Assembly (NCBI GenBank): GCA_022616075.1
Contig: JAKEFK010000024.1
Coordinates: 572 to 64,571, forward strand
Reading direction: 5' to 3'
DNA: 64,000 bases
Source of the DNA: a bacterium
GTDB lineage: Bacteria; Acidobacteriota; HRBIN11; JAKEFK01
Shown: one piece after another, positions 1 to 64,000 of the stretch
Numbering within the stretch: position 1 is the first letter of the stretch
How the letters are laid out: each line of letters begins with the position of its first letter
Translations under genes and position numbers: made by a program
Notes under the pieces: model-generated
Seen by the model: only the letters and a program-made list of their open reading frames with translations
What the model was told of the DNA's origin: nothing
Database searches by the model: none

Positions 1-181
1 GATAGAGGCCGTACCATTGGAGTCGAACGATATCTTCTTCTGCCATGGATTCATAACCACGTTGGATCAGCATCGGCAAATCGCTCAAGATCTCGAGTGG
101 CGGCTTCTCTTTTTTTAGTCTCTCGCGAGAATTTTTCTTGAGCACTTGTTCCAGTGTCAGATCTTCATCTGCCAATTTCAC
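1..181 (-). CDS. Ferredoxin-type nitrite/sulfite reductase, N-terminal fragment; gene continues past the window edge
   Basis: Minus-strand translation (LADEDLTLEQVLKKNSRERLKKEKPPLEILSDLPMLIQRGYESMAEEDIVRLQWYGLY) matches the conserved N-terminus of NirA/Sir-type reductases. The only in-frame starts are TTG(175) or GTG(181) just after a U-tract. Confidence 0.45.
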   Translation of the reverse strand, partial: MKLADEDLTLEQVLKKNSRERLKKEKPPLEILSDLPMLIQRGYESMAEEDIVRLQWYGLY

Positions 182-198
182 TCCAAAAACTTTCGCCC

Positions 199-238
199 AA
201 AATAAAAAACCCGCTTCCTCTTCAGGGAGGACAGCGGG
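199..238 (-). terminator. Intrinsic-terminator-like hairpin plus U-tract in the leader, directly upstream of the reductase start (candidate attenuator)
   Basis: Minus-strand CCCGCTGTCCTCC-CTGAA-GAGGAAGCGGG followed by TTTTTTATTTT. An equivalent hairpin is present in copy 2 (4398..4436). Confidence 0.45.
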
Positions 239-294
239 TTAAGAATTTCAGATTTTTAAGGGATTGCTAGAACCGGCGCGTGTGCCGTCTAACG

Positions 295-360
295 GATTTC
301 AAAACCTGCTGCCCTGCCCCTACGAAAGGGGCGGATACAGCAGCAATGTGTTTTGAAATC
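295..360 (-). promoter_or_regulatory. 66-nt extended, near-perfect hairpin in the leader RNA
   Basis: gatttcaaaac...ctgctgccctgcccct-loop-aggggc...cagcag...gttttgaaatc. Stem arms are conserved in copy 2 and the loop differs. Confidence 0.45.
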
Positions 361-385
361 TTTTGTATTCATGAAGACAATTTGA

Positions 386-414
386 ACCTAAGTCAATTGT
401 CCTGAATTGTCAAG
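386..414 (-). promoter_or_regulatory. Sigma70-like promoter (TTGACA-17-TAGGTT) driving the structured leader
   Basis: -35 and -10 hexamers with 17 bp spacing on the minus strand. Confidence 0.3.
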
Positions 415-624
415 CCGTTAGCGATGAATACTTATCATGGATAAGATGAACGAACTTGTGTTTACGGCGATTTATAAATAACGCCGCCTTTTCGGACATG
501 AAGGGCCTTGTAACTATGCGCCCGAAAGTGGGTCAATTTTCAACGCCCCTTGACAGAACACATTCAGGATACGCGGCAAAGTCCAGCCGAAAAGCTGACA
601 ACTCCAGTAGATTTTGAGCCTGCA

Positions 625-2175
625 TCATTGGGAAATGTTCTTTTCAAGCTGCATCCAGAAGGGAAGCCAGAAATGGAATAAAGGAGGTGGAGCTGCTGCG
701 GCAATCTCGCCTGTCAATTTGTTATCCATGAGCCACAATCGAAAACGCGTGCGGTGATTGTGATTTGCTGTATCGGGATTCCGGATCGTTGCATCGGAGC
801 GTCCGGATACTCGACCTTCGATCCAGGTTAGATCGGTTACCGGATGTTCCGCATCATCACCGATTTTTAACCTCGCTGCGCTCTGATCGATCTGCAGCAG
901 GACCGGAATTGTTTTTTCCCATGTCACGATTTTCCCACTCCACCTTCCCTGCAAACCTTCAGGCGCATGGAAGGGAAGTTCAGGAGGTCTGGGTTTTCGC
1001 GTCGGATCGAGCACGCGGCGCGCAGGATAATCTTCAATCAACACATCGAGCACCGAGTCGGCGAGTGAATACGTCAAATCCTGTCGACTGTTCGATAGAA
1101 CAGCAATCACGATTCTTTGCTTCGGTGCAATTCTCAGAATGGTGGAAACACCCGGGGATCCACCTTCATGTCCATACCACAGGTGTCCGAATTTCGATTC
1201 CTCTCTACCTCCCCAACCCAACCCGTAAAACCAATCCAAGCCCCAGAATCCGGAGGCAGAGCCGGAAGACTTTTTCTCCTGGATCATCCGGTCAATGTTT
1301 TCTTTACTCAGAATCTGGCGCTGATCTTTTACCTGCTCTTTCAGGTGAAACATCCCGAACCGCACGAGATCGTGAGCTGTGGAATAGATTGTCCCCGATC
1401 CGCGAGAATCAAAATCATAATCTGGGATGAGGGTCTCTCCAGGCCCGAATCTTTTTGCGACGTTTCGATCCGCAGGACCAACCGAAGTCTGATAAAGCCC
1501 GAGCGGCTGGAAGAGCTCCTGTTGCATGAATCTGCTAAAGGATTGCCCGGATACGTCTTCGATGACCCGTTCGAGAATTCCGTACCCGAGGTTGGAGTAA
1601 TCGTGTTGTTCGTCCGGTTGGCGCACGACAATTGCGTAGCGTTGGACTGTCTCATCCAGGGAAGGGCGTCTTGTTTCATCGTTCGCAAAATAGTAGCGAT
1701 TCTGTTCTGCGAGCCCTGCCCTGTGCTGCAAAATCAGTTGCAACGTGGCATCCTTTGCATCGGCCGCATGTCCTGTAATTTTTGCGTTCTTTAAATAGTT
1801 GTTGGCCGGACGATTCAAATCGACCAGACCATTCTGGACCAGTAGCATCAGACCTGTTGCTGTAAGGGGTTTTGATACGGACGCGATCGGATATGTTGTG
1901 GCGGGAGTTGCCTTCCTCCTGCTGGAGATGTCAGAGAATCCAAATGCCTCCTGCCAGAGGATTACTCCTTTCATCGCAACAGCGATCGAAACGGAAACCG
2001 GCGTGCCTGTTTTCACGGATTGCAGTATCTGGGTGCGTATCGGCTCCAATCGCGAATCCTGTAAGGGGAGCGTTGTCGCTTCCCTGGTCGATGAAATTGT
2101 GATCTGTGTGAGCAGGGCAACCAGCAGGCTAAAGGTAAGCAAGGCGAAGAGAGCGCGCGGTTCGCGGGTGCTCAT
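625..2175 (-). CDS. Class-C beta-lactamase-like serine hydrolase with signal peptide and C-terminal extension domain
   Basis: 516 aa ORF with a hydrophobic N-terminal signal, an SxxK motif (ASVSK) and a YSN motif (DYSNLGYG). Confidence 0.85.
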   Translation of the reverse strand: MSTREPRALFALLTFSLLVALLTQITISSTREATTLPLQDSRLEPIRTQILQSVKTGTPVSVSIAVAMKGVILWQEAFGFSDISSRRKATPATTYPIASVSKPLTATGLMLLVQNGLVDLNRPANNYLKNAKITGHAADAKDATLQLILQHRAGLAEQNRYYFANDETRRPSLDETVQRYAIVVRQPDEQHDYSNLGYGILERVIEDVSGQSFSRFMQQELFQPLGLYQTSVGPADRNVAKRFGPGETLIPDYDFDSRGSGTIYSTAHDLVRFGMFHLKEQVKDQRQILSKENIDRMIQEKKSSGSASGFWGLDWFYGLGWGGREESKFGHLWYGHEGGSPGVSTILRIAPKQRIVIAVLSNSRQDLTYSLADSVLDVLIEDYPARRVLDPTRKPRPPELPFHAPEGLQGRWSGKIVTWEKTIPVLLQIDQSAARLKIGDDAEHPVTDLTWIEGRVSGRSDATIRNPDTANHNHRTRFRLWLMDNKLTGEIAAAAPPPLFHFWLPFWMQLEKNISQ

Positions 2176-2459
2176 GGTGCAAGCTTAAAATCAACGGAAC
2201 TGGCTGTCCAGTGAGTTATTTTCAGCATTTGGATGAGAGAATCTAATTTAGAATTTTTTCGGTCACGACTTCTCCTATCAAACCGATTCGGTAAAGCAAA
2301 CGGTGACCCCCACTGATTTGCCAAACTCCGATCATATAAGACATAACCGCATGAGCTCATGACGTTAATGAAAAAGATTAATTGGTTTCTGTCCAGTAGG
2401 AATCATTAGAATAAGCAAATGAAATTACAGGTTATGAAAGTTCAGGAAGAGAATTTGAG

Positions 2460-3483
2460 ATGAAACTGGTTGAATTACGCGAACGTTACGCAATTGATAA
2501 CCTCATGGTTGTAGAGGGTCCGGTACCGGAAGTACGTGCGGGCGAAGTGTTGATACAAATCAACGCATGTTCCCTGAATTATCGAGATTTGCTGATTGTG
2601 AGGGGTTATGGACGTTGGAAAAAAACCTTGCCGTTCGTGCCACTGTCTGATGCGGCTGGAGAAGTTGTGGAGGTTGGACCTGGAGTTTCAAGAGTTGCAA
2701 TTGGTGACAGTGTTGCTGCGATATTCGTTCCGGCGTGGTTAGATGGAGATCTTTCGGAGGAAAATGATGGGCCTGCCATGGGGGAAATGCTCCCAATACA
2801 GGGTTCTTCCAGAGGAAGTGCTGGTTCGAGTCCCGGAGCACCTGAATGATACGGAAGCGGCAACGCTGCCGTGCGCGGCCGTAACGGCATGGAACGCCTT
2901 GTCCGGAGAAGGTTCGCCGAAGCCCGGGGAGACGGTAGTTGTACTGGGTTCCGGGGGAGTATCGTTGTTTTCGCTTCAATTTGCTCGCCTCAAAAAAGCG
3001 CGTGTTATTGCATGCTCCCGGAGCGAAGCCAAGATAACCCAACTTTTAAAACTGGGTGCAGATCACGCAATCAACTCTGGAGTTTCACCTGGATGGCCTG
3101 AAGTTGTGATGCAATTAACGGAGGGCCGCGGGGCCGATTACATTATAGATGTTGTTGGCAGGCTCGCGGATTCCGTTCATGCACTCCGGTTCGGAGGTCT
3201 CATTAGCGTCATCGGAATGCTCGATCGATTTTCGACTGAAATCGATCCGGCTGTAATAATGGCAAAAAAGGCGCGTCTCCGCGGGCTCCAGGTTGGCTCA
3301 AGGGAAATGTTCGAAGCCATGAATCGCGCCCTTTTCCGCCACCGAATCCGTCCTGTCATCGATCGCGTTTACAACCTGACAGCCGTGCAGGCCGCCTACC
3401 GCAGACTTGAAAGCGGTGATCAGTTCGGCAAAGTATGCATCCGGCTCTGGCCTGATACTAAAGAAAAAAGCGACTTTAACTAA
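2460..3483 (+). CDS. MDR-superfamily NAD(P)H:quinone oxidoreductase/alcohol dehydrogenase, frameshifted
   Basis: The N-terminal half (2460..2849) and C-terminal half (2743..3483, motifs VVVLGSGGVS and EAATLPCAAVTAWNAL) lie in different frames. The shift falls at a G5 run (2779..2783). Confidence 0.75.
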
Positions 3484-3496
3484 GGAAATAGGAATC

Positions 3497-4246
3497 ATGA
3501 GATTCGTCGGAAAAATAGCTCTCGTGACGGGGGCCGGCAAAGGAATAGGGAAGGCTACAGCTCTCAAGCTGGCATCGGAAGGATCTGATGTCGCTGTACA
3601 CTATCTTCGTTCATCGGAACATGCCGAATCAGTTTGTGAGAAAATTCGTGCGCTGGGAGCTCGAGCCTTGGCGGTTCAGGCAGATATTGCCGACAGAGAA
3701 ACCGTAAATAAGATGGTAGCTTGCGTCACTGCGGAGCTTGGCCCGATCCAATTGCTGGTAAACAATGCGGGGGATATAGGGGATATCGATTTCCATCAAT
3801 TGCAGCCTGAGCATTGGGATCGGATTGTTGCAATAAACCTCACAGGCCCCTTCAATCTTATCTGGGCAGTGAAGGAGGGGATGCTTGCTCGACAATTCGG
3901 CAGGATCGTAAATATTTCCTCTATTGCGGCCTTAGCCGTTCGACCGAATCTTCTTCCGTACTCAGCTGCAAAAGCCGGGGTGATCTCATTGACAAAATCC
4001 TGTTGCGCTCCGTTTGCTCAAAAGAATATCAGAATCAATTCCGTCGCACCGGGCGCAATTGATACGGATATGTTGCGTGAGCTTTCCCCACAAACAGTAG
4101 AGCAATTGAAGTCCGCGACTCCGTTGGGCCGTTTGGGCGAACCGGAGGAAATCGCAAATGTTGTCGCGTTTCTTCTCAGTGAGGAATCAAGTTACATGAC
4201 GGGCTCTACAATCATCGTCAGCGGTGGCAGAATGCTGATTCCGTAA
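3497..4246 (+). CDS. SDR-family oxidoreductase (FabG-like)
   Basis: Glycine-rich motif GKIALVTGAGKGIGKA, NNAG, and catalytic YSAAK. RBS-like GGAAATAGGA precedes the ATG at 3497. Confidence 0.85.
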   Translation: MRFVGKIALVTGAGKGIGKATALKLASEGSDVAVHYLRSSEHAESVCEKIRALGARALAVQADIADRETVNKMVACVTAELGPIQLLVNNAGDIGDIDFHQLQPEHWDRIVAINLTGPFNLIWAVKEGMLARQFGRIVNISSIAALAVRPNLLPYSAAKAGVISLTKSCCAPFAQKNIRINSVAPGAIDTDMLRELSPQTVEQLKSATPLGRLGEPEEIANVVAFLLSEESSYMTGSTIIVSGGRMLIP

Positions 4247-4342
4247 TCATGCCATGCTGATTATCGAGCCTTCATAGATATGGCGTCTTTCTGCTGAACC
4301 AAACCGGATTTTGGTGTCAGAGTGACGTATGGACTGCCGCGA

Positions 4343-4649
4343 ACTTGTTCCAGTGTTAGATCATCCTCTGCCAATTTCACTCCAAAAACTTTCGCCCAAA
4401 ATAAAACCCCGCCTCCTCCTCAGAGAGGACAGCGGGTTAGGAATTTCAGATTTTTAAGGGATTGCTAGAACCGGCGGCTGCGCCATCTAACGGATTTCAA
4501 AACCTGCTGCCCTGCCCCTATGATAGGGGCGAATACAGGAGCAATTTGTTTTGAAATCTTTTGTATTCATGAAGATAATTTGAACCTAAGTCAATTGTCC
4601 TGAATTGTCAAGCCGTTAGCGATCAATACTTATCATGGATAAGATGAAA
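4343..4649. repeat. About 307 bp repeat, copy 2: orphan duplicate of the reductase 5' leader, downstream of the SDR gene
   Basis: Same hairpins as copy 1. On the minus strand it encodes FWAKVFGVKLAEDDLTLEQV and then diverges and stops. Confidence 0.8.
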
Positions 4650-4705
4650 TTATCAAATGAGGTGACGCTCATCTAGGAAATTCTTCCTTTCAGATCCTTA
4701 CAAAC

Positions 4706-5313
4706 TCAGCGGCTCTGAGATGTTTTCTGAAAGTAATATCCACCTTCGTAGAAGCCAACTACATTTCCCATTGAATCAAAGACAAAACTAAGAATTTCGC
4801 CAGGAGAATGCGGACCGGACATTCTGAATCTGTCTTTCCCTTCAGGCGTAAGCTCGGAATCGGAGTTTGGATACTCTACCCAACTCAATATCAACTGATT
4901 GTCCTTTATAGCGAGGTCCATACTAAAAGAGAGAACCTCGGATCGATATCGGCCGATGAATTTTCCGAAATCTTTTGACGTTTGGAGGGAAACCGATTGT
5001 TGTTTAGAACGGTGGATCCGATCAAAAATCGGAATTAGCAATCCAGGACTTCTCACAAGTGTTTCGTGGCCACTCCTTTGTATCCATATTCGTTAATATT
5101 ACGATTCCCAGTTTTGATTCCGGGACGAAAGCAATCATCGAATCATACCCGGGAGCGTCGCCTGCGTGACCAACTAGAGTGCGGTCGCTTTTTCGAAAAA
5201 GGGCGAACCCAATTCCGTAACCGAAACTCCAATTGCTATTCATGAACTGAGGCGTCCGCATTTCTCTCAGACTATGAGCTGATAATACTTCAGAATCGTC
5301 TTTGAACTGGCAC
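4706..5313 (-). pseudogene. Second class-C beta-lactamase-like gene, C-terminal part, separated from its N-terminal part by an inversion
   Basis: Encodes QFKDDSEVLSAHSLREMRTPQF...GHAGDAPGYDSMIAFVPESKLGIVILTNMD plus the C-terminal extension. It aligns to residues about 270-516 of the 625..2175 protein. Confidence 0.7.
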
Positions 5314-6258
5314 ACATTTACGCCAAAAAAACTTTGGAAGCCGGCTTTACGTCGGTTCGTGATCTTGGAGCCAGCGAACTGATCGACGTTGCCTTGAAAA
5401 AAGCGATTAACAATGGGAGGATCCCCGGTCCCCGCATGTTCGTTGCCACTCTCACCTTGGGCGCCACAGGTAGTCACGGAGATTGGGGGACCGGCTTTCC
5501 CCATACCTTCGTATGGAAGGATTGAGTAACACTGCGGATGGGGTTGAAGAGATCAGGAAAGCTATTCGACTTCAGATTAAGTACGGAGCCGATCAAATTA
5601 AATTTGCAGCCACTGGTGGGGTATTTAGTGAAGCGGGATCGGCCGAGGGTATGCAGTACTCTCCTAAGGAGATGAGAGCCATCGTGGATGAGGCGCATCT
5701 CTGGGGCAAGAGAGTTGCGGCGCACGCACACGGAACGCAAGGAATAAAAACTGCTGTGGAGGCAGGAGTCGATTCCATTGAACATGGAAGTCTTATAGAT
5801 GAAGAAGGAATTGAGATGATGAAGAAACGTGGCACTTATCTCATTCCCACAATTTTTGCGGCGGATGCTGTTGAAATTTACGGTAAGGATTGGAATCTGC
5901 CTGAAAGTATCCTCGCAAGAGGGCGGTCTATCAACAAAGAAAACGTGAAAACTACAGAAAGGCAATCAAGGCGGGTGTCAAGGTTGGGTTCGGATCAGAC
6001 GCCACCGTATTTCCCCACGGAATGAACGCTGTCGAATTTTCTCATCTAGTCGAAGTGGGAATGACGCCAATGCAGATAATCCAGGCCGCTACAGTTGTTA
6101 ATTCAGAACTGCTCGGTAAGAGCGACGAATTAGGATCCATCGAACCAGGAAAAATATGCTGATTTCATCGCCGTTTATGGAGATCCATTGAAGAATATCG
6201 AGGCGCTCAATGATGTACGATTTGTTATGAAAGGCGGCGTTATTTATAAATCGCCGTA
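5314..6258 (+). pseudogene. Amidohydrolase-family (metal-dependent hydrolase) gene body, detached from its N-terminus and multiply frameshifted
   Basis: LEAGFTSVRDLG...AAHAHGTQGI...GVDSIEHGS...GSDATVFPHGM...YKSP*. Lesions include an 8-nt insertion near 5940 and an extra A in an A5 run near 6150. Confidence 0.7.
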
Positions 6259-6321
6259 GACAGAAGTTCATCTTTACGAATCGAATTCTTTAACTCATTC
6301 GGAAATAAATGAGCTAAGATA

Positions 6322-7213
6322 GTGGTATTTTTGATGATTCCTCGTGGCGCATCATTGATTAAACGGACAAGAAATTCCCTTTTCATCTGTTTCTTTCTAC
6401 TCCTTCACTTCGAAACCGGCCAGAGTCCATCTGCGGCAGCGATGAAGGATGATCCTGAAATAAAAGCTGCCCTGCAAATTGTTGACGAAATCATCACCAG
6501 ACGCCATTCTGTGGCGGAAATATAGGACCTCAGCCGCAATTATTTACGGCGAGAAGGTGATATGGGCAAAGGGATATGGTTATTCCAATATTGAAGAAAA
6601 ACAGCCGGCCACCCCTGATACGATTTATCGAATCGCATCTATCACTAAAGTGTTTACTGCGACAATGCTCATGCAATTGCGAGATGAAGGCAAGCTACAG
6701 CTTGATGAGTCTCTAGTGAGCCATATCCCCAATCTTAAGATTCGCAACCGATTCTCGAGTTCCGCGCTCCTTTCGTTCAGGCAGGTCGCATCACACTCTT
6801 CAGGTCTGCAGCGGGAACCACCCGATATTCAAAAATACTGGGACACTCTTATTTTTCTTCCATTGAACTCATGATGCCTTCCATTATTGAGAAGGCTGAA
6901 ATGGCAACGCCACCGTTAACCTGCTTGAGCTACTCGAATCTGGCTGTCGCCTTGATGGGTCACGCCCTGGAGAGAATCGCAGGTCTGGACTATGAGACAT
7001 ACGTGACCGAGCGAATTACTCAACCTCTAGACATGACAGATACTTTTTTTCATCCTTCCCAGAAAGTCCAAAACAGGGTAGCAATTCCCTACACAAAGAC
7101 TGCGGGAACGGTATCAAAACAGAAGCTAATCTATTCGAGTCTGGGAGGTCTACAGCCCGCGGGAGGACTCTTTTCAACGGTAACGGATCTGGGAAGATTC
7201 ATTTCACTCCACA
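6322..7213 (+). pseudogene. Second class-C beta-lactamase-like gene, N-terminal part (signal peptide, SITK, YSN) with at least two frameshifts
   Basis: Three consecutive ORFs in different frames (6322..6525, 6479..6874, 6871..7320) together align to the N-terminal about 270 aa of a class-C enzyme. The match ends abruptly after ISLHKN at 7213. Confidence 0.7.
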
Positions 7214-7557
7214 AGAATTGCGCGATCGATTGGAGACATCCTGAACAATTCGGCTTCGTAGTTCTCAGCCTGTTCTGTGATATGCGTGTGGGCATCTATC
7301 AAGCCGGGCAGCACAGTTAATTGGGATAGATCAATTCTTCGTGCACTAACCGGAACCTGAACATGATCCGCCGTACCAACTGCTTCAATCGGTTCCCCTT
7401 TTACTAAAATCAGCTGATTATCAATCACTTTTCCAGTTTTGACGTCAATCATCCTACCGGCCTGGAGAACGGAATAACTAACTTCTTCTGCTTGCAAGTT
7501 TGCGAAAAGGGTGGCGAAAAGTGAAAAAACCACGATGAAGAATTGGAGTAATTTCAC
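7214..7557 (-). pseudogene. Amidohydrolase N-terminus (signal peptide plus HxH metal site DAHTH), now separated from the gene body at 5314..6258
   Basis: MKLLQFFIVVFSLFATLFAN...LPGLIDAHTHITEQ. The ORF terminates inside repeat R2 at the inversion junction. Confidence 0.65.
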
Positions 7558-7650
7558 AGTCTGTCCTCCTGTCCTTTTCTAGACTATCCGGAAGCATTGC
7601 TGATGGTATTGGACAAAAAAGATTGATTGGACAAAAAGCACAATCGGTGT
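7498..7650. repeat. About 150 bp repeat R1, copy A (upstream region plus signal-peptide codons MKLLQFFIVVFSLFATLFAN)
   Basis: Near-identical to 9815..9965. Confidence 0.8.
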
Positions 7651-7669
7651 AAGGGAAGCAATGACCACT

Positions 7670-9874
7670 TCAACCGGGTCCGAAGCCCAGAGGCGAAACA
7701 TTCAAGGCCGGTTCAGGCCCCGGCCCAAGGTGGCGCTCGAACCAGTCTAGCACCCGCTGCAGGACGTCCACCTGATGGGCTCGCTCGCTGATGCCATGCG
7801 GCTCGCGTGGGTAGACGACCATCTCGGTCTCTGTACCGACGAGCCTCAGAGCATGATAAAACTCCCACCCTTGGCCTACAGGAGCCAAGTCGTCCGCTTC
7901 GCCGTGCAAGACGAGAGTAGGCGTACGGCAGTTTTTGACATGCGCCAGCGGGGAGCGGTTCCAATAGGCATCGGGTCGATCGATGTGAGTACCGAGGAAG
8001 TAGGGCGAGAAGAACGACGGTGTAAACGTGCCGCTCCCATTGGAGCTCGCCAAATTCGACAGTCCGGCGCTCATGACGGCTGCCTTGAAGCGGTTGGTTT
8101 GAGTAACCGCCCAGGCGGTCATGTAGCCTCCGTACGACCCGCCCCCGATCCCGAGCCGGTGCGGATCGGCGATCTTCTGATCGATCAAATGGTCCAGGCC
8201 GTCCATGATGTCCGTGAAGTCTCCGCCTCCCCAGTCGTCGCGGTTCGCCTCGGCGAATCTCCAGCCCTGGCCGCTTGATCCACGAGGATTCGGCAGCAGA
8301 ACCACGAAGCCGTGAGACGCCAGGAGTTGGCCCCATTCCCACGCTGAGCCATGCCAACCTGCCCACCATGCCCACTCCGGCCCGCCGTGCACTTGCACGA
8401 CTGTCGGCTGCGGGTTTCCCTTTCGGAAACCCGGCGGGGTGATCAGCACACCATGGATTATACGGCCGTCCTGGCTGCTCTTCCACGATATTTCCTCACT
8501 CTCACCGAGCCGCCAGGAGGCGGCCTGCGGATGGAGAGAGGTAAGACGGCGACCGGGCTCGCCGATACGCAGCACCCACACATCATCGGGCGACTGGCCC
8601 GTACCGCTGACGTACGCCAGCACACGGGAATCGGCGCTCGCGCTGAATCTGCGGCCAGGCCACAGGAAGGTCTGAGCCTCGCCTAGCACCTGTACCGCTT
8701 CCGTCGAGACCTTCACGCGCAATAGGCGCGTCCGCGCAGCCTCGAAGCTCTGGAATAGCAGATGCTCAGAATCCGAATCCCATTCTGCGCCCCAGTCTCC
8801 CGTCCAGAGCGAGCCCGGGTAGTCGTCCAGCAGATAGCGCGGCCGACCGCCGGCGGCGGGAACCAAAGCCACCCGGATGGAAATGTTGGCGGGAGATGGG
8901 GTCGAGAAAGCGATGGTGTGTCCATCCGGCGACCAGCGGACTATCTGTTCCGAATAGGCAATCGCTTCGCTCAGGGTGCGCGCCACTTGGCCCCCCTGCC
9001 TTCGGATCACAACCAGTCTGGAGGGCTGATAGTGGACGTCTTCCATGCGAGGCGTCTTTGCGGTCACGATTGCGATCTCCTCTCCACCGGGCGACCAGTC
9101 AAAATCGCTGATCTCGAGACGCTGTGGTGATACCGGTTCGGCATGACCGTCGACCAAACGCACGACGTACAGTCGCGAGTACCTGTAATTATGGTCAGCG
9201 TACCGTGCATCGTCGCCATCCTTTGATTTTTTCACCTCTTCTTCGGAGGGAGCTTCGCGCAGCGTAAAGGCGATCATCGAGCCGTCTGGTGACCAGCGAA
9301 ATCGCAGTACCTCTCCCCGGAGCGCGGTGACCGGCTCGGCCTCACCACCGTCCAGACGCAGCAGCCAGAGCTGGGCCCCGGCTCCGCTCAGTGCCCCCTG
9401 TGGACACGGGCGATCGGAGAGGAAGGCGAGCCGCCTGCCTTCTGGGGACCAGCGAGGCGTGGTGTCGTTGGCTAGATGCGACGTCAACCTGCGAGCCGGT
9501 GCGTTGCCGTCGGTTGGGACGATCCAGATATCGGCCTTGGGGAGCGGATCAGGGCGTGCCGAATCGACCGCCTCACGTACCACGAAGGCGATCCGCAAGC
9601 CGTCTGGTGAGACTTGGGCGTCGCTGACCTCGCGGATGGCGACCAGATCCTCGGGGGTTACAGAGCGCTTCGCCTCGCTGATGGTGTCCGAAGACGCTGA
9701 TGTAAAGCCTGCTTCCAAAGTTCTTTGGCGTATGTGTGTGCAAAAATTGCGCGATCGATTGGAGACATTCTGAACATTTCGGTTTTCGTAGTTCCCCGCC
9801 TGGTCTGTTTGTCCGTTTGCGAAAAGGGTGGCGAAAAGTGAAAAAACCACGATGAAGAATTGGAGTAATTTCAC
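7670..9874 (-). CDS. S9-family serine peptidase (prolyl oligopeptidase/acylaminoacyl-peptidase-like) with N-terminal beta-propeller; GC-rich chimeric gene
   Basis: GGSYGG nucleophile elbow, and C-terminal Asp and His motifs (HGEADDLAP, REPHGI). The body is about 65% GC against about 48% in the flanks. The first about 60 codons come from the amidohydrolase leader (R1-R2-R3). Confidence 0.85.
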   Translation of the reverse strand: MKLLQFFIVVFSLFATLFANGQTDQAGNYENRNVQNVSNRSRNFCTHIRQRTLEAGFTSASSDTISEAKRSVTPEDLVAIREVSDAQVSPDGLRIAFVVREAVDSARPDPLPKADIWIVPTDGNAPARRLTSHLANDTTPRWSPEGRRLAFLSDRPCPQGALSGAGAQLWLLRLDGGEAEPVTALRGEVLRFRWSPDGSMIAFTLREAPSEEEVKKSKDGDDARYADHNYRYSRLYVVRLVDGHAEPVSPQRLEISDFDWSPGGEEIAIVTAKTPRMEDVHYQPSRLVVIRRQGGQVARTLSEAIAYSEQIVRWSPDGHTIAFSTPSPANISIRVALVPAAGGRPRYLLDDYPGSLWTGDWGAEWDSDSEHLLFQSFEAARTRLLRVKVSTEAVQVLGEAQTFLWPGRRFSASADSRVLAYVSGTGQSPDDVWVLRIGEPGRRLTSLHPQAASWRLGESEEISWKSSQDGRIIHGVLITPPGFRKGNPQPTVVQVHGGPEWAWWAGWHGSAWEWGQLLASHGFVVLLPNPRGSSGQGWRFAEANRDDWGGGDFTDIMDGLDHLIDQKIADPHRLGIGGGSYGGYMTAWAVTQTNRFKAAVMSAGLSNLASSNGSGTFTPSFFSPYFLGTHIDRPDAYWNRSPLAHVKNCRTPTLVLHGEADDLAPVGQGWEFYHALRLVGTETEMVVYPREPHGISERAHQVDVLQRVLDWFERHLGPGPEPALNVSPLGFGPG

Positions 9875-9965
9875 TGTCTGTCCTCCTGTCCTCTTCTAGA
9901 CTATCTGAAGCGGGGTTGATGGTATTGGACAAAGAAGATTGCTTGGACAAAAAGCACAATCGGTG
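9815..9965. repeat. About 150 bp repeat R1, copy B, fused onto the S9 peptidase gene; followed by R2/R3 at 9700..9800
   Basis: Near-identical to 7498..7650. The adjacent 9700..9800 matches 7215..7265 (R2) and 5314..5345 (R3, opposite orientation). Confidence 0.8.
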
Positions 9966-9986
9966 TTCGACCGCAGGAGCTACCAC

Positions 9987-10796
9987 TTACGAACAAAGAG
10001 TGCGATATTGCGCCGGCGTCAGTCCTGTCATGCGCTTGAAGACTCTACAAAAATGGCTTTGATCATAGAAACCGACATCAGCGGCGATCTTAGCCAGAGA
10101 TGGGTTGATGCGCGAAGAGAGAAGTTCGCAGGCAGCTTGAATGCGACGCTTCCGTAAATAAGCGCCTATCGAGTGGCCGTAAACTTTCCGAAACGATCGC
10201 GAGAGCCGCGTAGAGTTTACACCAGATCGGCGCGACAGTTCCTCGAGTTTGAGCGGACTTGCATAATTTGAATCAATGATCTCTTTTGTCATAACAAGCC
10301 ATGGCTGAAGCGTCGATGTCTTCATGCAGAAGGTCTCTCGAGAAACTTGTCCAAGCATCTCAAGAATGATCCCCTCTATGATTAACGGATGGGTTTTCCC
10401 TCCGTATCGTAATTCCTGTACTAGATTCGCGGCAAGCCAGGACAGACGACCACCGCGAAAAATAATCGATTCTCCAGTTTTTTGTAGAAGCTCAGCGAGG
10501 CAATGTGCCCATTGTTCACCAACTTCCACATGCAAGACGCGAGCTCCCCTGGAAGAAATCCGGTGGGAGTGTTCTTCGCTGGAAGGATGAAATCCAACCG
10601 TCCATGGGTTCCATTTAATGTTTTTGCGCCCATAAGTATCGACGAATGCACCTTTCAACAGTATCCCAATGGAAACGCAGGAATGAGAGTGAAGGGGTAT
10701 CACCAAATCCGGAGGATAAAAGTATTCGATCAATCGAAATCCGGTAAGCTGTCTATCGTCCAAGGTTTCTCGTTTATTATCGCATCCTGAACTCAT
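9987..10796 (-). CDS. AraC-family transcriptional regulator (cupin sensor plus dual HTH)
   Basis: C-terminal AraC HTH signature (YLRKRRIQAACELL...IAADVGFYDQSHFCRVFKRMTGLTPAQYR). Confidence 0.8.
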   Translation of the reverse strand: MSSGCDNKRETLDDRQLTGFRLIEYFYPPDLVIPLHSHSCVSIGILLKGAFVDTYGRKNIKWNPWTVGFHPSSEEHSHRISSRGARVLHVEVGEQWAHCLAELLQKTGESIIFRGGRLSWLAANLVQELRYGGKTHPLIIEGIILEMLGQVSRETFCMKTSTLQPWLVMTKEIIDSNYASPLKLEELSRRSGVNSTRLSRSFRKVYGHSIGAYLRKRRIQAACELLSSRINPSLAKIAADVGFYDQSHFCRVFKRMTGLTPAQYRTLCS

Positions 10797-10950
10797 ATTT
10801 TGGCAGGATAAACTGATAAGAATGATTATATCCTTTCATTTTCCAACAGACAGAATAAATGTTCTCTCTGTGTTTTGCATAACCTCGGAGATGGATCGTT
10901 CGCTGACCAAATACATTTTTCCTCTGAGAATTCTGATGCAGGTAGCTTTT

Positions 10951-11293
10951 CTATGGTTTGTTTGTTTGCCAACCCGGGAAAACGGCTGCTCGATCCCACC
11001 AGGTACTTTCGGGAAAATCAGTCGAAAGCTGTTTCCAATGTTCCTTTAAGATTTCGCGATTCCTTCCAGCTATTCGGTATGCTGCGATTCCCTTCCAAAA
11101 TAACGCTTCAGGAGTAACCGTCAAATTCTTTGTTGAGCAGTTGCGTCACCCGTTCGTTCGGATACGTCACGGCATCCATTTTCCCGCAACCCAGTCAACC
11201 GGGAACGTAGAAATCGATAAAAAGCGCCTTTTGTTTTTCTTGCGCCTTTCTTTGCGCTTCTTCAATGTTGGAACACCATAAGATGTCCGGCAT
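10951..11293 (-). pseudogene. Decayed paralog of the thioredoxin-fold UxxC gene at 35129; retains the in-frame TGA
   Basis: MPDILWCSNIEEAQRKAQEKQKALFIDFYVPG-TGA-LGCGKMDAVTYPNERVTQLLNKEF, then an internal deletion and frameshift, then a C-terminal match (EALFWKGIAAYRIAGRNREILKEHWKQLSTDFPESTWWDRAAVFPGW). Confidence 0.55.
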
Positions 11294-11459
11294 GTTTGCT
11301 CCTTCTTTCTGAACCAGAATAGATTCTTCAAGATCATTGGTCGAATTAATTGTTTTCAGCATGTCGATGAGACATTGTCATGAGAAAAGGGAGAAGTCAC
11401 GCATGATGGCTTCTCATGCAAATCTTGAATAAAACTAATTGGACAGGGACTCCTCTCCG

Positions 11460-11492
11460 ATTCTACAATCGTCGGCCACCACATTCTACAAT
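11460..11492 (+). promoter_or_regulatory. Direct repeat ATTCTACAAT x2 (23 bp centre-to-centre), about 30 bp upstream of the 11521 start
   Basis: Two exact 10-mers at 11460..11469 and 11483..11492. An AAGGAGG RBS follows. Confidence 0.3.
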
Positions 11493-11520
11493 AGCTAAGA
11501 GTTTAAGGAGGATGGTTTAA

Positions 11521-11964
11521 ATGAAATGGATAACAAGGGAAAAAGTAAAAGTTGATCGTGTTGCTTGTCCGTGGTTAATTCAGAGATTTCTCGATCCGCA
11601 GGCCGAGTTTCTCTTTGTTAAACCGAATCGAGTGATGCTCATTGCTGAAAAAGAAAATGCAATTCCATTTGATATTCCAGGCGCGGAGCTGGGCCATCAT
11701 GAGGGCAGATGTTCTTTTGAGGCCTTTCTAAGACATTACAAGTTAGAGGATTCTGCGCTCCATCGGCTAGCGAGAATTGTTCATGGAGCTGATGTGAAAG
11801 ACGATCTCTATCGATGCGCCGAAGCGCCCGGTTTGAAAGCAATTGCCCACGGATTTAGCCTACTTGGGTTGAATGATGAAGATATTCTTGCAAAGGAGTT
11901 CATCGTTTATGATGCTTTGTATGAATACTGCCGCAATACACCGGCAGAAACAGGAAACACGTAG
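11521..11964 (+). CDS. ChrB C-terminal-domain-like (chromate-resistance-associated) protein
   Basis: N-terminus MKWITREKVKVDRVACPWLIQRFLDPQAEFLFV resembles the Chrome_Resist/ChrB C-terminal family. Confidence 0.45.
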   Translation: MKWITREKVKVDRVACPWLIQRFLDPQAEFLFVKPNRVMLIAEKENAIPFDIPGAELGHHEGRCSFEAFLRHYKLEDSALHRLARIVHGADVKDDLYRCAEAPGLKAIAHGFSLLGLNDEDILAKEFIVYDALYEYCRNTPAETGNT

Positions 11965-12177
11965 TAGTATTCTCCGGATCTGCCCCAATCAGCGCACCCG
12001 CGCTTGAGGATAATAACCAAGGCTCTCACCGGTCAATACTGGCTGCTCTGCACGGAAGTTGATCCGTTCACGTTAGCTGCGGCAATGCGTCGCGAAATCC
12101 ACGCTGTTGAGCGAGATGTTCCATCTTCCAACATCCGAACGTGACAGGTTCTGATTTGAGCTTTCCAGCACAAAATT

Positions 12178-13104
12178 TCAGATAACGAGCTTGAGTCCTT
12201 TTGAGGAACGGAACGGGATCGCGGTCTCCGAAAGCAATCGCGCGAATTCGCGATAATATGTGGGCGCGGACTTGGAATTCAGTGTGACAGCGTGCCACTG
12301 GCGATGGACTCCGTTTTTTGTAAGCCGGACACCAATGAGCTGACGCGATTTTAAATACGATGCAACAGCCCATCTGGCCATCACAGCGATTCCCATCCCT
12401 GCTCTGACCATTTCCACGATTGCCTCCGTTAATGCCACTTTATAGGTTCTCTTTGGCCTGATGCCGGCTGGTCGCAAGAACCTACGAAAGACGAGGCTCT
12501 CTTCCGCTGGAATTGCGTACACGATCAAACTCTGATCGGCAAAATCTCGCGGTAGGATGTAGCGATGTGTAGCCAAAACGTTGTCCGGTTTCATGATTAC
12601 CAGAAGCTCGTCTTCAAACAGTGGAAAACAGGAAAGATTCTTTGTCTGAACTTTCGTGTTCATAATTGCAAGATCCAGCTTCCCCGCAAGTAAGAATTCC
12701 AACGGTCGATAAGTTGCTTCCAAAACGATCTCCACCTCAACTCCTGGAAATTTCTCTTGCATCGCTTTGAGCAAGGAAGGCAGCCATTGATAACATGTAT
12801 TACACTGCGTGCTGATCCGTAAAATTCCTTGTTCACCGTTGGCGAGCTTGCGGATGTTGTTTTCGGTGAGCTCTAATTCTTCTAACACGCGGCGGGCGGA
12901 ATTTAGTAACTGCTCTCCCGCTTCAGTAAGAATCATTTTGCGATTGATGCGCAAGAAGAGGGACGTGCTAAGGCGGTCTTCAATTCCCCTGAGTTGATGG
13001 CTCAATGCCGGTTGTGTGACATGCAACCTGTGGGAAGCCTTTGTCATGCTGCCTTCATCCGCAATTGCTTCGATCAATTTCAGATGACGAATTTCTAAAT
13101 TCAT
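12178..13104 (-). CDS. LysR-family transcriptional regulator
   Basis: N-terminal wHTH (LEIRHLKLIEAIADEGSMTKASHRLHVTQPALSHQLRGIE) plus a substrate-binding domain. Confidence 0.85.
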   Translation of the reverse strand: MNLEIRHLKLIEAIADEGSMTKASHRLHVTQPALSHQLRGIEDRLSTSLFLRINRKMILTEAGEQLLNSARRVLEELELTENNIRKLANGEQGILRISTQCNTCYQWLPSLLKAMQEKFPGVEVEIVLEATYRPLEFLLAGKLDLAIMNTKVQTKNLSCFPLFEDELLVIMKPDNVLATHRYILPRDFADQSLIVYAIPAEESLVFRRFLRPAGIRPKRTYKVALTEAIVEMVRAGMGIAVMARWAVASYLKSRQLIGVRLTKNGVHRQWHAVTLNSKSAPTYYREFARLLSETAIPFRSSKGLKLVI

Positions 13105-13257
13105 GTTACCAGGCAAGGAAAATAATATTATATCAGATAATGTATATTAGATAATCCATAATAATTTCTAATAGACTTGATGAGGATAAAGAATTGGACG
13201 GAAAGAAAGATGAGATAAATACTGTTTCGCAACGATGACCGAAGGAGAATCTAGTTG

Positions 13258-14332
13258 ATGCACAAGCTCGCGTGGGCTACGGCCGTACTCTTTCTTTTTC
13301 TTCAAGCGAGAATTTTCGGTGAAGGGGGATACGCTGGAGCGCGTCGCATCCGTGCCCCGGGAAAAGTGGGAAGGAATCGAGACACGATATGATGCCGTAC
13401 TCACGGAAAAAGGGCACTGGCTGCGCTCCATAGTGACGCGGCCATTAAACCGTACCGGAAAGATCCCGGGCATCCTCGTTGTAGGATGGTTGAGTTGTGA
13501 CACAGTTGAAATCGGTGCAGCGCCGCGCGGCGGTTTTGCAAAGTTGATGCATGGGCTTCTCACAAAATCAGGATACGCGATGATGCGGATCGACAAACCG
13601 GGAATTGGAGATAGCGGAGGCCCTTCTTGTAATACATGCGATTTCGAAACAGAGCTTGCCGGCTACAAAGCGGCGCTGCGGGTGTTTAAGAAATATGACT
13701 TCATTGATCCTGAAAGGATTGTTCTTTTAGGCTTGAGTAATGGGGGAGGCTTTGCGCCGCTTGTTGCTGAAAAAGAAAAAATCGCCGCTTACATCGTATC
13801 GGGAGGGTGGTCCAAAACCTGGCTCGAACACATGCTCGAGATCGAGCACCGCAGACTGGGTCTGGAAGGGAGATCTTCCGGAGAGATTTCGCGCGAAATG
13901 CAGCGTTTCGCAGAGTTCTACACATACTATCTGATCCATAAAATGACTCCCCGGCAGATCACCACAAAATATTCACATCTTGCCAATCTGTGGTACGACG
14001 AACCGGAACATAAATACGGACGACCGGCGGTTTTCTTTCAACAGTTACAGGCATTGAATCTCGCTGCGGCATGGGAACAGGTGAGGGTCCCGGTCCTTGT
14101 TATTTACGGTGAATATGACTGGATCATGAGCCGGTCGGACCATGAATGGATCGCGGAAATCGTAAATCGAAATGCTCCGGGACGCGCCCGCTACGTTGAG
14201 ATTCCAAAGATGGACCACGGCTTTACAATTCAGGAGAACATCCAGGAAAGCTTTCGGAATTTCGGTGGCGGAAGATTCGATGAATCGCTCGTAACTTTGA
14301 TTCAGGATTGGCTTCGCCAGACAGTGAAATAA
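13258..14332 (+). CDS. Secreted alpha/beta-hydrolase (GLSNGG nucleophile elbow), frameshifted at a G5 tract
   Basis: An ATG at 13258 with RBS GAAGGAGA encodes the signal peptide MHKLAWATAVLFLFLQARIFGEG. The main body (13319..14332) is in the +1 frame. Removing one G of G5 (13324..13328) joins the two. Confidence 0.7.
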
Positions 14333-14479
14333 GAAAAAAGCATTCTCCTTACCACAACCACAACCCGGCTATTTATAAATATTCCTCATGTTGATAAAAG
14401 AATCAATTACTATTTTTTATTAGGACCATGAGAAGAAAGAATTGGACTGCGAGCCGGAGCGGAAGAATATTACTGAGGG

Positions 14480-16726
14480 ATGAAGGTCCTGTTTTTTATC
14501 TTGCTTGCTCAGACAGCATTTGCGTTTACCAGGCCGGTCGTGGAGATTTCCCGAATCCATCAAGCGCCTCAAATAGAAGATTTTCTGGACATGGATTCCG
14601 ACAGCGAGAGAGACCTTCTGAAAATAGAAGGATTCCGGCAGCGGGAGCGGAATGACAATAAGCCCTCCACGCGTCTTACCAGGGTTTTTCTGGGTTATGA
14701 TGACCGCAATTTCTATGCAGTTTTTCAATGTTTCGAGAAGGATCGCGACAAAATTCGCGCGCGGATGATGAATCGCGGCAGTAACGCGATCTACAATGAC
14801 GACATCGTTACAGTTCAGCTGGACACGTTCAATGACCAGCGCCGCGCGTATCAGTTCGTGTCCAACCCATTCGGCGTCCAGCAGGATGCCGTTTGGTTTG
14901 AGGATTCCGCAACCTTTGATTACTCCTTCGATACTGTTTTCAAAACGAAAGCAAGGATCACTCAAGACGGATATGTTGTCTTGTTTGCGATTCCATTTCG
15001 CAGTTTACGGTTTTCGTCCGATGAGCGTCAAAACTGGGGAATTCTTTTAACTCGTTATATTCCCGGGATCGATGAGCAAACTTACTGGCCTCAGTATTCG
15101 AACAAAATCTCCGGACGACTGAACCAGACGGCGGTTCTGAATGGTCTGAGGAATATTTCACCCGGGCGTAATATTCAGCTTCTGCCGTACACTGCGTTTC
15201 GGTCTTTTCAGGCGCTTGATCTTCGGAACCTGTCCACTCCGCGGATTGTGGAGGACCCGGCGGAGAATGAGGTGGGAATAGATGGCAAATTCATCGCGAG
15301 GGACAGTCTTGTTGTCGATGTGACGGCGAATCCTGATTTCAGCCATGTAGAATCGGATGAACCGCAGGTCACGGTGAATCAAAGATTTGAGGTGCTCTTC
15401 CCTGAAAAACGTCCGTTCTTTCTGGAGAATCAAAGCTTTTTTGAAACTCCGATTAATTTACTGTTTACGCGGAGAATTGCTGATCCGCAATGGGGGACGC
15501 GCCTGACCGGAAAGATTGGGAATTACAGTCTGGGCGCTTTGCTTAGCGATGATGAATCGGAAGGAAAGAGTCTGCCTGAAGATCATCCGTTGTCGGGGGA
15601 ACGCGCATATTATGGCACCATCCGGGTAAGTCGCGATCTCGGACACCAATCTTCAATTGGGTTGATTTACGCCGACAGCCGATTTGCCAGCAGCTTCAAC
15701 CGCGCAGGCGGTGTTGATGCTCATATCAAATTCAGCGATCAGTGGGTTTCTACTTTTCAAGCTGTTACAACGTCCACCAGGAATCAAGATGGAACCAGAA
15801 GTGCCGGGCCCGGATACAGAGTGAACTTGCGGCGGAATGGGCGCCATTTTGTTTACAATTTCGACTACCATGATTTCAGTCCCGGATTTGTCTCGCGTAC
15901 TGGATTTGTGAATCGCACCGATATTCGACGATTCGATCAACAGGCAGGCTACAGTTTCCGCCCGGAAAGCAACTTTCTGTTCGCGTGGACGCCGCATTAC
16001 GATATTTCCTATGTCTATGATCACAGCGGAACACTGATAGATTGGTTTCACAATCCATGGGTATCGCTTGATATGGCTGGACAAACGTTCCTGGGGTTTG
16101 GTTATACCTTTTTGGCTACCAGGGTAAAACCGGACGACTTCCCGGTCCTCACTGAGAATCTCAGGATATCCCGTCACGAGTGGGGTGTGACCTTCAACAC
16201 GGAAGCATTGAGACGGCTCAGTGTCGCATCGTCACTATTTGTTGGCAGATCTGTAAATTTTGTGCCCCGCGAAGATAAGCCTCCCGCCGGTGCCGATTTT
16301 CTGAACGCAGCCTTAACCCTTTCCTTCCGCCCGACGAATTCCTTCACCATTGATACTGCGTACATCCTGAACAGGCTTACAGATCCTCAGACATCTTTCG
16401 ATATCTTCAACAATCACATTATCCGGACAAAATGGAATTATCAAATCAATCGCGAACTTTCGATTCGTGTCATTGTGCAGTATGACACTCTGCTGGCCAA
16501 TACGAATTTTACTAGGTTGCAAACAGTGAAAAACCTGAATGCGGATTTATTGGTCACCTACATGGTTCATCCAGGCACCGCGCTTTTTGTCGGATTCAAT
16601 AGCAATCTTCAAAATTTGGATCCGAGTCTTGCCATGACTGGCTCCGGCTTGCTGCGTACTCGCAACGATTTCCTGAACGATGGCAAACAGTTCTTCGTAA
16701 AATACTCACATTTGTTCCGATTCTGA
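14480..16726 (+). CDS. DUF5916-type protein: N-terminal CBM9-like domain plus putative outer-membrane beta-barrel; paralog 1
   Basis: 748 aa with a signal peptide and a C-terminus ending ...FFVKYSHLFRF. Paralogous to 31618..33903. Confidence 0.5.
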   Translation: MKVLFFILLAQTAFAFTRPVVEISRIHQAPQIEDFLDMDSDSERDLLKIEGFRQRERNDNKPSTRLTRVFLGYDDRNFYAVFQCFEKDRDKIRARMMNRGSNAIYNDDIVTVQLDTFNDQRRAYQFVSNPFGVQQDAVWFEDSATFDYSFDTVFKTKARITQDGYVVLFAIPFRSLRFSSDERQNWGILLTRYIPGIDEQTYWPQYSNKISGRLNQTAVLNGLRNISPGRNIQLLPYTAFRSFQALDLRNLSTPRIVEDPAENEVGIDGKFIARDSLVVDVTANPDFSHVESDEPQVTVNQRFEVLFPEKRPFFLENQSFFETPINLLFTRRIADPQWGTRLTGKIGNYSLGALLSDDESEGKSLPEDHPLSGERAYYGTIRVSRDLGHQSSIGLIYADSRFASSFNRAGGVDAHIKFSDQWVSTFQAVTTSTRNQDGTRSAGPGYRVNLRRNGRHFVYNFDYHDFSPGFVSRTGFVNRTDIRRFDQQAGYSFRPESNFLFAWTPHYDISYVYDHSGTLIDWFHNPWVSLDMAGQTFLGFGYTFLATRVKPDDFPVLTENLRISRHEWGVTFNTEALRRLSVASSLFVGRSVNFVPREDKPPAGADFLNAALTLSFRPTNSFTIDTAYILNRLTDPQTSFDIFNNHIIRTKWNYQINRELSIRVIVQYDTLLANTNFTRLQTVKNLNADLLVTYMVHPGTALFVGFNSNLQNLDPSLAMTGSGLLRTRNDFLNDGKQFFVKYSHLFRF

Positions 16727-16812
16727 CCGCTCTGACAACAATTCGTCTAACCGCAATAAGTTCGAATGGAGTTAAGGCGAATTACCGGGAGAGCGTCGAT
16801 AGCGGGAGCAAC

Positions 16813-18054
16813 TCAAACAATCGAGGAAAGAACGTTGCAAAATCTGACAATTTCCTCATCGGTATTGTAGTAATGTACGGAAGCTCGAACGAGCGCCTTC
16901 AGTGAGCGGGCTTCCATGTCCAGACGTGCCGAGCCAATCTGCGAGACCCACACGTTGATGTTCTGTTTTCTCATTTCCGATCGGATCTCGAATGGATCTT
17001 TTGTTTCTGCAAGAAAAGTCACGATTCCACACTTTTCTTTGCCAAGATCTGCGACTTTGACTCCCCGAATCGAATTCAACTTTTCGCGAAGGTGATCCGC
17101 AAGAGTGCTTATCCGATCCCGGATCGCTTCGATCCCCCAGGAGAGCGCATAATCGATGGCCACGCCTAGTCCAATTTTGGCAGCTATATTTGACTCAAAA
17201 TTCTCGAAGCGGCGCGCATCTTTTCGGATCTCGTATCGATCCCTTGAGATCCACTTCGCTGAATGTAAGTCTACAAATGGAGGTTCAAGAGTTTCATAAA
17301 GATTGCGCCGAACATAAAGGAATCCGGTTCCTCTTGGCGCCCGAAGATATTTGCGACCTGTAGCCGATAACATGTCGCACCCGATCTCATCGACCTGAAG
17401 TGGAATTTGACCGGCTGACTGACAGGCGTCCAGCAGATACGGAATCCCAGAACTCCTTGCGATTGTTCCAACGTCTGCAGCCGGATTTATGAGGCCTCCG
17501 TTGGTCGGAACATGGGTAATGGCGATTAACTTGACTCGCTCATCGATTGCGTGTTTGAGCGCATCGATGGAAATCTGTCCCGCCTCATCGTTAGGAATCA
17601 CCTCAATCATCACACCCGTCTTCGGGGCCAATTGCAAAAATGCAACATAGTTGCTGACATACTCCGCCATCGAAGTGAGAATGCGATCCCCCTTTTTCAA
17701 CGGCAATGAGTAAAACGCCATATCCCAGGCGCGAGTTGCGCTCTCCAGAACTGCAATCTCATCGCGCCCTGCACCGATCAGCTGAGCAATAGAATCATAA
17801 GTGTGCTCACACTTGCTTTCCATTTTCTCGGCAGCTTCGTAACCGCCTATTTCTGCTTCGAGCCGAAGATGGCGAATCACCGAATCCAGTACAGGCCGGG
17901 GAATGAGTGATGCGCCGGCGTTATTGAAATGAATTATTTTTTCGCATGCGGGTGTGTCCCGGCGTGCCTTATCCACATCAATCGACATTTCACACTCCTC
18001 TTCTGAAAGGGATCCTGATGCTCCCACTTCGAACGTTAATCCTTCTGGCGACAT
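16813..18054 (-). CDS. Class-V aminotransferase-fold PLP enzyme (cysteine desulfurase/selenocysteine lyase-like)
   Basis: Class-V aminotransferase fold pattern. The real start may be the internal Met at 17988. Confidence 0.7.
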   Translation of the reverse strand: MSPEGLTFEVGASGSLSEEECEMSIDVDKARRDTPACEKIIHFNNAGASLIPRPVLDSVIRHLRLEAEIGGYEAAEKMESKCEHTYDSIAQLIGAGRDEIAVLESATRAWDMAFYSLPLKKGDRILTSMAEYVSNYVAFLQLAPKTGVMIEVIPNDEAGQISIDALKHAIDERVKLIAITHVPTNGGLINPAADVGTIARSSGIPYLLDACQSAGQIPLQVDEIGCDMLSATGRKYLRAPRGTGFLYVRRNLYETLEPPFVDLHSAKWISRDRYEIRKDARRFENFESNIAAKIGLGVAIDYALSWGIEAIRDRISTLADHLREKLNSIRGVKVADLGKEKCGIVTFLAETKDPFEIRSEMRKQNINVWVSQIGSARLDMEARSLKALVRASVHYYNTDEEIVRFCNVLSSIV

Positions 18055-18076
18055 AGATAAAGTTAATTGTTCTAAT

Positions 18077-18133
18077 CATATCGATGAACTCTATACATCT
18101 ACTCGCGAATGCTTCATGTTCGAAATCGATATG
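18077..18133. promoter_or_regulatory. 9-bp inverted repeat CATATCGAT...ATCGATATG in the divergent intergenic region
   Basis: Arms at 18077..18085 and 18125..18133, between the aminotransferase (-) and RidA (+) genes. Confidence 0.25.
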
Positions 18134-18205
18134 TGTCATGAAAATTTTTTGTTTGATAAAGGATCAGAGTTGTAGTCACATCGAGAGAAACAAAGGAGGG
18201 TACGG

Positions 18206-18583
18206 ATGGAAGTTGTTTCAACGAAAGCAGCACCCGCGCCGATCGCACCTTATTCGCAGGCCATAAAGGCCGGAGGATTTCTTTTTATTTCAGGATCTGC
18301 GGGAACGGATCCCAACACAGGCGCAATCGTAGAAGGGGGCCTGGCCGCGCAGACAGAGCAAACGCTTAGAAACCTCAGTGCCACAGTCACAGCAGCAGGA
18401 TCGACACTGGAAAAAGTCGTAAAGGTTACGGTTTACCTGAAAAATATCGAAGATTATGAAGAGATGAATCGGATTTATCAGAGATGGTGGTTAAAGCATT
18501 TTCCCGCACGCACAACGGTCGGCGTTGCGGCTTTGCCCCGGCCGGAGATCCTGATCGAAATCGATGCTATAGCGATGCTGTGA
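18206..18583 (+). CDS. ridA: RidA/YjgF-family reactive-intermediate deaminase
   Basis: PIAPYSQAIKAGGFLFISGSAG...VKVTVYLKNIEDYEEMNRIY, the typical RidA fold. Confidence 0.8.
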   Translation: MEVVSTKAAPAPIAPYSQAIKAGGFLFISGSAGTDPNTGAIVEGGLAAQTEQTLRNLSATVTAAGSTLEKVVKVTVYLKNIEDYEEMNRIYQRWWLKHFPARTTVGVAALPRPEILIEIDAIAML

Positions 18584-18676
18584 TCTACACTACCTCGGTT
18601 GTCTTTGTTGTCAATAGAGTACAACGAAGCAAGCTCCGTACAAGATTGAGAGAGGAGCCGCCGTAGAATAAAAAGA

Positions 18677-20035
18677 ATGCACGAATCCTCATTGGCAGAA
18701 TTTATCAAGAGCAGCCGTGGAGATTTTGAGACAAAGCTGTGCCGGCTTGTTGAAATTCCAACGATCAGCGCGGACCCGGGGCGTGAGAGTGATTTTCACG
18801 CCGCCGCATTGCTGGCTGCCGGTTATTTAGAAGAATTTGGCGCTGAATCCGCGATCCATCAGACTGGCGGACATCCGGTTGTGGTAGGTAAGTTTTCGCA
18901 GCCTGACGCCAGAAAAACGTTGACGATCTATAACCATCTGGATGTGCAACCGGCAGAAGAACCGGAATGGAAACGCGCTTCGTTCGTGTTTGCCAGGGAA
19001 GGGGACAAATATTTCGGCCGTGGAACAACGGATGACAAAGGTCCTGCGTTAACGGCTCTCTTTGCAGCTCGTTATGCGATGGAATCAAAAATCCCACTGA
19101 ACATACAGTTTGTCTGGGAATTTGAAGAAGAAATTGGAAGTCCTCATTTCGAAGAATTTTTGCAGAGAAATGCTCCATCTTTGAAGAGTGACTCCGTCAT
19201 GGTAGTCGATTCGATCTGGACTACCAGCGATAAGCCGGGAATCTGTTATGGGATTCGAGGGAATCTCAGTGGATCCATGCTGCTGGAAACGGCCGAAGCG
19301 GGAGTCCATTCGGGAATTACAGGTGGCGTTGCCAGGAACCCTCTTACAGAATTATGTTGGGTCGCGGCCCAATGCTACGATCCAAAAACAGCAAAGGTGT
19401 TGATCCCTGGATTCTATGATGACGTCCACAAAGTTAGCAGAAGAGAGAAGGCAAACTTTGTGAATTCCGGGTTTGTTCTGAAAACATTTGCTGCGGCTTA
19501 CAGGCTAAAAAAGATTCGTGTTCAGCAAAGCAAAGAAGCCATGATGCGCCTATGGTGCCGACCTACATTTGAAGTTCACGGAGTTGTCGGAGGTTATTCA
19601 GGCGCAAAAGTGAAGACGGCAATTCCTCCTCGCGCGGAATTGAAGTTTAGCTGTCGCCTGGTGCCGAATCAGGACCCTGAAAGGATATCAAAGCTGATTC
19701 AGCGATTTGTTAAAAAGCTAAATCCTGATGTGGAAGTGGTCATTCATGCGAAACTGCAATGGTATGTCGGTGATATCACAAGCTCTTATGCGAAAGCAAT
19801 CTCGGATGCGATGAAATTTGGATTTTCGCGCTCGCCTGCTTTCGTTCGATCCGGCGGTTCGGATGGAGCAATCATTCTTCTTCAGCGTTACCTAAATGCT
19901 CCGGTTCTTATGCCGGGACTCTCCTTGCCTGAACATGGCTACCACGCTCCAAATGAATTCTTCGACTGGGGGCAGGTTGCCGGTGGGATTCGTACGTTTG
20001 TCCGTTACTTTGATACGATCTCGCGATTCGAATAA
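18677..20035 (+). CDS. M20-family metallopeptidase/dipeptidase
   Basis: HLDVQPAEEPEW, GRGTTDDKGP, and metal-ligand spacing typical of M20/ArgE/DapE. Confidence 0.8.
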   Translation: MHESSLAEFIKSSRGDFETKLCRLVEIPTISADPGRESDFHAAALLAAGYLEEFGAESAIHQTGGHPVVVGKFSQPDARKTLTIYNHLDVQPAEEPEWKRASFVFAREGDKYFGRGTTDDKGPALTALFAARYAMESKIPLNIQFVWEFEEEIGSPHFEEFLQRNAPSLKSDSVMVVDSIWTTSDKPGICYGIRGNLSGSMLLETAEAGVHSGITGGVARNPLTELCWVAAQCYDPKTAKVLIPGFYDDVHKVSRREKANFVNSGFVLKTFAAAYRLKKIRVQQSKEAMMRLWCRPTFEVHGVVGGYSGAKVKTAIPPRAELKFSCRLVPNQDPERISKLIQRFVKKLNPDVEVVIHAKLQWYVGDITSSYAKAISDAMKFGFSRSPAFVRSGGSDGAIILLQRYLNAPVLMPGLSLPEHGYHAPNEFFDWGQVAGGIRTFVRYFDTISRFE

Positions 20036-20064
20036 CGCCGATGTCATAAGATATCCTTTTCAAA

Positions 20065-21060
20065 ATGAAGAACAAAGGCAGTTTGATTCTGACACGAAGC
20101 GAAGTTGCGGATCTATTGGATCTGGAATCCTGCATCCAGGCCGTCGAAGACGCGTTCCGCTGGCATGAAGAAGGGGCGGCACTCCATCCAGGTGTTCTGA
20201 GCACACATGCTTCCGATGGAGCATTTCACGTGAAAGCTGCCGGCGTGCAATCGAGCAGGCTCTATTACGCGGCCAAGATCAATGCCAACTTCCCGCAAAA
20301 TACAAAAAAGTTTGGCTTGCCCAGTATTCAAGGGATCATTCTGTTGTGTGACGGCCAAAATGGCTATCCGCTGGCGGTCATAGATTCCATCGAGATTACA
20401 ATCTTGCGGACAGGAGCAGCGACTGCAGTGGCAGCGAAATATCTTGCGGCGCCGGAGGCAGAAACTGCGCTGATCTGGGGCTGCGGAAACCAGGGAAGAA
20501 TTCAGTTGAAATCGATTGCAAAAATCGTTTCGCTGAAACGCGTATTTGCTTATGATGCAGATTCCAAAGTTTTGAACAAATTTGTGGCAGATCTTAGCCA
20601 GGAACTGAATATTGAAGTGATTCCAACATCGGATCCTCTGTCTGCTGCACGGTTCAGCCAGATCTGCGTCACCTGTACTCCATCGCGTACTCCTTTGATC
20701 GGGCCTGAGAATATTTCGGAAGGCGCTTTCATTGCGGGCGTTGGGGCCGATAATCCACAAAAGCATGAACTTGCCCCGGAACTTCTTACTCGCGGCAAAA
20801 TTGTGGTGGATCTTTTGGACCAATGTCTTGTAATGGGGGATCTTCATCATGCAGTGGAAAGAGGTATCGTTCGGGCAGATCAAGTGCACGCAGAACTTGG
20901 CGAGATTGTTTGCGGTAAAAAGAAAGGTCGCGAATCAAAGCAGGAGATTATCATTTTCGACAGCACAGGGACCGCGCTGCAGGACGTGGCTGTTGCCACC
21001 ATTGTGTATGAAAAAGCACTGAAAAGACAAAGCGGTAGGTGGATCGATTTTCAAAAGTAA
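20065..21060 (+). CDS. Ornithine cyclodeaminase/mu-crystallin family enzyme
   Basis: Rossmann motif GCGNQGRIQL and OCD-family N-terminal region. Confidence 0.8.
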   Translation: MKNKGSLILTRSEVADLLDLESCIQAVEDAFRWHEEGAALHPGVLSTHASDGAFHVKAAGVQSSRLYYAAKINANFPQNTKKFGLPSIQGIILLCDGQNGYPLAVIDSIEITILRTGAATAVAAKYLAAPEAETALIWGCGNQGRIQLKSIAKIVSLKRVFAYDADSKVLNKFVADLSQELNIEVIPTSDPLSAARFSQICVTCTPSRTPLIGPENISEGAFIAGVGADNPQKHELAPELLTRGKIVVDLLDQCLVMGDLHHAVERGIVRADQVHAELGEIVCGKKKGRESKQEIIIFDSTGTALQDVAVATIVYEKALKRQSGRWIDFQK

Positions 21061-22415
21061 TTGGAGAAAATCATTTCTTTGCGTCTGCTCTAATGGATGC
21101 TGAAACCTCAAAAACGTATTCGGGCGTTTCATTTGGAGATGCCTTCCGCTTCTGGCTCGTGCTAGGGTTCATCAGCTTTGGTGGTCCCACCGGACAAATT
21201 TCCATCATGCACGAAGAGCTTGTCGAGAAACGGAAATGGATCAGCGAATCCCGCTTCCTTCATGCTCTCAATTACTGCATGCTCCTCCCTGGTCCCGAAG
21301 CGGCACAGCTCGCAATCTATATTGGCTGGCTTTTGCATCGGACGATCGGAGGAATTGTTGCGGGAGTGTTTTTCATCTTACCTTCCATTGTCATCCTGTG
21401 GCTTCTTTCTTACATCTATGTGATTTATGGAAACGTGTTCTGGATTGCTTCCTTATTTTATGGACTCAAGGGCGCCGTGATGGCAATCGTCGCTGCAGCA
21501 GTCCTGCGTATCGGAAAGAAAGCTCTAAAGAATGAAGTGATGTGGGTAGTGGCCGGCTGCGCGTTTATTGCGATTTTCTTTTTGAAAGTTGCTTTTCCCT
21601 GGGTCATCTTTTCCGCCTGTTTCATCGGCCTCCTGGGGGGAAAACTGTATCCGGCAAAATTCGCGGTCTTGCGTACTGCAAACAGAAATGTTTCCGATGT
21701 TGCGCAAATCAATGATCAGACGGCCTCACCTCCACACGCCAAACCATCGCTTGTGCGAGCGATCAAAATCTGTATTGTATCAATGTTCTTGTGGTGGACA
21801 CCGGTTTTCCTGACCGCAATGTTCCTGGGGCGCGAACACACAATCTTTCGAGAAGGTATTTTCTTTAGCAAAGCGGCTGTGATTACAGTTGGAGGCGCCT
21901 ACGCCGTGCTTCCCTACATATCCCAACAGGCTGTCGAGAAGTATAACTGGCTGCAGCCGGGTCAGATGATGGATGGTTTGGGATTGGCGGAAACCACACC
22001 CGGACCGTTGATCATGGTTGTTCAATTTGTAGGATTTCTGGGAGGCTGGAATCATCCCGGAGAACTTCCGCGTCTTTCAGCAGCAACGTGGGCCGCGCTT
22101 TTAACTACGTGGGTTACATTCGTTCCATGCTTTTTGTGGATTTTTTTAGGCGCTCCGCATGTGGAACAATTGCGGAGCAATCGCTCCCTGACGGCAATGT
22201 TATCCGTGATCACAGCCGCTGTCGTTGGAGTTGTTCTAAACCTTGCCGTTTGGTTCGCAATTCATTCTTTAATTCCTGCTCCCGGAACCATTGATTATTT
22301 TCTATTGTTTCTTTCTGTCACTTTCTTTATCGGGATCATCCGCTTTTCCTGGAATGTCGTCCCTGTGGTTATCGCTTCAGGAGCGCTTGGGATCGCTTAC
22401 AGAATCTTATCTTGA
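21039..22415 (+). CDS. chrA: Chromate ion transporter ChrA (duplicated CHR domains)
   Basis: FISFGGPTGQISIMHEELVEKRKWISESRFLHALNYCMLLPGPEAAQLAIYIGW plus a second CHR repeat. The start may be the internal Met near 21093. Confidence 0.8.
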   Translation: MDRFSKVIGENHFFASALMDAETSKTYSGVSFGDAFRFWLVLGFISFGGPTGQISIMHEELVEKRKWISESRFLHALNYCMLLPGPEAAQLAIYIGWLLHRTIGGIVAGVFFILPSIVILWLLSYIYVIYGNVFWIASLFYGLKGAVMAIVAAAVLRIGKKALKNEVMWVVAGCAFIAIFFLKVAFPWVIFSACFIGLLGGKLYPAKFAVLRTANRNVSDVAQINDQTASPPHAKPSLVRAIKICIVSMFLWWTPVFLTAMFLGREHTIFREGIFFSKAAVITVGGAYAVLPYISQQAVEKYNWLQPGQMMDGLGLAETTPGPLIMVVQFVGFLGGWNHPGELPRLSAATWAALLTTWVTFVPCFLWIFLGAPHVEQLRSNRSLTAMLSVITAAVVGVVLNLAVWFAIHSLIPAPGTIDYFLLFLSVTFFIGIIRFSWNVVPVVIASGALGIAYRILS

Positions 22416-23144
22416 ATTCCTGAATAGTTTGAATGGAGGGCAGGTTCTCTGTCTGAGTCTACAAGGATGCAGATTTTCCCAAAATGAGTTGCTCCTGCCA
22501 GATGCTGAAATGCCTGAGCCGCTTCATGGCAAATAAAGACACCCCTCCGGTTCCCAACACCACGACTGTGTCTTCCGGCCTGAGACGCCCTGCGCAAACC
22601 ACGGCATTCCATGCCGTAACTCCCGCGCACGGAAGCGTTGCAGCTTCTTCATCGGACAGATGCGGCGGGACCGGTACGACACTATCTTCGTCTACTGCGA
22701 TGTATTGTGCGAGAACCCATCGGCTACTGCGCCTCCGAGCGGAGAGACAAGTTTTTCCGGAGAGACTTCGCCCTCCAGCCACCTGGGATAAAAGATGGGC
22801 GCAACGCGATCTCCCTTCTTGACTCTGGTTACTCCGGTACCTGTCGTTTCGACAACGCCGGCTGCATCGGAGACAGGAACGCGGCCGGAAGGAGGTCTCC
22901 AACGGTTAACACCGTTTACTACGAGTAAGTCTCGATAATTGAGTGAAACCGCCCGGACGTTCAAGACAATCTGGCCGGGTTCGGCCACAGGCTCCGGACG
23001 TTCGACAACCTTTAAAGAATCAATACCAAATTTTTCACCAACTTTAATGACGCGCATGTTCCTGTCCTTTCCTTTATCACTCGTATCTAATTGCCACGGT
23101 TGGATCAACTCGCGATGCACGGCGAGCCGGAACAAAACATGCAA
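22397..23144 (-). pseudogene. Second MDR quinone-oxidoreductase paralog, frameshifted and C-terminally truncated
   Basis: N-terminal domain intact (SLNYRDLLVVNG; EEAATLPCAGVTAWNAV; VVVLGTGGVSLFAM), then frame breaks. About 80 aa of the C-terminus are missing where the ChrA gene ends. Confidence 0.6.
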
Positions 23145-25518
23145 ACAGAGCTACAAAAACCAGCAGCAATACGATCACAATGAATGTCTGCGGGTCGGTT
23201 ACACTGACACCGAAGAGCAGGTTCTTGATTAGCCGCGTCACCGCAAGCGACGCCACGAAACCAAGCGGTACGCCAATGAATGTTAGCTTCATACCTTGAC
23301 CGATCACGAGTTTCAATACGTCACTCCGCCTTGCTCCGAGCGCCATCCGAATGCCGATTTCATGAGTGCGTTGTGCTACTCCGTACGAGATCGCACCGTA
23401 GAGTCCTGTGGCCGCAAGCACCAATGCCGCGACTGCAAAAATGGTTAGCAGCCACGCATTGAAGCATCGCGGAGCGATTGAAGCGGACATGTACTGCTGC
23501 ATGGTCCGCATGTTCGAACTGGGCACATCGCGATCGACCGCCTGTATTTCGCGGCGCACCGCAGATGACAACGTCATAGGCTCAACTGCCGTGCGAATCA
23601 GCCAGTATTGATTTCTCGTCATCCACACCACGTCATCTTCGTGAAACTGATGGATCGGAAGGTAAATGTGAAGCGATGGGTCGCTGTCCAGGCTCGCATG
23701 TTTCACGTCTCCCATCACGCCTACTATTTCAACAGGACGGGGACCTGTGTCATTGTCATCGATGAGAAGATACGCCCCGATTGGGCTACTGTTTGGCCAG
23801 TACCGCCTGGCAAAATTCTGACTGATGAGAGCTACCGGTTTGGTCTGCGCCGTATCGTGCTCTTTGAATTCACGGCCAGTGATCAACGGAATCCTCATCG
23901 CCTCGAAGTAACCTGCGCTGGCAATACGAAAGTCTGCCATCATCGCTTCATCAGGAGGGGTTGCGCGCCCCTCTATGGTAACTGGTACGCGGGCCAAAAC
24001 GCCGCTCAGCGGAAGCGTGGAGACGAGGCCAACACTTTCGACTCCTGGCAAACTTTCAAGGCGTGGCCGGAGCTTTTCATAAAATCCGGTGACTGCAGCG
24101 CGGTTGGAGTAAGTTGTTTTTGGTAATGAAAGCCTTAGCGCCAGAACGTTATCTGCATCGAATCCGGGACTGACTTCTTGCAGCCGCAGAAAACTTTTAA
24201 CAAGCAAACCGGCGCCGGCCAGCAGAACAAGTGAGAGGGCGATTTGAAAGATGACCAGGAAGCCTCGCGCACGACTTTGTCGCGGTCCGCTGACAGATCC
24301 ACGAACCCTCTCTTTGAGTTCGTCATTCAGACTTACGCGTGTCGTTTGCCATGCTGGGGCCACACCGAAGATCATCGCAGTCAACAGCGAAAGCGCGAGC
24401 GTGAACAGAATCACGCGAAAGTCCACAGAGACTTCCGCAATGCGCGGCAGGTTTTCCGGGCTGAGCACAAGCAACAATGGACTGCCATAGTATGCAAGCA
24501 GCAATCCACCTACGGCGCCTAGCAGAGCAATCAACAAGCTCTCTGTTGCAAGTTGCTGAATTAAACGCCAGCGATTGGCGCCGAGGCCCATCCGAATGGC
24601 CATCTCGCGGCGCCGCGTTGATGCCCGCACCAGCGCCAGATTCGCCAGATTCACACAAGTGATCAGAAGCACCACACCGATTGCTCCAAACAAGACCCAC
24701 AACGCGACGCGGAAGTTTCCCACGACTTCTTCATGCAACGGAGTAAGCGTGACGCCAAGCTTTTGTCGATTGGCGACCGAGTATTGCTGCCGAACCCGCT
24801 CGGCTATGGAAGTTAAATCCGCTTCAGCTTGTTGGAGTGTGATGCCCTGCTTCCTCCGCGCAACGGCGAGCAAGAAATTTGTCGATGTGCGTATGTTGCG
24901 CGATGGATCGGCATCAGGAGCCAGCGGAACCGCGAGTTCCGCTTCTCTGATCGGAAAGAAAAACTGTGGCGGCAGGACGCCCACCACCGTGTAGCTCGCG
25001 CCATTCAGTGTGAGCGTTTGTCCATCGAGCAGCGGATCAGCGCCAAATCGCCGCTGCCACAAACCGTGACCTACGACTACTACATTTTCCTGACCGGGTG
25101 TGTCCTCTGCAGCCAGCAAAGTACGCCCGATCAACGCTTCCACGCCAAGTAACTGAAAGGCGTTTGCTGAAATTCGGAGGCCTTGCAATCGCTCAGGGTC
25201 ACCGCGGCCGGTTAGATTCGCACTCCAATTCGCAAACGCTCCGATGTCGTCCAGGCTTCGATTCTGGTCTCGAAAGTCGATGAAATCAGGAAGATTAAAC
25301 GGGCGCTTGCCCGGGTCCACGCGGCGCGAAGTCATCCACACCAATTGTTCCGGCTGCTTGAAGGGAAGTTGGCGCAACAGGATGCCATTGACTAGACTGA
25401 AGATCGCTGTATTACCACCGATGCCGAGTGTAAGTGCAAGCACTGCCTCCAGTGAAAAGCCCGGTTGCTTGAGCATTGTTCGAATTGCGTACCGTAAGTC
25501 TTGCCAGAGATCTTCCAC
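23077..25518 (-). CDS. ADOP-family (Acidobacterial duplicated orphan permease) FtsX/MacB-like ABC permease
   Basis: 813 aa with a duplicated FtsX architecture and the MEDLWQDLRYAIRTMLKQPGFSLEAVLALTLGIGGNTAIFS N-terminus characteristic of ADOP proteins. Confidence 0.85.
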   Translation of the reverse strand: MEDLWQDLRYAIRTMLKQPGFSLEAVLALTLGIGGNTAIFSLVNGILLRQLPFKQPEQLVWMTSRRVDPGKRPFNLPDFIDFRDQNRSLDDIGAFANWSANLTGRGDPERLQGLRISANAFQLLGVEALIGRTLLAAEDTPGQENVVVVGHGLWQRRFGADPLLDGQTLTLNGASYTVVGVLPPQFFFPIREAELAVPLAPDADPSRNIRTSTNFLLAVARRKQGITLQQAEADLTSIAERVRQQYSVANRQKLGVTLTPLHEEVVGNFRVALWVLFGAIGVVLLITCVNLANLALVRASTRRREMAIRMGLGANRWRLIQQLATESLLIALLGAVGGLLLAYYGSPLLLVLSPENLPRIAEVSVDFRVILFTLALSLLTAMIFGVAPAWQTTRVSLNDELKERVRGSVSGPRQSRARGFLVIFQIALSLVLLAGAGLLVKSFLRLQEVSPGFDADNVLALRLSLPKTTYSNRAAVTGFYEKLRPRLESLPGVESVGLVSTLPLSGVLARVPVTIEGRATPPDEAMMADFRIASAGYFEAMRIPLITGREFKEHDTAQTKPVALISQNFARRYWPNSSPIGAYLLIDDNDTGPRPVEIVGVMGDVKHASLDSDPSLHIYLPIHQFHEDDVVWMTRNQYWLIRTAVEPMTLSSAVRREIQAVDRDVPSSNMRTMQQYMSASIAPRCFNAWLLTIFAVAALVLAATGLYGAISYGVAQRTHEIGIRMALGARRSDVLKLVIGQGMKLTFIGVPLGFVASLAVTRLIKNLLFGVSVTDPQTFIVIVLLLVFVALFACFVPARRASRVDPTVAIRYE

Positions 25519-25547
25519 AATATTTTCCTCCTTGAAGAAACTAAGGA

Positions 25548-26528
25548 TCCGTTAGCGCATGACGGTATCTGTGTGGAGTGGTTCCTAAAGAACGTACAAA
25601 AGCGCGTCGCATCACAGCGGCATTTGCGAATCCGCAGATAGAGGCAATCTGTTTGAGACCTCTGTCCGTTCGTTCGAGCTGGAGCCGTGCTGCTTCCACA
25701 CGAATTCGCAGAAGACATCCGTTCGAAGTTTCGAACGCTCATGGCTACGCGGTCTGCAAGGATCTGAACAGTGAGTTTCCTGTGAACGTTTTCCCGAATC
25801 CAAACTTGAAGCTCCTGTATCGCTTTCATTTCCGATGCCTGAGCGGCCAACGATACGCTTACCTGTTTCTGTTTGCCGGATCTGCGGAGAAACAAAACCA
25901 GTTCGCGCGCTATTTCCTGCGCAACGGAGACGCCGCAATCTTCTTCCACCCAGGCAAGGGCCAGATCGATTCCCGCCGAAATGCCTGCGGAGGTATAAAT
26001 GTTTCCATCCTTCACCCAGATCGGCTCCGATTCGACTTTCACCCTCGGATAGCGATTTGCCATCTCCTGTCCGAATTTCCAATGTGTAGTCGCTCTTTTG
26101 CCATCCAGCAAACCGGCTTCTGCCAGCAAAAACGAGGCAACGCAAACGGAGCCGAATCTGCGAACAATGGGAGCTGTTTTTTTCATCCATGCGAACAGAA
26201 CCGGATCGTATTCGGTGCGCGTTTTAAGTCCGCACACAAGCAGCACCGAATCGAATTTCCCCTTCACATCCTGAATGTAACCGTGTGCAGCAAAGGAAAG
26301 CAGACCTTCCTCTCCCTGAACAACCAGTTCTTTCTTGTTGGTGACAACTTCCACTTCATAAACTGCCTTGCCGGACAGACGATTTGCAGCACCAAGAACT
26401 TTGAGGAGGCCCACGAGATCCATCTCATCAACAGGCGGGACGACTACTACAATGATCCGCTTTCCATTCGATCCTGTAGCCTGATAGTTCTTCGTCATCT
26501 TTTGCCCAAGTATACTCGGCCAAAACAT
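25548..26528 (-). CDS. GlxA-type regulator (DJ-1/PfpI domain plus AraC HTH), C-terminal HTH region frameshifted or deleted
   Basis: DJ-1/PfpI N-terminus. The AraC HTH (LLRIRVEAARLQLERTDRGLKQIASICGFANAAVMRRAFVRSLGTTPHRYR) is recovered only in another frame. The called frame runs 127 nt into the permease gene. Confidence 0.6.
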
Positions 26529-26715
26529 TTTCGAGCAAGAGAATATGTACCGTTTGGCGGAAAATGACTTTCTTCTGTCGCGAAACGGCGTTAAGCAATC
26601 TGTAAGAGCCGAGAATAGGTTTTTAATCTTGGCATCTTGGCGGTTAGAATTACATGTTTAGAAATCGGTAGCGCAGATTTTTCGCAAATTTTATGATAAC
26701 GGCAGATTCAAGAAA

Positions 26716-27603
26716 ATGCTTTCACAGAGACGACTGTTTCTGGTCCTCGCCGTATCAGCAACAGTCCTTTTTTGGGGCTCATCCTTTGTGGCGATCAGGG
26801 CGGCTCTAAAGGATTATGGAGCGGAGCAGCTTGTGTGTCTTCGATTTTTGGTCAGCTCATTCATACTGTTCGGTATAGCAATCGTGAGGCGGGTTCCACT
26901 TCCCAGAATATCGGATGTACTGGCAATCTTTCTTTGCGGTGTGCTCGGAATAACCTTCTACCAGCTTGCATTAAGCTTCGGGCAGAAGACTGTAAATGCC
27001 GGAGCAGCCTGCTTGATAATCAACACGGCGCCTATTTACACGATCTTGTTGGCGCGCGTTTTCTTGAAAGAACAATTCTCACCAAGGATCTGGATCGGAA
27101 CAACGATCAGTTTAGCCGGAACTACTTTGATTGCTCTTGGCGAGAGTGGAGGGATTGTAATCAACCGGGGCGCCATTCTGATTGCCCTTGCCGCTTTATG
27201 TTATGCGGCGTCTGTCATCTTGCAAAAACCGTTGATGAAACGATACGAACCAGCCGCCTTCTCAAGTTACTTGATCTGGTCAGGTTCCGTCTTGCTACTT
27301 CCCTTTATTCCCGGCGCTGTTTCCAGAGCCAACGAGGCAAGCATCACCACAAGCGGCGCTATCGTTTATTTGAGTGTGTTTCCTACTGTGATCGGCTTCT
27401 ATTCTTGGTCCTTTGTACTATCGCATCTGCCCGCGAGCAAGACAGTTTCATTTCTTTACATGATGCCTGTTGTTGCTGTGCTTTTGGAGTGGATCATCTT
27501 TCGTGAATTGCCGCGATCTTTGACTGCTGTTGGTGGACTTTTCTCGCTGGTGGGCGTGGTTCTTGTAAACACTTCTAAATTTGCTAAAAACAAAAACACC
27601 TGA
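26716..27603 (+). CDS. EamA/DMT-family transporter
   Basis: Ten predicted transmembrane segments with two EamA repeats. Confidence 0.8.
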   Translation: MLSQRRLFLVLAVSATVLFWGSSFVAIRAALKDYGAEQLVCLRFLVSSFILFGIAIVRRVPLPRISDVLAIFLCGVLGITFYQLALSFGQKTVNAGAACLIINTAPIYTILLARVFLKEQFSPRIWIGTTISLAGTTLIALGESGGIVINRGAILIALAALCYAASVILQKPLMKRYEPAAFSSYLIWSGSVLLLPFIPGAVSRANEASITTSGAIVYLSVFPTVIGFYSWSFVLSHLPASKTVSFLYMMPVVAVLLEWIIFRELPRSLTAVGGLFSLVGVVLVNTSKFAKNKNT

Positions 27604-27673
27604 CACGTGCGCCAGTGTAATCGCCAGTTCAAAAACGCCGGGAAACGAACTTTTCCACAGCTACTCCACTGAC

Positions 27674-28355
27674 TTAGAATTGCACGTTGACTTCCGATGA
27701 ACAGGATTGAAAGGATCCGTTTTCACAAACCTTATATCGAAAGGAGGCTCCTTTTTTACTAGTCGCGTCGTCCCAGTGATAACTATCGTTCGGAGTTGTC
27801 AGGCGTTTGACTCCATTTCTGAATAAAACGACATTTTCCGAGCGCACATCCGTTCCCCAATCCAGATAAACGAGTCTCCGACCATTAGAGACAACGGCTT
27901 TGCCGAAGAGTGGAACGATGATCTTGTTTGGGACGAACGCAGGAGGTACGGGGCATGAATTGAACCCGTTGTTTGACAAGATTCCCACGGTTTCGCTTTT
28001 TTCATTTAACACAATGACATCCGGTTTAGAATCGCGATTCACATCCTTAATCGCCACATCGAAACCCGGGCCAAACTCCGTCGCTTCGGGTCGGGCACAG
28101 ATTCTCGTAGTTCAGGAATGCATCGAAGCAACCTGCGCCATTGTTTATGAGAATCCGGAGGTGGCCTTGTCTGTTAATGATTGCCAGATCATCATCACCA
28201 TCACCGTCCAAATCGCCAACCGCCACAACTTCCGGGATTGCGCCAGCATTGTAGTTCAACGGACTTGCCAGGTTAATTTGCGCTGTTGTTATTAAAGGAA
28301 ACAATAACAAGGAACACACAACAAGGATCACAATGGTGAAAGCAATTTCACTCCT
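27674..28355 (-). CDS. Secreted FG-GAP/VCBS-repeat protein, frameshifted near 28070-28100
   Basis: Signal peptide MRSEIAFTIVILVVCSLLLFPLITTAQ, then DLDGDGDDDLAIIN and FGPGFDVAIKDVNRDSKPDVIV repeats in two frames. Confidence 0.6.
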
Positions 28356-28616
28356 CATATCTTCTCCTCGATCCGACGAGATCTTTACTTTCCAATATAG
28401 GTCCGGCAAGCAGAACAGATTTGTTATGACAGCGTAAAATTTTTCTTTATTTTTATTCATCATATCGATGAGACAAAAGAATTAGTCTTATGAACGCCAC
28501 GGTGAGGCTAAGGAAGGATGGAAGGATATGATTAGCCGATGAGATCGTGCCGCAGATCTCAACGCTCTAAAACTTGAGTGAGGTCCTGCCACTGTCAGGC
28601 GCTTGCGTCGTTAATA

Positions 28617-29312
28617 CTAATAGAGTAGTTTTTGGACAACAGCGTTTACATGAATCCGGGTTGTATCGAGCAAAGGGACTTGAGCGCCCGCCTGATTATC
28701 CAAAATCAGCGGTAATTCGGTTCCCGCCAGAATCAGACCCTGAATCTGTTCCCGTTCCAACATCCTGCCGGCAATCTTCAGAAGCTGACTACGAGTTTCT
28801 GGAAAAAACATCCCTTTGAGTAACTCATTCATGTATTTGTCATGAATAAAGTCACGTTCATTTTTATCGGGAACCACCAGCGCCATTTGTCTCTTTCGAA
28901 ATATGGTTGCGTAAAACTCTCCCTCCATTGTGAAACGAGTGCCAAACAGCCCAAGCTTTTGCAAACCCACAGATGAGGCAAAGTCACAGGCGGCCTCTAC
29001 GATACTTATCAAGGGGAGAGCCACCTTTTTGCAGATCTCATCAAAAACAATGTGCGGCGTGTTTGCGGCCATAATTCCGAAATCGGCTCCTGCCCTTTCG
29101 AGTCGTTCGATTTCATTAGCAAGATACTCGACAAGTTTTGGCAGTTCGTTTGCGGCAGCCATTTGGAGCATTCTGTTCACGTCTATGCTGTTTATGATGA
29201 TGGAAGGGTAGCTGCCGTCACGCTTTTGCTCGCGATACACTGCAATGATAGACTTGTAGTAATCGACAGTCGATTCCGGCCCGATACCGCCAATAATTCC
29301 TACAGTCTTCAT
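28617..29312 (-). CDS. Asp/Glu/hydantoin racemase-family protein (aspartate racemase-like)
   Basis: GGIGPESTVDYY plus a second catalytic Cys region. This is the Asp/Glu racemase fold. Confidence 0.75.
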   Translation of the reverse strand: MKTVGIIGGIGPESTVDYYKSIIAVYREQKRDGSYPSIIINSIDVNRMLQMAAANELPKLVEYLANEIERLERAGADFGIMAANTPHIVFDEICKKVALPLISIVEAACDFASSVGLQKLGLFGTRFTMEGEFYATIFRKRQMALVVPDKNERDFIHDKYMNELLKGMFFPETRSQLLKIAGRMLEREQIQGLILAGTELPLILDNQAGAQVPLLDTTRIHVNAVVQKLLY

Positions 29313-29337
29313 CCGAATTTATTACGGTTCCTAACGC

Positions 29338-29721
29338 CTATTCTAGAGCGGTTGCTTCAATTTCAATCAAGCAGTCCATAGGTAACCGGCTTGCTTCGAT
29401 TGTTGTTCGAACTGGAGGCTTTTCTCTGAAGAACGTTGCGTAAACCTCGTTCATGCCGGCAAAATCATCCATGGTTTTGAGATAGACAACGCACCTCACA
29501 ACTTTCCTCATGCTGGTTCCGGCGGCTTCCAGCAGACTGGATACATTCTGAAGAGCGCGTTTAGTCTGACGATCGATTCCTCCTTTGACGAGCTCTTGCG
29601 TCGTGGGATCAAGAGGAATCTGTCCTGTAGCAAATACAAATCCATTCGCTTTAATCGCTTGCGAATACGGCCCGATGGGATTTGGAGCGGCATCCGTGGT
29701 TACAACCTCAATCATAAACAC
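29338..29721 (-). CDS. RidA/YjgF-family protein, second paralog
   Basis: PIGPYSQAIKANGFVFATGQIP...VVYLKTMDDFAGMNEVY. Confidence 0.8.
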   Translation of the reverse strand: MFMIEVVTTDAAPNPIGPYSQAIKANGFVFATGQIPLDPTTQELVKGGIDRQTKRALQNVSSLLEAAGTSMRKVVRCVVYLKTMDDFAGMNEVYATFFREKPPVRTTIEASRLPMDCLIEIEATALE

Positions 29722-30069
29722 TCCCTTCGATCATTATTTTTCTCGGCTGTGGTTTTAATTCCATTCCGCACTTCGCACAAAGATTCCATTGCAAATGTTG
29801 TTATGAGAGAACCGGACAGCAAAAGGGTACGCATCTCTTTTCCTCGCTTTTTAGCGCAGGTACTTTCTAGACAGGTTACTGCCTGAGAAAGTGTTTGTAA
29901 AATTGATTGTTTTCATTACTGTGATGAAAAATCTAAATTCATTGGAAAGGGATTCAAATCTTTATTTCCCACTGAAAAAGCGTAAGTGCCTCCATTTTCG
30001 ACTTCCATATTACGCATCGAGAATTGCCCCAGGTCCGATGTGCTTCAATCTTTCGCAGTTGTCAAATTC

Positions 30070-31351
30070 TTAGAATGATGACAAATCGTAAAGCGAAGGA
30101 CTCCAAACGGCGGAAATAAACCCTTGATACGGCCGGCGCTCGTCGTAGGGATCCGCAAACATTCCGGCTTCGACAACCTTCCGATTGGTCACTGCAAACA
30201 TGTAGTGCCAGAGCTGATTAAAGACTTGCTCGTACGGGACTCCATACTTAAGCGGTGTAATTCCCCGCAATTCTTTCCGGATGTCCTGATAGTTATCCAT
30301 CAAGAATTCCTGAATAATTTCGCGTCCTGTTATCAGCATTGAGGAAACGAGAGCCTTGTCGGAAACAGAAAGTACCGGTACTACTGGAGCAAAAAGACCA
30401 TCCGTTGACTCAATCCAGTGAATCGCTATGAGAAAATCCACAGCGTCCTGGACTTGTTCGGGGGGGTAGATGCAGCGAGGAAGCCAAGTTGAGCGAGGTC
30501 GCGCGATTCTTTTCAAGACCAAACATTATTCTTCCCAACAGGCTCCACATTTGATGATCCACGGCTCTGCGGAGAGTATGAAGGGACGGTTTTAAAGAAT
30601 CAGGCAAATTGCCAGGTGTATAATCCCAACTGATTGCCCATAGCAAATCCGGAAGCGTATAACGTGGCAGGGAATGGTGATCTCCGAAAGATGTGATAAC
30701 GACATCCTGTGACTCTTCGTTGTGGCTTCCCCAATATAATCCTTTCAATATTGACGGGTCTTTTTCCTGAGCCCAGGGAACATAACCATTTCCCATCGCA
30801 TCTTTCGGAGGTTTATAGCGATACCCTTTATCTGCTGTAATTCTTAAACCGTCCCAGTCCAGTGAGAAACAGCCTAGAAGAATAAACGCGAGTTCCTTCT
30901 TGCGATCGGTGGAAAGAGATGGATCGGTCGAAAGGATCGATTCGATCTCATTTTTTCTTCCCAAAAACCCCTTTGTCATTTTCTCCGCTTTTGCTTCGGA
31001 AACGCGAAGAATCGTCTTCAGATCTTCTCGGGTAAATAAAGTGAAGTTGATTGTGTACCGATTCTCAGAAAAACGGATCAACCCGAGGGCTTTCAGATCT
31101 TTTCGTCCGACAGTTGATCCTTGGAGTGCTTGATCCAAATATTCTTTGTCACGGGGCTCACGTGCTATGTCCAGAAGAATCTGCTGCACTTGCGGGTGTC
31201 CCATTGCGCTCGAATATTCACCGGTTTCTGAACCGACGATTCCATAACTCAACACACCGCGGCCGGGATTCTCTCCAAGTAATCCCGTTTGGAATAGTAA
31301 GAAAGAAGAGAGCAATAGAATCACGCATCGATTCGATGATTTTTCGGCCAT
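30070..31351 (-). CDS. Secreted hypothetical protein (about 430 aa), frameshifted near 30440-30520
   Basis: Signal peptide MAEKSSNRCVILLLSSFLLFQTG. Two overlapping ORFs (30410..31468 and 30070..30522) in different frames. Confidence 0.45.
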
Positions 31352-31617
31352 TTCCTCTGGACCCGTAGATTTAGACCAGGACCTTGAACTTTTGGTTGGG
31401 CAATTAATGGCTTGTTTGTGTGGCCTGCAAAGAAGCTGATCATTGTACGGCATGGTGAGCGCTATCACCTTGATCCACCCAGCCGGTGGATTGTGTTATT
31501 CATCCGTGCAGCAGAGCGCATGGCCATTCCACGGATGATAAATAAATGAGTTGTTTTCATTGATATTATCTAAATAATTAATTTGAATCACATAATCGAG
31601 GCGATTATGCTTCGGGG

Positions 31618-33903
31618 ATGATCTCAATCATCAGTCGTGTGCTGCTTGCATTGTTGATATTTCACGCAATCGAATCGGAAGCACAAATCCATTCGAATCT
31701 GACGCCTAAGATATTGCAGATCCGGCGTATAGACGACGCGCCAGTTTTGGAAGATTTTCTGGACATGGAACCTGACTCACAGATTGAAAAGTCTCTCACG
31801 AAAGTAGAAGGTTTCATTCAGCGGGTTCCGTCTGATGGATCTCCATCGAGCCGCCGGACTGTCGTTTATCTCGGCTATGATTCATCGCATTTTTACGCAG
31901 TCTTTCTATGTTTTGATCCGGAGCCGGAAAAGATTCGGGCAAGAATGTTCAACCGCGGCAGTGAAATCATACTCTCCGACGATGTAGTGACGCTTCAACT
32001 GGACACGTTTCACGACAAGCGGCAGGCTTATGTTTTCGGATCGAATCCTCTTGGAGTGCAATCCGATTGGGTCTGGGTGGAGGGACGGGGCTTCGATCAA
32101 TCTTACGATGCCGTATTCCAAACTAAGGGCCAATTGACGGACCGGGGCTACGTAGTGTGGATGGCGATTCCATTTACAACTTTGCGTTTTCCATCAAAAC
32201 CGAACCAGGAATGGGGAGTTCTTCTCACTCGCGACATCCCTCGATTGAATGAAGAAACATTCTGGCCTCACTACTGCAGCCATATTGAAGGTCGCTTGAA
32301 TCAAATTGCAGACCTTACAGGTCTGGAGCAAATTACTTCCGGGAAAAATACTCAGTTGATCCCATATGCCTCCGCACGATCTTTTCGAGCACTGGATCAG
32401 AGACCAGATGTGACGCCTCATTTCATTGACAGCCGCTTGGATCCGGAGCTGGGCTTAGATACGAAACTGATTATTAATGACAGCCTGGTTCTCGATCTAA
32501 CCTTGAACCCCGATTTCAGCCAGGTTGAATCGGACGAACCTCAGGTTACAGTGAACGAACGTTTTGAAGTCTTCTTCCCGGAAAAGCGGCAGTTCTTTTT
32601 GGAGAACGCCAGCTCGTTTCAGACTCCGATGAACCTCTTGTTTACGCGAAGAATCGCAGATCCACAGATCGGAGCTCGACTGACGGGCAAGATCGGAAAA
32701 TATGCCATAGGCGCTCTCTCAGTCAACGACGAGTCGCCCGGTAAGAATGTCGCCGAACACCATCCAATATCGGGAGATAAAGCTATATTTTCGGTATTCC
32801 GGATTAGCCGGGACATTCTGGAAGGGTCCAACCTGGGTATCCTGTTTACGGACCGCGAATTCGAAAGCTCATTTAATCGTGTAGCGGGGATTGATGGACG
32901 TTTGAAGCTAAATTCGAATTGGGCGGGATCTTTTCAAGCCGTCACCAGCGTTACGCAGTTATTGGACGGGAGACATCTATCAGGACCTGCTTACCAATTG
33001 GATTTATTGCGAAGCGGGCGAAAGTTGTCCTACGAATTCATTTACGCCGGCATAAGCCCAGACTTTCGAACTCAGTCAGGATTTGTTGAACGAACGGACA
33101 TCCATAGTTTTCATCAGTCCGCAACCTACAGCTTTCGTCCCGAAGGAAAGCATCTTATTAACTGGGGTCCTGCTCTATTCACAGATTACATACTGGACTA
33201 TTCGGGAAAGCGCCTGGACTGGGTATTCAATCCCCATTTCTTAATGGAATTCACAGGGCAAACCTTGATCTCGTTGCGATACGCAGCATTCAGGGAGAAA
33301 TTACGTGCCGTTGATTTTCCTGTTCTTGCCAAAGATCAAGACTTTTCACACCATCAATTCGCAGCCTCTTTTGCAACCCAATTGATTCCCCAGTTCAGTG
33401 TCAATGCTTTCGGGTTTCATGGAAGTAAAGTCAATTTCAATCCAGCCGAAGGAACGATCCCCTTCTTGGGTCAAACAACACACCTGGAATTGACGTTGAC
33501 TCTCAGACCAGGCAGATCTTTGACTGTCGATCACACTTATCTTCTTACTGACATGAATCAACGAAAGACGGGCGTTCCTATTTTCACAGACCACATTCTT
33601 CGTTCCCGTTGGAGCTATCAATTCAGCCGTGAACTCTCCATGCGGGTCATCCTACAGTACAATGCGTTGCTGACCAATCCTGAGCTTACCGATCTCCCTA
33701 CGATCAAATCCCTGAATGCCGACTTTCTGCTGACCTATCTAATTCATCCCGGAACAGCTCTGTACATTGGTTACAACAGCAATCTGGAGAACCTGCATCC
33801 TGATTTGATCCGGAGTTCCACAGGTCTGGTTCGAACCAGGAACAGCTTCATTAATAATGGAAGGCAATTCTTTGTAAAGTATTCCTATCTGCTTCGCTTG
33901 TGA
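31618..33903 (+). CDS. DUF5916-type CBM9-like/outer-membrane beta-barrel protein, paralog 2
   Basis: 761 aa, collinear with 14480..16726 (LEDFLDME..., VYLGYDSSHFYAVF, ...FFVKYSYLLRL). Confidence 0.5.
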   Translation: MISIISRVLLALLIFHAIESEAQIHSNLTPKILQIRRIDDAPVLEDFLDMEPDSQIEKSLTKVEGFIQRVPSDGSPSSRRTVVYLGYDSSHFYAVFLCFDPEPEKIRARMFNRGSEIILSDDVVTLQLDTFHDKRQAYVFGSNPLGVQSDWVWVEGRGFDQSYDAVFQTKGQLTDRGYVVWMAIPFTTLRFPSKPNQEWGVLLTRDIPRLNEETFWPHYCSHIEGRLNQIADLTGLEQITSGKNTQLIPYASARSFRALDQRPDVTPHFIDSRLDPELGLDTKLIINDSLVLDLTLNPDFSQVESDEPQVTVNERFEVFFPEKRQFFLENASSFQTPMNLLFTRRIADPQIGARLTGKIGKYAIGALSVNDESPGKNVAEHHPISGDKAIFSVFRISRDILEGSNLGILFTDREFESSFNRVAGIDGRLKLNSNWAGSFQAVTSVTQLLDGRHLSGPAYQLDLLRSGRKLSYEFIYAGISPDFRTQSGFVERTDIHSFHQSATYSFRPEGKHLINWGPALFTDYILDYSGKRLDWVFNPHFLMEFTGQTLISLRYAAFREKLRAVDFPVLAKDQDFSHHQFAASFATQLIPQFSVNAFGFHGSKVNFNPAEGTIPFLGQTTHLELTLTLRPGRSLTVDHTYLLTDMNQRKTGVPIFTDHILRSRWSYQFSRELSMRVILQYNALLTNPELTDLPTIKSLNADFLLTYLIHPGTALYIGYNSNLENLHPDLIRSSTGLVRTRNSFINNGRQFFVKYSYLLRL

Positions 33904-33925
33904 CGTGGGGAAATTGTAACGTTCA

Positions 33926-34891
33926 TCAAGGGATCATCAGCACGATCTTGCCGTAGTGTCCCGGCTCCAGGATAGCTTCATGAGCGAACGCGGCTTCGTG
34001 GAGCGGGTATCGGCGCCCGATTACAGGCCGGACAACCCCGCTTTGCAGCCCAGCGCCCAGCGCTGCGTGGATCACAGAGACGTCTTCATCAGAGGCGTTA
34101 GACAGAAGCATGCCTAGAATCGATGCATCACGCGACATTGTATCGCGTGGATTGATTTCGATCGTTCCACGATTGCCGATCACAACGACGCGTCCATTTC
34201 TAGACAACATCGCCAGGTCCCGATTGAGATTTTGGTTCGCCAACATTTCCAGAACAATTGACACGCCGGCGCCACCTGTGGATTGCAATACTTCTTCCAC
34301 AAGGTTGGCGGAATTGTGATCGAACACCTGATGCGCTCCATTTTCACTGACGATCACACGTCCCTCATGGGTCCCGGCTGTCCCTATCACACGCATGCCC
34401 CAGGCATGAGCTAACTGAACCGCGGCCAGACCAACTCCTCCGCTGGCCCCATGGATCAGAACCGATTCTCCCGGGCGCGCATTTGCCTTCTGAAAAAGCG
34501 CACGAAACGCTGTCGCATACGGGACTCCAAGGGCTGCTCCCTGCTCGAACGTCACGTTGGGAGGAAGCGGATGCGCTTGCGCTTCTGTGCACAGAGCCGT
34601 TTGCGCATACGTCCCTGTGAGACTGCCCGAAAGATAAACACGTTCACCGATCTTAAATCGCGTATTCCCGCCTCCAACAACCGCCACTTTTCCCGCCCCA
34701 TCACGCCCTGGCGTGTATGGAAGCTGAGGAGATTTGGCATAAGTGCCCGCGCGAATGTATGTATCCACCGGATTCACACCTGCAGCATGGATCTCAACCA
34801 GCAGCTGGTCTCCCCCGGGTTGAAGATTCGGAACCTCTTCCAGTAGCAGCTTTTCAGGACCGCCAAACTCACGTACAACAATCGCTTTCAT
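33926..34891 (-). CDS. qor: NADPH:quinone oxidoreductase (zeta-crystallin-like MDR)
   Basis: MKAIVVREFGGPEKL...GVNPVDTYIRAG...HGASGGVGLAAVQLA. GC is higher than in the neighbouring genes. Confidence 0.8.
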   Translation of the reverse strand: MKAIVVREFGGPEKLLLEEVPNLQPGGDQLLVEIHAAGVNPVDTYIRAGTYAKSPQLPYTPGRDGAGKVAVVGGGNTRFKIGERVYLSGSLTGTYAQTALCTEAQAHPLPPNVTFEQGAALGVPYATAFRALFQKANARPGESVLIHGASGGVGLAAVQLAHAWGMRVIGTAGTHEGRVIVSENGAHQVFDHNSANLVEEVLQSTGGAGVSIVLEMLANQNLNRDLAMLSRNGRVVVIGNRGTIEINPRDTMSRDASILGMLLSNASDEDVSVIHAALGAGLQSGVVRPVIGRRYPLHEAAFAHEAILEPGHYGKIVLMIP

Positions 34892-35014
34892 TCAACTTCC
34901 CTCAACGCGATTTCCCTAAGAGTCTCTTTGCCACATCCATCAGATCGGCCCGCTAAGTAGTATTGCCCATTTTATGGATGCGAATCGAATTCTTTTTTCG
35001 AATTATCCAAATGA

Positions 35015-35035
35015 AATCCTTTCATCGAAAGGATT
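35015..35035. promoter_or_regulatory. Perfect-arm palindrome AATCCTTT-N5-AAAGGATT about 95 bp upstream of the UxxC thioredoxin-fold gene
   Basis: 8-bp inverted arms. The half-site resembles the AATCTT/AAGATT arms upstream of 35786 and 36828. Confidence 0.35.
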
Positions 35036-35128
35036 CTCATGATAGTCCTTCATCGAAATACTGAAAACAATTAATTTGACAAATGAATGATCCAGCCCGT
35101 ATTCTATTTGCTGAAACGGAGTGCATAT

Positions 35129-35722
35129 ATGCCGGGAATCCTGTGGTCTTCTAACGTTGATGACGCGCTCATGAAAGCCCAAAAAGAAAAAAAAGCGCTT
35201 TTTATCGATTTCTACGTTCCCGGTTGACTGGGTTGCGGGAAAATGGATGCCGTGACGTATCCGAACGAACCGGTGGCGCAACTGCTCAACAAAGAATTTG
35301 CCTGTGTCAAATGCAACGTGCAGGAGAAAGTGCCCGAGCTGCTATTGAATTTCGGAAAAATCCAATGGACTCCCACGTTTGTCATCGCGGATCACGCGAA
35401 AAATCAGATCCGAAGGATTATCGGGTATCGGCCGCCTGTCGAATTCCAGGCCGAACTTCACGTTTCGCTCGGCCTGATTGATTTGCTTCACAATCGTAAC
35501 AGGGAGGCTCTCCTGCAATTTGAGGGCATTGCGAATCGATTCCCGAAGTCATTGGTTGCGGCGGAATCTGTGTTCTGGAAGGGAATAGCTGCATATCGAA
35601 CTGCAGGCAGGAATCGAGAAGTTTTAAAAGAATACTGGAATCAGCTTTTAACCGACTATCCGGAAAGTACGTGGTGGGATCGAGCGGCTGTTTTTCCTGG
35701 CTGGGAACCAAACCGCCCATAA
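35129..35722 (+). CDS. Thioredoxin-fold (Thioredoxin_7/DsbD-gamma-like) protein with in-frame TGA in a UxxC redox motif; putative selenoprotein
   Basis: ATG 35129 ...ALFIDFYVPG-TGA(35225..35227)-LGCGKMDAVTYPNEPV... continues in frame to 35722. The TGA sits exactly where the first Cys of CxxC is expected. A hairpin GGATGC-CGUGAC-GUAUCC lies 20 nt downstream (SECIS candidate). Confidence 0.6.
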
Positions 35723-35756
35723 TCTCAATCAGCAGCAGGAATAGGAAGTTCGTTGC

Positions 35757-35779
35757 AATCTTAGACTTATGAGAAGATT
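35757..35779. promoter_or_regulatory. Palindrome AATCTT-N11-AAGATT abutting the RBS of the arginase-family gene; part of a roughly 50 bp leader shared with 36828
   Basis: 35752..35800 and 36795..36843 are near-identical through the first 5 codons (MAARS versus MTARS). Confidence 0.4.
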
Positions 35780-35785
35780 GGAGAA

Positions 35786-36640
35786 ATGGCGGCAAGATCC
35801 TCTAAAGTGACGATTCTTAATGTTCCTTACGATTCTGGTTACCGTGATACGCGGATGGGGCGTGGTCCCGAGCGCATCTTGAGTGTCGGATTGTTACAAA
35901 AGCTGGCAGATGCCGGAATCGAGGTCGAATCCGAAGTGATTGAAGCGCCCGTCAAATTTCACACTGAAGTGACCACAGCATTTCAGCTTAACAGGATACT
36001 GGCAAAGCGAGTTCACGAAGCGACTCAAAAAGGTCGCTTCCCAATTCTGCTTTCAGGCAATTGTGGTTGTTCGATCGGACTGATGTCAGGCCTGCCACAA
36101 GACTCCGGTGTTATCTGGTTTGATGCTCACGGCGACTTCAACACGCCGGAAACGACTTTAAGCGGCTTTCTGGATGGGATGGCGCTTGCGATTCTCACAG
36201 GAAAATGCTGGACTTCGCTGTCCTCCGCTATCGATGGATTCCGCGCGCTCCCTGAATCAAAGGCATTGCTGGTTGGGGCACGCGATGTGGATGAAGAGGA
36301 AGGGCGTTTGATTCAATCGTCCGGATTAGAATGGATTCGTCCGCAAGAAATGCAACAGCGGTTCATTCCAGCACTGGTATCGCTGAAATCCCGTACTCCC
36401 GCCGTGCATTTGCATTTTGATCTCGATGTTCTGGATCCGGCTTTAGCGCCAGCAAATCAGTATGTCGCGCCAAACGGACTTACGCCCAATCAACTGATCG
36501 ACGCGGCAAAACTGATCACCGATCGATTCGAAATTACTTCCATTTGCATTGCTGCCTACGACCCGGAATTCGATCCGGATGCAAAGGCCGCGCGCGTGGC
36601 ATGCGATTTGATTCTTGGTTTGTTGCTCCACCAACGCTGA
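35786..36640 (+). CDS. Arginase/agmatinase/formiminoglutamase-family ureohydrolase
   Basis: WFDAHGDFNTPE and DLDVLDP metal-binding motifs. Confidence 0.8.
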   Translation: MAARSSKVTILNVPYDSGYRDTRMGRGPERILSVGLLQKLADAGIEVESEVIEAPVKFHTEVTTAFQLNRILAKRVHEATQKGRFPILLSGNCGCSIGLMSGLPQDSGVIWFDAHGDFNTPETTLSGFLDGMALAILTGKCWTSLSSAIDGFRALPESKALLVGARDVDEEEGRLIQSSGLEWIRPQEMQQRFIPALVSLKSRTPAVHLHFDLDVLDPALAPANQYVAPNGLTPNQLIDAAKLITDRFEITSICIAAYDPEFDPDAKAARVACDLILGLLLHQR

Positions 36641-36798
36641 GACGCTTGCGCGGCTAAAGAAAGCTTTGCCGCTGTTCGGATGAACAGTACTCATTATTTT
36701 GATGAGAACAATCAATTTTACTTGAGCCATACTTGCTACTACACTTACCCCTCATGTCAAATAATCTCGAAAGAAACGGATAGTTCCATTCACTGTGC

Positions 36799-36821
36799 AA
36801 TCTTAGAATTATGAGAAGATT
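36799..36821. promoter_or_regulatory. Second copy of the AATCTT-N11-AAGATT leader palindrome upstream of the GGCT-like gene
   Basis: See 35757..35779. Confidence 0.4.
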
Positions 36822-36827
36822 AGAGAA

Positions 36828-37295
36828 ATGACTGCAAGATCGATTGATGTTTTCTTCTACGGCTATTTCATGGACGTTGATCTGTTGCGGAGTCAAGGGG
36901 TGTCGCCAACAAATCCTCGGCGCGCCTTTGTCGACGAATTCGCGCTGCGAATCGGTCGCCGCGCGACGCTTGTTCCAGCCGCAGGCCAACGAGTCTACGG
37001 AATGATCATTTCGCTGACCCACGACGAAATCTTGCGGCTTTATTCGGCGCCCGGACTGGAGCACTATCTTCCCGAAGCGGTAATAGCCCATACATTCGAA
37101 GGCCGTGACATTCCAGCGCTCTGTTACAGCCTTGCACAACCGCCGGCGGCCTCCGAGCAAAATCGAGAGTATTTATCAAAACTACTTTCAGCCCTTCGTA
37201 AGCTTGGTTTTCCTCCGGAGTATATTTCTTCGGTAGAACATGCAACGGACATGCAGAGTCCGGAACCTATCGCCTCACGCTTACGTTTCCAATGA
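36828..37295 (+). CDS. Gamma-glutamylcyclotransferase/AIG2-like protein
   Basis: N-terminal VFFYGYFMD... pattern typical of the GGCT/AIG2 fold. Confidence 0.45.
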   Translation: MTARSIDVFFYGYFMDVDLLRSQGVSPTNPRRAFVDEFALRIGRRATLVPAAGQRVYGMIISLTHDEILRLYSAPGLEHYLPEAVIAHTFEGRDIPALCYSLAQPPAASEQNREYLSKLLSALRKLGFPPEYISSVEHATDMQSPEPIASRLRFQ

Positions 37296-37799
37296 AGTGA
37301 AATCCAAACTTTCGTTAGACAAGTTAGAAGTTGGATTGTTTCTCGGAAAAGCACTAGGGGAACTGCAAAAGCTGTTTGCTTGCTGAGCAAAAGAGGAAGT
37401 GCGATTCGGCCGTCCTGAGAACTTTTTCTTCTTCCGGGTTGATTCTCATCTACTGTTGTCCCGGAATATTGAAGCGCAATTTCCGAATTTCAAGAAATTC
37501 ATTTCACCCCATAATGAAAAACTATCAAACATTTGCGCAACGTCGAGAAAGCGAACTCGTCGGTTTTCCCTACTATTGGGACGCTACTAGTGTCCCCGCA
37601 CCAGAACAACCCGGAGCGTTTCCGGTTCGGCGCGAAGCACTGCAGAACGCACGAGTCAATCCGACGGCATGCAAACAAACTCCAAATTCCATTATGGGAA
37701 TAACCCCTGAACGAAGAGCGTTACGTGAGAATGCGATATATGAGAACCTCCGATGCCAAAGTCGGCCGTAGAAATATGCGCTTTCAATCACCACAAGGA

Positions 37800-38010
37800 T
37801 AGCTGCTTCCTAAATTCCCGTTAGGGTCGCACGGCTCTCCTGCTAGACGTTTTGCACTCCTACCGGCGGGATTTTGGGCACGTGGCGGCCGATCGGGCGC
37901 ACCAGCACCATTTTCCAATTCGCTCACAACATACACAGTTCAAATACCAGAAGAACGATCAGCACGGCCGCTGCGGCGCAGTATGCGATGTATTCCTTCA
38001 TGTCAAATCC
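37800..38010 (-). pseudogene. Remnant of a paralog of the secreted Cys-rich protein at 40354..40857
   Basis: A roughly 45 bp 3' end is near-identical to 40363..40405. A short signal-peptide ORF is followed by HVPKIPPVGVQNV* (compare HIPKIPPAGLQNV in 40354..40857). Confidence 0.4.
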
Positions 38011-38171
38011 TCCGCCGCAGCCTTTATCAACAAACGTGCCAGGAGTCTTATCGACGAGAAGAAGTGCTTCGCGTGTATGTGAGGTCGAAAACTATTGCAT
38101 GTACGGTGAAATCATTTCGACTCGTTACGTTTCTTTTTATGCTTGACGTAACGCATAACGCATGCTTATGA

Positions 38172-38462
38172 TTGGAAATGATCATCAGCTACCGGGACAA
38201 GCGAACCAGAAACTTTGCGGATGGAAAACGAATCAAGTCATTTTCTGGCATTGAGCGTTCGGCGCGTTTGAAGCTTGATCGCCTTGAAGCGGCCATCTCC
38301 TTAAAAGACCTTGCTGCATTGCCCGGTAACTGTTTGGAGGCGCTGTCTGGGGATCGGGAAGGTCAATACAGCATCCGAATTAATGACCGATGGCGGATTT
38401 GCTTTGAATGGCCCGACAAATCTCCCGGCCCTTTAAACGTGGAGATTGTTGATTATCATTAG
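38172..38462 (+). CDS. higB: HigB-like (RelE/ParE superfamily) toxin
   Basis: 96 aa in the plasmid-maintenance killer family, immediately upstream of and overlapping an XRE antitoxin. Confidence 0.75.
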   Translation: MEMIISYRDKRTRNFADGKRIKSFSGIERSARLKLDRLEAAISLKDLAALPGNCLEALSGDREGQYSIRINDRWRICFEWPDKSPGPLNVEIVDYH

Positions 38463-38472
38463 GAGAACCACC

Positions 38473-38775
38473 ATGACAATAACCGCTATTCACCCTGGGG
38501 AACATTTGGCGGAAGAACTCAAAGAGTTAAGGATGAGTGCTGCAGAGTTAGCGCGTCAGCTCGATGTGCCCACGAACAGAATTACCGAAATCCTGAATGG
38601 ACAGCGAGCGATCAGTGCTGATACCGCATTGCGCATGGCACATTTTTTTGGCACGAGCCCCGAGTTTTGGTTGAACCTTCAGAGCATTTATGACCTGCGT
38701 CTGGCGCAAGAGAAAGCCGGCAAAACCATCAAGGAGTTACCGAGACTCAGGCGTCGTGTTACTGCTAAGGTGTGA
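38473..38775 (+). CDS. higA: HigA antitoxin (XRE-family HTH)
   Basis: MTITAIHPGEHLAEELKELRMSAAELARQLDVPTNRITEILNGQRAISADTALRMAHFFGTSPEFWLNLQ. Confidence 0.8.
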   Translation: MTITAIHPGEHLAEELKELRMSAAELARQLDVPTNRITEILNGQRAISADTALRMAHFFGTSPEFWLNLQSIYDLRLAQEKAGKTIKELPRLRRRVTAKV

Positions 38776-38867
38776 CTGAAACGGCCTATTTGCGTGGGCC
38801 TTCATTTAAGCTCGTCGGCTTAATTTCGTAAAACACTGGCATAATACGATAGAGCATAAATGTAAGG

Positions 38868-40142
38868 ATGCATCGCGACTTTCCACTTGATGTGGACATC
38901 CCAATCAAATTCATCGACAGGCGCGTAGAGCGGTTGCGAACGGACCCGAGGTCCGATCTACGGATGGCATTGAACCCAAACATTCATTGCCAGTTTTCAG
39001 TGCCCGATCTCAGTGAAGAGGATGTCTTCCTCGTACGACAATGGTGCACTCAGACGTCGGACCTAGAGCGAAATACTTCCGCCAGAAAGGCGGAAATCAT
39101 CGCGAAGCGTTTTTACGAGAGTTACGGGCTTTCAGTTCGTGATGTTTCAATTACACAGTTACAGACGCAACGTTCTTCCGGAGAGTGGAAGCTTTACGAT
39201 CTGCAGGTGAATGATTCCCCGGTCGACGTGAAAAACTATCGTAGCTTAAGGAGAAGATCATCGCGTTACCGGGAGCATCGAGTGAAGCACTTCAAAAGAA
39301 CCGATCAGGGCTTGGAAATATCAATTGCCGGTGTTGTTTCTCCGTGGACCAATGTGGACGAAATCGTATTCCTGGGCGAGAATACCTTTAGTGAAATAGA
39401 GTCGGTCCGCAAATACTTTCAACAAGGTGATCTACTCACCCTTGATTTTTCTGGAAATGCGATTCACCGCGGAACTCTTTTGCCACCATGGATGTTTGAC
39501 TACCCTTTGCAATGCTACAAGCAACGGATTCAAAGCCTTGAGAGGATGAAGAACAGCAAATTGTTTGATTTTGCTCAGTGGCCAGCATGGGAGTTGAATC
39601 CTTTCGCGATTTCGATTCTCTTACGGCGCGACGTTACAGAAATCCCTGAGATTAGAACCAAGATGGAAGACTGGGAAGTCGAGTATTACAGAGAGCTGTT
39701 CGAAGCATGTAGGCATTGCGGAGTGCTCCTTTCGGTTGTATTTTTCGCCACGCTTCGACATTTTCTAGCAATGTTGCGTTCGTCATATGGCACAAGCGCG
39801 AAATACAGGCCTTCGGACTATCGGAAGTTCCTTTACTTCCATCCGGAATGGGTCCATCCGGTTGGAATCCACGATCCGCTGGGAACAGTATCAGTACTTG
39901 TTTCAACTTTGGATGCCCTTTGGAGAGGTTCTCACTATCTTATAAAAGATTATCGGGATTTTCGTCTCGACGCGATGGGAATTCTAAGAGGCAGGAAGGA
40001 AGCGCAAAAAGATTGGAAGACAATTATTGCTTATTGCGCAAAATGTCCCCGTGACCCACTTCTCCTTTCAGAGGAAACAAGACATTGCAGATATGGAAGA
40101 ATTATTTGCGAGTGTGGGCATTGTTGCTCGGACTGCAAGTAA
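38868..40142 (+). CDS. Hypothetical 424-aa protein with a possible PD-(D/E)xK-like core (YDLQV...VDVK) and a C-terminal Cys-rich zinc-finger-like tail
   Basis: No recognisable family. C-terminal CAKCPRDP...CRYGRIICECGHCCSDCK. Confidence 0.45.
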   Translation: MHRDFPLDVDIPIKFIDRRVERLRTDPRSDLRMALNPNIHCQFSVPDLSEEDVFLVRQWCTQTSDLERNTSARKAEIIAKRFYESYGLSVRDVSITQLQTQRSSGEWKLYDLQVNDSPVDVKNYRSLRRRSSRYREHRVKHFKRTDQGLEISIAGVVSPWTNVDEIVFLGENTFSEIESVRKYFQQGDLLTLDFSGNAIHRGTLLPPWMFDYPLQCYKQRIQSLERMKNSKLFDFAQWPAWELNPFAISILLRRDVTEIPEIRTKMEDWEVEYYRELFEACRHCGVLLSVVFFATLRHFLAMLRSSYGTSAKYRPSDYRKFLYFHPEWVHPVGIHDPLGTVSVLVSTLDALWRGSHYLIKDYRDFRLDAMGILRGRKEAQKDWKTIIAYCAKCPRDPLLLSEETRHCRYGRIICECGHCCSDCK

Positions 40143-40353
40143 GAGAGCTGTAGATGCGCAAATCAATGGAAGTTGCAATTTCAATTATGAACCGTAGCCG
40201 CCTGTCTTGTGAGCGTGTGCGGGGCATTGTGAATCTAGCTGCGCAGAGTCGGCCTTCGCATCAGTTCCTGATATCGGACTCTCGGGCATCATTTAACAAT
40301 ATCTACCGGTCTCAAACTGCATCGCCACACTGCCTCTATTCTCTGAAAGTACG

Positions 40354-40857
40354 TCAATCAACGCAAGGATAGCTGCTCCCTAAATCGCCGTTGGAATCGC
40401 AAGGCTTTCCGGCTAAGAACGCATCGAAGCAGGTGCAGTCCTGCCAGTGAAGATAGACATTCTGTAATCCTGCGGGCGGGATCTTTGGGATGTGATTCGT
40501 TATCGGGCTTACATATACCTTGAAGATATTTCCGCCAAGATCACTCATCGCGGTGATCATTCCAAGCCATACTTCTTTCGGCGCGTTCGGATCCCTTCCA
40601 ATATCGCCGCCGAACTTCACATCGCCGCATTTGTAAAATGCCTTTGCGCAGGTTGCTGGTTTATAGAGCTGGATCGTGATGACTCCGCGCGAAGCTGCTA
40701 CAACCGTTCCATAGAGATCAGGACTTCTGTGCGTGAGGGGCGTTGTGCAAACGATTTCCCCGGTTTGCACAATCGCTGCAGCTCCAAAGAAGCAGCAGGT
40801 TAAGTAAAGCAGGATGATTTTCCGTGAAGACTTACATGGAGCGTTTCTATTTCGCAT
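40354..40857 (-). CDS. Secreted Cys-rich hypothetical protein
   Basis: Signal peptide plus 10 Cys residues. C-terminus GKPCDSNGDLGSSYPCVD. Confidence 0.5.
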   Translation of the reverse strand: MRNRNAPCKSSRKIILLYLTCCFFGAAAIVQTGEIVCTTPLTHRSPDLYGTVVAASRGVITIQLYKPATCAKAFYKCGDVKFGGDIGRDPNAPKEVWLGMITAMSDLGGNIFKVYVSPITNHIPKIPPAGLQNVYLHWQDCTCFDAFLAGKPCDSNGDLGSSYPCVD

Positions 40858-41101
40858 ACCCGATTACGAAACTCAAGAACTGTGCCAGCTAAACGCCACG
40901 GCACCTGACTCGGTGGAGATCCATTTGAACGGCCCAAAGGTCGAAGACTTTCTGGGTCGCGGTCGAAAGATTTCGACCCCGACACTCATTTTTGATATGC
41001 GATATCTATGGAATGATATCCACAACGTCGACGTGATCTCTCCCTGACCGACGAAGAAAAGCTGGCCAAGTTCTTGCTTTTACGGTGCCAGAGAGGTTGC
41101 G

Positions 41102-41575
41102 ATGGGTCTGCTTTATTTTGAGCTAACGGGTAACGTTGAATTCTTCAGGCTGCGGGCGATGGAACACGGATTCGATCTGTTGATGGCGCGCACGCCTTAC
41201 GGAATTGCAGGGTTGGGTGAAACGCACGCGATCACCACATTGATTGAGGAAATGCGCGCTGAACCTGCGATGGAGTTCCGCTTTTCTTTGCGCAATCTTT
41301 CCAGCCAATGTCTCAAGGAGCTCGTGGATCTTCACGTTCCGGAAGATGAGCTTCGCTACTACATCGTAACTTCATTAGACATCAAGAACCGCGACCTGCT
41401 CGTTTGTGAAAAGTCGCAAGGGCGATATTTCGTGATCAGACGTCCCAGCAAGAAAGAATGCCAGAACAGAAGCAACGCCCCCATTCTTATCACAAGGGAG
41501 AAAACTCAGTACTTCGCTGAGTTCGGCACTGATTTTGATATCGACCAGGCCGATTTTTCCAGGTTCGCTTTTTAG
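41102..41575 (+). CDS. Hypothetical protein, first gene of a four-gene operon
   Basis: 157 aa with no recognised domain. There is a 9-nt gap to the next gene. Confidence 0.4.
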   Translation: MGLLYFELTGNVEFFRLRAMEHGFDLLMARTPYGIAGLGETHAITTLIEEMRAEPAMEFRFSLRNLSSQCLKELVDLHVPEDELRYYIVTSLDIKNRDLLVCEKSQGRYFVIRRPSKKECQNRSNAPILITREKTQYFAEFGTDFDIDQADFSRFAF

Positions 41576-41584
41576 GGAGTACAT

Positions 41585-43174
41585 ATGATCGATGAAATCC
41601 GTTGTTTGAGATGCAATGCAAGGTTCGAAGAAATCGAATTCTGCAACCACGGTGAGATTGTTTCACCAACGCCGTTTTGCGAGGTTTGCGGCGATTGTAT
41701 TTGCGAAAAAAATGGAGATTCAACAGAAAACCGGCAACTGATGGAAATTTTCTATTCAGGAGTTTCTTCAGAGATCCTTGATGAACTTCCACGAAGGAGA
41801 GAGCATGAAGAAAAACTCCTTTCCATGTTTAGGAACTCGACGCATCCTTTGAGCTCAATTGATCATCTGCGTTCGACCTTCACACCGATCGCAGTGAATC
41901 AAATGCTCCGCTTTATCGTCAATGGAGGCATCCGCCGCTATCTTGTGAAAGCCATAAACGAGGACCTTCTTCCCGCCAGATCTCTTTTTTCGCGATCTGA
42001 GTGTTCCGTATTTCGTACTCATTCTCTTTATCCGATTAAAGTGTTCAATTTCGGCTCGCGAAGCAAAGGGGTCGTTCTTCTTGCTGGAACTGCTCACACA
42101 TTGAAGGGCTTATCCCAGCTTGAGCTTGGAAGAGAGGAAGTAGTTTTTGTGGGGGTTGAACTCAATGAGTCCCCCAAGCTTCTTGTCGATCAGTACCAGG
42201 AAGAGCGCGACTATACTCACGTCCTGCGAGTCTTCCGGGCATGGGTGGAGAGAGTGCGTCCTGAATTTGTCCGTTTTACCGAAAATGGAATTCCGCAATG
42301 CCTGATCGGAAAAAAGTGGGTCAAACCGCAGGGCTTCGATTCCACTGACGAATGGATTTCTGACGCGGAAAGGCTCAAGGATGGTTTTGCAGATTCCAGC
42401 GAGTTTTCATTCCGGTTCACTGGGACAACTGATAACTCCATCATCATGACTGTTTCTCCAACAAGAATCTCTGAAGATTCATTGTGGCCGACGTGCGAAC
42501 GCGTCTGGAAAGAGTTGCTGATCGCGCTTGAAAGAGCATCGGGAATATTGCTTATCGCATCGCACCGTGAGGAAGTGGGTTCTGTGCGCCAGTTCCTCAT
42601 GGATAGACTGAAGGAAAGGTTGGTGGAGTTTTCCGATTTCTCCAACTGGGGAATCGATGGCTCCGACTTTTACGCCGGTAACGTCGTATTTGCCGACCAC
42701 ACTCATCTCAAAACAGATCCTCATGATCTGATCGATCTGTCGCAAAGCGTTCCGGTCATTCTCTTCTACACAGGAATTCATCCTTCTGAGTATCTTCGTG
42801 AGCGGCCGATCCGAAGAAGGTTTGAAGCATGCATCGTCGGGCATTATCTCTTTACGAGTTTTCGCCCGCTCTGCAAATGTGCAGAAGGCGTTTCTTCTCA
42901 CGCAGTAAAAATTGCAAATGGCCGAATTGTTGATGCGGACTTTCTCGAACCAAAGGGCTGCGGACAGTGCTATGACTCCGGTTACCGCGACAAATATCTC
43001 CTGCTGTTTCCATATGAAGCACTGGTTCCGGAACCCGATGGAGATCCCTTTATTGATCAAAAGATGTTTGACGATTTTCTCGGTCTGAAGGTGTTGGATT
43101 TTTTCTACGCCTCGCGGCTGTTCGGCGCCTGTTTGAAAAACCAAACGGTAGTCGCAAGACTCGGATCTGAATGA
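41585..43174 (+). CDS. N-terminal Zn-ribbon protein with degenerate PilB/GspE-like secretion-ATPase features (Walker A lost, C-terminal tetracysteine retained)
   Basis: N-terminus CLRCN...CNHG...CEVCGDC. VLLAGTAHTLKG replaces GPTGSGKT. ILLIASHREE sits at the His-box position. C-terminal CKC...GCGQCYDSGYRDKYLLLFPYE resembles the GspE CxxC...CxxC-tGYkGR motif. Confidence 0.4.
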   Translation: MIDEIRCLRCNARFEEIEFCNHGEIVSPTPFCEVCGDCICEKNGDSTENRQLMEIFYSGVSSEILDELPRRREHEEKLLSMFRNSTHPLSSIDHLRSTFTPIAVNQMLRFIVNGGIRRYLVKAINEDLLPARSLFSRSECSVFRTHSLYPIKVFNFGSRSKGVVLLAGTAHTLKGLSQLELGREEVVFVGVELNESPKLLVDQYQEERDYTHVLRVFRAWVERVRPEFVRFTENGIPQCLIGKKWVKPQGFDSTDEWISDAERLKDGFADSSEFSFRFTGTTDNSIIMTVSPTRISEDSLWPTCERVWKELLIALERASGILLIASHREEVGSVRQFLMDRLKERLVEFSDFSNWGIDGSDFYAGNVVFADHTHLKTDPHDLIDLSQSVPVILFYTGIHPSEYLRERPIRRRFEACIVGHYLFTSFRPLCKCAEGVSSHAVKIANGRIVDADFLEPKGCGQCYDSGYRDKYLLLFPYEALVPEPDGDPFIDQKMFDDFLGLKVLDFFYASRLFGACLKNQTVVARLGSE

Positions 43175-43178
43175 TCTC

Positions 43179-44501
43179 ATGGCACTGGAGCTCAATAGAA
43201 CGCGAACGGCACCGATTACTGTTGTCCTGGTGGGTAGTGATAGGGAGGTTTCTCAAATGGAGCTGGCGAATACGAAAGTGAAAGCATTCCGCTTTACCTC
43301 CGGAGAGGAAGCCTTTGATTGGTGCCGTCGGAATGAGGAAACCTTTTCCCTGGTTATCGTTGGTCCACATACAGATGATATGACCGGAAAGAAACTTTCC
43401 AGGCTGATCAAGCAAGAGGTGGTTATGGATGTAATTCTGATTCTTGAATCGAATGACTCAGAGGAGACCGTAAAAAATCACACTGCCGCAGACATTTTGC
43501 TCTACCCAACAGAGTCGGTTATCGATCTTGTGCGGCAGTACATTGCCAATTACGCCTCTTACGGAAAAGGCGTTCCTGATGCTGAAATCATAATGCCGGA
43601 ATTCGAACAAATTTCGGGCTTGAGTAAAGGCGTCACCCTTAAGGGCTATACTCTTATCAACCTGATTGAATCCGGCGGGATGTCGGCTGTCTGGGAAGCG
43701 TATTCGAACATCAACAAGTCCGAGCGCGTCGCTATTAAGTTTCTTCATTCAACCTGGCTGCAGAGTGCAAGGATTTCGGAGTCGTTTAACCATGAAGCGA
43801 TCCTTCTTTCCAAATTTTCTCACAAGAACATTCTGAAGCTTTTGCTGTCCGGTTGCTGGAATTCTTATCAGTACATGATTCTGCCTTACGTTGATGGAAT
43901 GAGAGGTGACGATCTCTTTTCAGTGATTGAGCCTGCTCGCAGCGAAGTTGTGAGTTTCATTGCCTGTGAGCTCTTCAGCACGCTGGAGTACATTCACAAC
44001 TTTGCTGATGATGGATTGCAGCTGAATGTTCAGCATCGAGACGTGTGTCCGGATAATCTTCTCTTTTCGAAATCCGGATCGATGTTTCTAATCGACTTTG
44101 GAAGCGCGCGATCCGGACTGTTTGAGACCGGCTGCGACATTCGTCCTGTTCGTGAAAGCATCGCAGGGCATCATTTATATAATGCTCCCGAACAACTGGA
44201 CCGTTTTCATCCTCAACACAGTCGGCAATCTGATGTCTATTCTGCAGGTTTGACTTTGTACCGGCTCTTCGTACCCAGGCTCTATGCGGATGAGAATCAA
44301 ATATACGCTGACGTAGGGTCGCGAGCGCTTTATCCCCTTCCGGACAACGTTCCGGAGTATTACTGTGACTTTTTTCAAAAAACCCTCGCGCGGGCGCCCG
44401 AAAATCGCCCGACAGCAGCACACGCGCTCGCTTATATCAAGCGTCACTTTCCGCTTTTACAACAAGACGAGTTTAAAAATTACCTTCGTAATTTTATTTG
44501 A
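43179..44501 (+). CDS. Receiver-like N-domain fused to a Ser/Thr protein-kinase domain with an atypical catalytic loop (HRDVCPDN)
   Basis: Gly-loop/VAIK, HRD, DFG (IDFGSA) and APE (YNAPEQ) motifs. The catalytic-loop Lys is replaced by Cys. Confidence 0.7.
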   Translation: MALELNRTRTAPITVVLVGSDREVSQMELANTKVKAFRFTSGEEAFDWCRRNEETFSLVIVGPHTDDMTGKKLSRLIKQEVVMDVILILESNDSEETVKNHTAADILLYPTESVIDLVRQYIANYASYGKGVPDAEIIMPEFEQISGLSKGVTLKGYTLINLIESGGMSAVWEAYSNINKSERVAIKFLHSTWLQSARISESFNHEAILLSKFSHKNILKLLLSGCWNSYQYMILPYVDGMRGDDLFSVIEPARSEVVSFIACELFSTLEYIHNFADDGLQLNVQHRDVCPDNLLFSKSGSMFLIDFGSARSGLFETGCDIRPVRESIAGHHLYNAPEQLDRFHPQHSRQSDVYSAGLTLYRLFVPRLYADENQIYADVGSRALYPLPDNVPEYYCDFFQKTLARAPENRPTAAHALAYIKRHFPLLQQDEFKNYLRNFI

Positions 44502-46156
44502 GCTGTGAGGTTAGGATGATTGACTACAAAAAGAAGCAGATCGTTCTGGACGTTCTTGAACATCTTCGGGAATTTATCCGGTCTGATAATTTGGCTTTCG
44601 AAATTCATAAAGTCATCAAAGACGTTATGAGTGCTGACAACGTCACGGTGATTTTTGGTGACGATCAAGTTGATCAGTACTGGATCACGAGCCAGCCGGC
44701 AGAGGAACGCGGTGTGAGCTACACAGTTGTGAACAAGGCCAAAGCTGATGACAACGATACAGGCTACTGGTTTGCGGAAGTCGCGGAGCGGAGTAAAACG
44801 AAAAGCCAGATGGACTACGACATGAAATATTGCCTGGCTGCGGTTGTAGACACAGCGTCTGTTGTAGATCGCAGGCTCGGAACAATCTATTGTGATGTGC
44901 GCCGGGGACCGCATCGATACACCGAGCAGGATGCGAGATTCTTGAAGTATCTTGCTGACCACCTTGCTGTGTACTTGGAGTTGGTGATCGCCCGAAGAAA
45001 TTCCGCAAAACTCAGAGACCGGAATGATAAGTTTATGGAACTGCAGAAGCAGAATCCTGCAACTGTTCTAGAACGTCTCGTTGGATTTTCTCCGAAGATT
45101 GTGGAGATCAAAAACGACATCATGACTGTGATTTCATGTGTTGAGGAACCGGTCTTGATTCAGGGTGAAACCGGCACGGGCAAAGGTGTCGTTGCAAAGA
45201 TTATCCACGACCTTTCCTCACGCAGCTCAAAGGAGTTTGTAACAGTTGAGTGCAGCAATCTTCAGAAGGAGCTTGCGTATTCCGAACTCTGGGGGCATAA
45301 GAAAGGCGCTTATTCAGATGCGCGCGAAGGCCGTACCGGCCTTGTGCGAACGGCGCATGGCGGAACGCTGTTTCTTGATGAGATCGGGGACCTGCCTCTG
45401 ATCCAACAGGGAATGCTTCTACGAGTTTTACAGGAGGGTAAGGTTCGACCTTTAGGCGAGGATAGAGAAGAAGTGGTAAATTTCCGGCTGATTTGCGCCA
45501 CAAACCGCAATCTCCACAAGATGGTTCAGGAAGGTAAGTTTCGGGAAGACCTTTACTGGCGCATCAACAAGTTCCCAATTTATCTGCCGCCGCTTCGCGA
45601 TAGAAAAGAAGACATTTCGGTTCTTGCTGACCATTTCGCAAAAACGAAGTCCATTTCTCCAGACGCAATATGCTTGCTCAAAGCACTTCCTCTTACCGGA
45701 AACGTCCGTGAGCTGCAGGACCTCATTGGAATGGCGAAAGCATATGCGAAGTCCATGGAGATTACTCTTAAGGACGTGGAACTTGTTCTTGAAAGATGCA
45801 GTGCGAACTGTGTTGCATATCCCGACAACACTTCTTCTACTGAACCCGTGGATGGAAAAGTGCTCTTAAGCAGAGTCTTTTTGCACCAGTTGAGTTTTCA
45901 AGAACTTCAAGAGATGTGGAACAAGAAACGGATCACCAAAGAACAACTCAGGGCTCTTTTTGATGTTCTTTTTACTGTTACGCGTGGAGCGGTTGCTCCC
46001 ATCGGCCGTAGGCTGGGTATTACTGAGCAGAAGGTTATGGATCAGTTCATCGATTGGGTCGGCTACCTGCGCAAGCAGCGAATCCTGCCGCTGAAGGACG
46101 AGTTTGACTTCCCGGCCCGGATTTCACCTGAATCCCTCGATCAAGCTTTTGTCTAG
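44498..46156 (+). CDS. Sigma54-dependent enhancer-binding protein (GAF-like N-domain, AAA+ core, C-terminal HTH) with variant GAFTGA loop (GAYSDA)
   Basis: Walker A GETGTGKG, SELWGHKKGAYSDA, Walker B LFLDEIGDL, R-finger region, C-terminal HTH. Confidence 0.8.
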   Translation: MSCEVRMIDYKKKQIVLDVLEHLREFIRSDNLAFEIHKVIKDVMSADNVTVIFGDDQVDQYWITSQPAEERGVSYTVVNKAKADDNDTGYWFAEVAERSKTKSQMDYDMKYCLAAVVDTASVVDRRLGTIYCDVRRGPHRYTEQDARFLKYLADHLAVYLELVIARRNSAKLRDRNDKFMELQKQNPATVLERLVGFSPKIVEIKNDIMTVISCVEEPVLIQGETGTGKGVVAKIIHDLSSRSSKEFVTVECSNLQKELAYSELWGHKKGAYSDAREGRTGLVRTAHGGTLFLDEIGDLPLIQQGMLLRVLQEGKVRPLGEDREEVVNFRLICATNRNLHKMVQEGKFREDLYWRINKFPIYLPPLRDRKEDISVLADHFAKTKSISPDAICLLKALPLTGNVRELQDLIGMAKAYAKSMEITLKDVELVLERCSANCVAYPDNTSSTEPVDGKVLLSRVFLHQLSFQELQEMWNKKRITKEQLRALFDVLFTVTRGAVAPIGRRLGITEQKVMDQFIDWVGYLRKQRILPLKDEFDFPARISPESLDQAFV

Positions 46157-46268
46157 AACACTTCTTGAACGATCCTTGAGCGGGTAGAAGAGAAAGACCC
46201 AACCGAAAGGGATTGGATTCGAAAATAAGGTCAGCAATTTGGCGAGCAGAGCGAACTCAATGCTTAAT

Positions 46269-46724
46269 TTATAAACGCTGCCACCATTGTTTCACTATCT
46301 GCCAAAATCCGGTTTTTCCTTTGTCGGTTTCCGACATCACTCGGGTATCTTCTGCTGCACCCTCGATTGCCATCTCACCGATGTTGAAGTATCTCTCTTT
46401 CTCAGAGCGGTCGTATGCTCTTCCGGCCTCAATCTCGTTTCTAGACCATCGAGCAGCCCAATGAACATTGTTATTCGTTATCCAATAATGAGACTGGCAC
46501 TCGAAGCTCCAGTTCCCGATCGAAGGATGAAGCGAAATCGTCTTGCCATCAAAGATGAGCTTCCAATCCGTTGGTCCCAGCGGAGTAACGACTTCTTTTC
46601 CACAGCCACAGCAGCACTTGTGGACTACGGTTGCATACCTAATCGATATGTAAAGGGTCTCCTTCTCGATATGATCGGGAATAGATTCGACGAATTCATG
46701 TTTAAGAACTCTCTTCCTTCTCAT
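46269..46724 (-). CDS. Prokaryotic E2-like (UBC-fold) protein
   Basis: HPS-x7-C spacing (HPSIGNWSFEC) like the eukaryotic E2 HPN...C signature. Its stop/start overlaps the E1 gene. Confidence 0.5.
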   Translation of the reverse strand: MRRKRVLKHEFVESIPDHIEKETLYISIRYATVVHKCCCGCGKEVVTPLGPTDWKLIFDGKTISLHPSIGNWSFECQSHYWITNNNVHWAARWSRNEIEAGRAYDRSEKERYFNIGEMAIEGAAEDTRVMSETDKGKTGFWQIVKQWWQRL

Positions 46725-47911
46725 TAACGCATGTCTTCATTTGTGAGCAAGTCGCAATCGATCGTATACGTGCTGTGATGTTCACGCTTGAGGTCGCGAT
46801 AAAAGCCAAACAGTTTCTTCCATTTGATGACAGCTAAGGCGGCGTTGAGAGCGTTGAGATCAGCAATCTGGATATTCGTATCATATTGATTGTCTCTACC
46901 ACCATCCGAAAAAGAGATCCTGTTACGAACATGGTCACGCTGTTTCGGCGTGCTGGTCGTGATCCTTAGAATGCCGCCCAATGAATCATCAGTCACATTA
47001 ACACCCATACCGACGTCGATGAACGGAACGCCGCAGTATTCGAGCATTTCCACGATCATCTTTTTTGCCGAGCTGCGATCCAGGCAAAGAAAACCGAAGT
47101 CCATGTTTTGCAGTTCCCCGACATTCCCTGCATCTACATAAACCGCATGATCAATGACACCCCGGTGCATTTTCGAGTACAGACTCTTCAGGTAGACAAC
47201 CTTAGGTGGCTTCGTCATCAGGTCGTCAATCGAAGGAGCGCCCGGGGATCTGAAAGCGTTGTGCTGCAAAAAAGCATCTCCGTCAAAAAGGTGGATTTCC
47301 TTTACAGGGGTCTTAGCAACAAGATCCAGCACGTAACAGCCGGTTCCGCCCAACCCCACGATTGCAATCTTTAGTGGTTCTAGCTTTTTTGCGACGAAGT
47401 CAATTTCGGCCCTGCTTGAAGCGGTATCGATGTAATTGAATACAGTTTCCTCATTCTCTTTATCTGGTTCGATAACGGGAAACGTTTTTGACGTAATCAA
47501 TGGATCGATCAACTGAGCCGGGCCGGATATGATTGCGACATATGTGGTCACTTTAACGTAATAATCCTCATACAATCCGCTCGGCTTGGGCTTCGCTGAG
47601 AACCTGTGTTGGACCACGACGCCCTCAGCGAGGGTGCGGTTTTCACATGAATTTCTGATCTGCTCTATTTCCTTTCCATCCGCATTGCAGGGGTAATCGC
47701 CGACAAAATGAGCAACATGATCCTCAGGACGTGAGGTTATATCGCCCGCCAGGGTTAATGTTGAGACCAGAATTCCGAGCTTTATTTCTTTGCGGGAGTT
47801 TACATACGGAACATCCTTCACGAGTAAATAGCCGGAACGGATTTGGAGATCATAACCCTCGTCGCGCAGCTTTTTCAGGTCAGCGCTATGACTTATCAGT
47901 TTGCGTGACAT
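46724..47911 (-). CDS. ThiF/MoeB-family E1-like activating enzyme with a roughly 180-aa N-terminal extension
   Basis: Rossmann motif IAIVGLGGTGCYVLDLV...HLFDGDAF typical of E1/ThiF. The N-terminal domain is of unknown function. Confidence 0.7.
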   Translation of the reverse strand: MSRKLISHSADLKKLRDEGYDLQIRSGYLLVKDVPYVNSRKEIKLGILVSTLTLAGDITSRPEDHVAHFVGDYPCNADGKEIEQIRNSCENRTLAEGVVVQHRFSAKPKPSGLYEDYYVKVTTYVAIISGPAQLIDPLITSKTFPVIEPDKENEETVFNYIDTASSRAEIDFVAKKLEPLKIAIVGLGGTGCYVLDLVAKTPVKEIHLFDGDAFLQHNAFRSPGAPSIDDLMTKPPKVVYLKSLYSKMHRGVIDHAVYVDAGNVGELQNMDFGFLCLDRSSAKKMIVEMLEYCGVPFIDVGMGVNVTDDSLGGILRITTSTPKQRDHVRNRISFSDGGRDNQYDTNIQIADLNALNAALAVIKWKKLFGFYRDLKREHHSTYTIDCDLLTNEDMR

Positions 47912-48368
47912 TGAAGATCATTCCATCCTTGATCTTAACTTTTCCTCCAGGCATCAACGTACCTTCTAGGTTCGGATGAGGGCCGCCCTCATATGTGATT
48001 GTGAACAAGATGTTCTCTCCGGTCGGCACAGGGTCGAACGCAAGGGCGACGATTTCATTGAACGACAACTCCTTCTTCGTTACGACTTTCTTTCGGCCAT
48101 TTACGATGATCGTGAATTCCTTGCCCTTGGCGGAACCACTGTGGAAATGCTCGCCATCTTTCAGATGGATTATCTCTTGGTCGTTTGGAATAGGCTGATC
48201 TTCTCTATTGCCGGTAACCTCGCGATATAGCACGAGTCCTGGTTCTATATCGCCGAGCTTATATATGGCCTCGCCTATGGTGGGATTTGGCGATACGTGC
48301 AGCTTCTGATCAATATGAATCCTCACCTCATCGTGTTTCTGGTCCGCTTTCGTTTTTTGTTCAGACAT
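47886..48368 (-). CDS. Multiubiquitin-family (tandem beta-grasp) Ubl protein
   Basis: 160 aa with two beta-grasp-like halves. Operon context with E1 and E2. The C-terminus is ...TQTDKS with no GG. Confidence 0.5.
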   Translation of the reverse strand: MSEQKTKADQKHDEVRIHIDQKLHVSPNPTIGEAIYKLGDIEPGLVLYREVTGNREDQPIPNDQEIIHLKDGEHFHSGSAKGKEFTIIVNGRKKVVTKKELSFNEIVALAFDPVPTGENILFTITYEGGPHPNLEGTLMPGGKVKIKDGMIFNVTQTDKS

Positions 48369-48438
48369 TAAATCATCCTCCTTAAATGTGTTTGGTAACT
48401 CTTCCTTTGCGGCACTGCTTCGCTAATTTCGATTGGCA

Positions 48439-48894
48439 TCAGTTGTCCTGCTGGCATAACCGCGCCCGCAAGCGTGAAATGAGTGTTCTTGCGCGGCCCA
48501 CCTTTGTTTTGGTCAATTCGTGGTAGGAAAATCCGCGCGCAATAGAAACAAGAAGTCGCCATTCCGCCACGCTCATGTCGCCCCGGAGCTCTGCCAGACG
48601 AAGGCGAGCCAGCATCCGATGTTCTGCATGTGGTTCGAGCTGCTCTTGAAGATATTTACGCTTGAGCCGCGCATGGTTCCGTTCAACCCAGGAGCCGGTG
48701 GAAATGGCCGTGTTGAATTTGCGCTGAAATTCTTCTTGATCTGCGGGAACGCCGGTGGATTCAACGGTCGCCAGCAAGAAGGCGAGACCGTTTTCAATAC
48801 CCCAAGTTCGGTGAGTTACTTTGCCGCAACGCGCGGCCTGTGATTGGTGCTCCGCATAAACGCACCAAGGAAAAGGTAAGTCTTCCATGTTCAT
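48439..48894 (-). CDS. Hypothetical protein with C-terminal sigma70-region-4/LuxR-like HTH
   Basis: ...MSVAEWRLLVSIARGFSYHELTKTKVGRARTLISRLRARL. First gene of the Ubl/E1/E2 transcription unit. Confidence 0.4.
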   Translation of the reverse strand: MNMEDLPFPWCVYAEHQSQAARCGKVTHRTWGIENGLAFLLATVESTGVPADQEEFQRKFNTAISTGSWVERNHARLKRKYLQEQLEPHAEHRMLARLRLAELRGDMSVAEWRLLVSIARGFSYHELTKTKVGRARTLISRLRARLCQQDN

Positions 48895-49086
48895 CTCCTT
48901 TTGTGGGGATCGCTATTGTCCCCGCGATGACTGAGTGCAGATGAACCTTTTCATTGGCTTGCTGAACCGCGAACCGGAACGCTGTGCCCGATTCGAGGCC
49001 TATACCAGCCGCCTAGCAAGGCCGTTCTGCCCCACAATTATTGTAGTCCAAAATCGCTTAATGTTACAGATGGTTAGAAAAAAAGA

Positions 49087-50988
49087 TCAGAAAGTTGTCA
49101 ATTGCGTCGCATAAGTGTCTGACCACTCCTTTCGGAGAAGGTCGAACATCTGCTTCCGCTCAGGATCCTGCTGAGCCATCAAACTCTGCGCCCGAGCTAG
49201 CGACAGGAGCATCAACTGGAGTGCTACTAAAGTCTGCTGCGCACCATTGAATGTCTGCGGCTCGGAGGCATTATTTTCCGCACTTGTAGGAGCACCCTCG
49301 GCGACTCGCGCGTCCAGTGTCAGCGCAGCATTGCTCAACGGCTCGTAAAGCCGTCCGTAAAATGGATGTGCCGTGTTGATCGTCAGAATGATTTTGCCGA
49401 ATCGTTGATCTACATGATAAAACGGCCAGTACTCGTCATGCTTATAATGTATGATGTGCTTCGAGCTCTTAACGCGCTCAAAGGCTTCCTCATCAGTCTC
49501 CATTTCCCGCTTGAGCATCATCGCGAGAGTACGGAGGTTCTCATCGAGCTGCCGCTGTTCCTCCGGAGTGTTCGGCGTAGGCTCGATCAAGGCCTTTGCC
49601 TGGCGAAGCTCGGCCTCATCAGCCTTCATTTCACCGGCGCTTGGCTTGCTTCCATGGCGTATTACCGTCTGCTCGCTTTGATATTTCTTGATCTGCTCGC
49701 GAAGTGCAGTTATTTCTCCAGATAGCGCTTCAGAGATGTCCTGCAGCACATAATCCTTGGGACGAATGCCCTGCTTATTCGCGGCTACTCCGAATGCCTC
49801 GTCCAACTCGCCTGGGAAATCGATCTGGATGCGGAGCCAGTTCGCGTCACTGTGACGCTTCATGATCTCTGGAATCGTTCCGATGAAAACCTCGCGGTCG
49901 TTCCGCAAAACAGAGACCGTATTGTCGTCGTATAGGTGCAGGTCGTTTTTGCGAACCTTGAGAGGAAGCGCTCCCCAATCTGAGATCGGCAGGGCGTAGA
50001 GGCGAATAGTGACGGGTGCACGCTCGACGTTTTCCGATTCCTGACTGTGGTTTTCGCTCCGCTTCACTTGGATGACCTTAGAAAAAACTACCCGGCTTTC
50101 TTTCACTCTGATCTCAGGAATTCTGGTGTGCCGAGCAGAGACCATGGAGTATGTCGGATCGAAAGGCTCTACCAGCCGATTATTCACGTAGAGTTTTGTG
50201 CCTTTTGCAAGCGCGCGGCGATAGACACGGGACATCTCTTTGATCGCATGCTCACACAGCGTCCGAGCTTTCGCAAAAGTGAGCCGGTCGCACAACGGCA
50301 AATAAACGATCGTACCTGACTTCCCGAGCCTATCCTTGAGTTCGTCCACATCTTGCGCAAAAAGCGACTGCTCGTTTCGATCGGGAAAAGAGAGTGCTTT
50401 CGTCAAAATATCAGAGACCTCACTCGGCAGCAGGTCCATAAGAGTAGGGTCTGGCAGCTCGATGAGGTTTGATTTTTCCTTTCCGATGGCTTCGACATCG
50501 AGGGTCATATTGTAATAGGCTCCCGATTCCTGCCATGAATAAATGTCAAGAATCGGACTCATGCTGAGCGCCGCAGTTTTCATGCCCATGCCGAAGCGCC
50601 CGATGCCGGAACGGTTGTCAAAGACCATGGAACCGCCGAACGATGTTGCGAATTTTAGGACATTGGGTGCCATCCCGTTGCCGTTATCGAGTACCAAAAT
50701 ATTTGTCTGGTAAGCGCCTTTCTTACCAGTCTGGCTAAAATAGACGCGAACTTCGGTGGCGCCCCACTGGATAGCGTTGTCAATATGCTCGCACAACGCA
50801 GACGTTGTGCTGTTATAACCGACATCGCGCAAAGATCTGATGAGTGTTTGCCCGAAAAAGAGCGGTACGGTCGCCTTTTCCTTGATGATCCGATTCAGTA
50901 CAGTCTTCCCGCCGCGCGGGGCATTCTCGCCCCAAACTGGGGTTTGAGCATCAGCTTCCGACGAGGTGGGAGTATTTTGTTCTAGCAT
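49087..50988 (-). CDS. GHKL/MORC-like ATPase (HATPase_c_3 Bergerat fold) with long coiled-coil C-terminus
   Basis: EHIDNAIQWGATEVRVYF, VLDNGNGMA and GRFGMGMK motifs. The start at 50988 has an AGGAGA RBS. Confidence 0.7.
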   Translation of the reverse strand: MLEQNTPTSSEADAQTPVWGENAPRGGKTVLNRIIKEKATVPLFFGQTLIRSLRDVGYNSTTSALCEHIDNAIQWGATEVRVYFSQTGKKGAYQTNILVLDNGNGMAPNVLKFATSFGGSMVFDNRSGIGRFGMGMKTAALSMSPILDIYSWQESGAYYNMTLDVEAIGKEKSNLIELPDPTLMDLLPSEVSDILTKALSFPDRNEQSLFAQDVDELKDRLGKSGTIVYLPLCDRLTFAKARTLCEHAIKEMSRVYRRALAKGTKLYVNNRLVEPFDPTYSMVSARHTRIPEIRVKESRVVFSKVIQVKRSENHSQESENVERAPVTIRLYALPISDWGALPLKVRKNDLHLYDDNTVSVLRNDREVFIGTIPEIMKRHSDANWLRIQIDFPGELDEAFGVAANKQGIRPKDYVLQDISEALSGEITALREQIKKYQSEQTVIRHGSKPSAGEMKADEAELRQAKALIEPTPNTPEEQRQLDENLRTLAMMLKREMETDEEAFERVKSSKHIIHYKHDEYWPFYHVDQRFGKIILTINTAHPFYGRLYEPLSNAALTLDARVAEGAPTSAENNASEPQTFNGAQQTLVALQLMLLSLARAQSLMAQQDPERKQMFDLLRKEWSDTYATQLTTF

Positions 50989-51369
50989 TTCGATTCTCCT
51001 GTTTTGTGACCACCGGCTGTTCGGGGTCAGAGTCGAGAGCATAATGGCTCTCATTAAATAAGTAGTTGAAAACGCCCAAAAGTTACATTGTGGCCAGAAA
51101 TCGCGTGGAATTTTAGAAGTTTGATCGTTATTGTAAGAATGAGTGACAACGGTTTTCTGCGCGACTGATTCAATCTTTCGATAACGTCTCACGCATTTTG
51201 CTGCAGCCCGAGCGCATTTATGATTTCCGTTGCAATTCTTGTTTTCTCTTTGCTGTTGGAATCATATCCCAGACGAAAGTCTCGGAAATCATTATCTCCG
51301 GAATAAGGACCATAGACTCCACCGTTTGGGGAAGGTACTTCGTAACACAGCCCATTCTTCGAAGCTCCT

Positions 51370-52473
51370 TTACTTGTTTTGTCTAAACATCAATATGTTC
51401 GAATCTGCAGTGGCTTTCGATCTTGATTGTGATTTTTCTCTATAGCCCTCAATAATGGTTTTAAGCATGCCTTCGCCCAATTGCGAATGTGAAGACAGCT
51501 GGGCGAGATCAATAGGAACCCCGTATATAGCCTCGATCATCTGTCGAATTAGCCGTGGTTTTTCTGCCGGTATGTCTAGGCTTTCAGGTTCTTTCATTCT
51601 CCACCCATTAGCGGATAACTGCTCAAATAAGTAACGATATTGTCGCTCCGAAATAGCTCGCACATCAAAGGCTCGCCTGATTAAGGCTTGTATGGAAACG
51701 CCCCATTTTGGTTTTAGCTGTGCGATCCTAGAAAGAGTAAGTGGCGATACAAAATCTCGAACGATGCCTTTCTGAGGCATCAAGAACTCTGCTGCGAACT
51801 GGTTGGCACTCTTCTCCTGTTCAACGCCTAGTCTTTTCTTGTGCCCCAAAATAAGATGGCCTAATTCGTGAGCAATGGTTAGCCTCATCCTGTCAGCAGG
51901 TCTGTTCTTGGAAATCGCAATGAGAGGCACTTGGTCTCCAGGAGTATCATGAACGATTTTGCACGAAAATGCGTCACGTCTTGGAAGCTCGACTGGCAGA
52001 GCCAAAATCAAAACTCCAATTCGTTCTAAAGTATCTATCAAATTCACAATGGGACCATCTTCGGTGAGAATACAATGCATTCTAGTTTCAATGGCTGCTT
52101 GCTGAGGATCACTCGATGGGGATTTTGGGAGAGAGGGGGGGACTGGGCTAATCTTGGCGGCGAGCAGTGTGAAAAGCTCGTAGAGTACTTCTGCATACCG
52201 CTTAGCCTCTACCAATTCCCGTCTTGTCATCGTGGCGTGTGCCCTAAATACAACGGCGCTTGAGTCGAACTCAATCAAAGGATCGTTGGAAAAAAAGGAA
52301 AGAGGGAAGCGGGTGTATCTTGAAATATCAGATATCAAATCGGCGGAAGGCTCTTTGAATCCTCCTTCAATCTGAGCTATCGCGCTCTGAGAAACTTCAA
52401 TTTTGTCAGCCAATTGTTTTTGAGTCCACCCATGAAGTTCCCTTGCTTGTCGTATGCGTTTTCCGCTATACAT
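51370..52473 (-). CDS. Fused XRE-HTH plus ImmA/IrrE-family zinc metallopeptidase (CapH/CapP-like or DdrO/IrrE-like damage-responsive regulator)
   Basis: N-terminal HTH (IRQARELHGWTQKQLADKIEVSQSAIAQIEGG) and an HEXXH motif (HELGHLILGH). Confidence 0.8.
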   Translation of the reverse strand: MYSGKRIRQARELHGWTQKQLADKIEVSQSAIAQIEGGFKEPSADLISDISRYTRFPLSFFSNDPLIEFDSSAVVFRAHATMTRRELVEAKRYAEVLYELFTLLAAKISPVPPSLPKSPSSDPQQAAIETRMHCILTEDGPIVNLIDTLERIGVLILALPVELPRRDAFSCKIVHDTPGDQVPLIAISKNRPADRMRLTIAHELGHLILGHKKRLGVEQEKSANQFAAEFLMPQKGIVRDFVSPLTLSRIAQLKPKWGVSIQALIRRAFDVRAISERQYRYLFEQLSANGWRMKEPESLDIPAEKPRLIRQMIEAIYGVPIDLAQLSSHSQLGEGMLKTIIEGYREKSQSRSKATADSNILMFRQNK

Positions 52474-52479
52474 TTGTTT

Positions 52480-53061
52480 TCATCCATTTTCTTTCTTTTT
52501 GTCCTCTTGTTTCGGTTCGATAGGAAGTTCTCCCGGATCATTCGGAGGTGGAGGCGCGGAAGAAGAAAGACCGGGATTTTTTATTTCCATTATCCAATGA
52601 GCTTCAACGGATTCTTCGTCAGCGTATTTTGGACAAACCAACCAAAGCCGAGAAAGGTTGTGAAGTTTATCAGAATTCCAGATGATGATGAGTTTTAGCG
52701 GGTCAACACCGGTAAAGAGAAGCTGTTGGCAATACGCTTGTCTAGGGTCGGACTTTGACGCCGGCGGATTTTGATCATTTGCTTTCCAAATTCTGATACC
52801 GTAATTTGGAAGTTGGAGCCACAAACCAGCGTTATTGATATGCTCCATCTTGAGATCTGCAAATTCTTTCTTCTGTAAATAGTTCTTGGCATAAGCTCGA
52901 ACATTGCCAGCCCAAATGGTACCATCAAATTCGAGATCGTCAGCATCAACTATTTCTTTTGATTTCATCGCGCCCCATTCCAAGGCGTAATAAATCTCGC
53001 GCAGGAGCCAGTCCAATTCTTGATAAGTTTCTTCAGGATTAGGAAAGTGCGGTAGGTTCAT
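52480..53061 (-). CDS. Hypothetical protein (about 193 aa) upstream of the HTH-ImmA regulator and probably co-transcribed with it
   Basis: Start MNLPHFPN with a GAGGT RBS. No recognised domain. Pro-rich and acidic tail. Confidence 0.4.
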   Translation of the reverse strand: MNLPHFPNPEETYQELDWLLREIYYALEWGAMKSKEIVDADDLEFDGTIWAGNVRAYAKNYLQKKEFADLKMEHINNAGLWLQLPNYGIRIWKANDQNPPASKSDPRQAYCQQLLFTGVDPLKLIIIWNSDKLHNLSRLWLVCPKYADEESVEAHWIMEIKNPGLSSSAPPPPNDPGELPIEPKQEDKKKENG

Positions 53062-53130
53062 CTTCTTATTATTACCTCGTATCGGTAATAAAATTACCAG
53101 CAAATTACCATTCTGTCAATGGCTCCCCGC

Positions 53131-53190
53131 ATTGCTGCACTTTATTCCGGATTGCTCGACTTTATTCTGCGTTGCCGCGCGGTTTATTCC
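53131..53190. repeat. Three tandem 20-bp direct repeats (ATTGCTGCACTTTATTCCGG / ATTGCTCGACTTTATTCTGC / GTTGCCGCGCGGTTTATTCC)
   Basis: Exact 20-bp periodicity, in the 400-bp non-coding gap between brxL and the 52480..53061 operon. Confidence 0.7.
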
Positions 53191-53499
53191 AATCTACACT
53201 CGTGGGGTCTGTTGCAAAGGATGTGAAACTCTGCATCATCAAGAGTGTTGGAGTCGTAATGGCAACAAGTGCTCCATCTTTGCATGTGATTGAAGAGAAG
53301 TTCCGGAGAAGAAATAGGCATGGGCCAGATGCGAATAATCAGTGGATTGTTGAAAGACGGGCAGGATTCCAGATCATCTCGGCAATCATCATATAAAGCT
53401 TCTGCCGAGCCATCTAATTCGGCTTTCTTGAATTCGTGATACGCCTGGAACGGTCAGGCTCTTGTCTCTCACAAATTTCAAGAATCCGGGGTTGCGTGT

Positions 53500-55548
53500 T
53501 TACGTCAAGCCAAGCGATTTAAGCGCTGCCGTCATTGGATCGCTGTAAAAGATCGGGTCGACGCGTTCCATGATGTCGGCCGGAACGGCAAGGAAATCGC
53601 GCTTGTTCTCTATCGGAACCATTGCACGGCGAGCACCATTTTCCTTTCCTAATTGAAGGGCTTGGTCTAAGGAGCGCAAAGCCTTAATGTTCCCCTGAAT
53701 GCTCAGATCTCCAAGCACCATTAGCGCTGGCAAAGTCGAAGATTTCTTCAATGCAGAATATATCGAGACAACAAGCGCAACGCCCGTCTCTCCGGTGACG
53801 TGATTGTGCAATAAATCGATGACCTCGACATGGAAGTCAGTCGTATCCACTTGCTGAGCAATTCCCATATCCACCTTATGACCCTGTATGTAGGAGAACG
53901 CGCGACGAAGCGACTCGCGCATCCCGGGATCGATTGCACCTGACAAACTCAGCTTTCCAGTTCCAGATGAGCAACCGACCTCCAGTCGAAACAAACCAAC
54001 TTTTCCTTGATCATCAACGGAGGCCGTGTAAAGCGACCCGGGTGCAAGCGGATCCGCAGAAATCAGATTCCGCCCGCCTTCCTCCGGAACACCGACGTAA
54101 CGCTCCTCACCTGTCTCCTTTTCTATATAGGAGAAAGATGTGTTGAAGAATTCAAATGAACCCATCTTCTTCAACTGCTCTTTGACCCTTCGCCTTCCTT
54201 CCAGTGCGAGCTCCAATATTTCTTGGAGTTCGTCTTTCGTCATCTCGCCATGGGGATAAATTAGTTTGGCCAGCCCTGCAACGGTTTTTCGTGATGCTTT
54301 AACATCACGAGATTTCAATTGCGATCCAAGAGAAAAATGCGTATCAATAATCTCGGTGAAATTGCGGCGGCGGAGCTCACGAAGCGCCTCAGCAAGATAG
54401 TCCACGACGAATCCATACCCTGAAGTGAACATGCTGGTCTGCATTTTCGGAATCTCCCACCCAGGAACATAAAAATGAATGCGGTCCAGAAAGGCGGTGT
54501 CTTCCCGGATCACATCCGGCAAAGGAGCAAATAAATGCGACGACCGGACCATCACATCAACCGCCTGGTGGATATTTCCAAAGAATGCAACCGAAGCAGT
54601 GCCGCTCAATTGCTCTTTTCCTCGCGCAAAACTTCCTGATTCGCAATAGGTCTTCAGCGTGGTAATCACTTCTCGCGGCATCTTCTGCAGGTCGGCCACT
54701 TCATCAAATGCGACCGCATCCCACAAGCCAACCAATCCAATCTTGTTCGTGCTCATGTTGTAGAAAAGATTGGCAACGGTTGTAGGACCAGTTAGAAGAA
54801 TTGCGTACGGAGAGAGTTGCTGGTACGCGAACGATTTTCCGGTTTCGCGGGGTCCCAATTCAATCAGGTTATAATTTTGCTCGCATAATGGCACGAGCCG
54901 CATCAGATAAAGGAGTTTCAACCGCCGGCTCATCCCGATGGGTTCTAGCCCGATTGTGCGAACTAATAAATCGACCCACTCTTCTGATGTGAAACCTTCT
55001 CGCCCGTTAAAATATTCCTGGATATCGAATGTAGCCACCTGAATCGGCTTCAGATCATCAATCCAAAACGGACTCCGGCGACCCTGAACCTGATCATCAT
55101 ATTCATGGCGTAATTCGACCTCGGACCAAACGCCATCCACGAGAAGACGATCGAAATTCCGCACGAACCGGTCCGGGACATGAATGAAGCGGTTCCCGAA
55201 GTTTACGATTTCCGCCCAGTACTTATCATCTTCAGCCAGATACCGAACTTTGACTTTATCAATGAGGATGTGTCGTCCTTTTTCTTTGACAACGGACTGT
55301 GCCTTATTCGCTTCATCGGGGCGCACGAAATTTTCCGCAAGAGTCGAGTTGACGATTTTTAATCCTGCTTCGACTGCGACAGGATCATCGGTTGCACAGT
55401 ACTTGCCTAACAAGTATTCCAGAACATAAACCGGCACTGTTGATCCGAACTTGAGCTTGCGCACCAATTCTTTTCGGACGACCTTACCGGCGAAAGTTTT
55501 GCTGACCTTGGCGTCCAGCGCGTCCGGAACCGACTGGTTAGAAAGCAA
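53500..55548 (-). CDS. brxL: BREX Lon-like protease BrxL
   Basis: 682 aa. The N-terminus (...KVVRKELVRKLKFGSTVPVYVLEYLLGKYC) and a C-terminal Lon protease-like domain are typical of BrxL. Confidence 0.8.
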   Translation of the reverse strand: MLSNQSVPDALDAKVSKTFAGKVVRKELVRKLKFGSTVPVYVLEYLLGKYCATDDPVAVEAGLKIVNSTLAENFVRPDEANKAQSVVKEKGRHILIDKVKVRYLAEDDKYWAEIVNFGNRFIHVPDRFVRNFDRLLVDGVWSEVELRHEYDDQVQGRRSPFWIDDLKPIQVATFDIQEYFNGREGFTSEEWVDLLVRTIGLEPIGMSRRLKLLYLMRLVPLCEQNYNLIELGPRETGKSFAYQQLSPYAILLTGPTTVANLFYNMSTNKIGLVGLWDAVAFDEVADLQKMPREVITTLKTYCESGSFARGKEQLSGTASVAFFGNIHQAVDVMVRSSHLFAPLPDVIREDTAFLDRIHFYVPGWEIPKMQTSMFTSGYGFVVDYLAEALRELRRRNFTEIIDTHFSLGSQLKSRDVKASRKTVAGLAKLIYPHGEMTKDELQEILELALEGRRRVKEQLKKMGSFEFFNTSFSYIEKETGEERYVGVPEEGGRNLISADPLAPGSLYTASVDDQGKVGLFRLEVGCSSGTGKLSLSGAIDPGMRESLRRAFSYIQGHKVDMGIAQQVDTTDFHVEVIDLLHNHVTGETGVALVVSIYSALKKSSTLPALMVLGDLSIQGNIKALRSLDQALQLGKENGARRAMVPIENKRDFLAVPADIMERVDPIFYSDPMTAALKSLGLT

Positions 55549-58099
55549 GCGATACCTCCACAGGATTCGGTTTTACGAGTTCCATTCCGGTTAACGAATC
55601 AATCAGATGGATGGTAACGGATCCTGACGCTGGCGCCTTTTCGGTAAGCATTAAAGCAATGGTATTGGGTTCCACGCTGTTCGGGCTTTGCGTGGATTCG
55701 CGTAGCGCAAAATCTGCCGTTGTCTGGTTGAACCCATAGCTGCCACTGACAGGAATCGAGCAACTCTCGTTTCCGACCCGCGCTTCCACCTTGATCCGGG
55801 GCCATTCCATCTCGAGCACTCGCGATTCCCCTGTAACTGTAACGGAAAAAAAACGGCTGGTAATTTTCGGAGTCCCAAGTGCCAGCTTCCATGAGATGCC
55901 TTTCACTGTGTCGTAATGCTGGGTCACTTTAGGGCGGGCTGTCAGAACTGGGATGATGAGTTCTTGAGGGGATGCCCCGCCGTGGAAATAAGAAACCGAT
56001 CCGCCCGAACGGAATACAGCCAGGTTCAAGGGAACGGCGATGTCAAGATCGCTGTTGATGCCGAACTTCGAAAGCGGTTCCATAAAATAGCTTGGACTGC
56101 TAGCGCCGTTTCGCCCTACCCAGACGCGACGATGCAGCAGCGCGGTCTTTCCTCCGGGCGCATCAATCTTCATCGAGTCGTCCATTTCTTCTCCATACAG
56201 AAATCCATGATCTGCAGCAACGACGATATGTTCGACTCCTACCTCCGCCAGTCGCCTCATCGCGATACAGAGCTGACTTAAAACATCATCCATCATTTGC
56301 CTGGTCGATGTAAAACCTTTTTCTCCACTGCTGTCGATTTCCTGAGAGGTCAGCAGGACGATAAATGGGCCGCTCGGCACTTCTTTCAGCTTCCTTTTTA
56401 TTGCTTTGTATTCTTCCAGCTTCAAAACCACAACCGGCATATCGATGTTTGACGCAAAGTATTCGATCCGCTTTTCCCGATTTGCGAGGACTTTATCGCC
56501 CATTACGACTTCCAACGCCTTATTGGGAGCACGAAGTTGCATGGATTGCCGGGCCCTTGGTAACAAAGCGGCCATCCCAACTTCAGTAACCGCCGGAAGC
56601 GTTCCAATCACAGCATTGAGCTGAAGATCAAACTCCTTTCCCAGTAGTCCGTTCAGCTCCGTCGCCATTTCGTAGCGTAATGCGTCTACGAAAATGTATG
56701 CGGTTTTCTTCTGATGAAAATGAGGTTCTACAAAAATCTCGAAAACTTCACTTTGCTTGTAAAAGTCCGGTATATGAAAAGAGGCATCTTTCAAGGCTCT
56801 TAAAAAAGTTTCAGCTAACAGAGTGGCCGCTTCGTGGTGTGCTTTTCTCGCGGATGAGACGAGCTTGTCAAGATCATCCGGCAGCTTTAAATGCACTTCA
56901 AGGTTGGACGTTTGCTTTTCCAGATAACGATGGAGAGTATCCATCCGGTGCCATTCATCGATATAAGAACGGACTATGGATGAGGCGTTCTTCTTGCCGA
57001 CCTGTGATTGAACAAAAGAGCTGAACTGAATCAACTGAGCGGCAAGGTTAAGAATATTCCACTGGCCCTTGAGTTCTGGGTCCTGCGTAGCCCAGAAACC
57101 CTTCGCTCGTTTGCTAGCAAAGGCCAATACGTCCTCACCAATCCGCTCGATTAGTTTCTTTGCAGTATTCGTTAATAGGATAGCGTCGATCTTGGCAAAT
57201 GTTTCCACTTTCTGGCAGATTTCAAATGGTAAAGACATGCTGTTGACGTGCAGTGACTTCTCCACTTGGGCCGCCGCTCGTTTGTAACTTTCAGCGAGAC
57301 CAAGCTGTCCACGCCAGGATGCCGCCAATTCAGAGCATTTCCTCAATGCGTACGCATCGATCGTTCCGGCAAGAGTCACGAGCGCCGGAGGGATATCATC
57401 AGCCAGTGAATAAAGGAAATCAGCTATCAGAACGTGTCTCGCAAAGACGCTTCTCAACTGTTCGGGCGATTTTTCTGTTTTGATCGGAGCTTTATATATT
57501 GAAGAGAGAGAATTAATGAGCTCTGATGACGCTTTTTTGTCGAGTAACACTTGGTCGTATCTGTCAGATGAGACAAACTTCAATGCTGCTTCTTCCGGCA
57601 TGTCGACACCAAAAATCACATTGAGTACCGGGGACAATCGGAGATCACTCCCTTCGTCGGCGAGGCGTTCTAGATCCGCAAGTTTGAGTTGTCCACTATC
57701 GATTTGTTTTTCCAGTTCATCCAATCGATGATCCGGAATGCGTCCCTTCAGAGATCTTCTTGCAACTAATGATAATCGTGTGTTCCGTAGCACGGAACGA
57801 TCCCCCGGTTGCGCGACCGCTCCCAGCGCTGCCAGCTCAGCAAGCGCCTGTTTCGTTTGATCGCGATGGAGCGGAACATAAACGAGCATGTGAGGACGAT
57901 GCGGTCCGCGTAAGGCTTCTTCGATCTGCGCGCGCAGATCGTAATAGCTTGTGTTATACCGGGCAATCTTACAAGACGGAATTTTGAGAGTCTCAATCAG
58001 TGATGAGTACGTTTGGTCAGGGTCAAACCATAGAACAATTCCTTGCTCGGCGACCTGCCGGGCCAACATCTCCTGCAGATGATCTGCTATGACTCCCAT
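55538..58099 (-). CDS. pglZ: BREX alkaline-phosphatase-superfamily protein PglZ
   Basis: 853 aa. PglZ-domain motif region (IFVDALRYEMATEL...) in the C-terminal half. Confidence 0.8.
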   Translation of the reverse strand: MGVIADHLQEMLARQVAEQGIVLWFDPDQTYSSLIETLKIPSCKIARYNTSYYDLRAQIEEALRGPHRPHMLVYVPLHRDQTKQALAELAALGAVAQPGDRSVLRNTRLSLVARRSLKGRIPDHRLDELEKQIDSGQLKLADLERLADEGSDLRLSPVLNVIFGVDMPEEAALKFVSSDRYDQVLLDKKASSELINSLSSIYKAPIKTEKSPEQLRSVFARHVLIADFLYSLADDIPPALVTLAGTIDAYALRKCSELAASWRGQLGLAESYKRAAAQVEKSLHVNSMSLPFEICQKVETFAKIDAILLTNTAKKLIERIGEDVLAFASKRAKGFWATQDPELKGQWNILNLAAQLIQFSSFVQSQVGKKNASSIVRSYIDEWHRMDTLHRYLEKQTSNLEVHLKLPDDLDKLVSSARKAHHEAATLLAETFLRALKDASFHIPDFYKQSEVFEIFVEPHFHQKKTAYIFVDALRYEMATELNGLLGKEFDLQLNAVIGTLPAVTEVGMAALLPRARQSMQLRAPNKALEVVMGDKVLANREKRIEYFASNIDMPVVVLKLEEYKAIKRKLKEVPSGPFIVLLTSQEIDSSGEKGFTSTRQMMDDVLSQLCIAMRRLAEVGVEHIVVAADHGFLYGEEMDDSMKIDAPGGKTALLHRRVWVGRNGASSPSYFMEPLSKFGINSDLDIAVPLNLAVFRSGGSVSYFHGGASPQELIIPVLTARPKVTQHYDTVKGISWKLALGTPKITSRFFSVTVTGESRVLEMEWPRIKVEARVGNESCSIPVSGSYGFNQTTADFALRESTQSPNSVEPNTIALMLTEKAPASGSVTIHLIDSLTGMELVKPNPVEVSLAF

Positions 58100-58101
58100 C
58101 T

Positions 58102-61100
58102 TTACTTATCCAGCCCGTGTGCGATTGCATAGCTCTTGTTTTTCTTGCACGCTTCGATGACCCGCTGCGGCCAATACCGCATGGCAGTGTATGCCCAATC
58201 ATACTCGCCGGCTTTCAATTCCTCCCACGCTTTCTTCGGTTCCGGTTTCCAAGAAGGCATCAGGAAATGAATAGGCGCTGCGTTCAACAGCACTCCATCA
58301 TCAAACTCCGGTTTCCATCCCACAACTTTGTGTTTGCCGTCCACTCCTGTGATCTCGACGTTAGCGGCTTCCTGGAGTTTTTTATCAAACTGCTTCAAGT
58401 CCTCGAGCAATTCCGCCAGCTCAGATATTTTTCTGCCCAACAATGCTTTCTCCTTTCCCGTTTTCTTCGGTTCCATCTGTTGTGCCTGTTGCAAGTCGGA
58501 GGTTGCGCGGTTGATTCGGCCACCTAAGTATCGGTTGCCTCTTAATAAGGATAGAGTATCGCCTGTCAGCTTTTCGTAAAAGGCGAAAACGTTGTAACTC
58601 TTCTCCGGTGATTGGAATAGCCAATAGATTGGACGCTTGCGATAGCGGCGAATATGCTCTTTGAAGAAATCACCAAGCAAATACTTTTCGAGATCTCCGC
58701 GCAGAGCACCGGCTTTACCGGTTGCCGTCTGAATGATCGCTGTTGCTTCCTTATCCTTATAGATCTCGGTCAGAATGCGGGGTACTCTTACTGCAAGATC
58801 ATCTGGATGGCCTTCTTCCAGCACCATGAGTCCATCCGCATCAGAAAGCTCGCGAAGTCGCTTTGCAGTTTCCACAGGGAATCTTCCGCAACCAAGTTCA
58901 CCTTCAATTCCCGGCTGAAATCGGCCTAATGTGATTCCAACAGCGTAGCTGATCCATCGGAATGCGAGTTCCCGCTTTGATAAAATCTCTGCTTCAGCTT
59001 TTTCCTCTTCTTCATCACCGTTTGATTCTTCTTCGCCGGATGCTGCCGGTTCAGCAAGTTCTGCCTCAATGGCTTTGCGATCCTCTTCTCCGATTTCGTA
59101 AAGTCGATAAACTTCTTCATCAATCCTTTCTTCAATTTCTTTCAGTTGCCCGCGTCTCGCTTTGATCTGTTCGATTCCGTTTACCCAGTCATGAGGTGCA
59201 ATGAAATCGTAAGTCGTTTCATCATCTTCGCTGCCCTGTTTTGCAATAGACACAGTCTGTTCAGAAAGCGATTGCAGTTTGGAACTCGCATGTTGAGGCA
59301 TTGGTAGTCGGGCAAGATCACCTACCTGGACATGAACCGTGGGATTGATCAACTTCAGTGCATACTGAGCGAACTGCGAGTTCATTACACCTAGTACATG
59401 ATAAACATCTTCTGGAAAAGCAGAGGACCCGGAAACATCGAAGATGAATCCGCCGGGGGACAACCGGGCGCTAAAGTGGCCGCCGGTTAAATCGGTCCAC
59501 GTAACGCCACGACGGAAATAGAATTCCGTCGATTTAATAATTCTTGACCAGCCTGAATTGCCGTATAACGGGTCGGCCCAAGCCTTTATTTCGTGACCAT
59601 TCTTCCCGTAATTAATGACATAATCTTGATTTCCAAACCATTTCTTGAATACTCCTCCTTTATTGTACGGGTACCATCTTTCAACTCGCCGCTCGCACTC
59701 TTCTCCATCTTGGCAATCGAAACCGATATTTGAAGACTTCACTTCCCACCAAAATTTCAAGAATCTGAAGTTGTCTGCAGTAGCCAAACCCTGCCTGGGC
59801 TCAGCGAATTGGTCAAGTGACAATGAAGTTTTGAATACGTTGCGTAGCTTTTCCGTGATCCAATACACCCATGGAGCTCCAGAAATGGCCGCGAAATCAC
59901 GCTGTCGGTATTCGTACACAAGTGCATCAGGTTCACCGGCTTTTCTGCGCCCGATCGCATTTTCGAACGCGAGCTGCTTCGCCACCGCATCGGGCTCCTT
60001 GACCAAACGAAAGTAAACACCGATAGAATTCTCCCGGTCATTCGGAAACGATTCACGCCGCAAAATAAAAGCTGTTGTATTTACTTTCTCACCTTGCACT
60101 TCTGGAAAGGCACGTGGCCCATGATGCGTCATCGCTTCGATCGCAAAGTTTTCGAGCAGCCACTCACGAAATTTTTCATAGCTGCTGATAAACATGAACG
60201 ACTGCTGTGTTACCATGGCCATTCGGCCGTCTTCATTCAATAGCTCGCCGCAACGCTGAATGAATGCTGCATAAAGATCACCCTTGCTGGCCGGGTACTC
60301 ATCCTTCAAAAACTGGACCATCTCAGGATTCATATTTCGGCTCGACATGTAGGGGGGATTCGTGAACACAACGTCGTATCGTTGTGATAGAAGTTGCAAC
60401 AGTCTCAAACCCTTGCTCGTTTCGCCAAGGAAAAACGACTCATCAGAGGCTTTTTTTTCGGCGTACGAATCAACAACACGTTTAATTTCCGGACCCGCAA
60501 TGCCTTGAAAATGTTCTTCAAGTCGTACGAGCGAACCCATTAATGCACCATCATCAACAGCTCGACAAAAATCCTGCATCAATTTTGTTGATATCTGTTG
60601 AGGAAGCTTGACACCAGATAAAGCCTGCTCCAGATGCTGTCCACGAAACATTGCAACATCAGAAGAGGCAAGATTACTGTCTTTGATTAAGCAATCTCTG
60701 TTTAAGGATTTCGCCCGAATATATAAGGTTAATGCTGACAACTGAACGGCGCGTAAATCGATATCAATTCCGTGGACATTTTTCCCAACGATCGCGGCTG
60801 GTATGTCTCCCTCACGTTCAACCGAAGAATGTTCTGGCCAGCCGGGCCTGCCTGCATTTGCAATCTCTTCACGATACATTTCGGCCAGTAAATCAAACGC
60901 AACCAACCCAAAATGCATCGTTCCTGTTGCCGGATCAAGCACTTTGACATCCGCTACTCGTTTCTCTGTCTTTGCTGCCGGTGTTTTTGGAATGGGAACG
61001 AGGTACTCCATACGGTTTGCAAGCTGAGAATCGGGATGCATTGTTAACCACAAACGGCCCAGGCTATTCTCAACCAAAAATTTAACGATCCAGCGTGGAG

Positions 61101-61848
61101 TGAATACTTGAGTGGCGGCAGGGATATCATCCTTTTGAAATTTCTTCTTTTGCTTGAACACCCGATCGAAGGCAGCGTCCTTTTCCTCCGCAATGAAGAA
61201 CTGATACACCCACCCGATGGTTTCTTCGTTGCCTGGCTCCCATGCCTCTTTTAAATCTTCGCGATTCAGCTCATCGATCAACTGGCGCAATATCTTCGGC
61301 CGCGGGAAAAGGCGGCTCGGGAGATTACCGGCATCAAAAAGCACTCGAATTTCAGAAGCGAGGGTGGCATATTGGGAAAGCAGAAAGTGGCGATAAGCCT
61401 TGTCTCTTGGACCTTCGCTTAGATCATCAACCGGAGTGCTGCCAGCTTCATAGAGCTTGAGATCTTGGTCGTGATCTCCTGAGCCAAGATATTTCTTAAA
61501 TGCGTTCGAGTCATGGTATTTGTTGATTGTTCCGGGCAGTAGCTTCCGGCCTTCAAGCATCTTTAGAGCCACCAACCGGTTCAAGTGAGTGAAAGCTACT
61601 TCTTTAACCAATCTGCTGCAGGCTTGCTCAGCCGTAAAACCCGCATCTTGTTCATCATTGAACAGCTTTTCCAGATCGCTTCGTGTTTGGAGTGCTTCTT
61701 CTGATCTGGCTAAGGCGGGAATTTGATTCTTCGGTAGGAAAGTGCCGTCCGTTGTTAACCCATACACCTGAAGAAGCAGTTCTTCGGCTTCGCGGCTCAG
61801 CAACTCACGCGCCCAGAGTGTTAGTTCACGTATTTTGTCTGTATTCAT
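58102..61848 (-). CDS. pglX: BREX N6-adenine DNA methyltransferase PglX
   Basis: 1248 aa. NPPY catalytic motif (VVFTNPPYMSS), an AdoMet-binding region and a large C-terminal TRD-like region. Confidence 0.85.
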   Translation of the reverse strand: MNTDKIRELTLWARELLSREAEELLLQVYGLTTDGTFLPKNQIPALARSEEALQTRSDLEKLFNDEQDAGFTAEQACSRLVKEVAFTHLNRLVALKMLEGRKLLPGTINKYHDSNAFKKYLGSGDHDQDLKLYEAGSTPVDDLSEGPRDKAYRHFLLSQYATLASEIRVLFDAGNLPSRLFPRPKILRQLIDELNREDLKEAWEPGNEETIGWVYQFFIAEEKDAAFDRVFKQKKKFQKDDIPAATQVFTPRWIVKFLVENSLGRLWLTMHPDSQLANRMEYLVPIPKTPAAKTEKRVADVKVLDPATGTMHFGLVAFDLLAEMYREEIANAGRPGWPEHSSVEREGDIPAAIVGKNVHGIDIDLRAVQLSALTLYIRAKSLNRDCLIKDSNLASSDVAMFRGQHLEQALSGVKLPQQISTKLMQDFCRAVDDGALMGSLVRLEEHFQGIAGPEIKRVVDSYAEKKASDESFFLGETSKGLRLLQLLSQRYDVVFTNPPYMSSRNMNPEMVQFLKDEYPASKGDLYAAFIQRCGELLNEDGRMAMVTQQSFMFISSYEKFREWLLENFAIEAMTHHGPRAFPEVQGEKVNTTAFILRRESFPNDRENSIGVYFRLVKEPDAVAKQLAFENAIGRRKAGEPDALVYEYRQRDFAAISGAPWVYWITEKLRNVFKTSLSLDQFAEPRQGLATADNFRFLKFWWEVKSSNIGFDCQDGEECERRVERWYPYNKGGVFKKWFGNQDYVINYGKNGHEIKAWADPLYGNSGWSRIIKSTEFYFRRGVTWTDLTGGHFSARLSPGGFIFDVSGSSAFPEDVYHVLGVMNSQFAQYALKLINPTVHVQVGDLARLPMPQHASSKLQSLSEQTVSIAKQGSEDDETTYDFIAPHDWVNGIEQIKARRGQLKEIEERIDEEVYRLYEIGEEDRKAIEAELAEPAASGEEESNGDEEEEKAEAEILSKRELAFRWISYAVGITLGRFQPGIEGELGCGRFPVETAKRLRELSDADGLMVLEEGHPDDLAVRVPRILTEIYKDKEATAIIQTATGKAGALRGDLEKYLLGDFFKEHIRRYRKRPIYWLFQSPEKSYNVFAFYEKLTGDTLSLLRGNRYLGGRINRATSDLQQAQQMEPKKTGKEKALLGRKISELAELLEDLKQFDKKLQEAANVEITGVDGKHKVVGWKPEFDDGVLLNAAPIHFLMPSWKPEPKKAWEELKAGEYDWAYTAMRYWPQRVIEACKKNKSYAIAHGLDK

Positions 61849-62705
61849 TTGGGAGGAGGATTATCTAATGCTTGCAAGAAGAACTTTTGGGCCACTAAAA
61901 ACTCTTCCCGGAGTTGAATCAGGCGTTGTGCAACAATTTCATCTAAGGCGAGACAAACATGGCGGGTCGTATCAACCGCCTGAGAGGTCCAGGAAAAGGC
62001 GATAGGCTGTCTGGTTCCTGATTCGTCATTTAGAACTCGATCACTCCTGTGAACGATATCGTTTCTTCTTTGGAGACAGTCTCCGACCACTTTTGTAACC
62101 TCAGCCGCTTTGCGATTTAGGCGAGCACCAACATCTGTCCAAGGATCCTTAAGACCGAGAAGCAACCCCACCGTCTTTAAACCATTAACAGATCCAAGAT
62201 TCTTATTTTGGACGTAGGAAACTATTTTTCTTCCCAAAAAAACTGAACTTTCCTCATCGTTTAACAGACGAAACGCTTCTCCTATTGGGAGCGACAAACC
62301 CTTAAAATATTCCGTCACGTCCTTGTCGCTTGGAAAGAAATCAGCACCCTTCATATCGATAACATCATGTATATGTTCCCCCAGCAGAGTGGACAGGTAT
62401 GTTTCGTAAGCTGTACATGCACTGACAACAGCTTGACGAAGGAGGTTATCAAGTGATTCGCGTTTCAGGGTTGATGGATGAATGCGCGCCTCTTCGCGAA
62501 TGATCCCAACAAAAATCGAATTAAGAATCAACTGCAACATTTCATCGGATCTGGCGCCCACAACACCCCGCAGTTTCGTGAGAAGCTCACTTTCGGTAAT
62601 TACCTTGTCGTTTTCCAACATTCGATACACATCCAACATTAGCTGGGCCAAACGAAAGCTGTTTTCGAAAACCTCTTTAGGCGAAAGAGTAGTGCTTACT
62701 CCCAT
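61845..62705 (-). CDS. Hypothetical protein embedded between brxC and pglX; possible HEPN-like Rx4H motif (RRNDIVHR)
   Basis: 286 aa. 4-nt overlaps with both neighbours suggest translational coupling within the BREX operon. Confidence 0.45.
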   Translation of the reverse strand: MGVSTTLSPKEVFENSFRLAQLMLDVYRMLENDKVITESELLTKLRGVVGARSDEMLQLILNSIFVGIIREEARIHPSTLKRESLDNLLRQAVVSACTAYETYLSTLLGEHIHDVIDMKGADFFPSDKDVTEYFKGLSLPIGEAFRLLNDEESSVFLGRKIVSYVQNKNLGSVNGLKTVGLLLGLKDPWTDVGARLNRKAAEVTKVVGDCLQRRNDIVHRSDRVLNDESGTRQPIAFSWTSQAVDTTRHVCLALDEIVAQRLIQLREEFLVAQKFFLQALDNPPPK

Positions 62706-64000
62706 ATAATTTTTTTGCCCTGTTCTAGTAGATTGAACAAATATTCCTGCAGACGTTCGATTGAGGCTTTCACGTTTTCGATTTCACTCTTCTCCGGATC
62801 TTTCGGGCCTGTAAAGAAACTCGCCAATTGCACTCGAGCAATATCCTCTTCACTTCCTCCTGCTGCAGCCACAATCTCCTGAATGCGTCTCTTTGCTGTA
62901 TTCACCAATCCAGGCAGAGCATCGAGATCTGTATTTAGGACAGCAAGCGTAGCGCCAGTCGTTCGATCTGCTTCTGCGAATGGAGGAAGATCAATCTCTT
63001 CAATAGCCCTTCTTCTCAAAGGCTCCAAGACTGTCTCCGCTTCAACATCTTTGAGTTGCAAGAATTCAGGCATTCCCTGTATTTCCTGAATTGCTTTGTC
63101 ATAAGACTCAAATCGTCGTTTGTGCAGGCCTTCATAGACTTCACGGTACACAGCCGCGATGGAATTGGCGAGGCGCCCGGCATCCTTGAACACGCTCGTT
63201 ATGTCAGGCGATTCCAGGATTGCCTTCAGCTCTGAAACAGCGTCTTGCACGCGGCCCTCCTCTCCTGCCAATCGAAGCGCGGGTGGAAGGGAATCAGTCG
63301 CTCTCCGATACATCCGGATCTTTTCAAGATTTTCGTCGTTCAAAAACTTCTCAATTTGATTGGCGGTGTCGCGCAACGATTGAATTGTTTTCCCCTGGCC
63401 TGAGAGCAATCTGACGCAATCGTCCGAAGCACCCGTGGTTACTGTCTCGAGAGTCTCTCTCCATTCTTCCAACAATCCTGTAAATGGAAGACGGTGCGCG
63501 CGGGCAGTCGCAAGAGCCGGCAACAACTTTTCCTTTTCCACGTCAGCTAATTTCCGGAACGACTCCGCAATCGCCCCTTCCTCGACATCCACTTCCTGTC
63601 CAATCATTGCCTCTAAGTTTCGTACTGCTGTTGTGAGCGTCTTCAAATCGATCGTTTCTCGCGGGGCAAAAGCAGCATTTCGAAAAGCAGGAGTATTGGT
63701 GAATGGAAGTCTGGCGAGAGGCTCCTGATAATTCCGGTAGGTGCGCCCCTGATGCGTTACATCAATGCTGCCTGACCGGAATAATGTGGCAAGGACTAGA
63801 CGGATAACATCCTGGTCCCACCCATATCCGAAATCGCCGAAGTGTTCTGCAATCTGTTTACCGGTTATTTTATTGCCAAACTGATGCTGAGCCTTCAAAT
63901 AATCCAGAATTTCGCGAGCAGATTCGGCATTAGAGTTAAGCACATAACGGTTCCCTTCAGTGGTAACAAGGTTCAGGCCTTCACCACCATGAAAAACAGC
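62696..64000 (-). CDS. brxC: BREX BrxC/PglY, C-terminal portion; continues past the window edge
   Basis: The open frame runs to position 64000 without a stop. Position is immediately upstream of pglX in the canonical type-1 order. Confidence 0.55.
   Translation of the reverse strand, partial: AVFHGGEGLNLVTTEGNRYVLNSNAESAREILDYLKAQHQFGNKITGKQIAEHFGDFGYGWDQDVIRLVLATLFRSGSIDVTHQGRTYRNYQEPLARLPFTNTPAFRNAAFAPRETIDLKTLTTAVRNLEAMIGQEVDVEEGAIAESFRKLADVEKEKLLPALATARAHRLPFTGLLEEWRETLETVTTGASDDCVRLLSGQGKTIQSLRDTANQIEKFLNDENLEKIRMYRRATDSLPPALRLAGEEGRVQDAVSELKAILESPDITSVFKDAGRLANSIAAVYREVYEGLHKRRFESYDKAIQEIQGMPEFLQLKDVEAETVLEPLRRRAIEEIDLPPFAEADRTTGATLAVLNTDLDALPGLVNTAKRRIQEIVAAAGGSEEDIARVQLASFFTGPKDPEKSEIENVKASIERLQEYLFNLLEQGKKIIWE

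Follow-up and report, generated by a model that had tools for sequence, protein, structure and literature searches.

A candidate leader-peptide attenuator with three tandem cysteine codons upstream of a predicted assimilatory sulfite reductase gene

Attenuation through a translated leader peptide is the textbook mode of control for Trp, His, Leu, Thr, Ile/Val and Phe. The E. coli trp, his, leu, thr, ilv and pheA leaders contain an upstream open reading frame (uORF) with tandem codons that specify the amino acid at the end of the pathway, and three overlapping helices: 1:2, the 2:3 antiterminator and the 3:4 intrinsic terminator. In these classical attenuators the uORF stop codon is positioned such that a ribosome that does not stall will disable the antiterminator, while the terminator is located just before the first structural gene. 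All of these features recur in a leader on the minus strand of the DNA analysed here, a 64-kb stretch of 64,000 nucleotides (the window). Unlike its classical counterparts, the window leader displays Cys codons and precedes a predicted sulfite reductase gene, and its uORF lacks a Shine-Dalgarno (SD) sequence and starts only a few nucleotides from the predicted 5′ end of the RNA. It has no sequence relation to the leader families of Rfam; Trp_leader reached 18 bits, below its cut-off of 41, in a match confined to the terminator.

The cysteine systems described to date differ in target, taxon or mechanism. Cys-rich uORFs were identified upstream of the mycobacterial genes nirA/Msmeg_4527 (Shell et al. 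2015, PMC4633059), and mycobacterial polycysteine attenuators have been tested experimentally (Canestrari et al. 2020, bioRxiv 10.1101/834739). Like the window uORF, these small ORFs (sORFs) are unannotated and contain a run of Cys codons; they precede genes of cysteine metabolism and lie at or close to the mRNA 5′ end, as is predicted for the window uORF. Furthermore, the nirA/Msmeg_4527 targets belong to the same enzyme family as the window gene and, as in the model proposed below, the sensor is the speed of the ribosome on Cys codons. The mycobacterial sORFs, however, act at the level of translation, their Cys tract pairing with the SD region, and have no intrinsic terminator, whereas the window contains a canonical terminator and an antiterminator, and its SD is free. 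The lineages also differ, as the window, with a GC content of 48%, is not actinobacterial-like. A second group of leaders precedes cysS, and comprises the uORFC-8-2 motif of Rhodobacterales, in which a Cys-codon uORF is combined with a terminator (Brewer et al. 2021, PMC8632094), and the leaderless leader peptide of Deinococcus deserti (PMC4007540). As in the window, the tandem Cys codons of the cysS leaders are in the first of two stems and a U run is at the end, an arrangement interpreted as ribosome-mediated attenuation that senses Cys-tRNA. In contrast to the window, where sulfite reductase and cysH are the targets, the cysS leaders control a cysteinyl-tRNA synthetase; they derive from other taxa and exhibit no detectable sequence similarity to the window leader. 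Upstream of actinobacterial cys operons, Seliverstov et al. (2005, PMC1262725) predicted leader peptides that contain runs of Cys codons, but detected neither a terminator nor any further attenuator element, while the window has the full set. A 2020 study (bioRxiv 10.1101/834739) could still state that leader-peptide attenuation was undescribed for cysteine. Mycobacterial translational control and the Rhodobacterales cysS motif make up the known cysteine cases, and the window leader is most likely a rarely described cysteine variant of the textbook mechanism.

On the minus strand between positions 413 and 199 a promoter-like site is followed by a 66-nt hairpin, a terminator and a start codon. 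The promoter proposed in an earlier note on this DNA, TTGACA-17-TAGGTT, was recovered as a −35-like hexamer at 413–408, which is identical in a second copy of the leader (copy B), and a −10-like hexamer at 390–385. The −10 element retains three of the six consensus positions (T1, A2 and T6), and this weak match explains why it was missed by a consensus scan, which reported neither a promoter nor the bulged terminator for the leader. Transcription is predicted to start near 378, about 6 nt upstream of the leader ORF. Folding of the 216-nt leader yielded −79.3 kcal/mol compared with −55.8 ± 4.6 kcal/mol for dinucleotide shuffles (z = −5.1), none of the 200 shuffles being as stable. Downstream of the terminator, and in no stable helix, is the SD sequence of the reductase gene (GGAG, 184–181), 5 nt upstream of a TTG codon at 175. 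Both start codons that had been placed soon after the terminator, GTG at 181 and TTG at 175, are present, and the TTG is preferred because the orthologous proteins begin ‘MAD..'.

A short ORF that the earlier note had overlooked is situated between the promoter and the terminator. It spans 27 codons on the minus strand (MNTKDFKTHCCCIRPFRRGRAAGFEIR, 372–289; ATG 372–370, TAG 291–289), of which codons 10–12, TGC TGC TGT (345–337), specify three consecutive Cys residues. These codons, the proposed sensing site, are located on the 5′ arm of hairpin 1. Triple Cys-codon runs are rare, with just nine in the 128 kb that make up both strands of the window; one of these, a CCC run at 18397–18389 on the minus strand, is antisense to a 125-residue plus-strand ORF that appears RidA-like by eye, and was dismissed as chance. 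The ATG of the leader ORF follows the end of the −10 element by 13 nt, a geometry that predicts a 5′ untranslated region of only ∼4–9 nt. As the ORF is also devoid of an SD sequence, its translation would require near-leaderless initiation.

Hairpin 1 (segments 1:2, 360–295) corresponds to the 66-nt structure of the earlier note, consists of stems of 11, 8 and 6 bp that include the GCCCCU/AGGGGC substem also recorded there, and has an energy of −34.0 kcal/mol when folded alone. Its 3′ arm, segment 2 (GGGGCAGGGCAGCAGGUUUUGAA, 320–298), doubles as the 5′ strand of the antiterminator. The spacer that follows, previously put at about 55 nt, is 56 nt long and contains a further small hairpin (hairpin 2, 293–266, −10.8 kcal/mol) that lies within the antiterminator loop and overlaps the region of the uORF stop codon. 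The intrinsic terminator (segments 3:4, 240–199) comprises a stem-loop at 240–210 (CCCGCUgUCCUC...GAGGAAGCGGG, −20.0 kcal/mol) and a U tract at 209–199 (TTTTTTATTTT); the GC-rich hairpin reported earlier was thus present, although its tract of 9–11 U residues is interrupted, reading U6-A-U4. Segment 3 (UUCUUAACCCGCUGUCCUCCCU, 245–224) provides the 3′ strand of the antiterminator and spans the terminator 5′ arm in full.

Alternative-structure folding, a check suggested in the earlier note, revealed that an antiterminator exists. When the Cys region is masked and the RNA is cut before the 3′ arm of the terminator, segment 2 pairs with the terminator 5′ arm over 19 bp (4+8+4+3). This 2:3 duplex has an energy of −29.4 kcal/mol, a value equalled in 11 of 18280 windows of the 64 kb and in 2 of 5000 shuffles. 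In the computed folds the three helices are mutually exclusive, and their energies (−34.0, about −26 and −20.0 kcal/mol for 1:2, 2:3 and 3:4, respectively) follow the order that the attenuator model requires. At equilibrium the terminator still forms when the Cys region is masked, the antiterminator appearing only in the truncated, transcription-like RNA, and the probability of the terminator pairs in the full-length RNA is 0.98. As equilibrium slightly favours the terminator even with a stalled ribosome (−45.5 versus −41.7 kcal/mol at the decision point), the model depends on co-transcriptional kinetics.

We consider it likely that the leader is a ribosome-mediated (leader-peptide) transcription attenuator that senses charged tRNA-Cys and controls the sulfite reductase gene. 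The sensor is most likely the translated leader peptide with its three tandem Cys codons, rather than an RNA bound by a protein or a ligand. With no ribosome on the Cys codons hairpin 1 would form and sequester segment 2. When cysteine is plentiful the ribosome would reach the UAG, just past segment 2, where it would either cover this segment or let hairpin 1 re-form; the terminator would then fold, ending transcription 14 nt before the reductase gene's ribosome-binding site. When Cys-tRNA is scarce, by contrast, the ribosome would stall on the Cys codons and keep the 5′ arm of hairpin 1 open, such that the freed 3′ arm could pair with segment 3 before the 3′ arm of the terminator is synthesized. 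With the terminator blocked, RNA polymerase would read into the reductase gene. The model is built on the ORF and its Cys codons, the exclusive helices and their energies, the family of the gene and the Cys-run uORFs found upstream of its orthologues; that transcription starts where proposed, that the uORF is translated, that ribosomes stall and that kinetic coupling operates are its predictions. The leader displays the features by which leader-peptide attenuators are recognized, namely a leader ORF, codons for the amino acid of the pathway, a terminator, a computed antiterminator and conservation of the codons in orthologues. The analysis supports the earlier suggestions that the leader is a candidate attenuator of the reductase gene, and that a terminator between promoter and ORF implies conditional read-through.

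The strong structure of the leader, combined with a terminator and an alternative pairing, would also be expected of a metabolite-binding riboswitch, responding for example to a sulfur compound, with hairpin 1 as aptamer and the terminator as expression platform. Hairpin 1, however, is a nearly continuous helix with neither a multi-helix junction nor a conserved pocket. The Infernal search proposed when a riboswitch was first raised for this leader found no match to the covariance models of Rfam 15 at the gathering threshold in the window or in four related loci (L012, L013, L017 and L038), and relaxed matches, with E values of 1.2 or higher, were noise. In addition, the orthologue leaders share an in-frame ATG and a run of Cys codons while sequence and fold vary, which is typical of leader peptides and not of aptamers. 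A riboswitch is therefore highly improbable.

The regulated gene occupies positions 175–1 of the minus strand, where the first 58 codons of a NirA-like enzyme are followed by the edge of the window. A word-indexed protein search with this 58-residue N terminus returned no match, and an exhaustive HMMER search was thus required. The N terminus falls in a NirA-like subfamily, among whose full-length members are a CysH fusion protein and two proteins that end in a MoaD/ThiS-like tail; of the solved structures, M. tuberculosis NirA (1ZJ8) is its best relative. In 39 of 41 orthologous loci cysH is directly after the reductase gene, and the cysH of L012 scores over the NCBIfam equivalog cut-off. Because of this neighbourhood the window gene, as judged from its N terminus and its orthologues, is assigned as an assimilatory sulfite reductase and not a nitrite reductase, and it probably heads a sir-cysH operon for sulfate assimilation. 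The remainder of the gene was not found in a Logan contig carrying the upstream β-lactamase gene, as this 1.85-kb contig ends inside a repeat.

The cysH neighbour and the CysH fusion argue against the earlier assignment of the gene to nitrate/nitrite assimilation, and they also bear on the mechanism that was attached to it, ANTAR-type (NasR/NasT-like) antitermination, in which a regulator would bind the leader hairpins when nitrate or nitrite is available and block the terminator of a nitrite reductase gene. The layout of the leader, with hairpins upstream of a terminator that separates promoter and ORF, is compatible with such a system, and the 58-residue fragment has ‘ferredoxin-nitrite reductase' as its best NCBIfam match, but the score is 25 bits where the cut-off is 594. 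ANTAR targets are characterized by two short hairpins whose hexaloops have A as the first and G as the fourth nucleotide, the second hairpin overlapping the terminator. The loops of the window leader, UUCGU (5 nt), ACACGC and CCUGAA, do not display this signature; the loop of hairpin 2 is not kept in copy B, and the hairpin ends 25 nt before the terminator with no overlap. A tblastn search of the 64-kb window with an ANTAR segment, a weak test, gave no match. Given also that the orthologues adjoin cysH and not nitrate genes, ANTAR control can be assigned almost no probability.

Inspection of orthologous loci revealed that Cys-rich uORFs are a recurrent feature of this gene. Short ORFs encoding neighbouring Cys residues (‘CC') were found upstream in 22 of 74 loci, compared with 1 on the reverse complement and 4.6 in shuffles, and ORFs with ‘CCC' occurred in nine of the 74 (reverse complement 0, shuffles 0.1). 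For 11 of the 22 ‘CC' loci, an automatic scan also located a hairpin-plus-U-tract terminator within 350 nt upstream of the gene. When the leader was compared with all 80 related loci by blastn and nhmmer, the sole homologue at the nucleotide level was L012, whose reductase is 72% identical in protein sequence and whose GC content is 60%. The L012 leader has the same promoter geometry (TTGACA-17-TAnnTT-13 nt-ATG, with TATCTT as the −10 element), a uORF, MKTGGFQTRISFIASAGCMCCCMPVGGAREAAGFEATCMELNPI, that includes CMCCC, a terminator nearly identical to that of the window (AACCCGCUG...GGCGGGUUUUUUAUUUUGG) and an antiterminator. Its Cys codons are TGT and not TGC, and occupy a different position within hairpin 1, and it is thus the coding of Cys rather than the nucleotides that, on comparison of the two leaders, is conserved. 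A search of representative-genome contigs, among which the source genome is not included, with the basal stems of the hairpin (GATTTCAAAAC-N30-60-GTTTTGAAATC) returned ten matches, all of them unrelated chance palindromes. Seven more close N-terminal homologues (L092–L098) yielded no further leader of the window type. Among these, L096 is one more high-GC member with a uORF reading ..SFSCCCRPW.., L092 is a possible truncated case (..RCICSRRGH*), and in the lineage of L097 sir is apparently leaderless and has no uORF.

Many high-GC loci contain short Cys uORFs 45–60 nt from the gene and no U-tract terminator. This organization, together with the same logic acting on the same gene family in mycobacteria (PMC4633059; bioRxiv 10.1101/834739), would suit translational attenuation of the polycysteine type, where stalling mainly unmasks the reductase gene's ribosome-binding site instead of causing antitermination. 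In the window, however, the Cys tract pairs with segment 2 and not with the SD, which is downstream of the hairpin and U6AU4 terminator and outside stable helices, making translational attenuation very unlikely for this leader.

Copy B of the leader, at 4648–4343 on the minus strand, is 91–95% identical and contains the promoter, a uORF with Cys-Ser-Cys, the hairpins, the terminator and the first 12 codons of the reductase. The duplicated unit of 308 nt extends from ∼35 nt upstream of the −35 element to codon 12; as copy B then runs into unrelated sequence, it is a remnant. The five substitutions in hairpin 1 comprise two in the apical loop, two in internal loops and one that breaks a stem pair (TGC to TCC). 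The earlier view that the two copies keep the stems while the apical loops differ is therefore no more than approximately correct. Hairpin 2 is kept in copy B through a C-G to U-G change, while four of five substitutions in the uORF alter the amino acid.

Duplication of the unit as a block is one of three observations that could be reconciled with an absence of conditional control, the terminator belonging to the upstream β-lactamase-family gene or to a small RNA gene, and the Cys codons being a by-product of a GCUGCUG/CAGCAG stem. The terminator is indeed downstream of a gene on the same strand (625–2175), and promoter, hairpins and terminator would together give an RNA of ∼175 nt. Nevertheless, the terminator is 387 nt past the stop codon of that gene, with the promoter in between. 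In L012 the upstream neighbour is on the opposite strand (divergent), yet the leader is again before sir, demonstrating that the leader travels with the reductase and not with the lactamase gene. The enrichment of Cys-run uORFs upstream of orthologous reductases is specific to the sense strand, and the antiterminator complementarity is far above background. Collectively these data render the absence of conditional control improbable. The terminated leader RNA of the proposed attenuator may have an extra, trans-acting role.

On balance, we lean towards the view that Cys leader peptides combined with intrinsic terminators constitute a widespread attenuator family of the sir-cysH operon, distributed over several unrelated and mostly uncultured lineages. 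The loci range from 36% to 70% GC, and the device may have been re-invented with different folds. In the type represented by the window and L012, the 5′ arm of the terminator may mimic the Cys-codon tract (GCUGU...), both competing for one G-rich strand. Antiterminator complementarity did not exceed background in the high-GC clade whose uORFs are of the MCCCRSRS type.

With the present analysis the gene is reclassified as one for a sulfite reductase instead of a nitrite reductase. Its regulatory signature, an unannotated Cys-run uORF plus a terminator, is currently missed by annotation pipelines and by Rfam, and relatives of the CCC-uORF unit are present in many environmental lineages. The complete unit of promoter, uORF(CCC), antiterminator and terminator provides a testable model in which sulfate assimilation would be tuned to the charging of Cys-tRNA without a protein regulator. 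If the family is as widespread as these loci suggest, it would extend the ‘Cys ribulon' idea developed for mycobacteria to control at the level of transcription, far outside the Actinobacteria.

The reductase gene that runs off the edge of the window is very probably governed by a leader-peptide transcription attenuator containing Cys codons, an element of a known kind, for which the transcription start is predicted and switching would be kinetic. Inspection of the minus strand bears out the order of elements described in the earlier note, namely a promoter-like site, a 66-nt hairpin, a spacer, a terminator and the start codon. A −35-like TTGACA (413-408) is separated by 17 nt from a weak −10-like TAGGTT (390-385). 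The 66-nt hairpin (hairpin 1, 360-295) is followed by a 56-nt stretch, which itself contains a small hairpin (hairpin 2, 293-266), and then by a G+C-rich terminator hairpin (240-210) ending in TTTTTTATTTT at 209-199. GGAG (184-181) accompanies the candidate reductase starts GTG 181 and TTG 175, and the frame stays open as far as the edge of the window, encoding MADEDLTLEQVLKKNSRERLKKEKPPLEILSDLPMLIQRGYESMAEEDIVRLQWYGLY. A simple consensus scan listed neither promoter nor terminator, reflecting a −10 that matches at only 3 of 6 positions and a terminator stem that is bulged. The 216-nt leader folds with an energy of −79.3 kcal/mol, compared with −55.8 ± 4.6 kcal/mol for dinucleotide shuffles (z = −5.1).

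The earlier note had missed a short leader-peptide ORF (uORF), which extends from an ATG at 372, 13 nt past the −10, to a TAG at 291-289 just beyond hairpin 1, and encodes MNTKDFKTHCCCIRPFRRGRAAGFEIR. Codons 10-12 are TGC TGC TGT (345-337) and lie within the 5′ arm of hairpin 1. Nine triple Cys-codon runs occur in the 128 kb formed by both strands of the window; it is unlikely, though not impossible, that chance put one into a 170-nt leader on the correct strand and in the frame of an ATG close to the promoter, so the argument rests mainly on RNA structure and on what other loci show. A weak point of the attenuator model is that no Shine-Dalgarno (SD) sequence precedes the uORF in the window.

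The identity of the regulated gene was derived from its relatives. A word-indexed protein search with the reductase N-terminus returned no match, while an exhaustive HMMER search retrieved 126 proteins with the N-terminal signature LVLKRN.xERLK.EK.PL....LP.LI..GYE...EED.VRLQW(Y/W)GLYHDKPK. Full-length family members score best against NirA-type models, yet fall under every equivalog cut-off; one (P0027) is a fusion with a MoaD/SAMP-like domain and CysH, and two further members terminate in a MoaD/ThiS-like GG tail. Among proteins of solved structure the best relative is M. tuberculosis NirA (1ZJ8), an enzyme characterized in the literature as a sulfite reductase. When the family N-termini were aligned and used to scan metagenomes, 80 loci were retrieved; downstream sequence was long enough in 41, and 39 of these have a CysH homologue that starts 1.5-1.9 kb past the reductase start on the same strand. 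The downstream gene of one locus, L012, scores 286 bits against the NCBIfam cut-off of 154 for phosphoadenylyl-sulfate reductase, and in another, L097, a sirohaem synthase lies further along the operon of the reductase gene (sir). Family homology and the cysH neighbourhood thus identify the regulated gene, as predicted from related loci, as the assimilatory sulfite reductase of a sir-cysH operon that lies beyond the window. Cysteine, the end product of this pathway, is what Cys codons would be expected to sense. ANTAR-type control of a nitrate or nitrite gene, put forward in the earlier note, is not upheld: the leader lacks the ANTAR signature, and the pathway concerned handles sulfur, not nitrate.

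Folding, suggested in the earlier note as a check for alternative structures, revealed an antiterminator pairing. The free leader RNA folds into hairpin 1, hairpin 2 and the terminator. When 30 nt around the Cys codons were masked to mimic a stalled ribosome, and the RNA was cut before the terminator 3′ arm to represent the decision point, segment 2 (320-298, GGGGCAGGGCAGCAGGUUUUGAA), the 3′ arm of hairpin 1, paired with segment 3 (245-224, UUCUUAACCCGCUGUCCUCCCU) through 4+8+4+3 bp, taking up 11 of the 12 nt of the terminator 5′ arm. The energy of this 2:3 duplex, −29.4 kcal/mol, was reached by 2 of 5,000 shuffles of the target and by 11 of 18,280 26-nt windows across the whole 64 kb, which are expected to include the 5′ arm of hairpin 1 itself, complementary to segment 2 by construction, and the counterparts in the second leader copy. 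Both the Cys-codon arm and the terminator 5′ arm pair with the same G-rich strand because they are alike (GCUGU..CC.CCCU in both). The computed helix energies, −34.0 kcal/mol for hairpin 1 (1:2), about −26 net for 2:3 (−37.1 with the enclosed hairpin 2) and −20.0 for the terminator (3:4), fall in the order that an attenuator requires. Equilibrium energies at the decision point nevertheless lean slightly towards the terminator state (−45.5 versus −41.7 kcal/mol), so that this element, like other attenuators, must switch kinetically. With the stop codon of the uORF placed 4 nt past segment 2, an undelayed ribosome at the stop would be expected from the geometry either to cover the 3′ portion of segment 2 or to let hairpin 1 re-form, and both outcomes would permit termination.

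Among the related loci, only L012 (60% GC, 72% protein identity) has a leader homologous to that of the window at the nucleotide level. Its promoter, TTGACA-17-TATCTT-13 nt-ATG, has the spacing found in the window, its full uORF reads MKTGGFQTRISFIASAGCMCCCMPVGGAREAAGFEATCMELNPI, the base of its long hairpin matches that of the window (GAUUUCAAAC / GUUUUGAAG) and its terminator is AACCCGCUGCCUUCCUCC-AGGA-GGGCGGCGGGUUUUUUAUUUUGG. As the gene upstream of this leader is on the opposite strand, the terminator cannot belong to it. In the stalled, truncated fold the L012 antiterminator covers 12 of the 13 nt of the terminator 5′ arm. Shuffled arms reached the antiterminator complementarity in 12 of 1,000 cases for L012 and 5 of 1,000 for the window; the complementarity is marginal in L013 (42/1,000) and L014 (116/1,000). 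L012 uses TGT, not TGC, for Cys and has these codons at the hairpin apex instead of the lower stem, indicating that what is conserved is the placing of Cys codons within the first helix and not any nucleotide motif.

Among 74 loci with at least 300 nt upstream, short ORFs (6-70 codons) with two adjacent Cys were found on the sense strand in 22, compared with 1 in the reverse complement and 4.6 in shuffles; for three adjacent Cys the values were 9, 0 and 0.1, respectively. Examples are ..AGCMCCCMPVGG.. in L012, MMKSNIYNMNSACCLMQACCTGTVCLCKNYKNERQSLG in L013, MPSHLYSAMCCCRPW.. in L017, ..(H/M)CCCRSRS.. in L020, L022, L027, L035, L038 and L047, VSASAQIMCRCCLRRPIAG in L028, L031 and L043, and MALRSFCMCICCPPRPMAG in L070. 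In many loci lacking a Cys uORF a long same-strand ORF ends <100 nt upstream of the reductase, which is probably operon-internal there. An automatic scan detected a hairpin and U-tract terminator within 350 nt upstream in 11 of the 22 loci with Cys-rich uORFs; in window-like and MCCCRSRS-type leaders it lies 21-36 nt before the gene. The riboswitch offered as an option in the earlier note, in which the leader would bind a ligand, is unlikely, since conservation between lineages is limited to the ATG, the run of Cys codons and the logic of the terminator. Rfam 15 at gathering thresholds assigned no family to the window or the related leaders examined, and matches to the window at relaxed thresholds are noise, such as an 18-bit Trp_leader hit confined to the terminator. 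High-GC loci with a short uORF have no terminator and resemble the mycobacterial type. Purely translational control of that kind does not fit the window, which has a canonical terminator and whose Cys tract does not pair with the SD.

A high-GC clade of sir leaders (L017, L020, L022, L026, L027, L035, L038, L047 and L096; uORFs ..MCCCRSRS.. or ..CCCRPW..) conserves the uORF, two hairpins, a terminator (GGCCCGGG...CCCGGGCC-U-rich, 21-25 nt before the gene), an SD and a GTG start (alignment A4); its antiterminator complementarity is not above the background of shuffled arms. In L097, a high-GC relative, sir has no uORF, and a TTGACA-17-TACTAT promoter 7 nt before the ATG (about 1270-1325) overlaps the palindrome TTGACAAAGATGACCTTGTCA. 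The mRNA appears leaderless, and regulation in this lineage looks protein-based.

The second leader copy reported in the earlier note is real: 143-450 recurs as a direct repeat at 4343-4648 (91-95% identity). The 308-nt unit extends from ∼35 nt upstream of the −35 through codon 12 of the reductase, past which the frame of the second copy departs from the reductase, soon stops and is joined to unrelated sequence, showing that this copy is a remnant; in it the middle one of the three Cys codons is replaced by TCC (Ser). The repeat, which could derive from rearrangement or from recombination between diverged alleles, flanks a 3.9-kb block with a β-lactamase-family gene, a split zinc-dehydrogenase-like gene and an SDR-like gene. 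Both copies share, without any difference, a perfect palindrome, CTTATC-CAT-GATAAG (431-445, minus), which is centred ∼60 nt upstream of the predicted start of transcription and is missing from L012; it may bind a transcription factor that acts on the leader promoter. One copy of a 40-nt inverted repeat (452-491/6230-6269, 95% complementary, AAAGGCGGCGTTATTTATAAATCGCCGTA...) adjoins the upstream boundary of the duplicated unit. Apparently fragmented genes cluster at 2460-7560, with families called mostly by eye: dehydrogenase-like (2460-2849 and 2743-3483), β-lactamase-like (4706-5056, 5022-5504, 6479-6874 and 6871-7320) and amidohydrolase-like (5483-6025 and 7204-7557) pieces, reflecting either pseudogenes or assembly indels. 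A second duplicated 5′ end (7487-7650 and 9804-9966, 90-94% DNA identity) gives the minus-strand ORFs 7204-7557 and 7670-9874, the latter an S9 peptidase, a common upstream region and signal peptide (MKLLQFFIVVFSLFATLFAN). G+C rises to 0.61 at 8001-10000, against ∼0.48 elsewhere, coinciding with the peptidase gene, which may have been horizontally acquired.

For actinobacterial cys operons, Cys-rich leader peptides have been predicted that lack terminators (PMC1262725), and ribosome profiling revealed that nirA/Msmeg_4527 is preceded by a conserved small ORF rich in Cys (PMC4633059). Experiments established leaderless polycysteine sORFs as cysteine-responsive translational attenuators, in a study whose authors remarked that attenuation through a uORF had not previously been described for cysteine (bioRxiv 10.1101/834739). 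Later work reported that cysS in Rhodobacterales is preceded by a Cys-codon uORF and a terminator (PMC8632094), and a leaderless Cys leader peptide was reported upstream of Deinococcus cysS (PMC4007540). As in the mycobacterial case, the predicted target of the window element is a sulfite reductase, but the proposed mechanism is that of a classical terminator and antiterminator. The window element thus joins the mycobacterial target to the classical attenuator mechanism, in an organism of 48% GC.

Follow-up and report, generated by a model that had tools for sequence, protein, structure and literature searches.

In bacteria, inversions that do not depend on sequence homology are attributed to NHEJ (Ku/LigD) or to topoisomerase-mediated strand exchange. 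Inversions made by template switching are usually accompanied by larger duplications or deletions, and a 3-bp duplication at just one end is not what conservative site-specific recombination should produce. Here we describe a 1.9-kb inversion in an NCBI metagenome-assembled genome (MAG; locus tags L0156_) of an uncultured bacterium. It lies on a 74-kb contig, of which a stretch of 64 kb was analyzed as a whole (the window). The inversion is confirmed as real and cleanly resolved, and it is biologically ordinary; by itself it raises no new question. Its main value is that of a base-pair-resolved, repeat-free reciprocal inversion in an uncultured bacterium, with an internal copy of the "before" state. 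It also corrects the annotation: the small MAG proteins across the stretch, MCI0601771.1 at the least, are fragments that belong to two pseudogenes.

Extent and junctions of the inverted segment

An amidohydrolase gene and a beta-lactamase-like gene, lying in tandem on the same strand, had been predicted to be split into four pieces by one reciprocal inversion. We re-inverted segment 5311..7211 in silico. Both genes were rejoined in tandem on the minus strand, in frame and collinear with their homologues, which upholds the original prediction (Table 1). The four pieces had been placed correctly, with ends off by 2-3 nt. The segment itself had been given as 5314..7213, whereas the re-inversion fit puts the breakpoints between 5310 and 5311 and between 7211 and 7212. 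Because of a 1-nt G/C ambiguity, 5310..7212 is an equivalent description. Within the segment, the amidohydrolase body and the N-part of the lactamase-like gene are separated by an intergenic spacer of 62 nt.

Table 1. Features at and around the inverted segment, in window coordinates
Feature	Position	Strand	Basis or remark
Region downstream of lactamase pseudogene	4343..4648	minus	Duplicated at 144..450 (93.5%)
Lactamase-family pseudogene, 3' piece	5310..4706	minus	QFKDDSEV ... GHAG ... C-terminal domain; stop 4706-4708
TGG, one copy of the 3-bp duplication (reverse complement of CCA), left-flank end	5308..5310		Homologue comparison
Inverted segment	5311..7211, 1,901 nt (or 5310..7212)		Both genes in frame after re-inversion
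Amidohydrolase pseudogene, body and 3' end	5311..6259	plus	AHIYAKKTLEAGFTS ... VMKGGVIYKSP; stop TAG 6257-6259
Lactamase-family (PF00144-type) pseudogene, 5' piece	6322..7211	plus	ORF listing, homologue alignment
CCA, second copy of the 3-bp duplication, right end of inverted segment	7209..7211		Homologue comparison
Amidohydrolase pseudogene, 5' piece	7557..7212	minus	ORF 7204..7557; aligns to homologue residues 1-115
Upstream region, RBS and signal-peptide coding part of amidohydrolase gene	7487..7650	minus	Direct repeat with 9804..9966
Chimeric S9 peptidase gene, intact	7670..9874	minus	Residues 1 to ~62 from duplicated amidohydrolase 5' part
J', diverged partial amidohydrolase copy with un-inverted junction	9699..9808	minus	Matches both sides contiguously

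The restored amidohydrolase junction reads ...SPIDRAIL/AHIYAKKTLEAGFTS... (a slash marks the join), in nucleotides ...CAATTCTTG/CACACATT..., with zero bases gained or lost. The restored lactamase junction, ...DLGRFISLH/QFKDDSEV..., is also in frame and carries one extra codon; in nucleotides, ...CACTCCA/GTTCAAAG... or ...CACTCCA/CCAGTTC... would mark the un-inverted junction. A 1-nt misfit had been reported at this junction because the breakpoints then used sat 2-3 nt away; what is found there is a 3-bp (CCA) duplication. The restored gene reads CT-CCA/CCA-G, which adds a His at a position where none of 120 homologues has a residue. Across all 495 aa of the stitched protein, only two internal insertions are genuine and unique to this sequence. 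We read the tandem CCA/CCA as a 3-bp duplication left by the inversion event.

No inverted repeats beyond chance were found within 60 nt either side of the breakpoints, and a repeat search returned no pair either, in agreement with the original prediction. The longest exact inverted match near the breakpoints, 7 nt, lies off the junctions and is typical of random window pairs, whose mode is 6-7 nt. Microhomology at the junctions amounts to 1 nt (G/C).

The two pseudogenes and their surroundings

The amidohydrolase 5' piece starts with GTG, and its N-terminus resembles a signal peptide. It includes the N-terminal domain and the HxH motif (DAHTH) and reaches ...SPIDRAIL (sequence ...DAHTHITEQAENYEAELFRMSPIDRAIL). 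Once restored, the protein aligns with seven homologues over its full length at 54-60% identity, gap-free also at the junction, and covers 99-100% of these ~430-aa proteins (E ~1e-160). All superfamily motifs are present (HxH, conserved Lys, HAHG, IEHG, and the Asp of GSDA), and the product qualifies as an imidazolonepropionase-like member of the amidohydrolase superfamily (PF01979/PF07969). The second gene belongs to the beta-lactamase/serine hydrolase family (PF00144), whose SxxK, YxN, and H/KxG motifs appear as SITK and YSN in its 5' piece and GHAG in its 3' piece. A 73-aa fragment of the latter (MCI0601771.1) is labeled "serine hydrolase" by PGAP. The restored protein aligns with its homologues over the full length at 37-39% identity, covering 92-97% of ~480 aa (E ~1e-90), and an intact paralogue in the window (625..2175) aligns across the restored junction.

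Neither gene is a single uninterrupted ORF; each is split by the inversion and by three frameshifts. Additional frameshifts in both genes had indeed been foreseen. Those of the amidohydrolase gene fall at ~5496-5502 (T3/C4 run, -1), ~5937-5952 (A run, -1), and 6150-6154 (A5 run, +1). The lactamase 5' piece has two (~6517-6530 and ~6857), and the 3' piece has one within ~5040-5090. The six are mostly single-base changes in short homopolymer runs and are confined to ~2.4-7.6 kb; no damage is apparent in the flanking SDR, S9, and AraC genes or in those long ORFs that were screened elsewhere. Sequencing error was ruled out as their source by this local confinement together with exact reproduction in the Logan contig described below. 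Because of the six frameshifts, neither orientation yields a working gene. The decay of both genes is likely recent, since the conserved catalytic-motif residues are still intact. A leave-one-out count of violated invariant columns was of no use for dating the pseudogenes, as the query is the outgroup in each of the two alignments.

Evidence on the arrangement before the inversion comes from the window itself. The partial copy J' was noted in the original prediction (as 9700..9800) for matching the restored junction, and it does carry this junction contiguously, equal in length to the restored amidohydrolase copy. J' is 88% identical to 7212-7278 (E = 2e-17) and 86% identical to 5310-5353 (E = 3e-7). 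It acts as an internal witness of the ancestral, un-inverted arrangement. The nearby direct repeat of the gene's upstream region is 91% identical, with a 60-nt exact stretch (7498-7557 = 9815-9874).

Among relatives, no un-inverted allele was found in a close one, the best homologues being ~60% (amidohydrolase) and 37-39% (lactamase) identical. A scan of genome contigs with the stitched amidohydrolase gave only distant relatives, at most 40% identical, and no un-inverted orthologous locus in that collection. The ORFs expected from an un-inverted allele with identical frameshifts were looked up by exact match, and none is on record. With no close un-inverted relative, the ancestral state is reconstructed solely from within the window. 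The 22-nt sequence just before the amidohydrolase breakpoint gave two matches in a JGI metagenome scan, both unrelated chance matches. The amidohydrolase-lactamase tandem is absent around two of the closest homologues, P0003 and P0122, and the S9 peptidase encoded near P0003 shares only 24% identity with that of the window. Synteny is therefore neutral and supports neither side.

The surrounding 10 kb contains several further rearrangements. The body of the chimeric S9 peptidase gene has a GC content of 62-65%, against ~45% around it, and appears to be foreign DNA fused to the duplicated amidohydrolase promoter and signal peptide. It offers a tidier story for the expression of horizontally acquired genes, because a foreign body would sit behind a resident promoter and signal peptide. 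On the other side of the inversion, a NirA-family gene is reduced to its first 13 codons in the downstream-region copy at 4343..4648, and the copy at 144..450 continues into the gene. The E'/D' junction nearby (~447-455) has a 4-nt tandem, GTTCGTTC, which fits a repair similar to that at the inversion. Two further features of the locus are a 213-nt deletion with similar short sequences at its endpoints (CAGAA-like on each side) and a cassette flanked by 8-nt TTCATCTT repeats. A search of the whole window against Rfam found no family.

Origin of the inversion

We conclude, with a probability of roughly 85%, that the sampled population of this uncultured bacterium carries a genuine, non-programmed chromosomal inversion, in which a 1.9-kb fragment was rejoined in reverse without sequence homology. 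The cause is most likely a one-off illegitimate recombination, with two breaks rejoined in reverse and fill-in at one of them. Before the event, neighboring genes for two secreted hydrolases would have stood in tandem on the minus strand; the DNA would then have been broken once within each, and the fragment between the breaks turned around. In the lactamase gene, a 3-bp stagger at the break would have been filled in, so that each new junction kept one CCA/TGG copy; in the amidohydrolase gene, the ends would have been rejoined with no base gained or lost. The inversion may have killed both genes at once or struck genes already dead, and three frameshifts per gene would have accumulated since. 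The junctions look as end joining would leave them, with 1-nt microhomology, a 3-bp duplication at one and no change at the other, and the 3-bp fill-in footprint points to this type of repair. We infer the two double-strand breaks and their NHEJ-like joining with fill-in, as well as the order of inversion and frameshifts. Neither ku nor ligD was seen in the 64-kb window.

The 1-nt G/C microhomology and the small duplication at one junction could also come from replication-based, microhomology-mediated template switching at a stalled fork, and the nearby deletion with CAGAA-like endpoints and the TTCATCTT-bounded cassette fit such a process. We regard this as unlikely, as the exchange is fully reciprocal and the gain is just 3 bp.

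A broader reading is that the inversion is one product of a localized, recurrent cut-and-rejoin activity that also built the neighboring structures. The candidate agent would be something such as an unrecognized nuclease or transposase-like enzyme making 3-4-bp staggered cuts. In one of these structures (loop 7528-9844), the foreign S9 body is looped between two copies of the amidohydrolase promoter/signal-peptide module; in the other (loop ~450-4594), a block of SDR, ADH, and lactamase-paralogue genes is looped between the two downstream-region copies. The path of the MAG contig at the loops runs through exact repeats of 60 nt and 47 nt. If this reading were true, the locus would act as a natural "cassette-swapping" site, with a resident expression/secretion module into which incoming genes are inserted. 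We consider it decidedly unlikely.

The 3-bp duplication, inverted across two new junctions, resembles a split target-site duplication, as if an IS had cut its target with a 3-bp stagger, turned the neighboring DNA around, and later been lost. Such a transposase event is very improbable. There is no IS, terminal repeat, or transposase at the breakpoints or among the screened ORFs, the coding sequence of both genes extends right to both junctions, and the seamless amidohydrolase junction leaves no room for an excised element.

The MAG is a short-contig metagenome bin, and repeats around the locus break the Logan graph at 4594, 7527, and 9845; both points could favor an assembly artefact confined to the MAG contig. 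Logan is a de Bruijn-graph assembly separate from the MAG assembly, made with k = 31 after throwing out k-mers seen only once (PMC12424806). From the raw reads of run SRR16971108, it yields a 2,934-nt contig (L008) that is 100% identical to window 4594..7527, gap-free, and unbranched at either breakpoint. Each junction 31-mer is thus present at least 2 times in the reads. A k-mer graph can invert a segment only if both of its ends carry inverted repeats of length k-1 or more, and the longest here is 7 nt; the graph-breaking repeats sit outside the inverted segment. As the Logan contig spans the two breakpoints and includes each of the six frameshifts, an artefact of the assembler is very unlikely. 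This largely answers the objection raised with the original prediction, that reads might support only the uninverted arrangement. The run is probably the read set behind the MAG too, so the independence is from the assembler, not from the library. A full-text literature search for SRR16971108 gave no match.

Least probable of all is programmed inversion, with a site-specific recombinase flipping the segment as in a phase-variation switch or shufflon. A reciprocal, nearly conservative exchange would fit it, but the segment ends lack inverted repeat sites, the breakpoints lie inside coding sequence, the six frameshifts leave no working gene in either orientation, a 3-bp duplication at one end only is unexpected, the unbranched Logan contig indicates that one orientation dominates, and Pfam found no invertase, integrase, or transposase in the 28 window ORFs scanned, a set that leaves out several long ORFs. 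The 10.8-12.2 kb ORFs were checked for a recombinase or transposase by listing, without a Pfam scan, and none was found. As to coexistence of the two orientations, the Logan contig has no branch and the look-ups of un-inverted ORFs were empty, in an assembly that may prune a minor variant.

Comparison with known systems

The restored genes resemble secreted COG1228-type amidohydrolases and PF00144 "CubicO group peptidase" hydrolases in being full-length and collinear, with motifs intact; unlike members of those families, both are pseudogenes here, through the inversion and three frameshifts each. As in homologous recombination between inverted IS or rRNA copies, a chromosomal segment has been inverted, but its ends carry no repeats and its size is 1.9 kb, against tens to thousands of kb. 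A discrete segment flipped reciprocally is also what the Hin/Gin/Cin invertases, FimB/E, and the shufflons produce; in contrast to those systems, this locus has no repeat sites, no recombinase gene among the screened ORFs, and no functional alternative state, and it has a 3-bp duplication at one end only. The closest likeness is to homology-independent (illegitimate) inversions. This one differs in being known from 64 kb of sequence alone, with the responsible enzymes as candidates only, and it shares with them the repeat-free breakpoints, the reciprocal exchange, a few bases filled in at a junction, and the disruption of genes as a side effect.

Two hydrolase genes split by an inversion

Two genes with an ancestral tandem arrangement on the minus strand, one for a secreted, imidazolonepropionase-like amidohydrolase and one for a beta-lactamase-family serine hydrolase (the lactamase-like gene), now lie in four pieces. 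The original prediction attributed this to an inversion of 5314..7213. We flipped candidate segments back in silico and compared the reading frames at the junctions. Flipping 5311..7211, or with the same effect 5310..7212, brought both junctions into frame; 5314..7213 left both slightly off. The inversion splitting two genes is thus supported, with its ends corrected to 5311..7211.

Features of the rearranged locus and its surroundings (window coordinates)
Feature	Position	Strand	Remarks
Amidohydrolase 5' piece	7557..7204 (ORF)	-	begins MKLLQFFIVVFSLFATLFAN, passes GLIDAHTHITEQAENYEAELFRMSPIDRAIL, stop two codons after (ORF listing and direct reading)
Amidohydrolase body and 3' end	from ~5311, TAG at 6257-6259	+	opens AHIYAKKTLEAGFTSVRDLG, closes VMKGGVIYKSP
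Lactamase-like 5' piece	6322 to 7211	+	ends DLGRFISLH
Lactamase-like 3' piece	5310 down to stop at 4706	-	opens QFKDDSEVLSAHSLREM
Duplication copies	CCA 7209-7211; TGG 5308-5310		one per new junction
Amidohydrolase frameshift	5496-5502		T3/C4, single-base change
Amidohydrolase frameshift	~5948		A run, single-base change
Amidohydrolase frameshift	6150-6154		A5, single-base change
Lactamase-like frameshift	~6857		one C lost
Lactamase-like frameshift	~6517-6530		no simple run
Lactamase-like frameshift	within 5040-5090		
Alcohol dehydrogenase, zinc type	2460..3483	+	ADH_N in 2460-2849, ADH_zinc_N in 2743-3483, different frames
Chimeric S9 peptidase gene	7670-9874	-	intact; repeats 9699-9966 and 7212-7650
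BREX-type defence gene cluster	53500-63943	-	

When rebuilt with the segment flipped back and the frameshifts bridged, the amidohydrolase (430 aa) covers 99-100% of its ~430-aa homologues at 54-60% identity (E ~1e-160), and the 495-aa lactamase-like protein spans 92-97% of ~480-aa homologues (E ~1e-90). Against seven homologues the amidohydrolase junction is gap-free, SPIDRAIL followed directly by AHIYAKKTLEAGFT versus the consensus SPIDxAVTAHIYARRTLEAGFT, and a distant intact paralogue at 625..2175 aligns unbroken over the restored lactamase junction. The window also holds J', a divergent stretch copied from part of the amidohydrolase 5' region (9699..9808, minus strand). It is one contiguous match to 7212-7278 (88%) and 5310-5353 (86%), and its length is that of the restored sequence. 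On this alignment, J' reads as an internal record of the un-inverted state.

Recovery by a second assembler and decay of the genes

By exact look-up, the window proteins are MCI0601767 to MCI0601820 (locus tags L0156_) of an NCBI metagenome-assembled genome (MAG). Identical proteins occur in contigs of Logan, an assembly of public read runs by another pipeline, from SRA run SRR16971108. The nearest homologues of the studied genes come from uncultured Acidobacteriota, Bacteroidota, and Verrucomicrobiota, and the genome collection searched held no close relative.

A 2,934-nt Logan contig from that run, L008, equals window 4594..7527 at 100% identity with zero gaps, so that both breakpoints and all six frameshifts fall inside it; the 160-aa ORF across the left breakpoint is on this contig too. 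Logan builds unitigs at k = 31 with Cuttlefish2, dropping k-mers seen once, and contigs with Minia3 (PMC12424806). Each k-mer across the junctions must therefore have been seen two or more times among the raw reads. The Logan graph is unbranched at both breakpoints, and the ends of L008 coincide with the start of real repeats, the signal-peptide repeat and the downstream repeat. The run is probably the same read set as that of the MAG, so this check is independent of the assembler, not of the library.

Additional frameshifts had been predicted in both genes, and we count three in each. They are real and local, since the SDR, S9, and AraC neighbor genes are intact, as are the long ORFs that were screened in other parts of the window, and all six are exactly reproduced in the Logan contig. 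The decay of both genes looks recent: their stitched frames are free of in-frame stop codons, the amidohydrolase retains its conserved HxH, HAHG, IEHG, and GSDA motifs, and the lactamase-like protein keeps its SITK, YSN, and GHAG. The alcohol dehydrogenase gene nearby, also frameshifted, is a third pseudogene of this neighborhood.

Further rearrangements around the inversion

The inversion lies within a 10-kb stretch holding several further rearrangements. A second copy of the amidohydrolase upstream region, ribosome-binding site, and signal peptide lies at 9804-9966 and includes 60 nt of exact identity; 213 nt of the N-terminal domain have been lost from it, and J' comes next. J' runs straight into the body of an S9 peptidase, which is intact and has 62-65% GC versus ~45% around it, with GC steps at ~9700 and ~7660. 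S9 homologues have their own N-termini and align from about residue 66 only. Judged from these alignments, the S9 gene is a chimera whose first ~62 residues, upstream region, and ribosome-binding site derive from a duplicated, since diverged amidohydrolase 5' end; its body (~2.04 kb) looks horizontally acquired. Window 7528..9844 recurs exactly as a 2,317-nt Logan contig, which therefore reproduces the join of J', S9, and upstream region. In the Logan graph this stretch forms a loop attached at the 60-nt repeat; the MAG path through the loop rests on the MAG assembly.

The last 9 codons of the amidohydrolase and the lactamase-downstream region recur at 491..144, joined directly without the lactamase gene, and the join carries a 4-nt GTTCGTTC tandem. 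This second partial copy of the locus (144-491 versus 4343-4648 and 6230-6269) extends into the N-terminal part of a NirA-family gene, which leaves the window at position 1; its counterpart at 4343-4648 is truncated and has only the first 13 codons of that gene. The lactamase pseudogene cassette is flanked on both sides by 8-nt TTCATCTT direct repeats. The duplicated downstream region (4380-4620 and 180-420, both minus strand) is predicted to form three hairpins: one long, one further, and one that resembles a terminator and has a U-tail (z = -2.8). No Rfam family matched this region, which may serve as a leader or small RNA preceding the NirA-family gene.

Elsewhere, 10952-11181 and 35241-35721 form a further repeat pair (60 nt at 97% and 149 nt at 79%, Logan contig L014 versus the window). 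In the BREX cluster, BrxL was recognized by Pfam, and PglZ and PglX (BREX-1 adenine methyltransferase) by NCBI annotation; an HTH/IrrE-like gene and a ThiF/DUF6791 gene lie upstream.

Breakpoints and mechanism

Exact inverted matches in the 60 nt on each side of the breakpoints reach at most 7 nt; the longest lies away from the junctions and does not exceed what random pairs of 120-nt windows typically show, in agreement with the original prediction of no inverted repeats there. Microhomology amounts to one G/C at the exchange point. At the amidohydrolase junction zero bases were gained and zero lost. The restored lactamase junction is TCA CTC CA/C CAG TTC (slash, junction), encoding S L H Q F; all 120 aligned homologues have F-I-S-L-Q-F, and a residue at the His position is found in 0 of 120. 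In the stitched lactamase-like protein, just two internal insertions are genuine and unique to its sequence. The extra codon is a tandem CCA/CCA exactly on the junction, and from this position we read it as a 3-bp duplication made by the inversion event.

Both genes are broken in either orientation, and one of the two orientations dominates in the reads, judged by the unbranched Logan contig. Pfam scans of 28 ORFs turned up no recombinase, invertase, or transposase, with 10.8-12.2 kb covered by ORF listing alone. We rejected homologous recombination between inverted repeats, an IS-mediated event, and a programmed switch, each of which lacks a defining feature here, and this leaves a single illegitimate recombination as the remaining explanation. 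The best fit would be that two double-strand breaks freed the fragment and end joining put it back in reverse: one break would have had a 3-nt overhang with both ends filled in, and the other would have been rejoined flush. We infer this end-joining enzymology, including the breaks and the fill-in; a replication template-switch is the main alternative.

As members of large hydrolase families both genes are ordinary, and both are pseudogenes here. The inversion that split them does not belong to the programmed inversion systems, because their defining features were looked for, at the breakpoints and among the ORFs screened, and not found. It works like known homology-independent inversions and is a fresh, well-resolved instance of this already-known type.

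Follow-up and report, generated by a model that had tools for sequence, protein, structure and literature searches.

The open reading frame at positions 7670-9874 (minus strand, 734 codons) of the analysed window, a DNA stretch of 64,000 nt, is a genuine chimeric gene in which an S9 peptidase body stands behind a diverged copy of the 5′ end of an amidohydrolase gene. The peptidase coding region came from a compositionally distant, high-GC donor into a genome of about 48% GC, minus its own signal peptide; chimeric structure, foreign composition and intact enzyme features are all seen at the locus. The horizontally acquired peptidase probably captured a resident upstream region and signal peptide and was retained by selection. 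The original prediction, a horizontally acquired ORF lying in frame behind a duplicated resident secretion leader, agrees with composition, homology and repeats.

The Peptidase Body and Its Relatives

The peptidase body occupies positions 7673-9697 on the minus strand (codons 60-734, 675 codons), contains a β-propeller and an α/β-hydrolase domain and has no native signal peptide. Its GC-content is 63.1%, with 66, 52 and 71% in the first, second and third codon positions. The third-position value (71.4%) compares with 50.6 ± 3.8%, and a maximum of 58.7%, in the 31 other long ORFs of the window. The tetranucleotide correlation with the rest of the window is 0.14 for positions 7673-9698, against 0.6-0.9 for all other 2-kb stretches. 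The GC-content rises within about 40 nt at 7650-7680 and drops at 9680-9700. The composition is thus non-uniform and the sharp contrast with the host claimed earlier is real, with a value of 63% in place of the roughly 65% given for the body.

Pfam analysis of the fusion product identified PF00326 at residues 516-717 (178.9 bits with a cut-off of 22.6, E-value 1.2e-52), as well as the β-propeller profiles PD40 (1.4e-21) and DPPIV_N. Residues Ser580 (in GGSYGG), Asp661 and His693 are invariant columns in an alignment of 10 sequences. The profile, the Ser-Asp-His order with GxSxGG and the N-terminal propeller, which in this family gates the active site, place the predicted protein in the S9 (prolyl oligopeptidase) family of clan SC. 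The AF2 model of the fusion protein (pTM 0.74) features a propeller and a hydrolase domain, with residues 80-480 all-beta, and a linker modelled as disordered over residues 20-66 (pLDDT 26-34). A Foldseek search with this model found S9 carboxypeptidase 8WT1 at a TM-score of 0.83; for 8WT1 and 5YZN, TMt values were 0.79-0.84 over about 680 columns. NCBI annotation gives the same 734-aa product.

The nearest solved relatives are annotated as carboxypeptidases or acylaminoacyl peptidases. With S9 enzymes of this type (8WT1 from Geobacillus, 5YZM/5YZN from Deinococcus radiodurans and 4HXE from Pyrococcus), the fusion protein shares the propeller and hydrolase, the Ser-Asp-His triad, the GxSYGG motif and PF00326. 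Identity to the solved S9 structures is only 24-29%, and the fusion protein differs from them in its foreign leader, in a Gly directly before the catalytic Ser, where Trp is nearly invariant in relatives, and in 18 additional C-terminal residues, encoded by a read-through extension past the usual end.

The best homologues of the peptidase body reach 58% identity at most, at 89% query coverage. The nearest relatives are stand-alone genes, each with its own signal peptide, and the closest is located on a contig of 67% GC; the named relatives are labelled Acidobacteriota/Terriglobia. All aligned homologues feature a hydrophobic N-terminal segment of about 20-40 residues followed by E-(E/Q)-K-R-x-x-x-P-E-D-L. 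In the fusion protein, the S9 homology begins at EAKRSVTPEDL, 7-8 codons after the last of the leader repeats (R3), which corresponds to the mature N-terminus of the signal-peptide-bearing homologues; a native N-terminus right after R3 had been proposed, and the alignment bears this out. Screening of the window for a second peptidase copy found this one copy only.

The Leader and Its Repeats

The 5′ end of the adjacent amidohydrolase gene recurs, in diverged form, as the leader, which consists of 92 nt of upstream sequence, the AGGAGG ribosome-binding site and codons 1-59. It had been described as some 60 codons assembled from repeats R1, R2 and R3, and the 59 codons are indeed built of them. 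R1 (7487-7650 vs. 9804-9966) is 164 nt long with 91.5% identity, and 100 shuffles produced 0 such matches. R2 (7212-7278 vs. 9741-9808) is 88% identical with a 1-nt indel, and R3 (5310-5353 vs. 9699-9741) is 86% identical. Of the claim that the repeats lie directly on either side of the peptidase, the part concerning R1 and R2 holds, as both are direct and flank the foreign segment; R3, however, is inverted, with its copies 4.3 kb apart, because of an inversion of positions 5310-7211.

The upstream and ribosome-binding region of the leader (R1B, 9875-9966, minus strand) is 89% identical to 7558-7650 and carries AGGAGG at 9882-9887, 7 nt upstream of the GTG at 9874. This GTG is the sole start with a canonical ribosome-binding site; a leaderless peptidase translated from an internal alternative start was ruled out, since no such start with a ribosome-binding site exists. 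The GTG opens a 20-codon signal-peptide-like segment, MKLLQFFIVVFSLFATLFAN (9815-9874, minus strand), 100% identical over its 60 nt to 7498-7557, with flanks about 10% diverged. The remainder of the leader (codons 21-59, 9699-9814, minus strand) consists of 6 nt of filler, R2B (9741-9808) and R3B (9699-9741), both copied from the amidohydrolase at around codons 93-125. Compared with the amidohydrolase copy (copy A), the leader lacks 213 nt, deleted in frame at a CAGA microhomology, and then shows a +1 and a −1 indel; because of this indel pair, 20 leader codons are outside the amidohydrolase frame. The two copies were compared by custom pairwise alignments, since MAFFT did not align across the 213-nt deletion.

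Sec-type (SPase I) signal peptides combine an n-region of positive charge with a hydrophobic h-region of 10-15 residues and carry small residues at −3/−1 relative to the cleavage site. The putative signal peptide, M-K-LLQFFIVVFSLFATLF-ANG, was assessed by hydropathy and inspection; it has a lysine at position 2 and, by inspection, A-N-G or L-F-A as candidate cleavage sites. The Kyte-Doolittle mean over 9 residues lies between 1.4 and 2.9 where segments begin at residues 1-13, and from about residue 19 it drops below −1. In an alignment, the putative signal peptide lines up with the hydrophobic N-termini of amidohydrolase homologues. Upstream, R1B contains two TTTGTCCAA(T/G) boxes spaced 18 nt apart. 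A sigma-70 scan of both R1 copies found no consensus promoter, so the putative promoter is assigned by its position. A terminator-like hairpin followed by a T-run (9955-9975, minus strand) is located just past an AraC-type gene and overlaps the start of R1B. At the other end of the fusion ORF, the TGA stop (7670-7672, minus strand) lies within TGAAGTGGT. Upstream of the other repeat copy, the AraC-type gene has TAAGTGGT at its own stop, and the two sequences resemble each other only weakly, over 7-8 nt.

Integrity of the Junctions

The source is a metagenome-assembled genome and the junctions are known from one sample only. In Logan, a single-run k=31 assembly, contigs L013, L014 and L017 (run SRR16971108) tile positions 11181→4594 at 100% identity. 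The reads are probably the same as those of the metagenome-assembled genome, so the comparison is independent of the assembler and not of the library. L014 is unbranched, 2,317 nt long and matches positions 9844→7528 of the window at 100%, spanning both junctions of the GC-rich segment. It was retrieved with a 724-aa partial product beginning at the predicted start of a k=31 contig; an exact look-up of the 734-aa product gave none. A protein search with the 160-aa junction region yielded weak matches only and missed the known exact protein as well, and hence was uninformative. The Logan contigs end exactly 30 nt inside each 60-nt identical stretch because a k=31 graph must break at a two-copy repeat. 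The contig of the metagenome-assembled genome passes through both 60-nt repeats, which were therefore resolved by longer k-mers or read pairs.

As L014 crosses both ends of the GC-rich segment, an assembly chimera, for which the original prediction had proposed a check, is unlikely. We regard it as extremely improbable that the junctions reflect chimeric assembly, a chimeric library or mixed strains, or, in a variant of this explanation, that the segment is a separate 2,347-nt circle outside the chromosome. Such an artefact would suit a metagenome-assembled source and a junction contig from one run, and the k=31 graph, taken alone, fits a tandem arrangement or a circle plus a single copy equally. 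However, a second assembler joins both junctions at 100%, and for a false join, unrelated genomes would have to share ≥30-mers at each of the two ends; the reading frame is continuous across the join, which falls at the boundary between signal peptide and mature protein; and the original contig runs through both repeats. A mixture of strains is at odds with leader copies that differ by a 213-nt deletion and indels, beyond SNPs. The circular intermediate suggested earlier may have existed; taken by itself, the k=31 graph would permit a 2,347-nt circle.

Neighbouring Genes

An intact AraC-family regulator gene (9987-10796, minus strand; Pfam HTH_18 and HTH_AraC) is located directly upstream of the fusion gene, and its exact protein is encoded on Logan contig L013. 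On the other side of the peptidase is copy A of the amidohydrolase 5′ end (7212-7650, minus strand). It has the upstream and ribosome-binding region (7558-7650), followed by the signal peptide (7498-7557), and is cut off at an inversion breakpoint after codons 21-115. In the inverted segment (5310-7211, 1,902 nt), two genes are now read from the plus strand: the amidohydrolase, with its remaining part (5310-6260, 3 frameshifts), and a beta-lactamase-family gene, with its N-terminal two-thirds (6322-7211, 2 frameshifts). The C-terminal third of the latter pseudogene, with at least one frameshift, remains at 4706-5309 on the minus strand. The breakpoints, 5309/5310 and 7211/7212, were located by tblastn with both genes, and the inversion is reproduced in Logan contig L017. 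The leader retains the ancestral contiguity of R2 and R3 seen in homologues; therefore, the duplication is older than the inversion.

When stitched together, the amidohydrolase is colinear with 429-aa homologues over its whole length. The neighbouring “donor” is nevertheless a pseudogene, split by the inversion and frameshifted. The claim that the leader derives from the adjacent amidohydrolase gene is thus correct as to the duplicated 5′ end and needs amending as to the state of that gene and the 20 leader codons off its frame. At least four genes are broken within 2.2-11.5 kb, namely the amidohydrolase and the beta-lactamase-family gene, a frameshifted quinone-oxidoreductase-like gene and, at 10.9-11.4 kb, a decayed paralogue. 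An Rfam scan over the entire window gave no match.

Further duplicated pieces are present. Repeat X (4343-4648) is a 93.5% copy of 144-450. Besides intergenic sequence, it includes the opening ~16 codons of a sulfite/nitrite-reductase-like gene and breaks off at 4343. The copy at 144-450 (X′) leads into a sulfite/nitrite-reductase-like gene on the minus strand that runs off the window start, and is adjoined by a 40-nt remnant of the amidohydrolase 3′ end (452-491, encoding KGGVIYKSP*). The intact beta-lactamase′ gene at 625-2175 was considered as a recent duplicate of the broken beta-lactamase gene and ruled out by an identity of only 22-30%.

Origin and Retention of the Fusion Gene

We infer an order and a mechanism of events, and likewise expression, export and selection. 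The target would have been a duplication of about 0.5 kb, from just past the stop of the AraC-type gene to amidohydrolase codon 125, at whose junction the foreign DNA may have been joined by illegitimate recombination at the level of microhomology; Campbell-type integration would yield the same product. Homology-facilitated illegitimate recombination was reportedly described by de Vries & Wackernagel in 2002. Later, the leader would have lost 213 nt in frame, with the +1/−1 pair keeping the frame open, and the redundant downstream amidohydrolase and beta-lactamase-family genes would have been broken by the inversion and then decayed. The amidohydrolase 5′ copy would provide the upstream region, AGGAGG, the GTG, the 20-residue signal peptide and about 40 codons acting only as a linker. 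The fusion would then be transcribed and translated from borrowed signals and its product exported by a borrowed Sec-type signal peptide; outside the cytoplasm it would work as an S9 exopeptidase or a peptidase of the acylaminoacyl type, in agreement with its relatives, each of which has a signal peptide of its own.

Selection is suggested by the distribution of damage. The two pseudogenes carry at least 6 frameshifts in 2,791 nt (about 2.15 per kb), whereas the 2,025-nt peptidase body has 0 with about 4.35 expected (P ~0.013); the frame-restoring indel pair and the identical 60-nt segment point the same way. Decay would also fit several features: the pseudogene-rich stretch, the 20 out-of-frame leader codons, the Gly for Trp and the 18-codon read-through. 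The fused ORF might accordingly be read as a non-functional relic: rearrangements would have left its frame open by accident, and the gene, with no expression or export of its product, would be turning into a pseudogene. We consider this unlikely. These same features, together with a sigma-70 scan that found no consensus promoter, speak for a relic, but the 2.2-kb ORF has neither frameshift nor stop beside genes so damaged, compensating indels preserve its open frame, the catalytic triad is intact with a confidently predicted fold, and the ribosome-binding site and the signal-peptide coding sequence are perfectly conserved.

A simple insertion between direct repeats in a single event had been proposed. 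Duplicated host sequence does lie on both sides, but the inversion, the 213-nt deletion, the indel pair and the fragments at 144-491 mean that a larger block or a multi-step history fits as well as one event; these extra fragments in particular suggest that a one-step origin may be wrong. Insertion at the duplication junction, Campbell-type integration and arrival inside a larger block may each have formed the gene.

The block alternative, which is somewhat unlikely but the more serious of those considered, gives the same product by other means. In this reading, the original amidohydrolase locus would survive as two stumps, namely the leader (9966→9699) and, together with X′, the 3′ remnant (491→144), which still adjoin the true AraC-type and sulfite-reductase-like genes; a 9.2-kb block would have replaced the middle, and the peptidase at its edge would have become fused to the leader stump. 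The block would contain the peptidase, a truncated second amidohydrolase locus, SDR and quinone-oxidoreductase genes and beta-lactamase′ (625-2175). Both ends of the copy A locus (7672→4343) are cut off, with X ending after 16 reductase-like codons; copy B and X′ sit in native context, and all duplicated pieces are similarly diverged (86-95%). However, the donor must already have had the peptidase beside a homeologous amidohydrolase locus, the composition is host-like except for the peptidase, and the beta-lactamase pseudogene between the 3′ end and X occurs in copy A only and needs an extra event; the 40-nt match is also a thin basis.

Two like layouts are found within 10 kb: leader, peptidase, leader, and X, a 3.85-kb block, and the 3′ remnant with X′. 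Their direct repeats are about 92-94% identical and come from the two ends of one amidohydrolase locus. With the identical 60-nt core, these layouts might reflect recurrent capture, e.g., small circles (such as the 2,347-nt unit that the k=31 graph implies) integrating and excising at short identical cores and shuttling genes through the resident leader, but this is very unlikely.

Mobile elements were also considered. IS elements and transposons are recognised by terminal inverted repeats, a transposase and a target-site duplication of 2-15 bp. Insertion of such an element was ruled out, as there are no terminal inverted repeats, no transposase in the ORFs scanned and a flanking duplication of hundreds of bp. 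Integron cassettes carry an attC hairpin at the 3′ end, with an integrase and attI nearby. A cassette was ruled out in turn: the ends of 7651-9698 have no inverted repeat, there is no 3′ terminator-like hairpin, the annotated neighbours include no integrase and the ORF has no start of its own. Searches for an empty site gave no comparison site among genome contigs with the reconstructed amidohydrolase (best match 40% identity) or among metagenome contigs with the AraC-type protein (46%). Among proteins, the best match was 61%; the synteny around these matches was no more than loose (DUF5916), and the S9 gene found there was a different one, of the DPPIV type. The collections searched contained no close relative and, accordingly, no uninterrupted site for comparison.

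Comparison with Known Systems

A gene that arrives by transfer often remains silent in its new host, and an exported enzyme additionally depends on a signal peptide recognisable to that host. Capture of promoters through duplication has been demonstrated by laboratory evolution. To our knowledge, natural cases of promoter capture with legible scars have seldom been described, especially in-frame capture of a signal peptide. The locus is a one-off in a single metagenome genome and no new kind of system. Most of the steps can still be traced in it: duplication of the leader, joining of the foreign body at the mature N-terminus, leader trimming with frame-restoring indels, and decay of neighbours including the amidohydrolase. 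Should the gene prove to be expressed and its product exported, the locus would serve as a clear worked example of a gene made functional after transfer between phyla, and as a natural precedent for the swapping of signal peptides.

Silent or transferred genes can be activated when tandem duplication or deletion lets them capture a promoter, as in the his fusions of Anderson & Roth 1978, the Cit+ rnk-citT module and the work of Li & Bock 2019 (summarised in PMC11111574). As in those systems, a duplicated resident expression signal lies directly upstream of a gene without usable signals, and the junctions have no long homology; direct repeats R1 and R2 flank the foreign segment, with the join at 9699/9698 and a putative promoter. 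In classical promoter capture, however, the activated gene lies inside the duplicated unit and is at first present in two copies, whereas here foreign DNA is found between the repeats. The fusion described here is also translational, including the signal peptide, and is a natural metagenome case, not an experiment.

Insertion-duplication (Campbell-type) integration and transformation-induced merodiploidy (PMC3784515) likewise place foreign DNA between direct repeats of a chromosomal segment, and the identical 60-nt core in repeats about 10% diverged would suit a crossover site. Here, in contrast, no vector, IS or repeat element is available for pairing, and the repeats are about 0.3-0.5 kb long and diverged.

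HGT-chimeric genes, in which acquired fragments are fused to native sequence, have been described systematically in arthropods, with at least one example in which an N-terminal signal peptide lies at the native end, of metazoan ancestry, ahead of the HGT-derived interval (PMC13389597). The fusion gene resembles them in being one ORF with two intervals of differing ancestry. It differs in its bacterial host, with no introns or exon shuffling, and in its native part, which is the duplicated 5′ stump of a neighbouring gene, with scars that are still readable.

A GC-Rich Peptidase Body Behind a Resident Leader

The mean GC-content of the window is ~48%, with a sharp-edged rise to 60–67% between ~7650 and 9700, in agreement with the original prediction of a peptidase body richer in GC than its surroundings. 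This stretch is filled by a single minus-strand ORF (7670–9874, 734 codons, GTG start), in which codons 1–59 form a leader and codons 60–734 the peptidase body. Pfam assigned it to the S9 peptidases (PF00326 at 1.2e-52, plus PD40 propeller repeats), among which the enzyme is unremarkable. An identical protein is deposited in NCBI as MCI0601774.1, “S9 family peptidase [bacterium]”, which shows that the window belongs to a metagenome-assembled genome (MAG). The proposed check of codon usage gave a GC3 of 71.4% for the body, above all 31 other ORFs of the window (50.6 ± 3.8%, maximum 58.7%). Tetranucleotide usage in the body correlates with that of the remaining window at 0.14, compared to 0.6–0.9 elsewhere.

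The best homologues of the peptidase, of which those named are Terriglobia/Acidobacteriota MAGs, reach 58% identity at most, with a query coverage of 89% that includes all but the leader. The closest, P0002, is a stand-alone gene with a GC3 of 87.5% on a contig of 67% GC, and its DNA is 67% similar to the window from 9637 to 7728. The N-terminus of every aligned homologue consists of a hydrophobic segment followed by E-(E/Q)-K-R-x-x-x-P-E-D-L. The match in the fusion protein begins at EAKRSVTPEDL, eight codons past leader repeat R3, close to where the native N-terminus had been placed. Judged by composition and alignment, the peptidase body is foreign to the host genome and has lost its own signal peptide. 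At the C-terminus, the ORF runs 18 codons beyond the usual end to a TGA inside the short motif TGAAGTGGT, which weakly resembles the stop region of the AraC-type gene preceding the leader.

The leader (copy B) duplicates the 5′ end of an amidohydrolase gene (copy A, near 7212–7650). It is built of repeats R1, R2 and R3, all of which recur nearby, as predicted. R1 (164 nt, 91.5% identity; copy A 7487–7650, copy B 9804–9966) and R2 (88%; 7212–7278 and 9741–9808, with a 1-nt insertion in copy B) are indeed direct repeats. R3 (86%; 5310–5353 and 9699–9741, with a 1-nt deletion in copy B), also thought to be direct, is inverted and lies 4.3 kb away. Within R1, the 60 nt encoding MKLLQFFIVVFSLFATLFAN are identical between the copies, and the upstream part (92–93 nt, 89% identical) includes AGGAGG 7 nt before the GTG. 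The 213 nt (71 codons) between the putative signal peptide and R2 in copy A are absent from copy B, and the endpoints of this deletion share CAGA(A). According to the homologue alignment, R2 of copy A is in the true frame; the +1 and −1 indels of copy B put 20 codons (NRNVQNVSNRSRNFCTHIRQ) out of frame, which is regained at TLEAGFTS. The foreign GC3, the 58% homologues that exclude the leader and the copied amidohydrolase 5′ end bear out the predicted placement of a horizontally acquired ORF in frame behind a resident leader.

Each R1 copy also carries, on the minus strand (7608–7636 and 9924–9952), two TTTTGTCCAAT-like boxes 18 nt apart, which make up four of the six near-matches window-wide, where chance alone would give 2.0. 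The adjacent AraC-type regulator could bind at these boxes.

Assembly Check

The assembly was checked independently by exact-product look-ups in Logan contigs, each assembled from a single run. Three contigs from run SRR16971108 match the window at 100% identity: L013 (11181→9845, 1,337 nt), L014 (9844→7528, 2,317 nt) and L017 (7527→4594, 2,934 nt). L014 was located by looking up the 724-aa partial product that begins at the predicted start of its k=31 unitig, 30 nt inside the identical 60-nt stretch. A 60-nt repeat present twice has to interrupt a k=31 graph, and the contigs end at precisely the positions this requires. Both edges of the GC-rich segment fall inside L014, and L017 runs through both breakpoints of the inversion described below plus all frameshifts; the structure therefore exists in the reads themselves, and neither the MAG assembler nor binning created it. 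The junctions questioned as a possible chimera are thus reproduced by L014, probably from the same library as the MAG, as are the other Logan contigs. The k=31 graph alone fits equally well with a tandem order and with one copy plus a circle of 2,347 nt; the tandem order is asserted only by the MAG contig, which passes through both 60-nt repeats. Run SRR16971104 contains the organism as well.

Inversion and Decay of the Neighbouring Genes

The amidohydrolase that supplied the leader is itself broken. Its ORF, starting in copy A, stops at 7204, and a homologue, P0121, matches the window as three separate segments: residues 1–110 at 7551→7216 (minus strand), 112–173 at 5310–5498 and 173–425 at 5495–6253 (both plus strand). 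A beta-lactamase-family gene is broken at the same two points, with residues up to ~277 ending at 7212 (plus strand) and those from ~281 starting at 5309 (minus strand). Since both genes are split at identical points, a 1,902-nt inversion (5310–7211) cut them both; inverted repeats were not found at its breakpoints, 5309/5310 and 7211/7212. Once restitched with three frameshift corrections, the amidohydrolase is 60% identical to 429-aa homologues and colinear with them over its full length; the alignment continues through the breakpoint, where it includes SPIDRAILAHIYAKKTLEAGFTS. At least three corrections are required for the beta-lactamase-family gene. In copy B, R2 and R3 are contiguous as in intact amidohydrolase homologues, so the leader was copied before the inversion.

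In this rearranged and decaying locus, a horizontally acquired peptidase has genuinely captured a resident leader in frame. The case comes from a single sample and a single lineage, from whose sequence we infer mechanism and expression.

Further along, the N- and C-terminal halves of a zinc-type alcohol dehydrogenase/quinone-oxidoreductase gene (2500–3483, plus strand) lie in different frames, which indicates an apparent frameshift near 2900; the gene is likely another pseudogene in the neighbourhood of the fusion.

Preservation of the Fusion Gene

Several features count in favour of a live gene. Catalytic Ser580 (in GGSYGG), Asp661 and His693 occupy invariant alignment columns. AlphaFold predicts a propeller plus hydrolase (pTM 0.74), and Foldseek matches the model to S9 carboxypeptidase 8WT1 (TM 0.83) and a Deinococcus S9 peptidase. 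In the same model, residues 2–19 form a helix and residues 20–66 a disordered linker (pLDDT 26–34), and the C-terminal tail is disordered. The two neighbouring pseudogenes carry at least six frameshifts in 2,791 nt; the 2,025-nt body, for which this rate predicts 4.35, has none (P ~0.013). The leader indels compensate each other, no change has touched the ribosome-binding site or the codons of the putative signal peptide, and the GTG at 9874 is the sole start codon with a ribosome-binding site. Counted against a live gene are the failure to detect a sigma-70-like promoter for it and the replacement by Gly of the near-invariant Trp before the nucleophile. The fusion gene is probably kept by selection.

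Proposed Origin and History of the Locus

In the minimal history, foreign DNA would first have come to lie between two copies of a target of ~0.5 kb, which starts just past the AraC-type stop codon and ends at amidohydrolase codon 125; the joining would have involved no long homology. The same product would result from Campbell-type integration if a circle brought in such a target segment. The in-frame loss of 213 nt from the leader would have followed, then the +1/−1 indel pair, and last the inversion and the decay of copy A and its neighbour. The repeat divergence of ~10% and the frameshift load of the pseudogenes fit one, not very recent, time scale.

Further pieces of this locus also occur twice: 144–450 matches 4343–4648 (307 nt, 93.5%; intergenic DNA and the initial ~16 codons of a sulfite/nitrite-reductase-like gene), and 452–491 corresponds to the final 40 nt of the amidohydrolase (6230–6269, 95%). 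The duplicates 144–491 and 4343–4648 flank a 3.85-kb block (492–4342), a layout that echoes leader–peptidase–leader. Copy B adjoins the real AraC-type gene, and the amidohydrolase remnant together with 144–450 the real reductase-like gene; neither end of the copy A locus (7672→4343) is complete. An alternative history follows from this arrangement, a nested block, in which the middle of the original amidohydrolase may have been replaced by a 9.2-kb block carrying the peptidase at its edge. Alternatively, two separate insertions, each flanked by a duplicated target, may have occurred. No related genome for comparing these histories turned up in the collections searched. A DUF5916 gene close to the amidohydrolase on the nearest related contigs (L008–L012) was the only trace of synteny found; the window encodes two DUF5916 paralogues of ~750 aa each (14480–16726 and 31618–33903, plus strand).

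Other Features of the Window

Two minus-strand genes, 23077–25518 and 33926–34891, encoding one MacB/FtsX-type permease and one zinc-type dehydrogenase, have a mildly raised GC-content (55–56%) and a lower tetranucleotide correlation (0.6–0.7), and could be older acquisitions. Segments 10952–11386 and 35034–35721 are inverted repeats (76–86%), at which Logan contigs begin and end; the stretch between the AraC-type and ChrB_C genes, free of long ORFs, represents a degenerate duplicate of the sequence surrounding ORF 35243–35722, for which no Pfam match was found. A 62-nt direct repeat (37784–37845 and 40354–40415, 82% identity) has its copies 2.6 kb apart.

A type 1 BREX defence locus occupies 53500–63943 on the minus strand, with the C-terminal part of BrxC (62696–63943), a 286-aa ORF, PglX (58102–61848), PglZ (55538–58099) and BrxL (53500–55548). 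The adjoining minus-strand genes for RmrT-like (52480–53103), RmrA-like (51370–52473) and HATPase_c_3/MzaB-like (701 aa, 49087–51192) proteins suggest, together with BREX, a small defence island.

Comparison with Known Systems

An integron cassette or transposon insertion was ruled out for the fusion locus, as terminal inverted repeats and an attC-like hairpin are absent and the scanned ORFs gave neither a transposase nor an integrase. Documented cases of promoter capture by duplication include Salmonella his fusions, the Cit+ rnk-citT module and the experimental activation of transferred genes (PMC11111574). The present arrangement would work in the same way; however, the fusion here is translational and includes a putative signal peptide, and the captured gene lies outside the duplicated unit. 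The leader–peptidase fusion also has a parallel in arthropods, for which HGT-chimeric genes have been catalogued; in one or more of these, an N-terminal signal peptide occupies the native end (PMC13389597).

Follow-up and report, generated by a model that had tools for sequence, protein, structure and literature searches.

A recently inactivated paralog of a thioredoxin-like selenoprotein gene with a probable gene-conversion tract around its TGA codon

Results and discussion

Two related copies of one gene in the window

The window, that is, the whole 64-kb stretch of DNA analysed here, carries two related copies of a thioredoxin-like gene as inverted repeats 24 kb apart. Very probably one of them, copy A, is a recently inactivated paralog that bears a gene-conversion tract and the other, copy B, is a genuine gene of the 'thiol:disulfide interchange protein' selenoprotein family. 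The first-pass annotation had considered the TGA shared by the two copies to be most likely selenocysteine (Sec), arguing from its survival in both paralogs. The Sec assignment holds for copy B, and it does so on evidence from the gene family; the argument from survival in the paralog had to be given up, as is explained below.

Copy A is the remnant of a broken gene

Copy A (10951..11293, minus strand) is the remnant of a thioredoxin-like/TPR selenoprotein gene and aligns to copy B from start codon to stop codon. It had been described as a decayed minus-strand paralog about 24 kb from copy B, with an in-frame TGA, a middle that is deleted and frameshifted, and a C-terminal block that is still recognisable, and alignment of 10951-11293 with 35129-35722 agreed with this description on every point. 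Similarity between the two copies extends from about 90 bp 5' of the ATG to the stop codon and the single large difference is a 251-bp gap in copy A, the counterpart of B 35303-35553. Since 251 mod 3 is 2, the frame of copy A shifts at the deletion junction (11119..11120, minus strand).

The minus strand of 10951-11293 translates as MPDILWCSNIEEAQRKAQEKQKALFIDFYVPG-TGA-LGCGKMDAVTYPNERVTQLLNKEFDGYS-stop in one frame and as ...FWKGIAAYRIAGRNREILKEHWKQL...WWDRAAVFPGWQTNKP in the second. Translation and comparison with copy B place codons 1-32 (MPDILWCSNIEEAQRKAQEKQKALFIDFYVPG) at 11198..11293 on the minus strand, with an RBS-like GAAGGAG at 11299-11305, and the in-frame TGA (11195..11197, minus strand) lies at the Sec position of the family. 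A hairpin of the SECIS type, GGAUGC-CGUGAC-GUAUCC, starts 17 nt 3' of the UGA (11160..11177, minus strand); its sequence is the same as in copy B and agrees with the family consensus. Beyond the junction the N-terminal frame runs for 11 codons to a stop at TGA 11108-11110. The C-terminal remnant (VTPEALFWKGIAAYRIAGRNREILKEHWKQLSTDFPESTWWDRAAVFPGWQTNKP, stop; 10951..11118, minus strand) is in another frame than the N-terminal part and is identical to copy B at 127 of 168 nt (76%) and at 42 of 55 amino acids. Upstream of the gene a promoter/operator block (CTGAAAACAATTAATTYGAC; 11334..11386, minus strand) is common to both copies, with 83% identity over 53 nt; the shared block of copy B is at 35034..35105 on the plus strand.

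Copy A has no counterpart of B codons 59-142, which the deletion took out, and it does not encode a complete thioredoxin fold with its tail in one uninterrupted frame. Copy A is a pseudogene, an ordinary broken member of a known selenoprotein family. If it is transcribed, Sec insertion could yield at most a 61-residue fragment incapable of thioredoxin folding, which would run from beta1 through the active-site turn into helix 1 and would be without the WTPT loop and the remaining strands. A programmed +1 frameshift joining the two halves was considered and rejected because the joined product would still be without most of the thioredoxin fold. That both residual frames are open and the RBS-like GAAGGAG is undamaged, while the -35 hexamer is changed to TCGACC from the TTGACA found in copy B and in the copy B ortholog of a related strain (L001), indicates that the inactivation was recent.

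An intact ortholog of copy A was not found in any of the collections searched, among them 185,579 species genomes and metagenomes, and a single-protein scan of the same 185,579 species genomes gave no close relative of copy B. The metagenome scan for close relatives of either copy returned distant family members only, at most 39% identical. A word-indexed search with the 55 C-terminal residues of copy A gave no candidates, a result limited by the tool.

Next to copy A is an AraC-family regulator (9987-10796) on the same strand, and its other neighbours are a ChrB C-terminal-domain protein (ChrB_C) and a LysR regulator. Copy B lies among a DUF5916 protein, a zinc alcohol dehydrogenase, and an arginase-family protein. 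The window also bears an ADOP-family duplicated permease (974 bits, cut-off 622).

Copy B is an intact gene

Copy B (35129..35722, plus strand) is an intact selenoprotein gene of 197 codons when its single TGA is read through. The UGA (35225..35227, plus strand) aligns to the first Cys of the CxxC motif in Cys homologs and the putative SECIS-type hairpin is at 35245..35262 (plus strand). Encoded in the segment that copy A has lost, 35303..35553 on the plus strand, are the remainder of the thioredoxin fold with its WTPT cis-Pro loop and the beginning of the tail. A sigma-70-like promoter, TTGACA-18-TATTCT, is at 35076-35105 on the plus strand.

The product has a DsbD-like thioredoxin domain with a VPG-U-LGC motif followed by a YbgF/CpoB-like TPR tail. 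In Pfam, copy B matches Thioredoxin_7 (PF13899, 5.5e-11), Thioredoxin_2 (PF13098, 3.2e-9), and DUF255, with a weak TPR signal in the tail. A profile of the family run against the Protein Data Bank matched 2kuc, a putative disulphide isomerase, and the thioredoxin domain at the C-terminus of DsbD; in both, the CxxC motif has its first Cys at the U column, and the tail of the profile matched the TPR domain of YbgF/CpoB. The ortholog L001, from run SRR16971107, is 93% identical to copy B in nucleotides (552/594) and has the same neighbouring genes. Copies A and B together with L001 form a divergent branch that is at most 42% identical to any other member found; the nearest named relatives of copy B, at 38-42% identity, are in Thermoanaerobaculia, Gemmatimonadales, and other Acidobacteriota, which makes an Acidobacteriota-like host likely.

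From what is known of the family, the product of copy B would be a cytoplasmic thiol-disulfide oxidoreductase. By alignment, the attacking residue at the first CxxC-type position is almost certainly selenocysteine. The TPR-like domain at the C-terminus probably serves to hold a partner protein. The UGA would be recoded as in the standard bacterial mechanism, by SelB with Sec-tRNA bound to the hairpin 17 nt downstream.

Family evidence that the TGA of copy B is a Sec codon

That the TGA of copy B encodes Sec is strongly supported by comparison with its relatives, with Sec decoding by the host assumed. The peptide MDAVTYPN, whose seed does not contain the TGA, was used to scan metagenomes and returned 80 loci. 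In these and in six further contigs, 86 of 86 loci, a TGA lies exactly six codons upstream of the peptide. A looser DNA pattern that requires the TGA was used in a genome scan and gave at least 120 loci, a number which measures the spread of the family and not the conservation of the TGA. These loci are in Thermodesulfobacteriota, Acidobacteriota, Gemmatimonadota, Planctomycetota, Nitrospirota, Bacillota, and Armatimonadota, and among the loci listed are those of the isolates Geobacter sp. AOG1, Geomobilimonas luticola, and Desulfofustis glycolicus.

At the protein level, a word-indexed search with copy B gave 2 matches only, and the family became visible by an exhaustive HMMER search, which gave 7,038 relatives (E up to 0.001). 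The best HMMER matches are mostly ORFs of about 150 residues that start with MDAVTYP and are thus cut off at the TGA; a smaller number have 186-203 residues. When 26 of these full-length homologs were aligned, the U column was mostly Cys (CxGC), with Ser, Asn, or Glu in about six, and the Cys three residues after it is invariant.

The RNA downstream of the UGA is conserved as well. The family has a 6-bp hairpin, in copy B GGAUGC-N6-GUAUCC, whose stem begins 17 nt 3' of the UGA and whose loop has G at position 2 and U at position 3. The wobble positions in the stem codons GAU, ACG, and UAU are invariant, each in 71 of 71 distinct sequences, whereas wobbles outside the stem vary freely. In the loci of the genome scan, where Asp is replaced by Gly through a change from GAU to GGU on one arm, the other arm changes from UAU to UAC; over 148 distinct sequences this covarying pair is A-U in 118, G-C in 25, G-U in 4, and unpaired in 1. 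Of all cells of the stem, 99.6% are paired; shuffles gave 92.1% and slid controls 60.5% or less, and RNAalifold gave the same 6-bp hairpin. The compensatory changes show that the hairpin is under selection at the RNA level. Folding of single sequences near the TGA also predicted the hairpin, with z-scores of -0.2 to -0.7 that are not significant, and a search of the whole window against Rfam at the gathering threshold gave no match; the hairpin is short, and a curated model for it does not exist. Within the 64-kb window no selA, selB, selD, or tRNA-Sec was found, and a tRNA scan of the window showed no tRNA of any kind.

If the TGA were a plain stop, the real protein would be the annotated 159-residue ORF that begins at MDAVTYP and the part upstream would be a separate small ORF. 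Public annotation has exactly such ORFs of about 150 amino acids, named 'TPR repeat protein' or 'BamD'. However, the 32 upstream codons show conservation at the protein level and encode beta1 together with the thioredoxin active-site motif, the Cys homologs read straight through this position, and the same family has already been published as selenoproteins. Together with the selection on the hairpin implied by its compensatory changes, these facts leave the plain stop with practically no probability.

The near-identical core is most likely a conversion tract

The two copies share a core of 108 nt (A 11120..11227, minus strand; B 35195..35302, plus strand) in which 105 nt are identical. A stretch of about 80 bp around the TGA had been reported as near-identical, and it was recovered as an exact run of 76 nt at A 11152-11227 within this core. 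Outside the core the two copies differ much more. In codons 1-22 they are identical at 47 of 66 nt (71%), with a dN/dS of 0.18, pS of 0.63, and dS of about 1.4, and in the last 55 codons, which make up the C-terminal block, dN/dS is 0.058, pS is 0.70, and dS is about 2.1. At synonymous sites the flanks are saturated. In the core, on the other hand, the 36 codons show 0 synonymous differences over 24 synonymous sites and three non-synonymous ones. Third positions differ in 0 of 36 codons in the core versus 38 of 78 in the flanks (Fisher P = 1.5e-8). A run as long as 76 nt was reached in 0 of 200,000 permutations, and the pattern ATGGATGCNGTNACGTATCC occurs in the window at two sites only, those of copies A and B, where 0 are expected.

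Zero synonymous differences in the core next to saturated flanks argue for recent conversion and not for independent retention. Moreover, copies A and B are about as close in the core as two strains are (B and L001 are identical there at 103 of 108 nt), whereas the rest of copy A is far older, and this is the signature of a conversion tract. The most likely explanation is that the core is a recent gene-conversion tract between the two copies, either of which may have been the donor. With a conversion tract, the two TGAs count as one inherited observation and not as two. In addition, a stop codon within a frameshifted pseudogene is under no selection and so its survival is uninformative. The TGA and the hairpin in copy A are passengers of the conversion and are not maintained. 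It is for these reasons that the TGA in both paralogs fails as proof that the codon is ancestral and functional.

It could be argued that there was no conversion and that the core was held constant by a double constraint, namely, on the SECIS RNA and on the active-site peptide. The hairpin and the MDAVTYP peptide are indeed nearly invariant across the family, core identity is somewhat above flank identity in family pairs generally, and the 18-nt hairpin and MDAVTYP account for part of the core conservation. But the identical run reaches 30 nt 5' of the UGA over wobble positions that vary freely, and variable wobbles lie within it at offsets -12 to -1, +5, +8, +11, +14, +26, +29, +38, and +41 from the UGA. 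The 106 family pairs with flank identity of 0.70-0.80 average only 0.74-0.83 in the core, and the sole pair that reaches 0.97 or more is an indel artefact. Across 183 family genes, flanks below 0.88 together with a core of at least 0.95 were seen only in the indel artefact and in a close pair whose flanks are at 0.86-0.91. The pair L099/L203, taken up as a second case in which the core exceeds the flanks, was rejected as an artefact of an N-terminal indel. When copy B is compared with L001, conservation of the core hardly exceeds that of the rest of the gene (103/108 versus 552/594). Constraint without conversion is therefore improbable.

A different objection is that the assembler mis-joined or collapsed a repeat and so created the deletion or the identity of the core. 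An exact 76-nt repeat in both copies is of the type that breaks or misleads short-read assemblers, and contigs from Logan do break at it. Logan contigs are an independent assembly of public runs, possibly of the same reads as the window, so that they may not be an independent sample. Four of them, L087 (window 35241-38010), L088 (11198-12640), L089 (11421-12640; SRR16971104), and L090 (9845-11181; SRR16971108), are exact substrings of the window. With zero mismatches, L090 runs from the AraC-family gene through the C-terminal remnant of copy A and the deletion junction into 62 nt of the core, and thus carries the junction and differences specific to copy A in continuity with the AraC gene. The contigs end exactly 30 nt (k-1) within the 76-nt run, as L087, L088, and L090 show, which is what a graph with k = 31 is expected to do at a true repeat. 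A repeat of 76 nt is also shorter than a typical read, so reads would span it. An A-specific Logan contig over the 16 nt 11182-11197, which include the TGA of copy A, was not found, and exact-sequence look-ups with the N-terminal ORFs of both copies gave nothing beyond the Logan contig already known. Therefore, neither the deletion nor the identity over most of the core was made by the assembler of the window, and an assembly artefact is extremely improbable as an explanation of these features.

History of copy A

The duplication that gave rise to copies A and B would be old because the synonymous sites in the flanks are saturated. Both copies would then have been under purifying selection for most of their time, and the low dN/dS in the flanks (0.18 and 0.058), which would not be reached had either lineage evolved neutrally over the greater part of that period, indicates that copy A was functional for most of its history. 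More recently, gene conversion would have homogenised a stretch of at least 108 bp that includes the Sec codon and the hairpin, and a 251-bp deletion from the edge of the tract would have caused a frameshift and the loss of most of the thioredoxin fold. The deletion does start at the right-hand edge of the conversion tract. Conversion and deletion may have occurred in either order, or one aberrant recombination event could have made both; likewise, the deletion may have taken part of the tract or the loss of homology may have limited it.

Two other readings would give copy A a present role. The first of these is that it is alive, either as a short Sec-dependent ORF for a 61-residue selenopeptide or leader, or as a transcript that carries the SECIS hairpin ahead of the AraC-family gene. 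It keeps a start codon, the strong RBS-like GAAGGAG, the UGA, an intact hairpin, and the conserved upstream block, and 154 nt separate it from the AraC-family gene that follows directly on the same strand. All these features, however, are explained by recent descent and conversion. From the thioredoxin fold the fragment would be missing beta2-beta4, the -35 element is degraded, the truncated form is in no other family member, and no homolog of the short form was found, and so we hold a living copy A to be very unlikely. The other reading starts from geometry, that is, from inverted repeats 24 kb apart with an identical core of 76-108 bp. Copies A and B could be an active inversion pair that switches one intact selenoprotein body between two regulatory contexts. 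Inversion would join the promoter, RBS, and first 22 codons of copy A to the intact 3' part of copy B and would place the deleted 3' part behind the promoter of copy B. The two contexts would be the ChrB/AraC/LysR and the ADH/arginase neighbourhoods and the conversion tract would be a by-product. We give such a switch only a very slight chance. Recent inactivation of a paralog that had undergone conversion is thus the reading we prefer.

Implications

A TGA that is shared by paralogs in one genome should not be counted as two observations once gene conversion has homogenised the region, and pipelines for selenoprotein discovery that count TGAs conserved between paralogs could be misled by conversion tracts. 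Loss of selenoproteins has been inferred by comparative work only from the presence or absence of genes (PMC1794560). Copy A represents such a loss in progress, a lineage-specific duplicate that was under selection for long and was then knocked out by a single deletion. Most of the Sec members found have public entries that are truncated to ORFs of about 150 residues; those with a name that were examined are called 'TPR repeat protein' or 'BamD'. The range of the family is well beyond Deltaproteobacteria.

Comparison with known families and systems

The family is already known; copies A and B are new divergent members of it, A being broken, and there is nothing in this to surprise specialists. 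'Thiol:disulfide interchange protein' selenoproteins are given in supplementary file 4 of Zhang et al. 2006, with a Geobacter metallireducens member (...LLDFFNPGUIGCKQMDAVAYPD...) and a G. uraniumreducens member (...LLDFFNPGUIGCKQMDAVTYPN...YPDSEWVKRAQPYSLL), and that survey placed the family in three Deltaproteobacteria and also reported selenoproteins in Acidobacteria (PMC1794560). A table in a 2026 review has the family as PF13098 with a UxxC motif, 'predicted with high confidence', and credits it to reference 12 of the review (PMC13188914). By BLASTP, copy B is 34% identical to the G. uraniumreducens selenoprotein over 183 amino acids (E = 2e-40). Reference 12 of the review is reportedly Kryukov & Gladyshev 2004. 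Copy B has the same length and architecture as the thiol:disulfide interchange family, the same PG-U-xGC-xxMDAVTYP region, the same WTPT loop, and the same YPxSxW C-terminal motif, and the hairpin is common to the loci of the family. The branch made up of A, B, and L001 differs from the published members in its VPG-U-LGC motif and in a tail that ends in WWDRAAVFPGW.

The fold of copy B is common to the C-terminal thioredoxin domain of DsbD (4ip6, 1uc7, 2fwe), to 2kuc, and to Thioredoxin_7/Thioredoxin_2. However, DsbD-type proteins have Cys and are periplasmic domains or exported, whereas copy B has a Sec codon, no signal peptide, and an extra TPR-like domain. The C-terminal residues, about 75 in number, resemble the TPR domain of YbgF/CpoB (2xev, 6g5s) and BamD at the level of the domain only, and this likeness accounts for the wrong names 'BamD' and 'TolA-binding protein' that public annotation gives to truncated Sec forms. 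Among the NCBIfam selenoproteins, VPGUxxT types 1 and 2 (NF041382, NF041383), Trx7/PDZ (NF041199), and TsoB (NF045694) have, like copy B, a Thioredoxin_7-type domain with PG or VPG before the Sec. Membership of copy B in any of them was rejected since it has UxxC and not UxxT, has another domain partner, and scores below the cut-offs (41.4 against 805 bits for TsoB; 21.8 against 275, 20.4 against 350, and 19.4 against 300 bits for the others).

The SECIS element of the E. coli fdhF type is a hairpin inside the coding sequence shortly after the UGA with G and U in the apical loop. The putative hairpin of copy B is likewise within the coding sequence and has the apical G and U, but its sequence is different and its stem starts 17 nt after the UGA; as the traits of the type are taken from general knowledge, the comparison is to be read as a lead. 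Finally, the short near-identical tract between diverged and inverted paralogs on one replicon is like the gene conversion between pseudogenes and their paralogs that is known from concerted evolution. It differs from the usual case in that the tract in copy A happens to span a recoded stop codon and the recoding signal, and that is why the pseudogene appears to 'keep' its TGA.

Complementarity within the SECIS loop

The loop of the SECIS hairpin follows the pattern N-G-U-N-A-C, in which positions 1 and 4 (columns 33 and 36 of alignment A7; 35251 and 35254 in copy B, the intact gene, and 11171 and 11168 in copy A, the pseudogene) are complementary in 146 of the 148 distinct sequences from loci L001-L172. 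The pair is A-U in 58 of these sequences, G-U in 42, C-G in 36, and G-C in 10, which leaves 2 with other combinations. This complementarity suggests that an additional pair may form in the hairpin so that only the G and U would be exposed and the A-C would be bulged. The manner in which SelB reads the loop may be the reason for it and is our candidate explanation.

Annotation of the family

Most of the best-matching members of this selenoprotein family are represented by ORFs of ~150 residues that start with MDAVTYP or MGAVTYP (protein clusters P0003, P0004, P0007, and P0073; ~200 loci listed, L002-L210), and these ORFs are cut off at the Sec codon. Those examined that carry a name are annotated as 'TPR repeat protein', 'BamD', or 'TolA-binding protein'. 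Copy B belongs to a family that had been published by 2006, yet no model in NCBIfam release 20 covers it.

Genomic surroundings of the two copies

Copy A is not the sole broken gene in its vicinity because split genes are found in 144-7320. Beta-lactamase-family ORFs are split at 5022-5504 (minus strand), 6479-6874 (plus strand), and 6871-7320 (plus strand), and a zinc-ADH gene is apparently split into 2460-2849 and 2743-3483. The region also has a repeat pair, 144-450 and 4343-4648, that is 91-95% identical and an inverted repeat pair at 452-491 and 6230-6269. The gene fragments suggest that this region is decaying or rearranged. About 1 kb from copy A, in 7212-9966, lies an S9 prolyl-oligopeptidase gene (7670-9874, minus strand) with a G+C content of 57-64% compared to ~47% in its surroundings. 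Direct repeats that are 90-94% identical, 7212-7650 and 9741-9966, are on either side of it, and the segment resembles either inserted foreign DNA or a rearrangement mediated by duplication.

Two DUF5916 paralogs, 51% identical across 741 aa, are present in the window, one ~3 kb from copy A (14480-16726) and the other ~1 kb from copy B (31618-33903). Zinc-ADH genes are also found near both ends, at 2460-3483 and 33926-34891. These genes are possibly the remnant of an old segmental duplication, but the order and orientation of the genes are not the same. Directly downstream of copy B is an arginase-family gene (35786-36640) that is absent from L001, the contig of a related strain, where the counterpart of the window from 36774 onward adjoins the copy B ortholog. 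In the comparison of 35753-36773 with L001 4502-4559, this difference is a strain-level indel of ~1 kb.

Further along, a defence island at 46724-63943 contains a BREX system consisting of BrxL (53500-55548), PglZ (55538-58099), a PglX-type methylase of 1248 aa (58102-61848), and a BrxC-like wHTH protein (62696-63943). The part of the island ahead of it encodes an HTH/M78 peptidase, a GHKL ATPase, and a DUF6791-ThiF protein.

A block shared upstream of the paralogs

Upstream of both copies is a 53-nt block, TCATCGAnATnCTGAAAACAATTAATTyGACnAATGA (11334-11386 for copy A and 35034-35086 for copy B), that is 83% conserved between them and has been kept despite saturated synonymous sites. The block is found in the related strain too (L001 3820-3875), and it is a candidate for an operator or promoter common to both paralogs.
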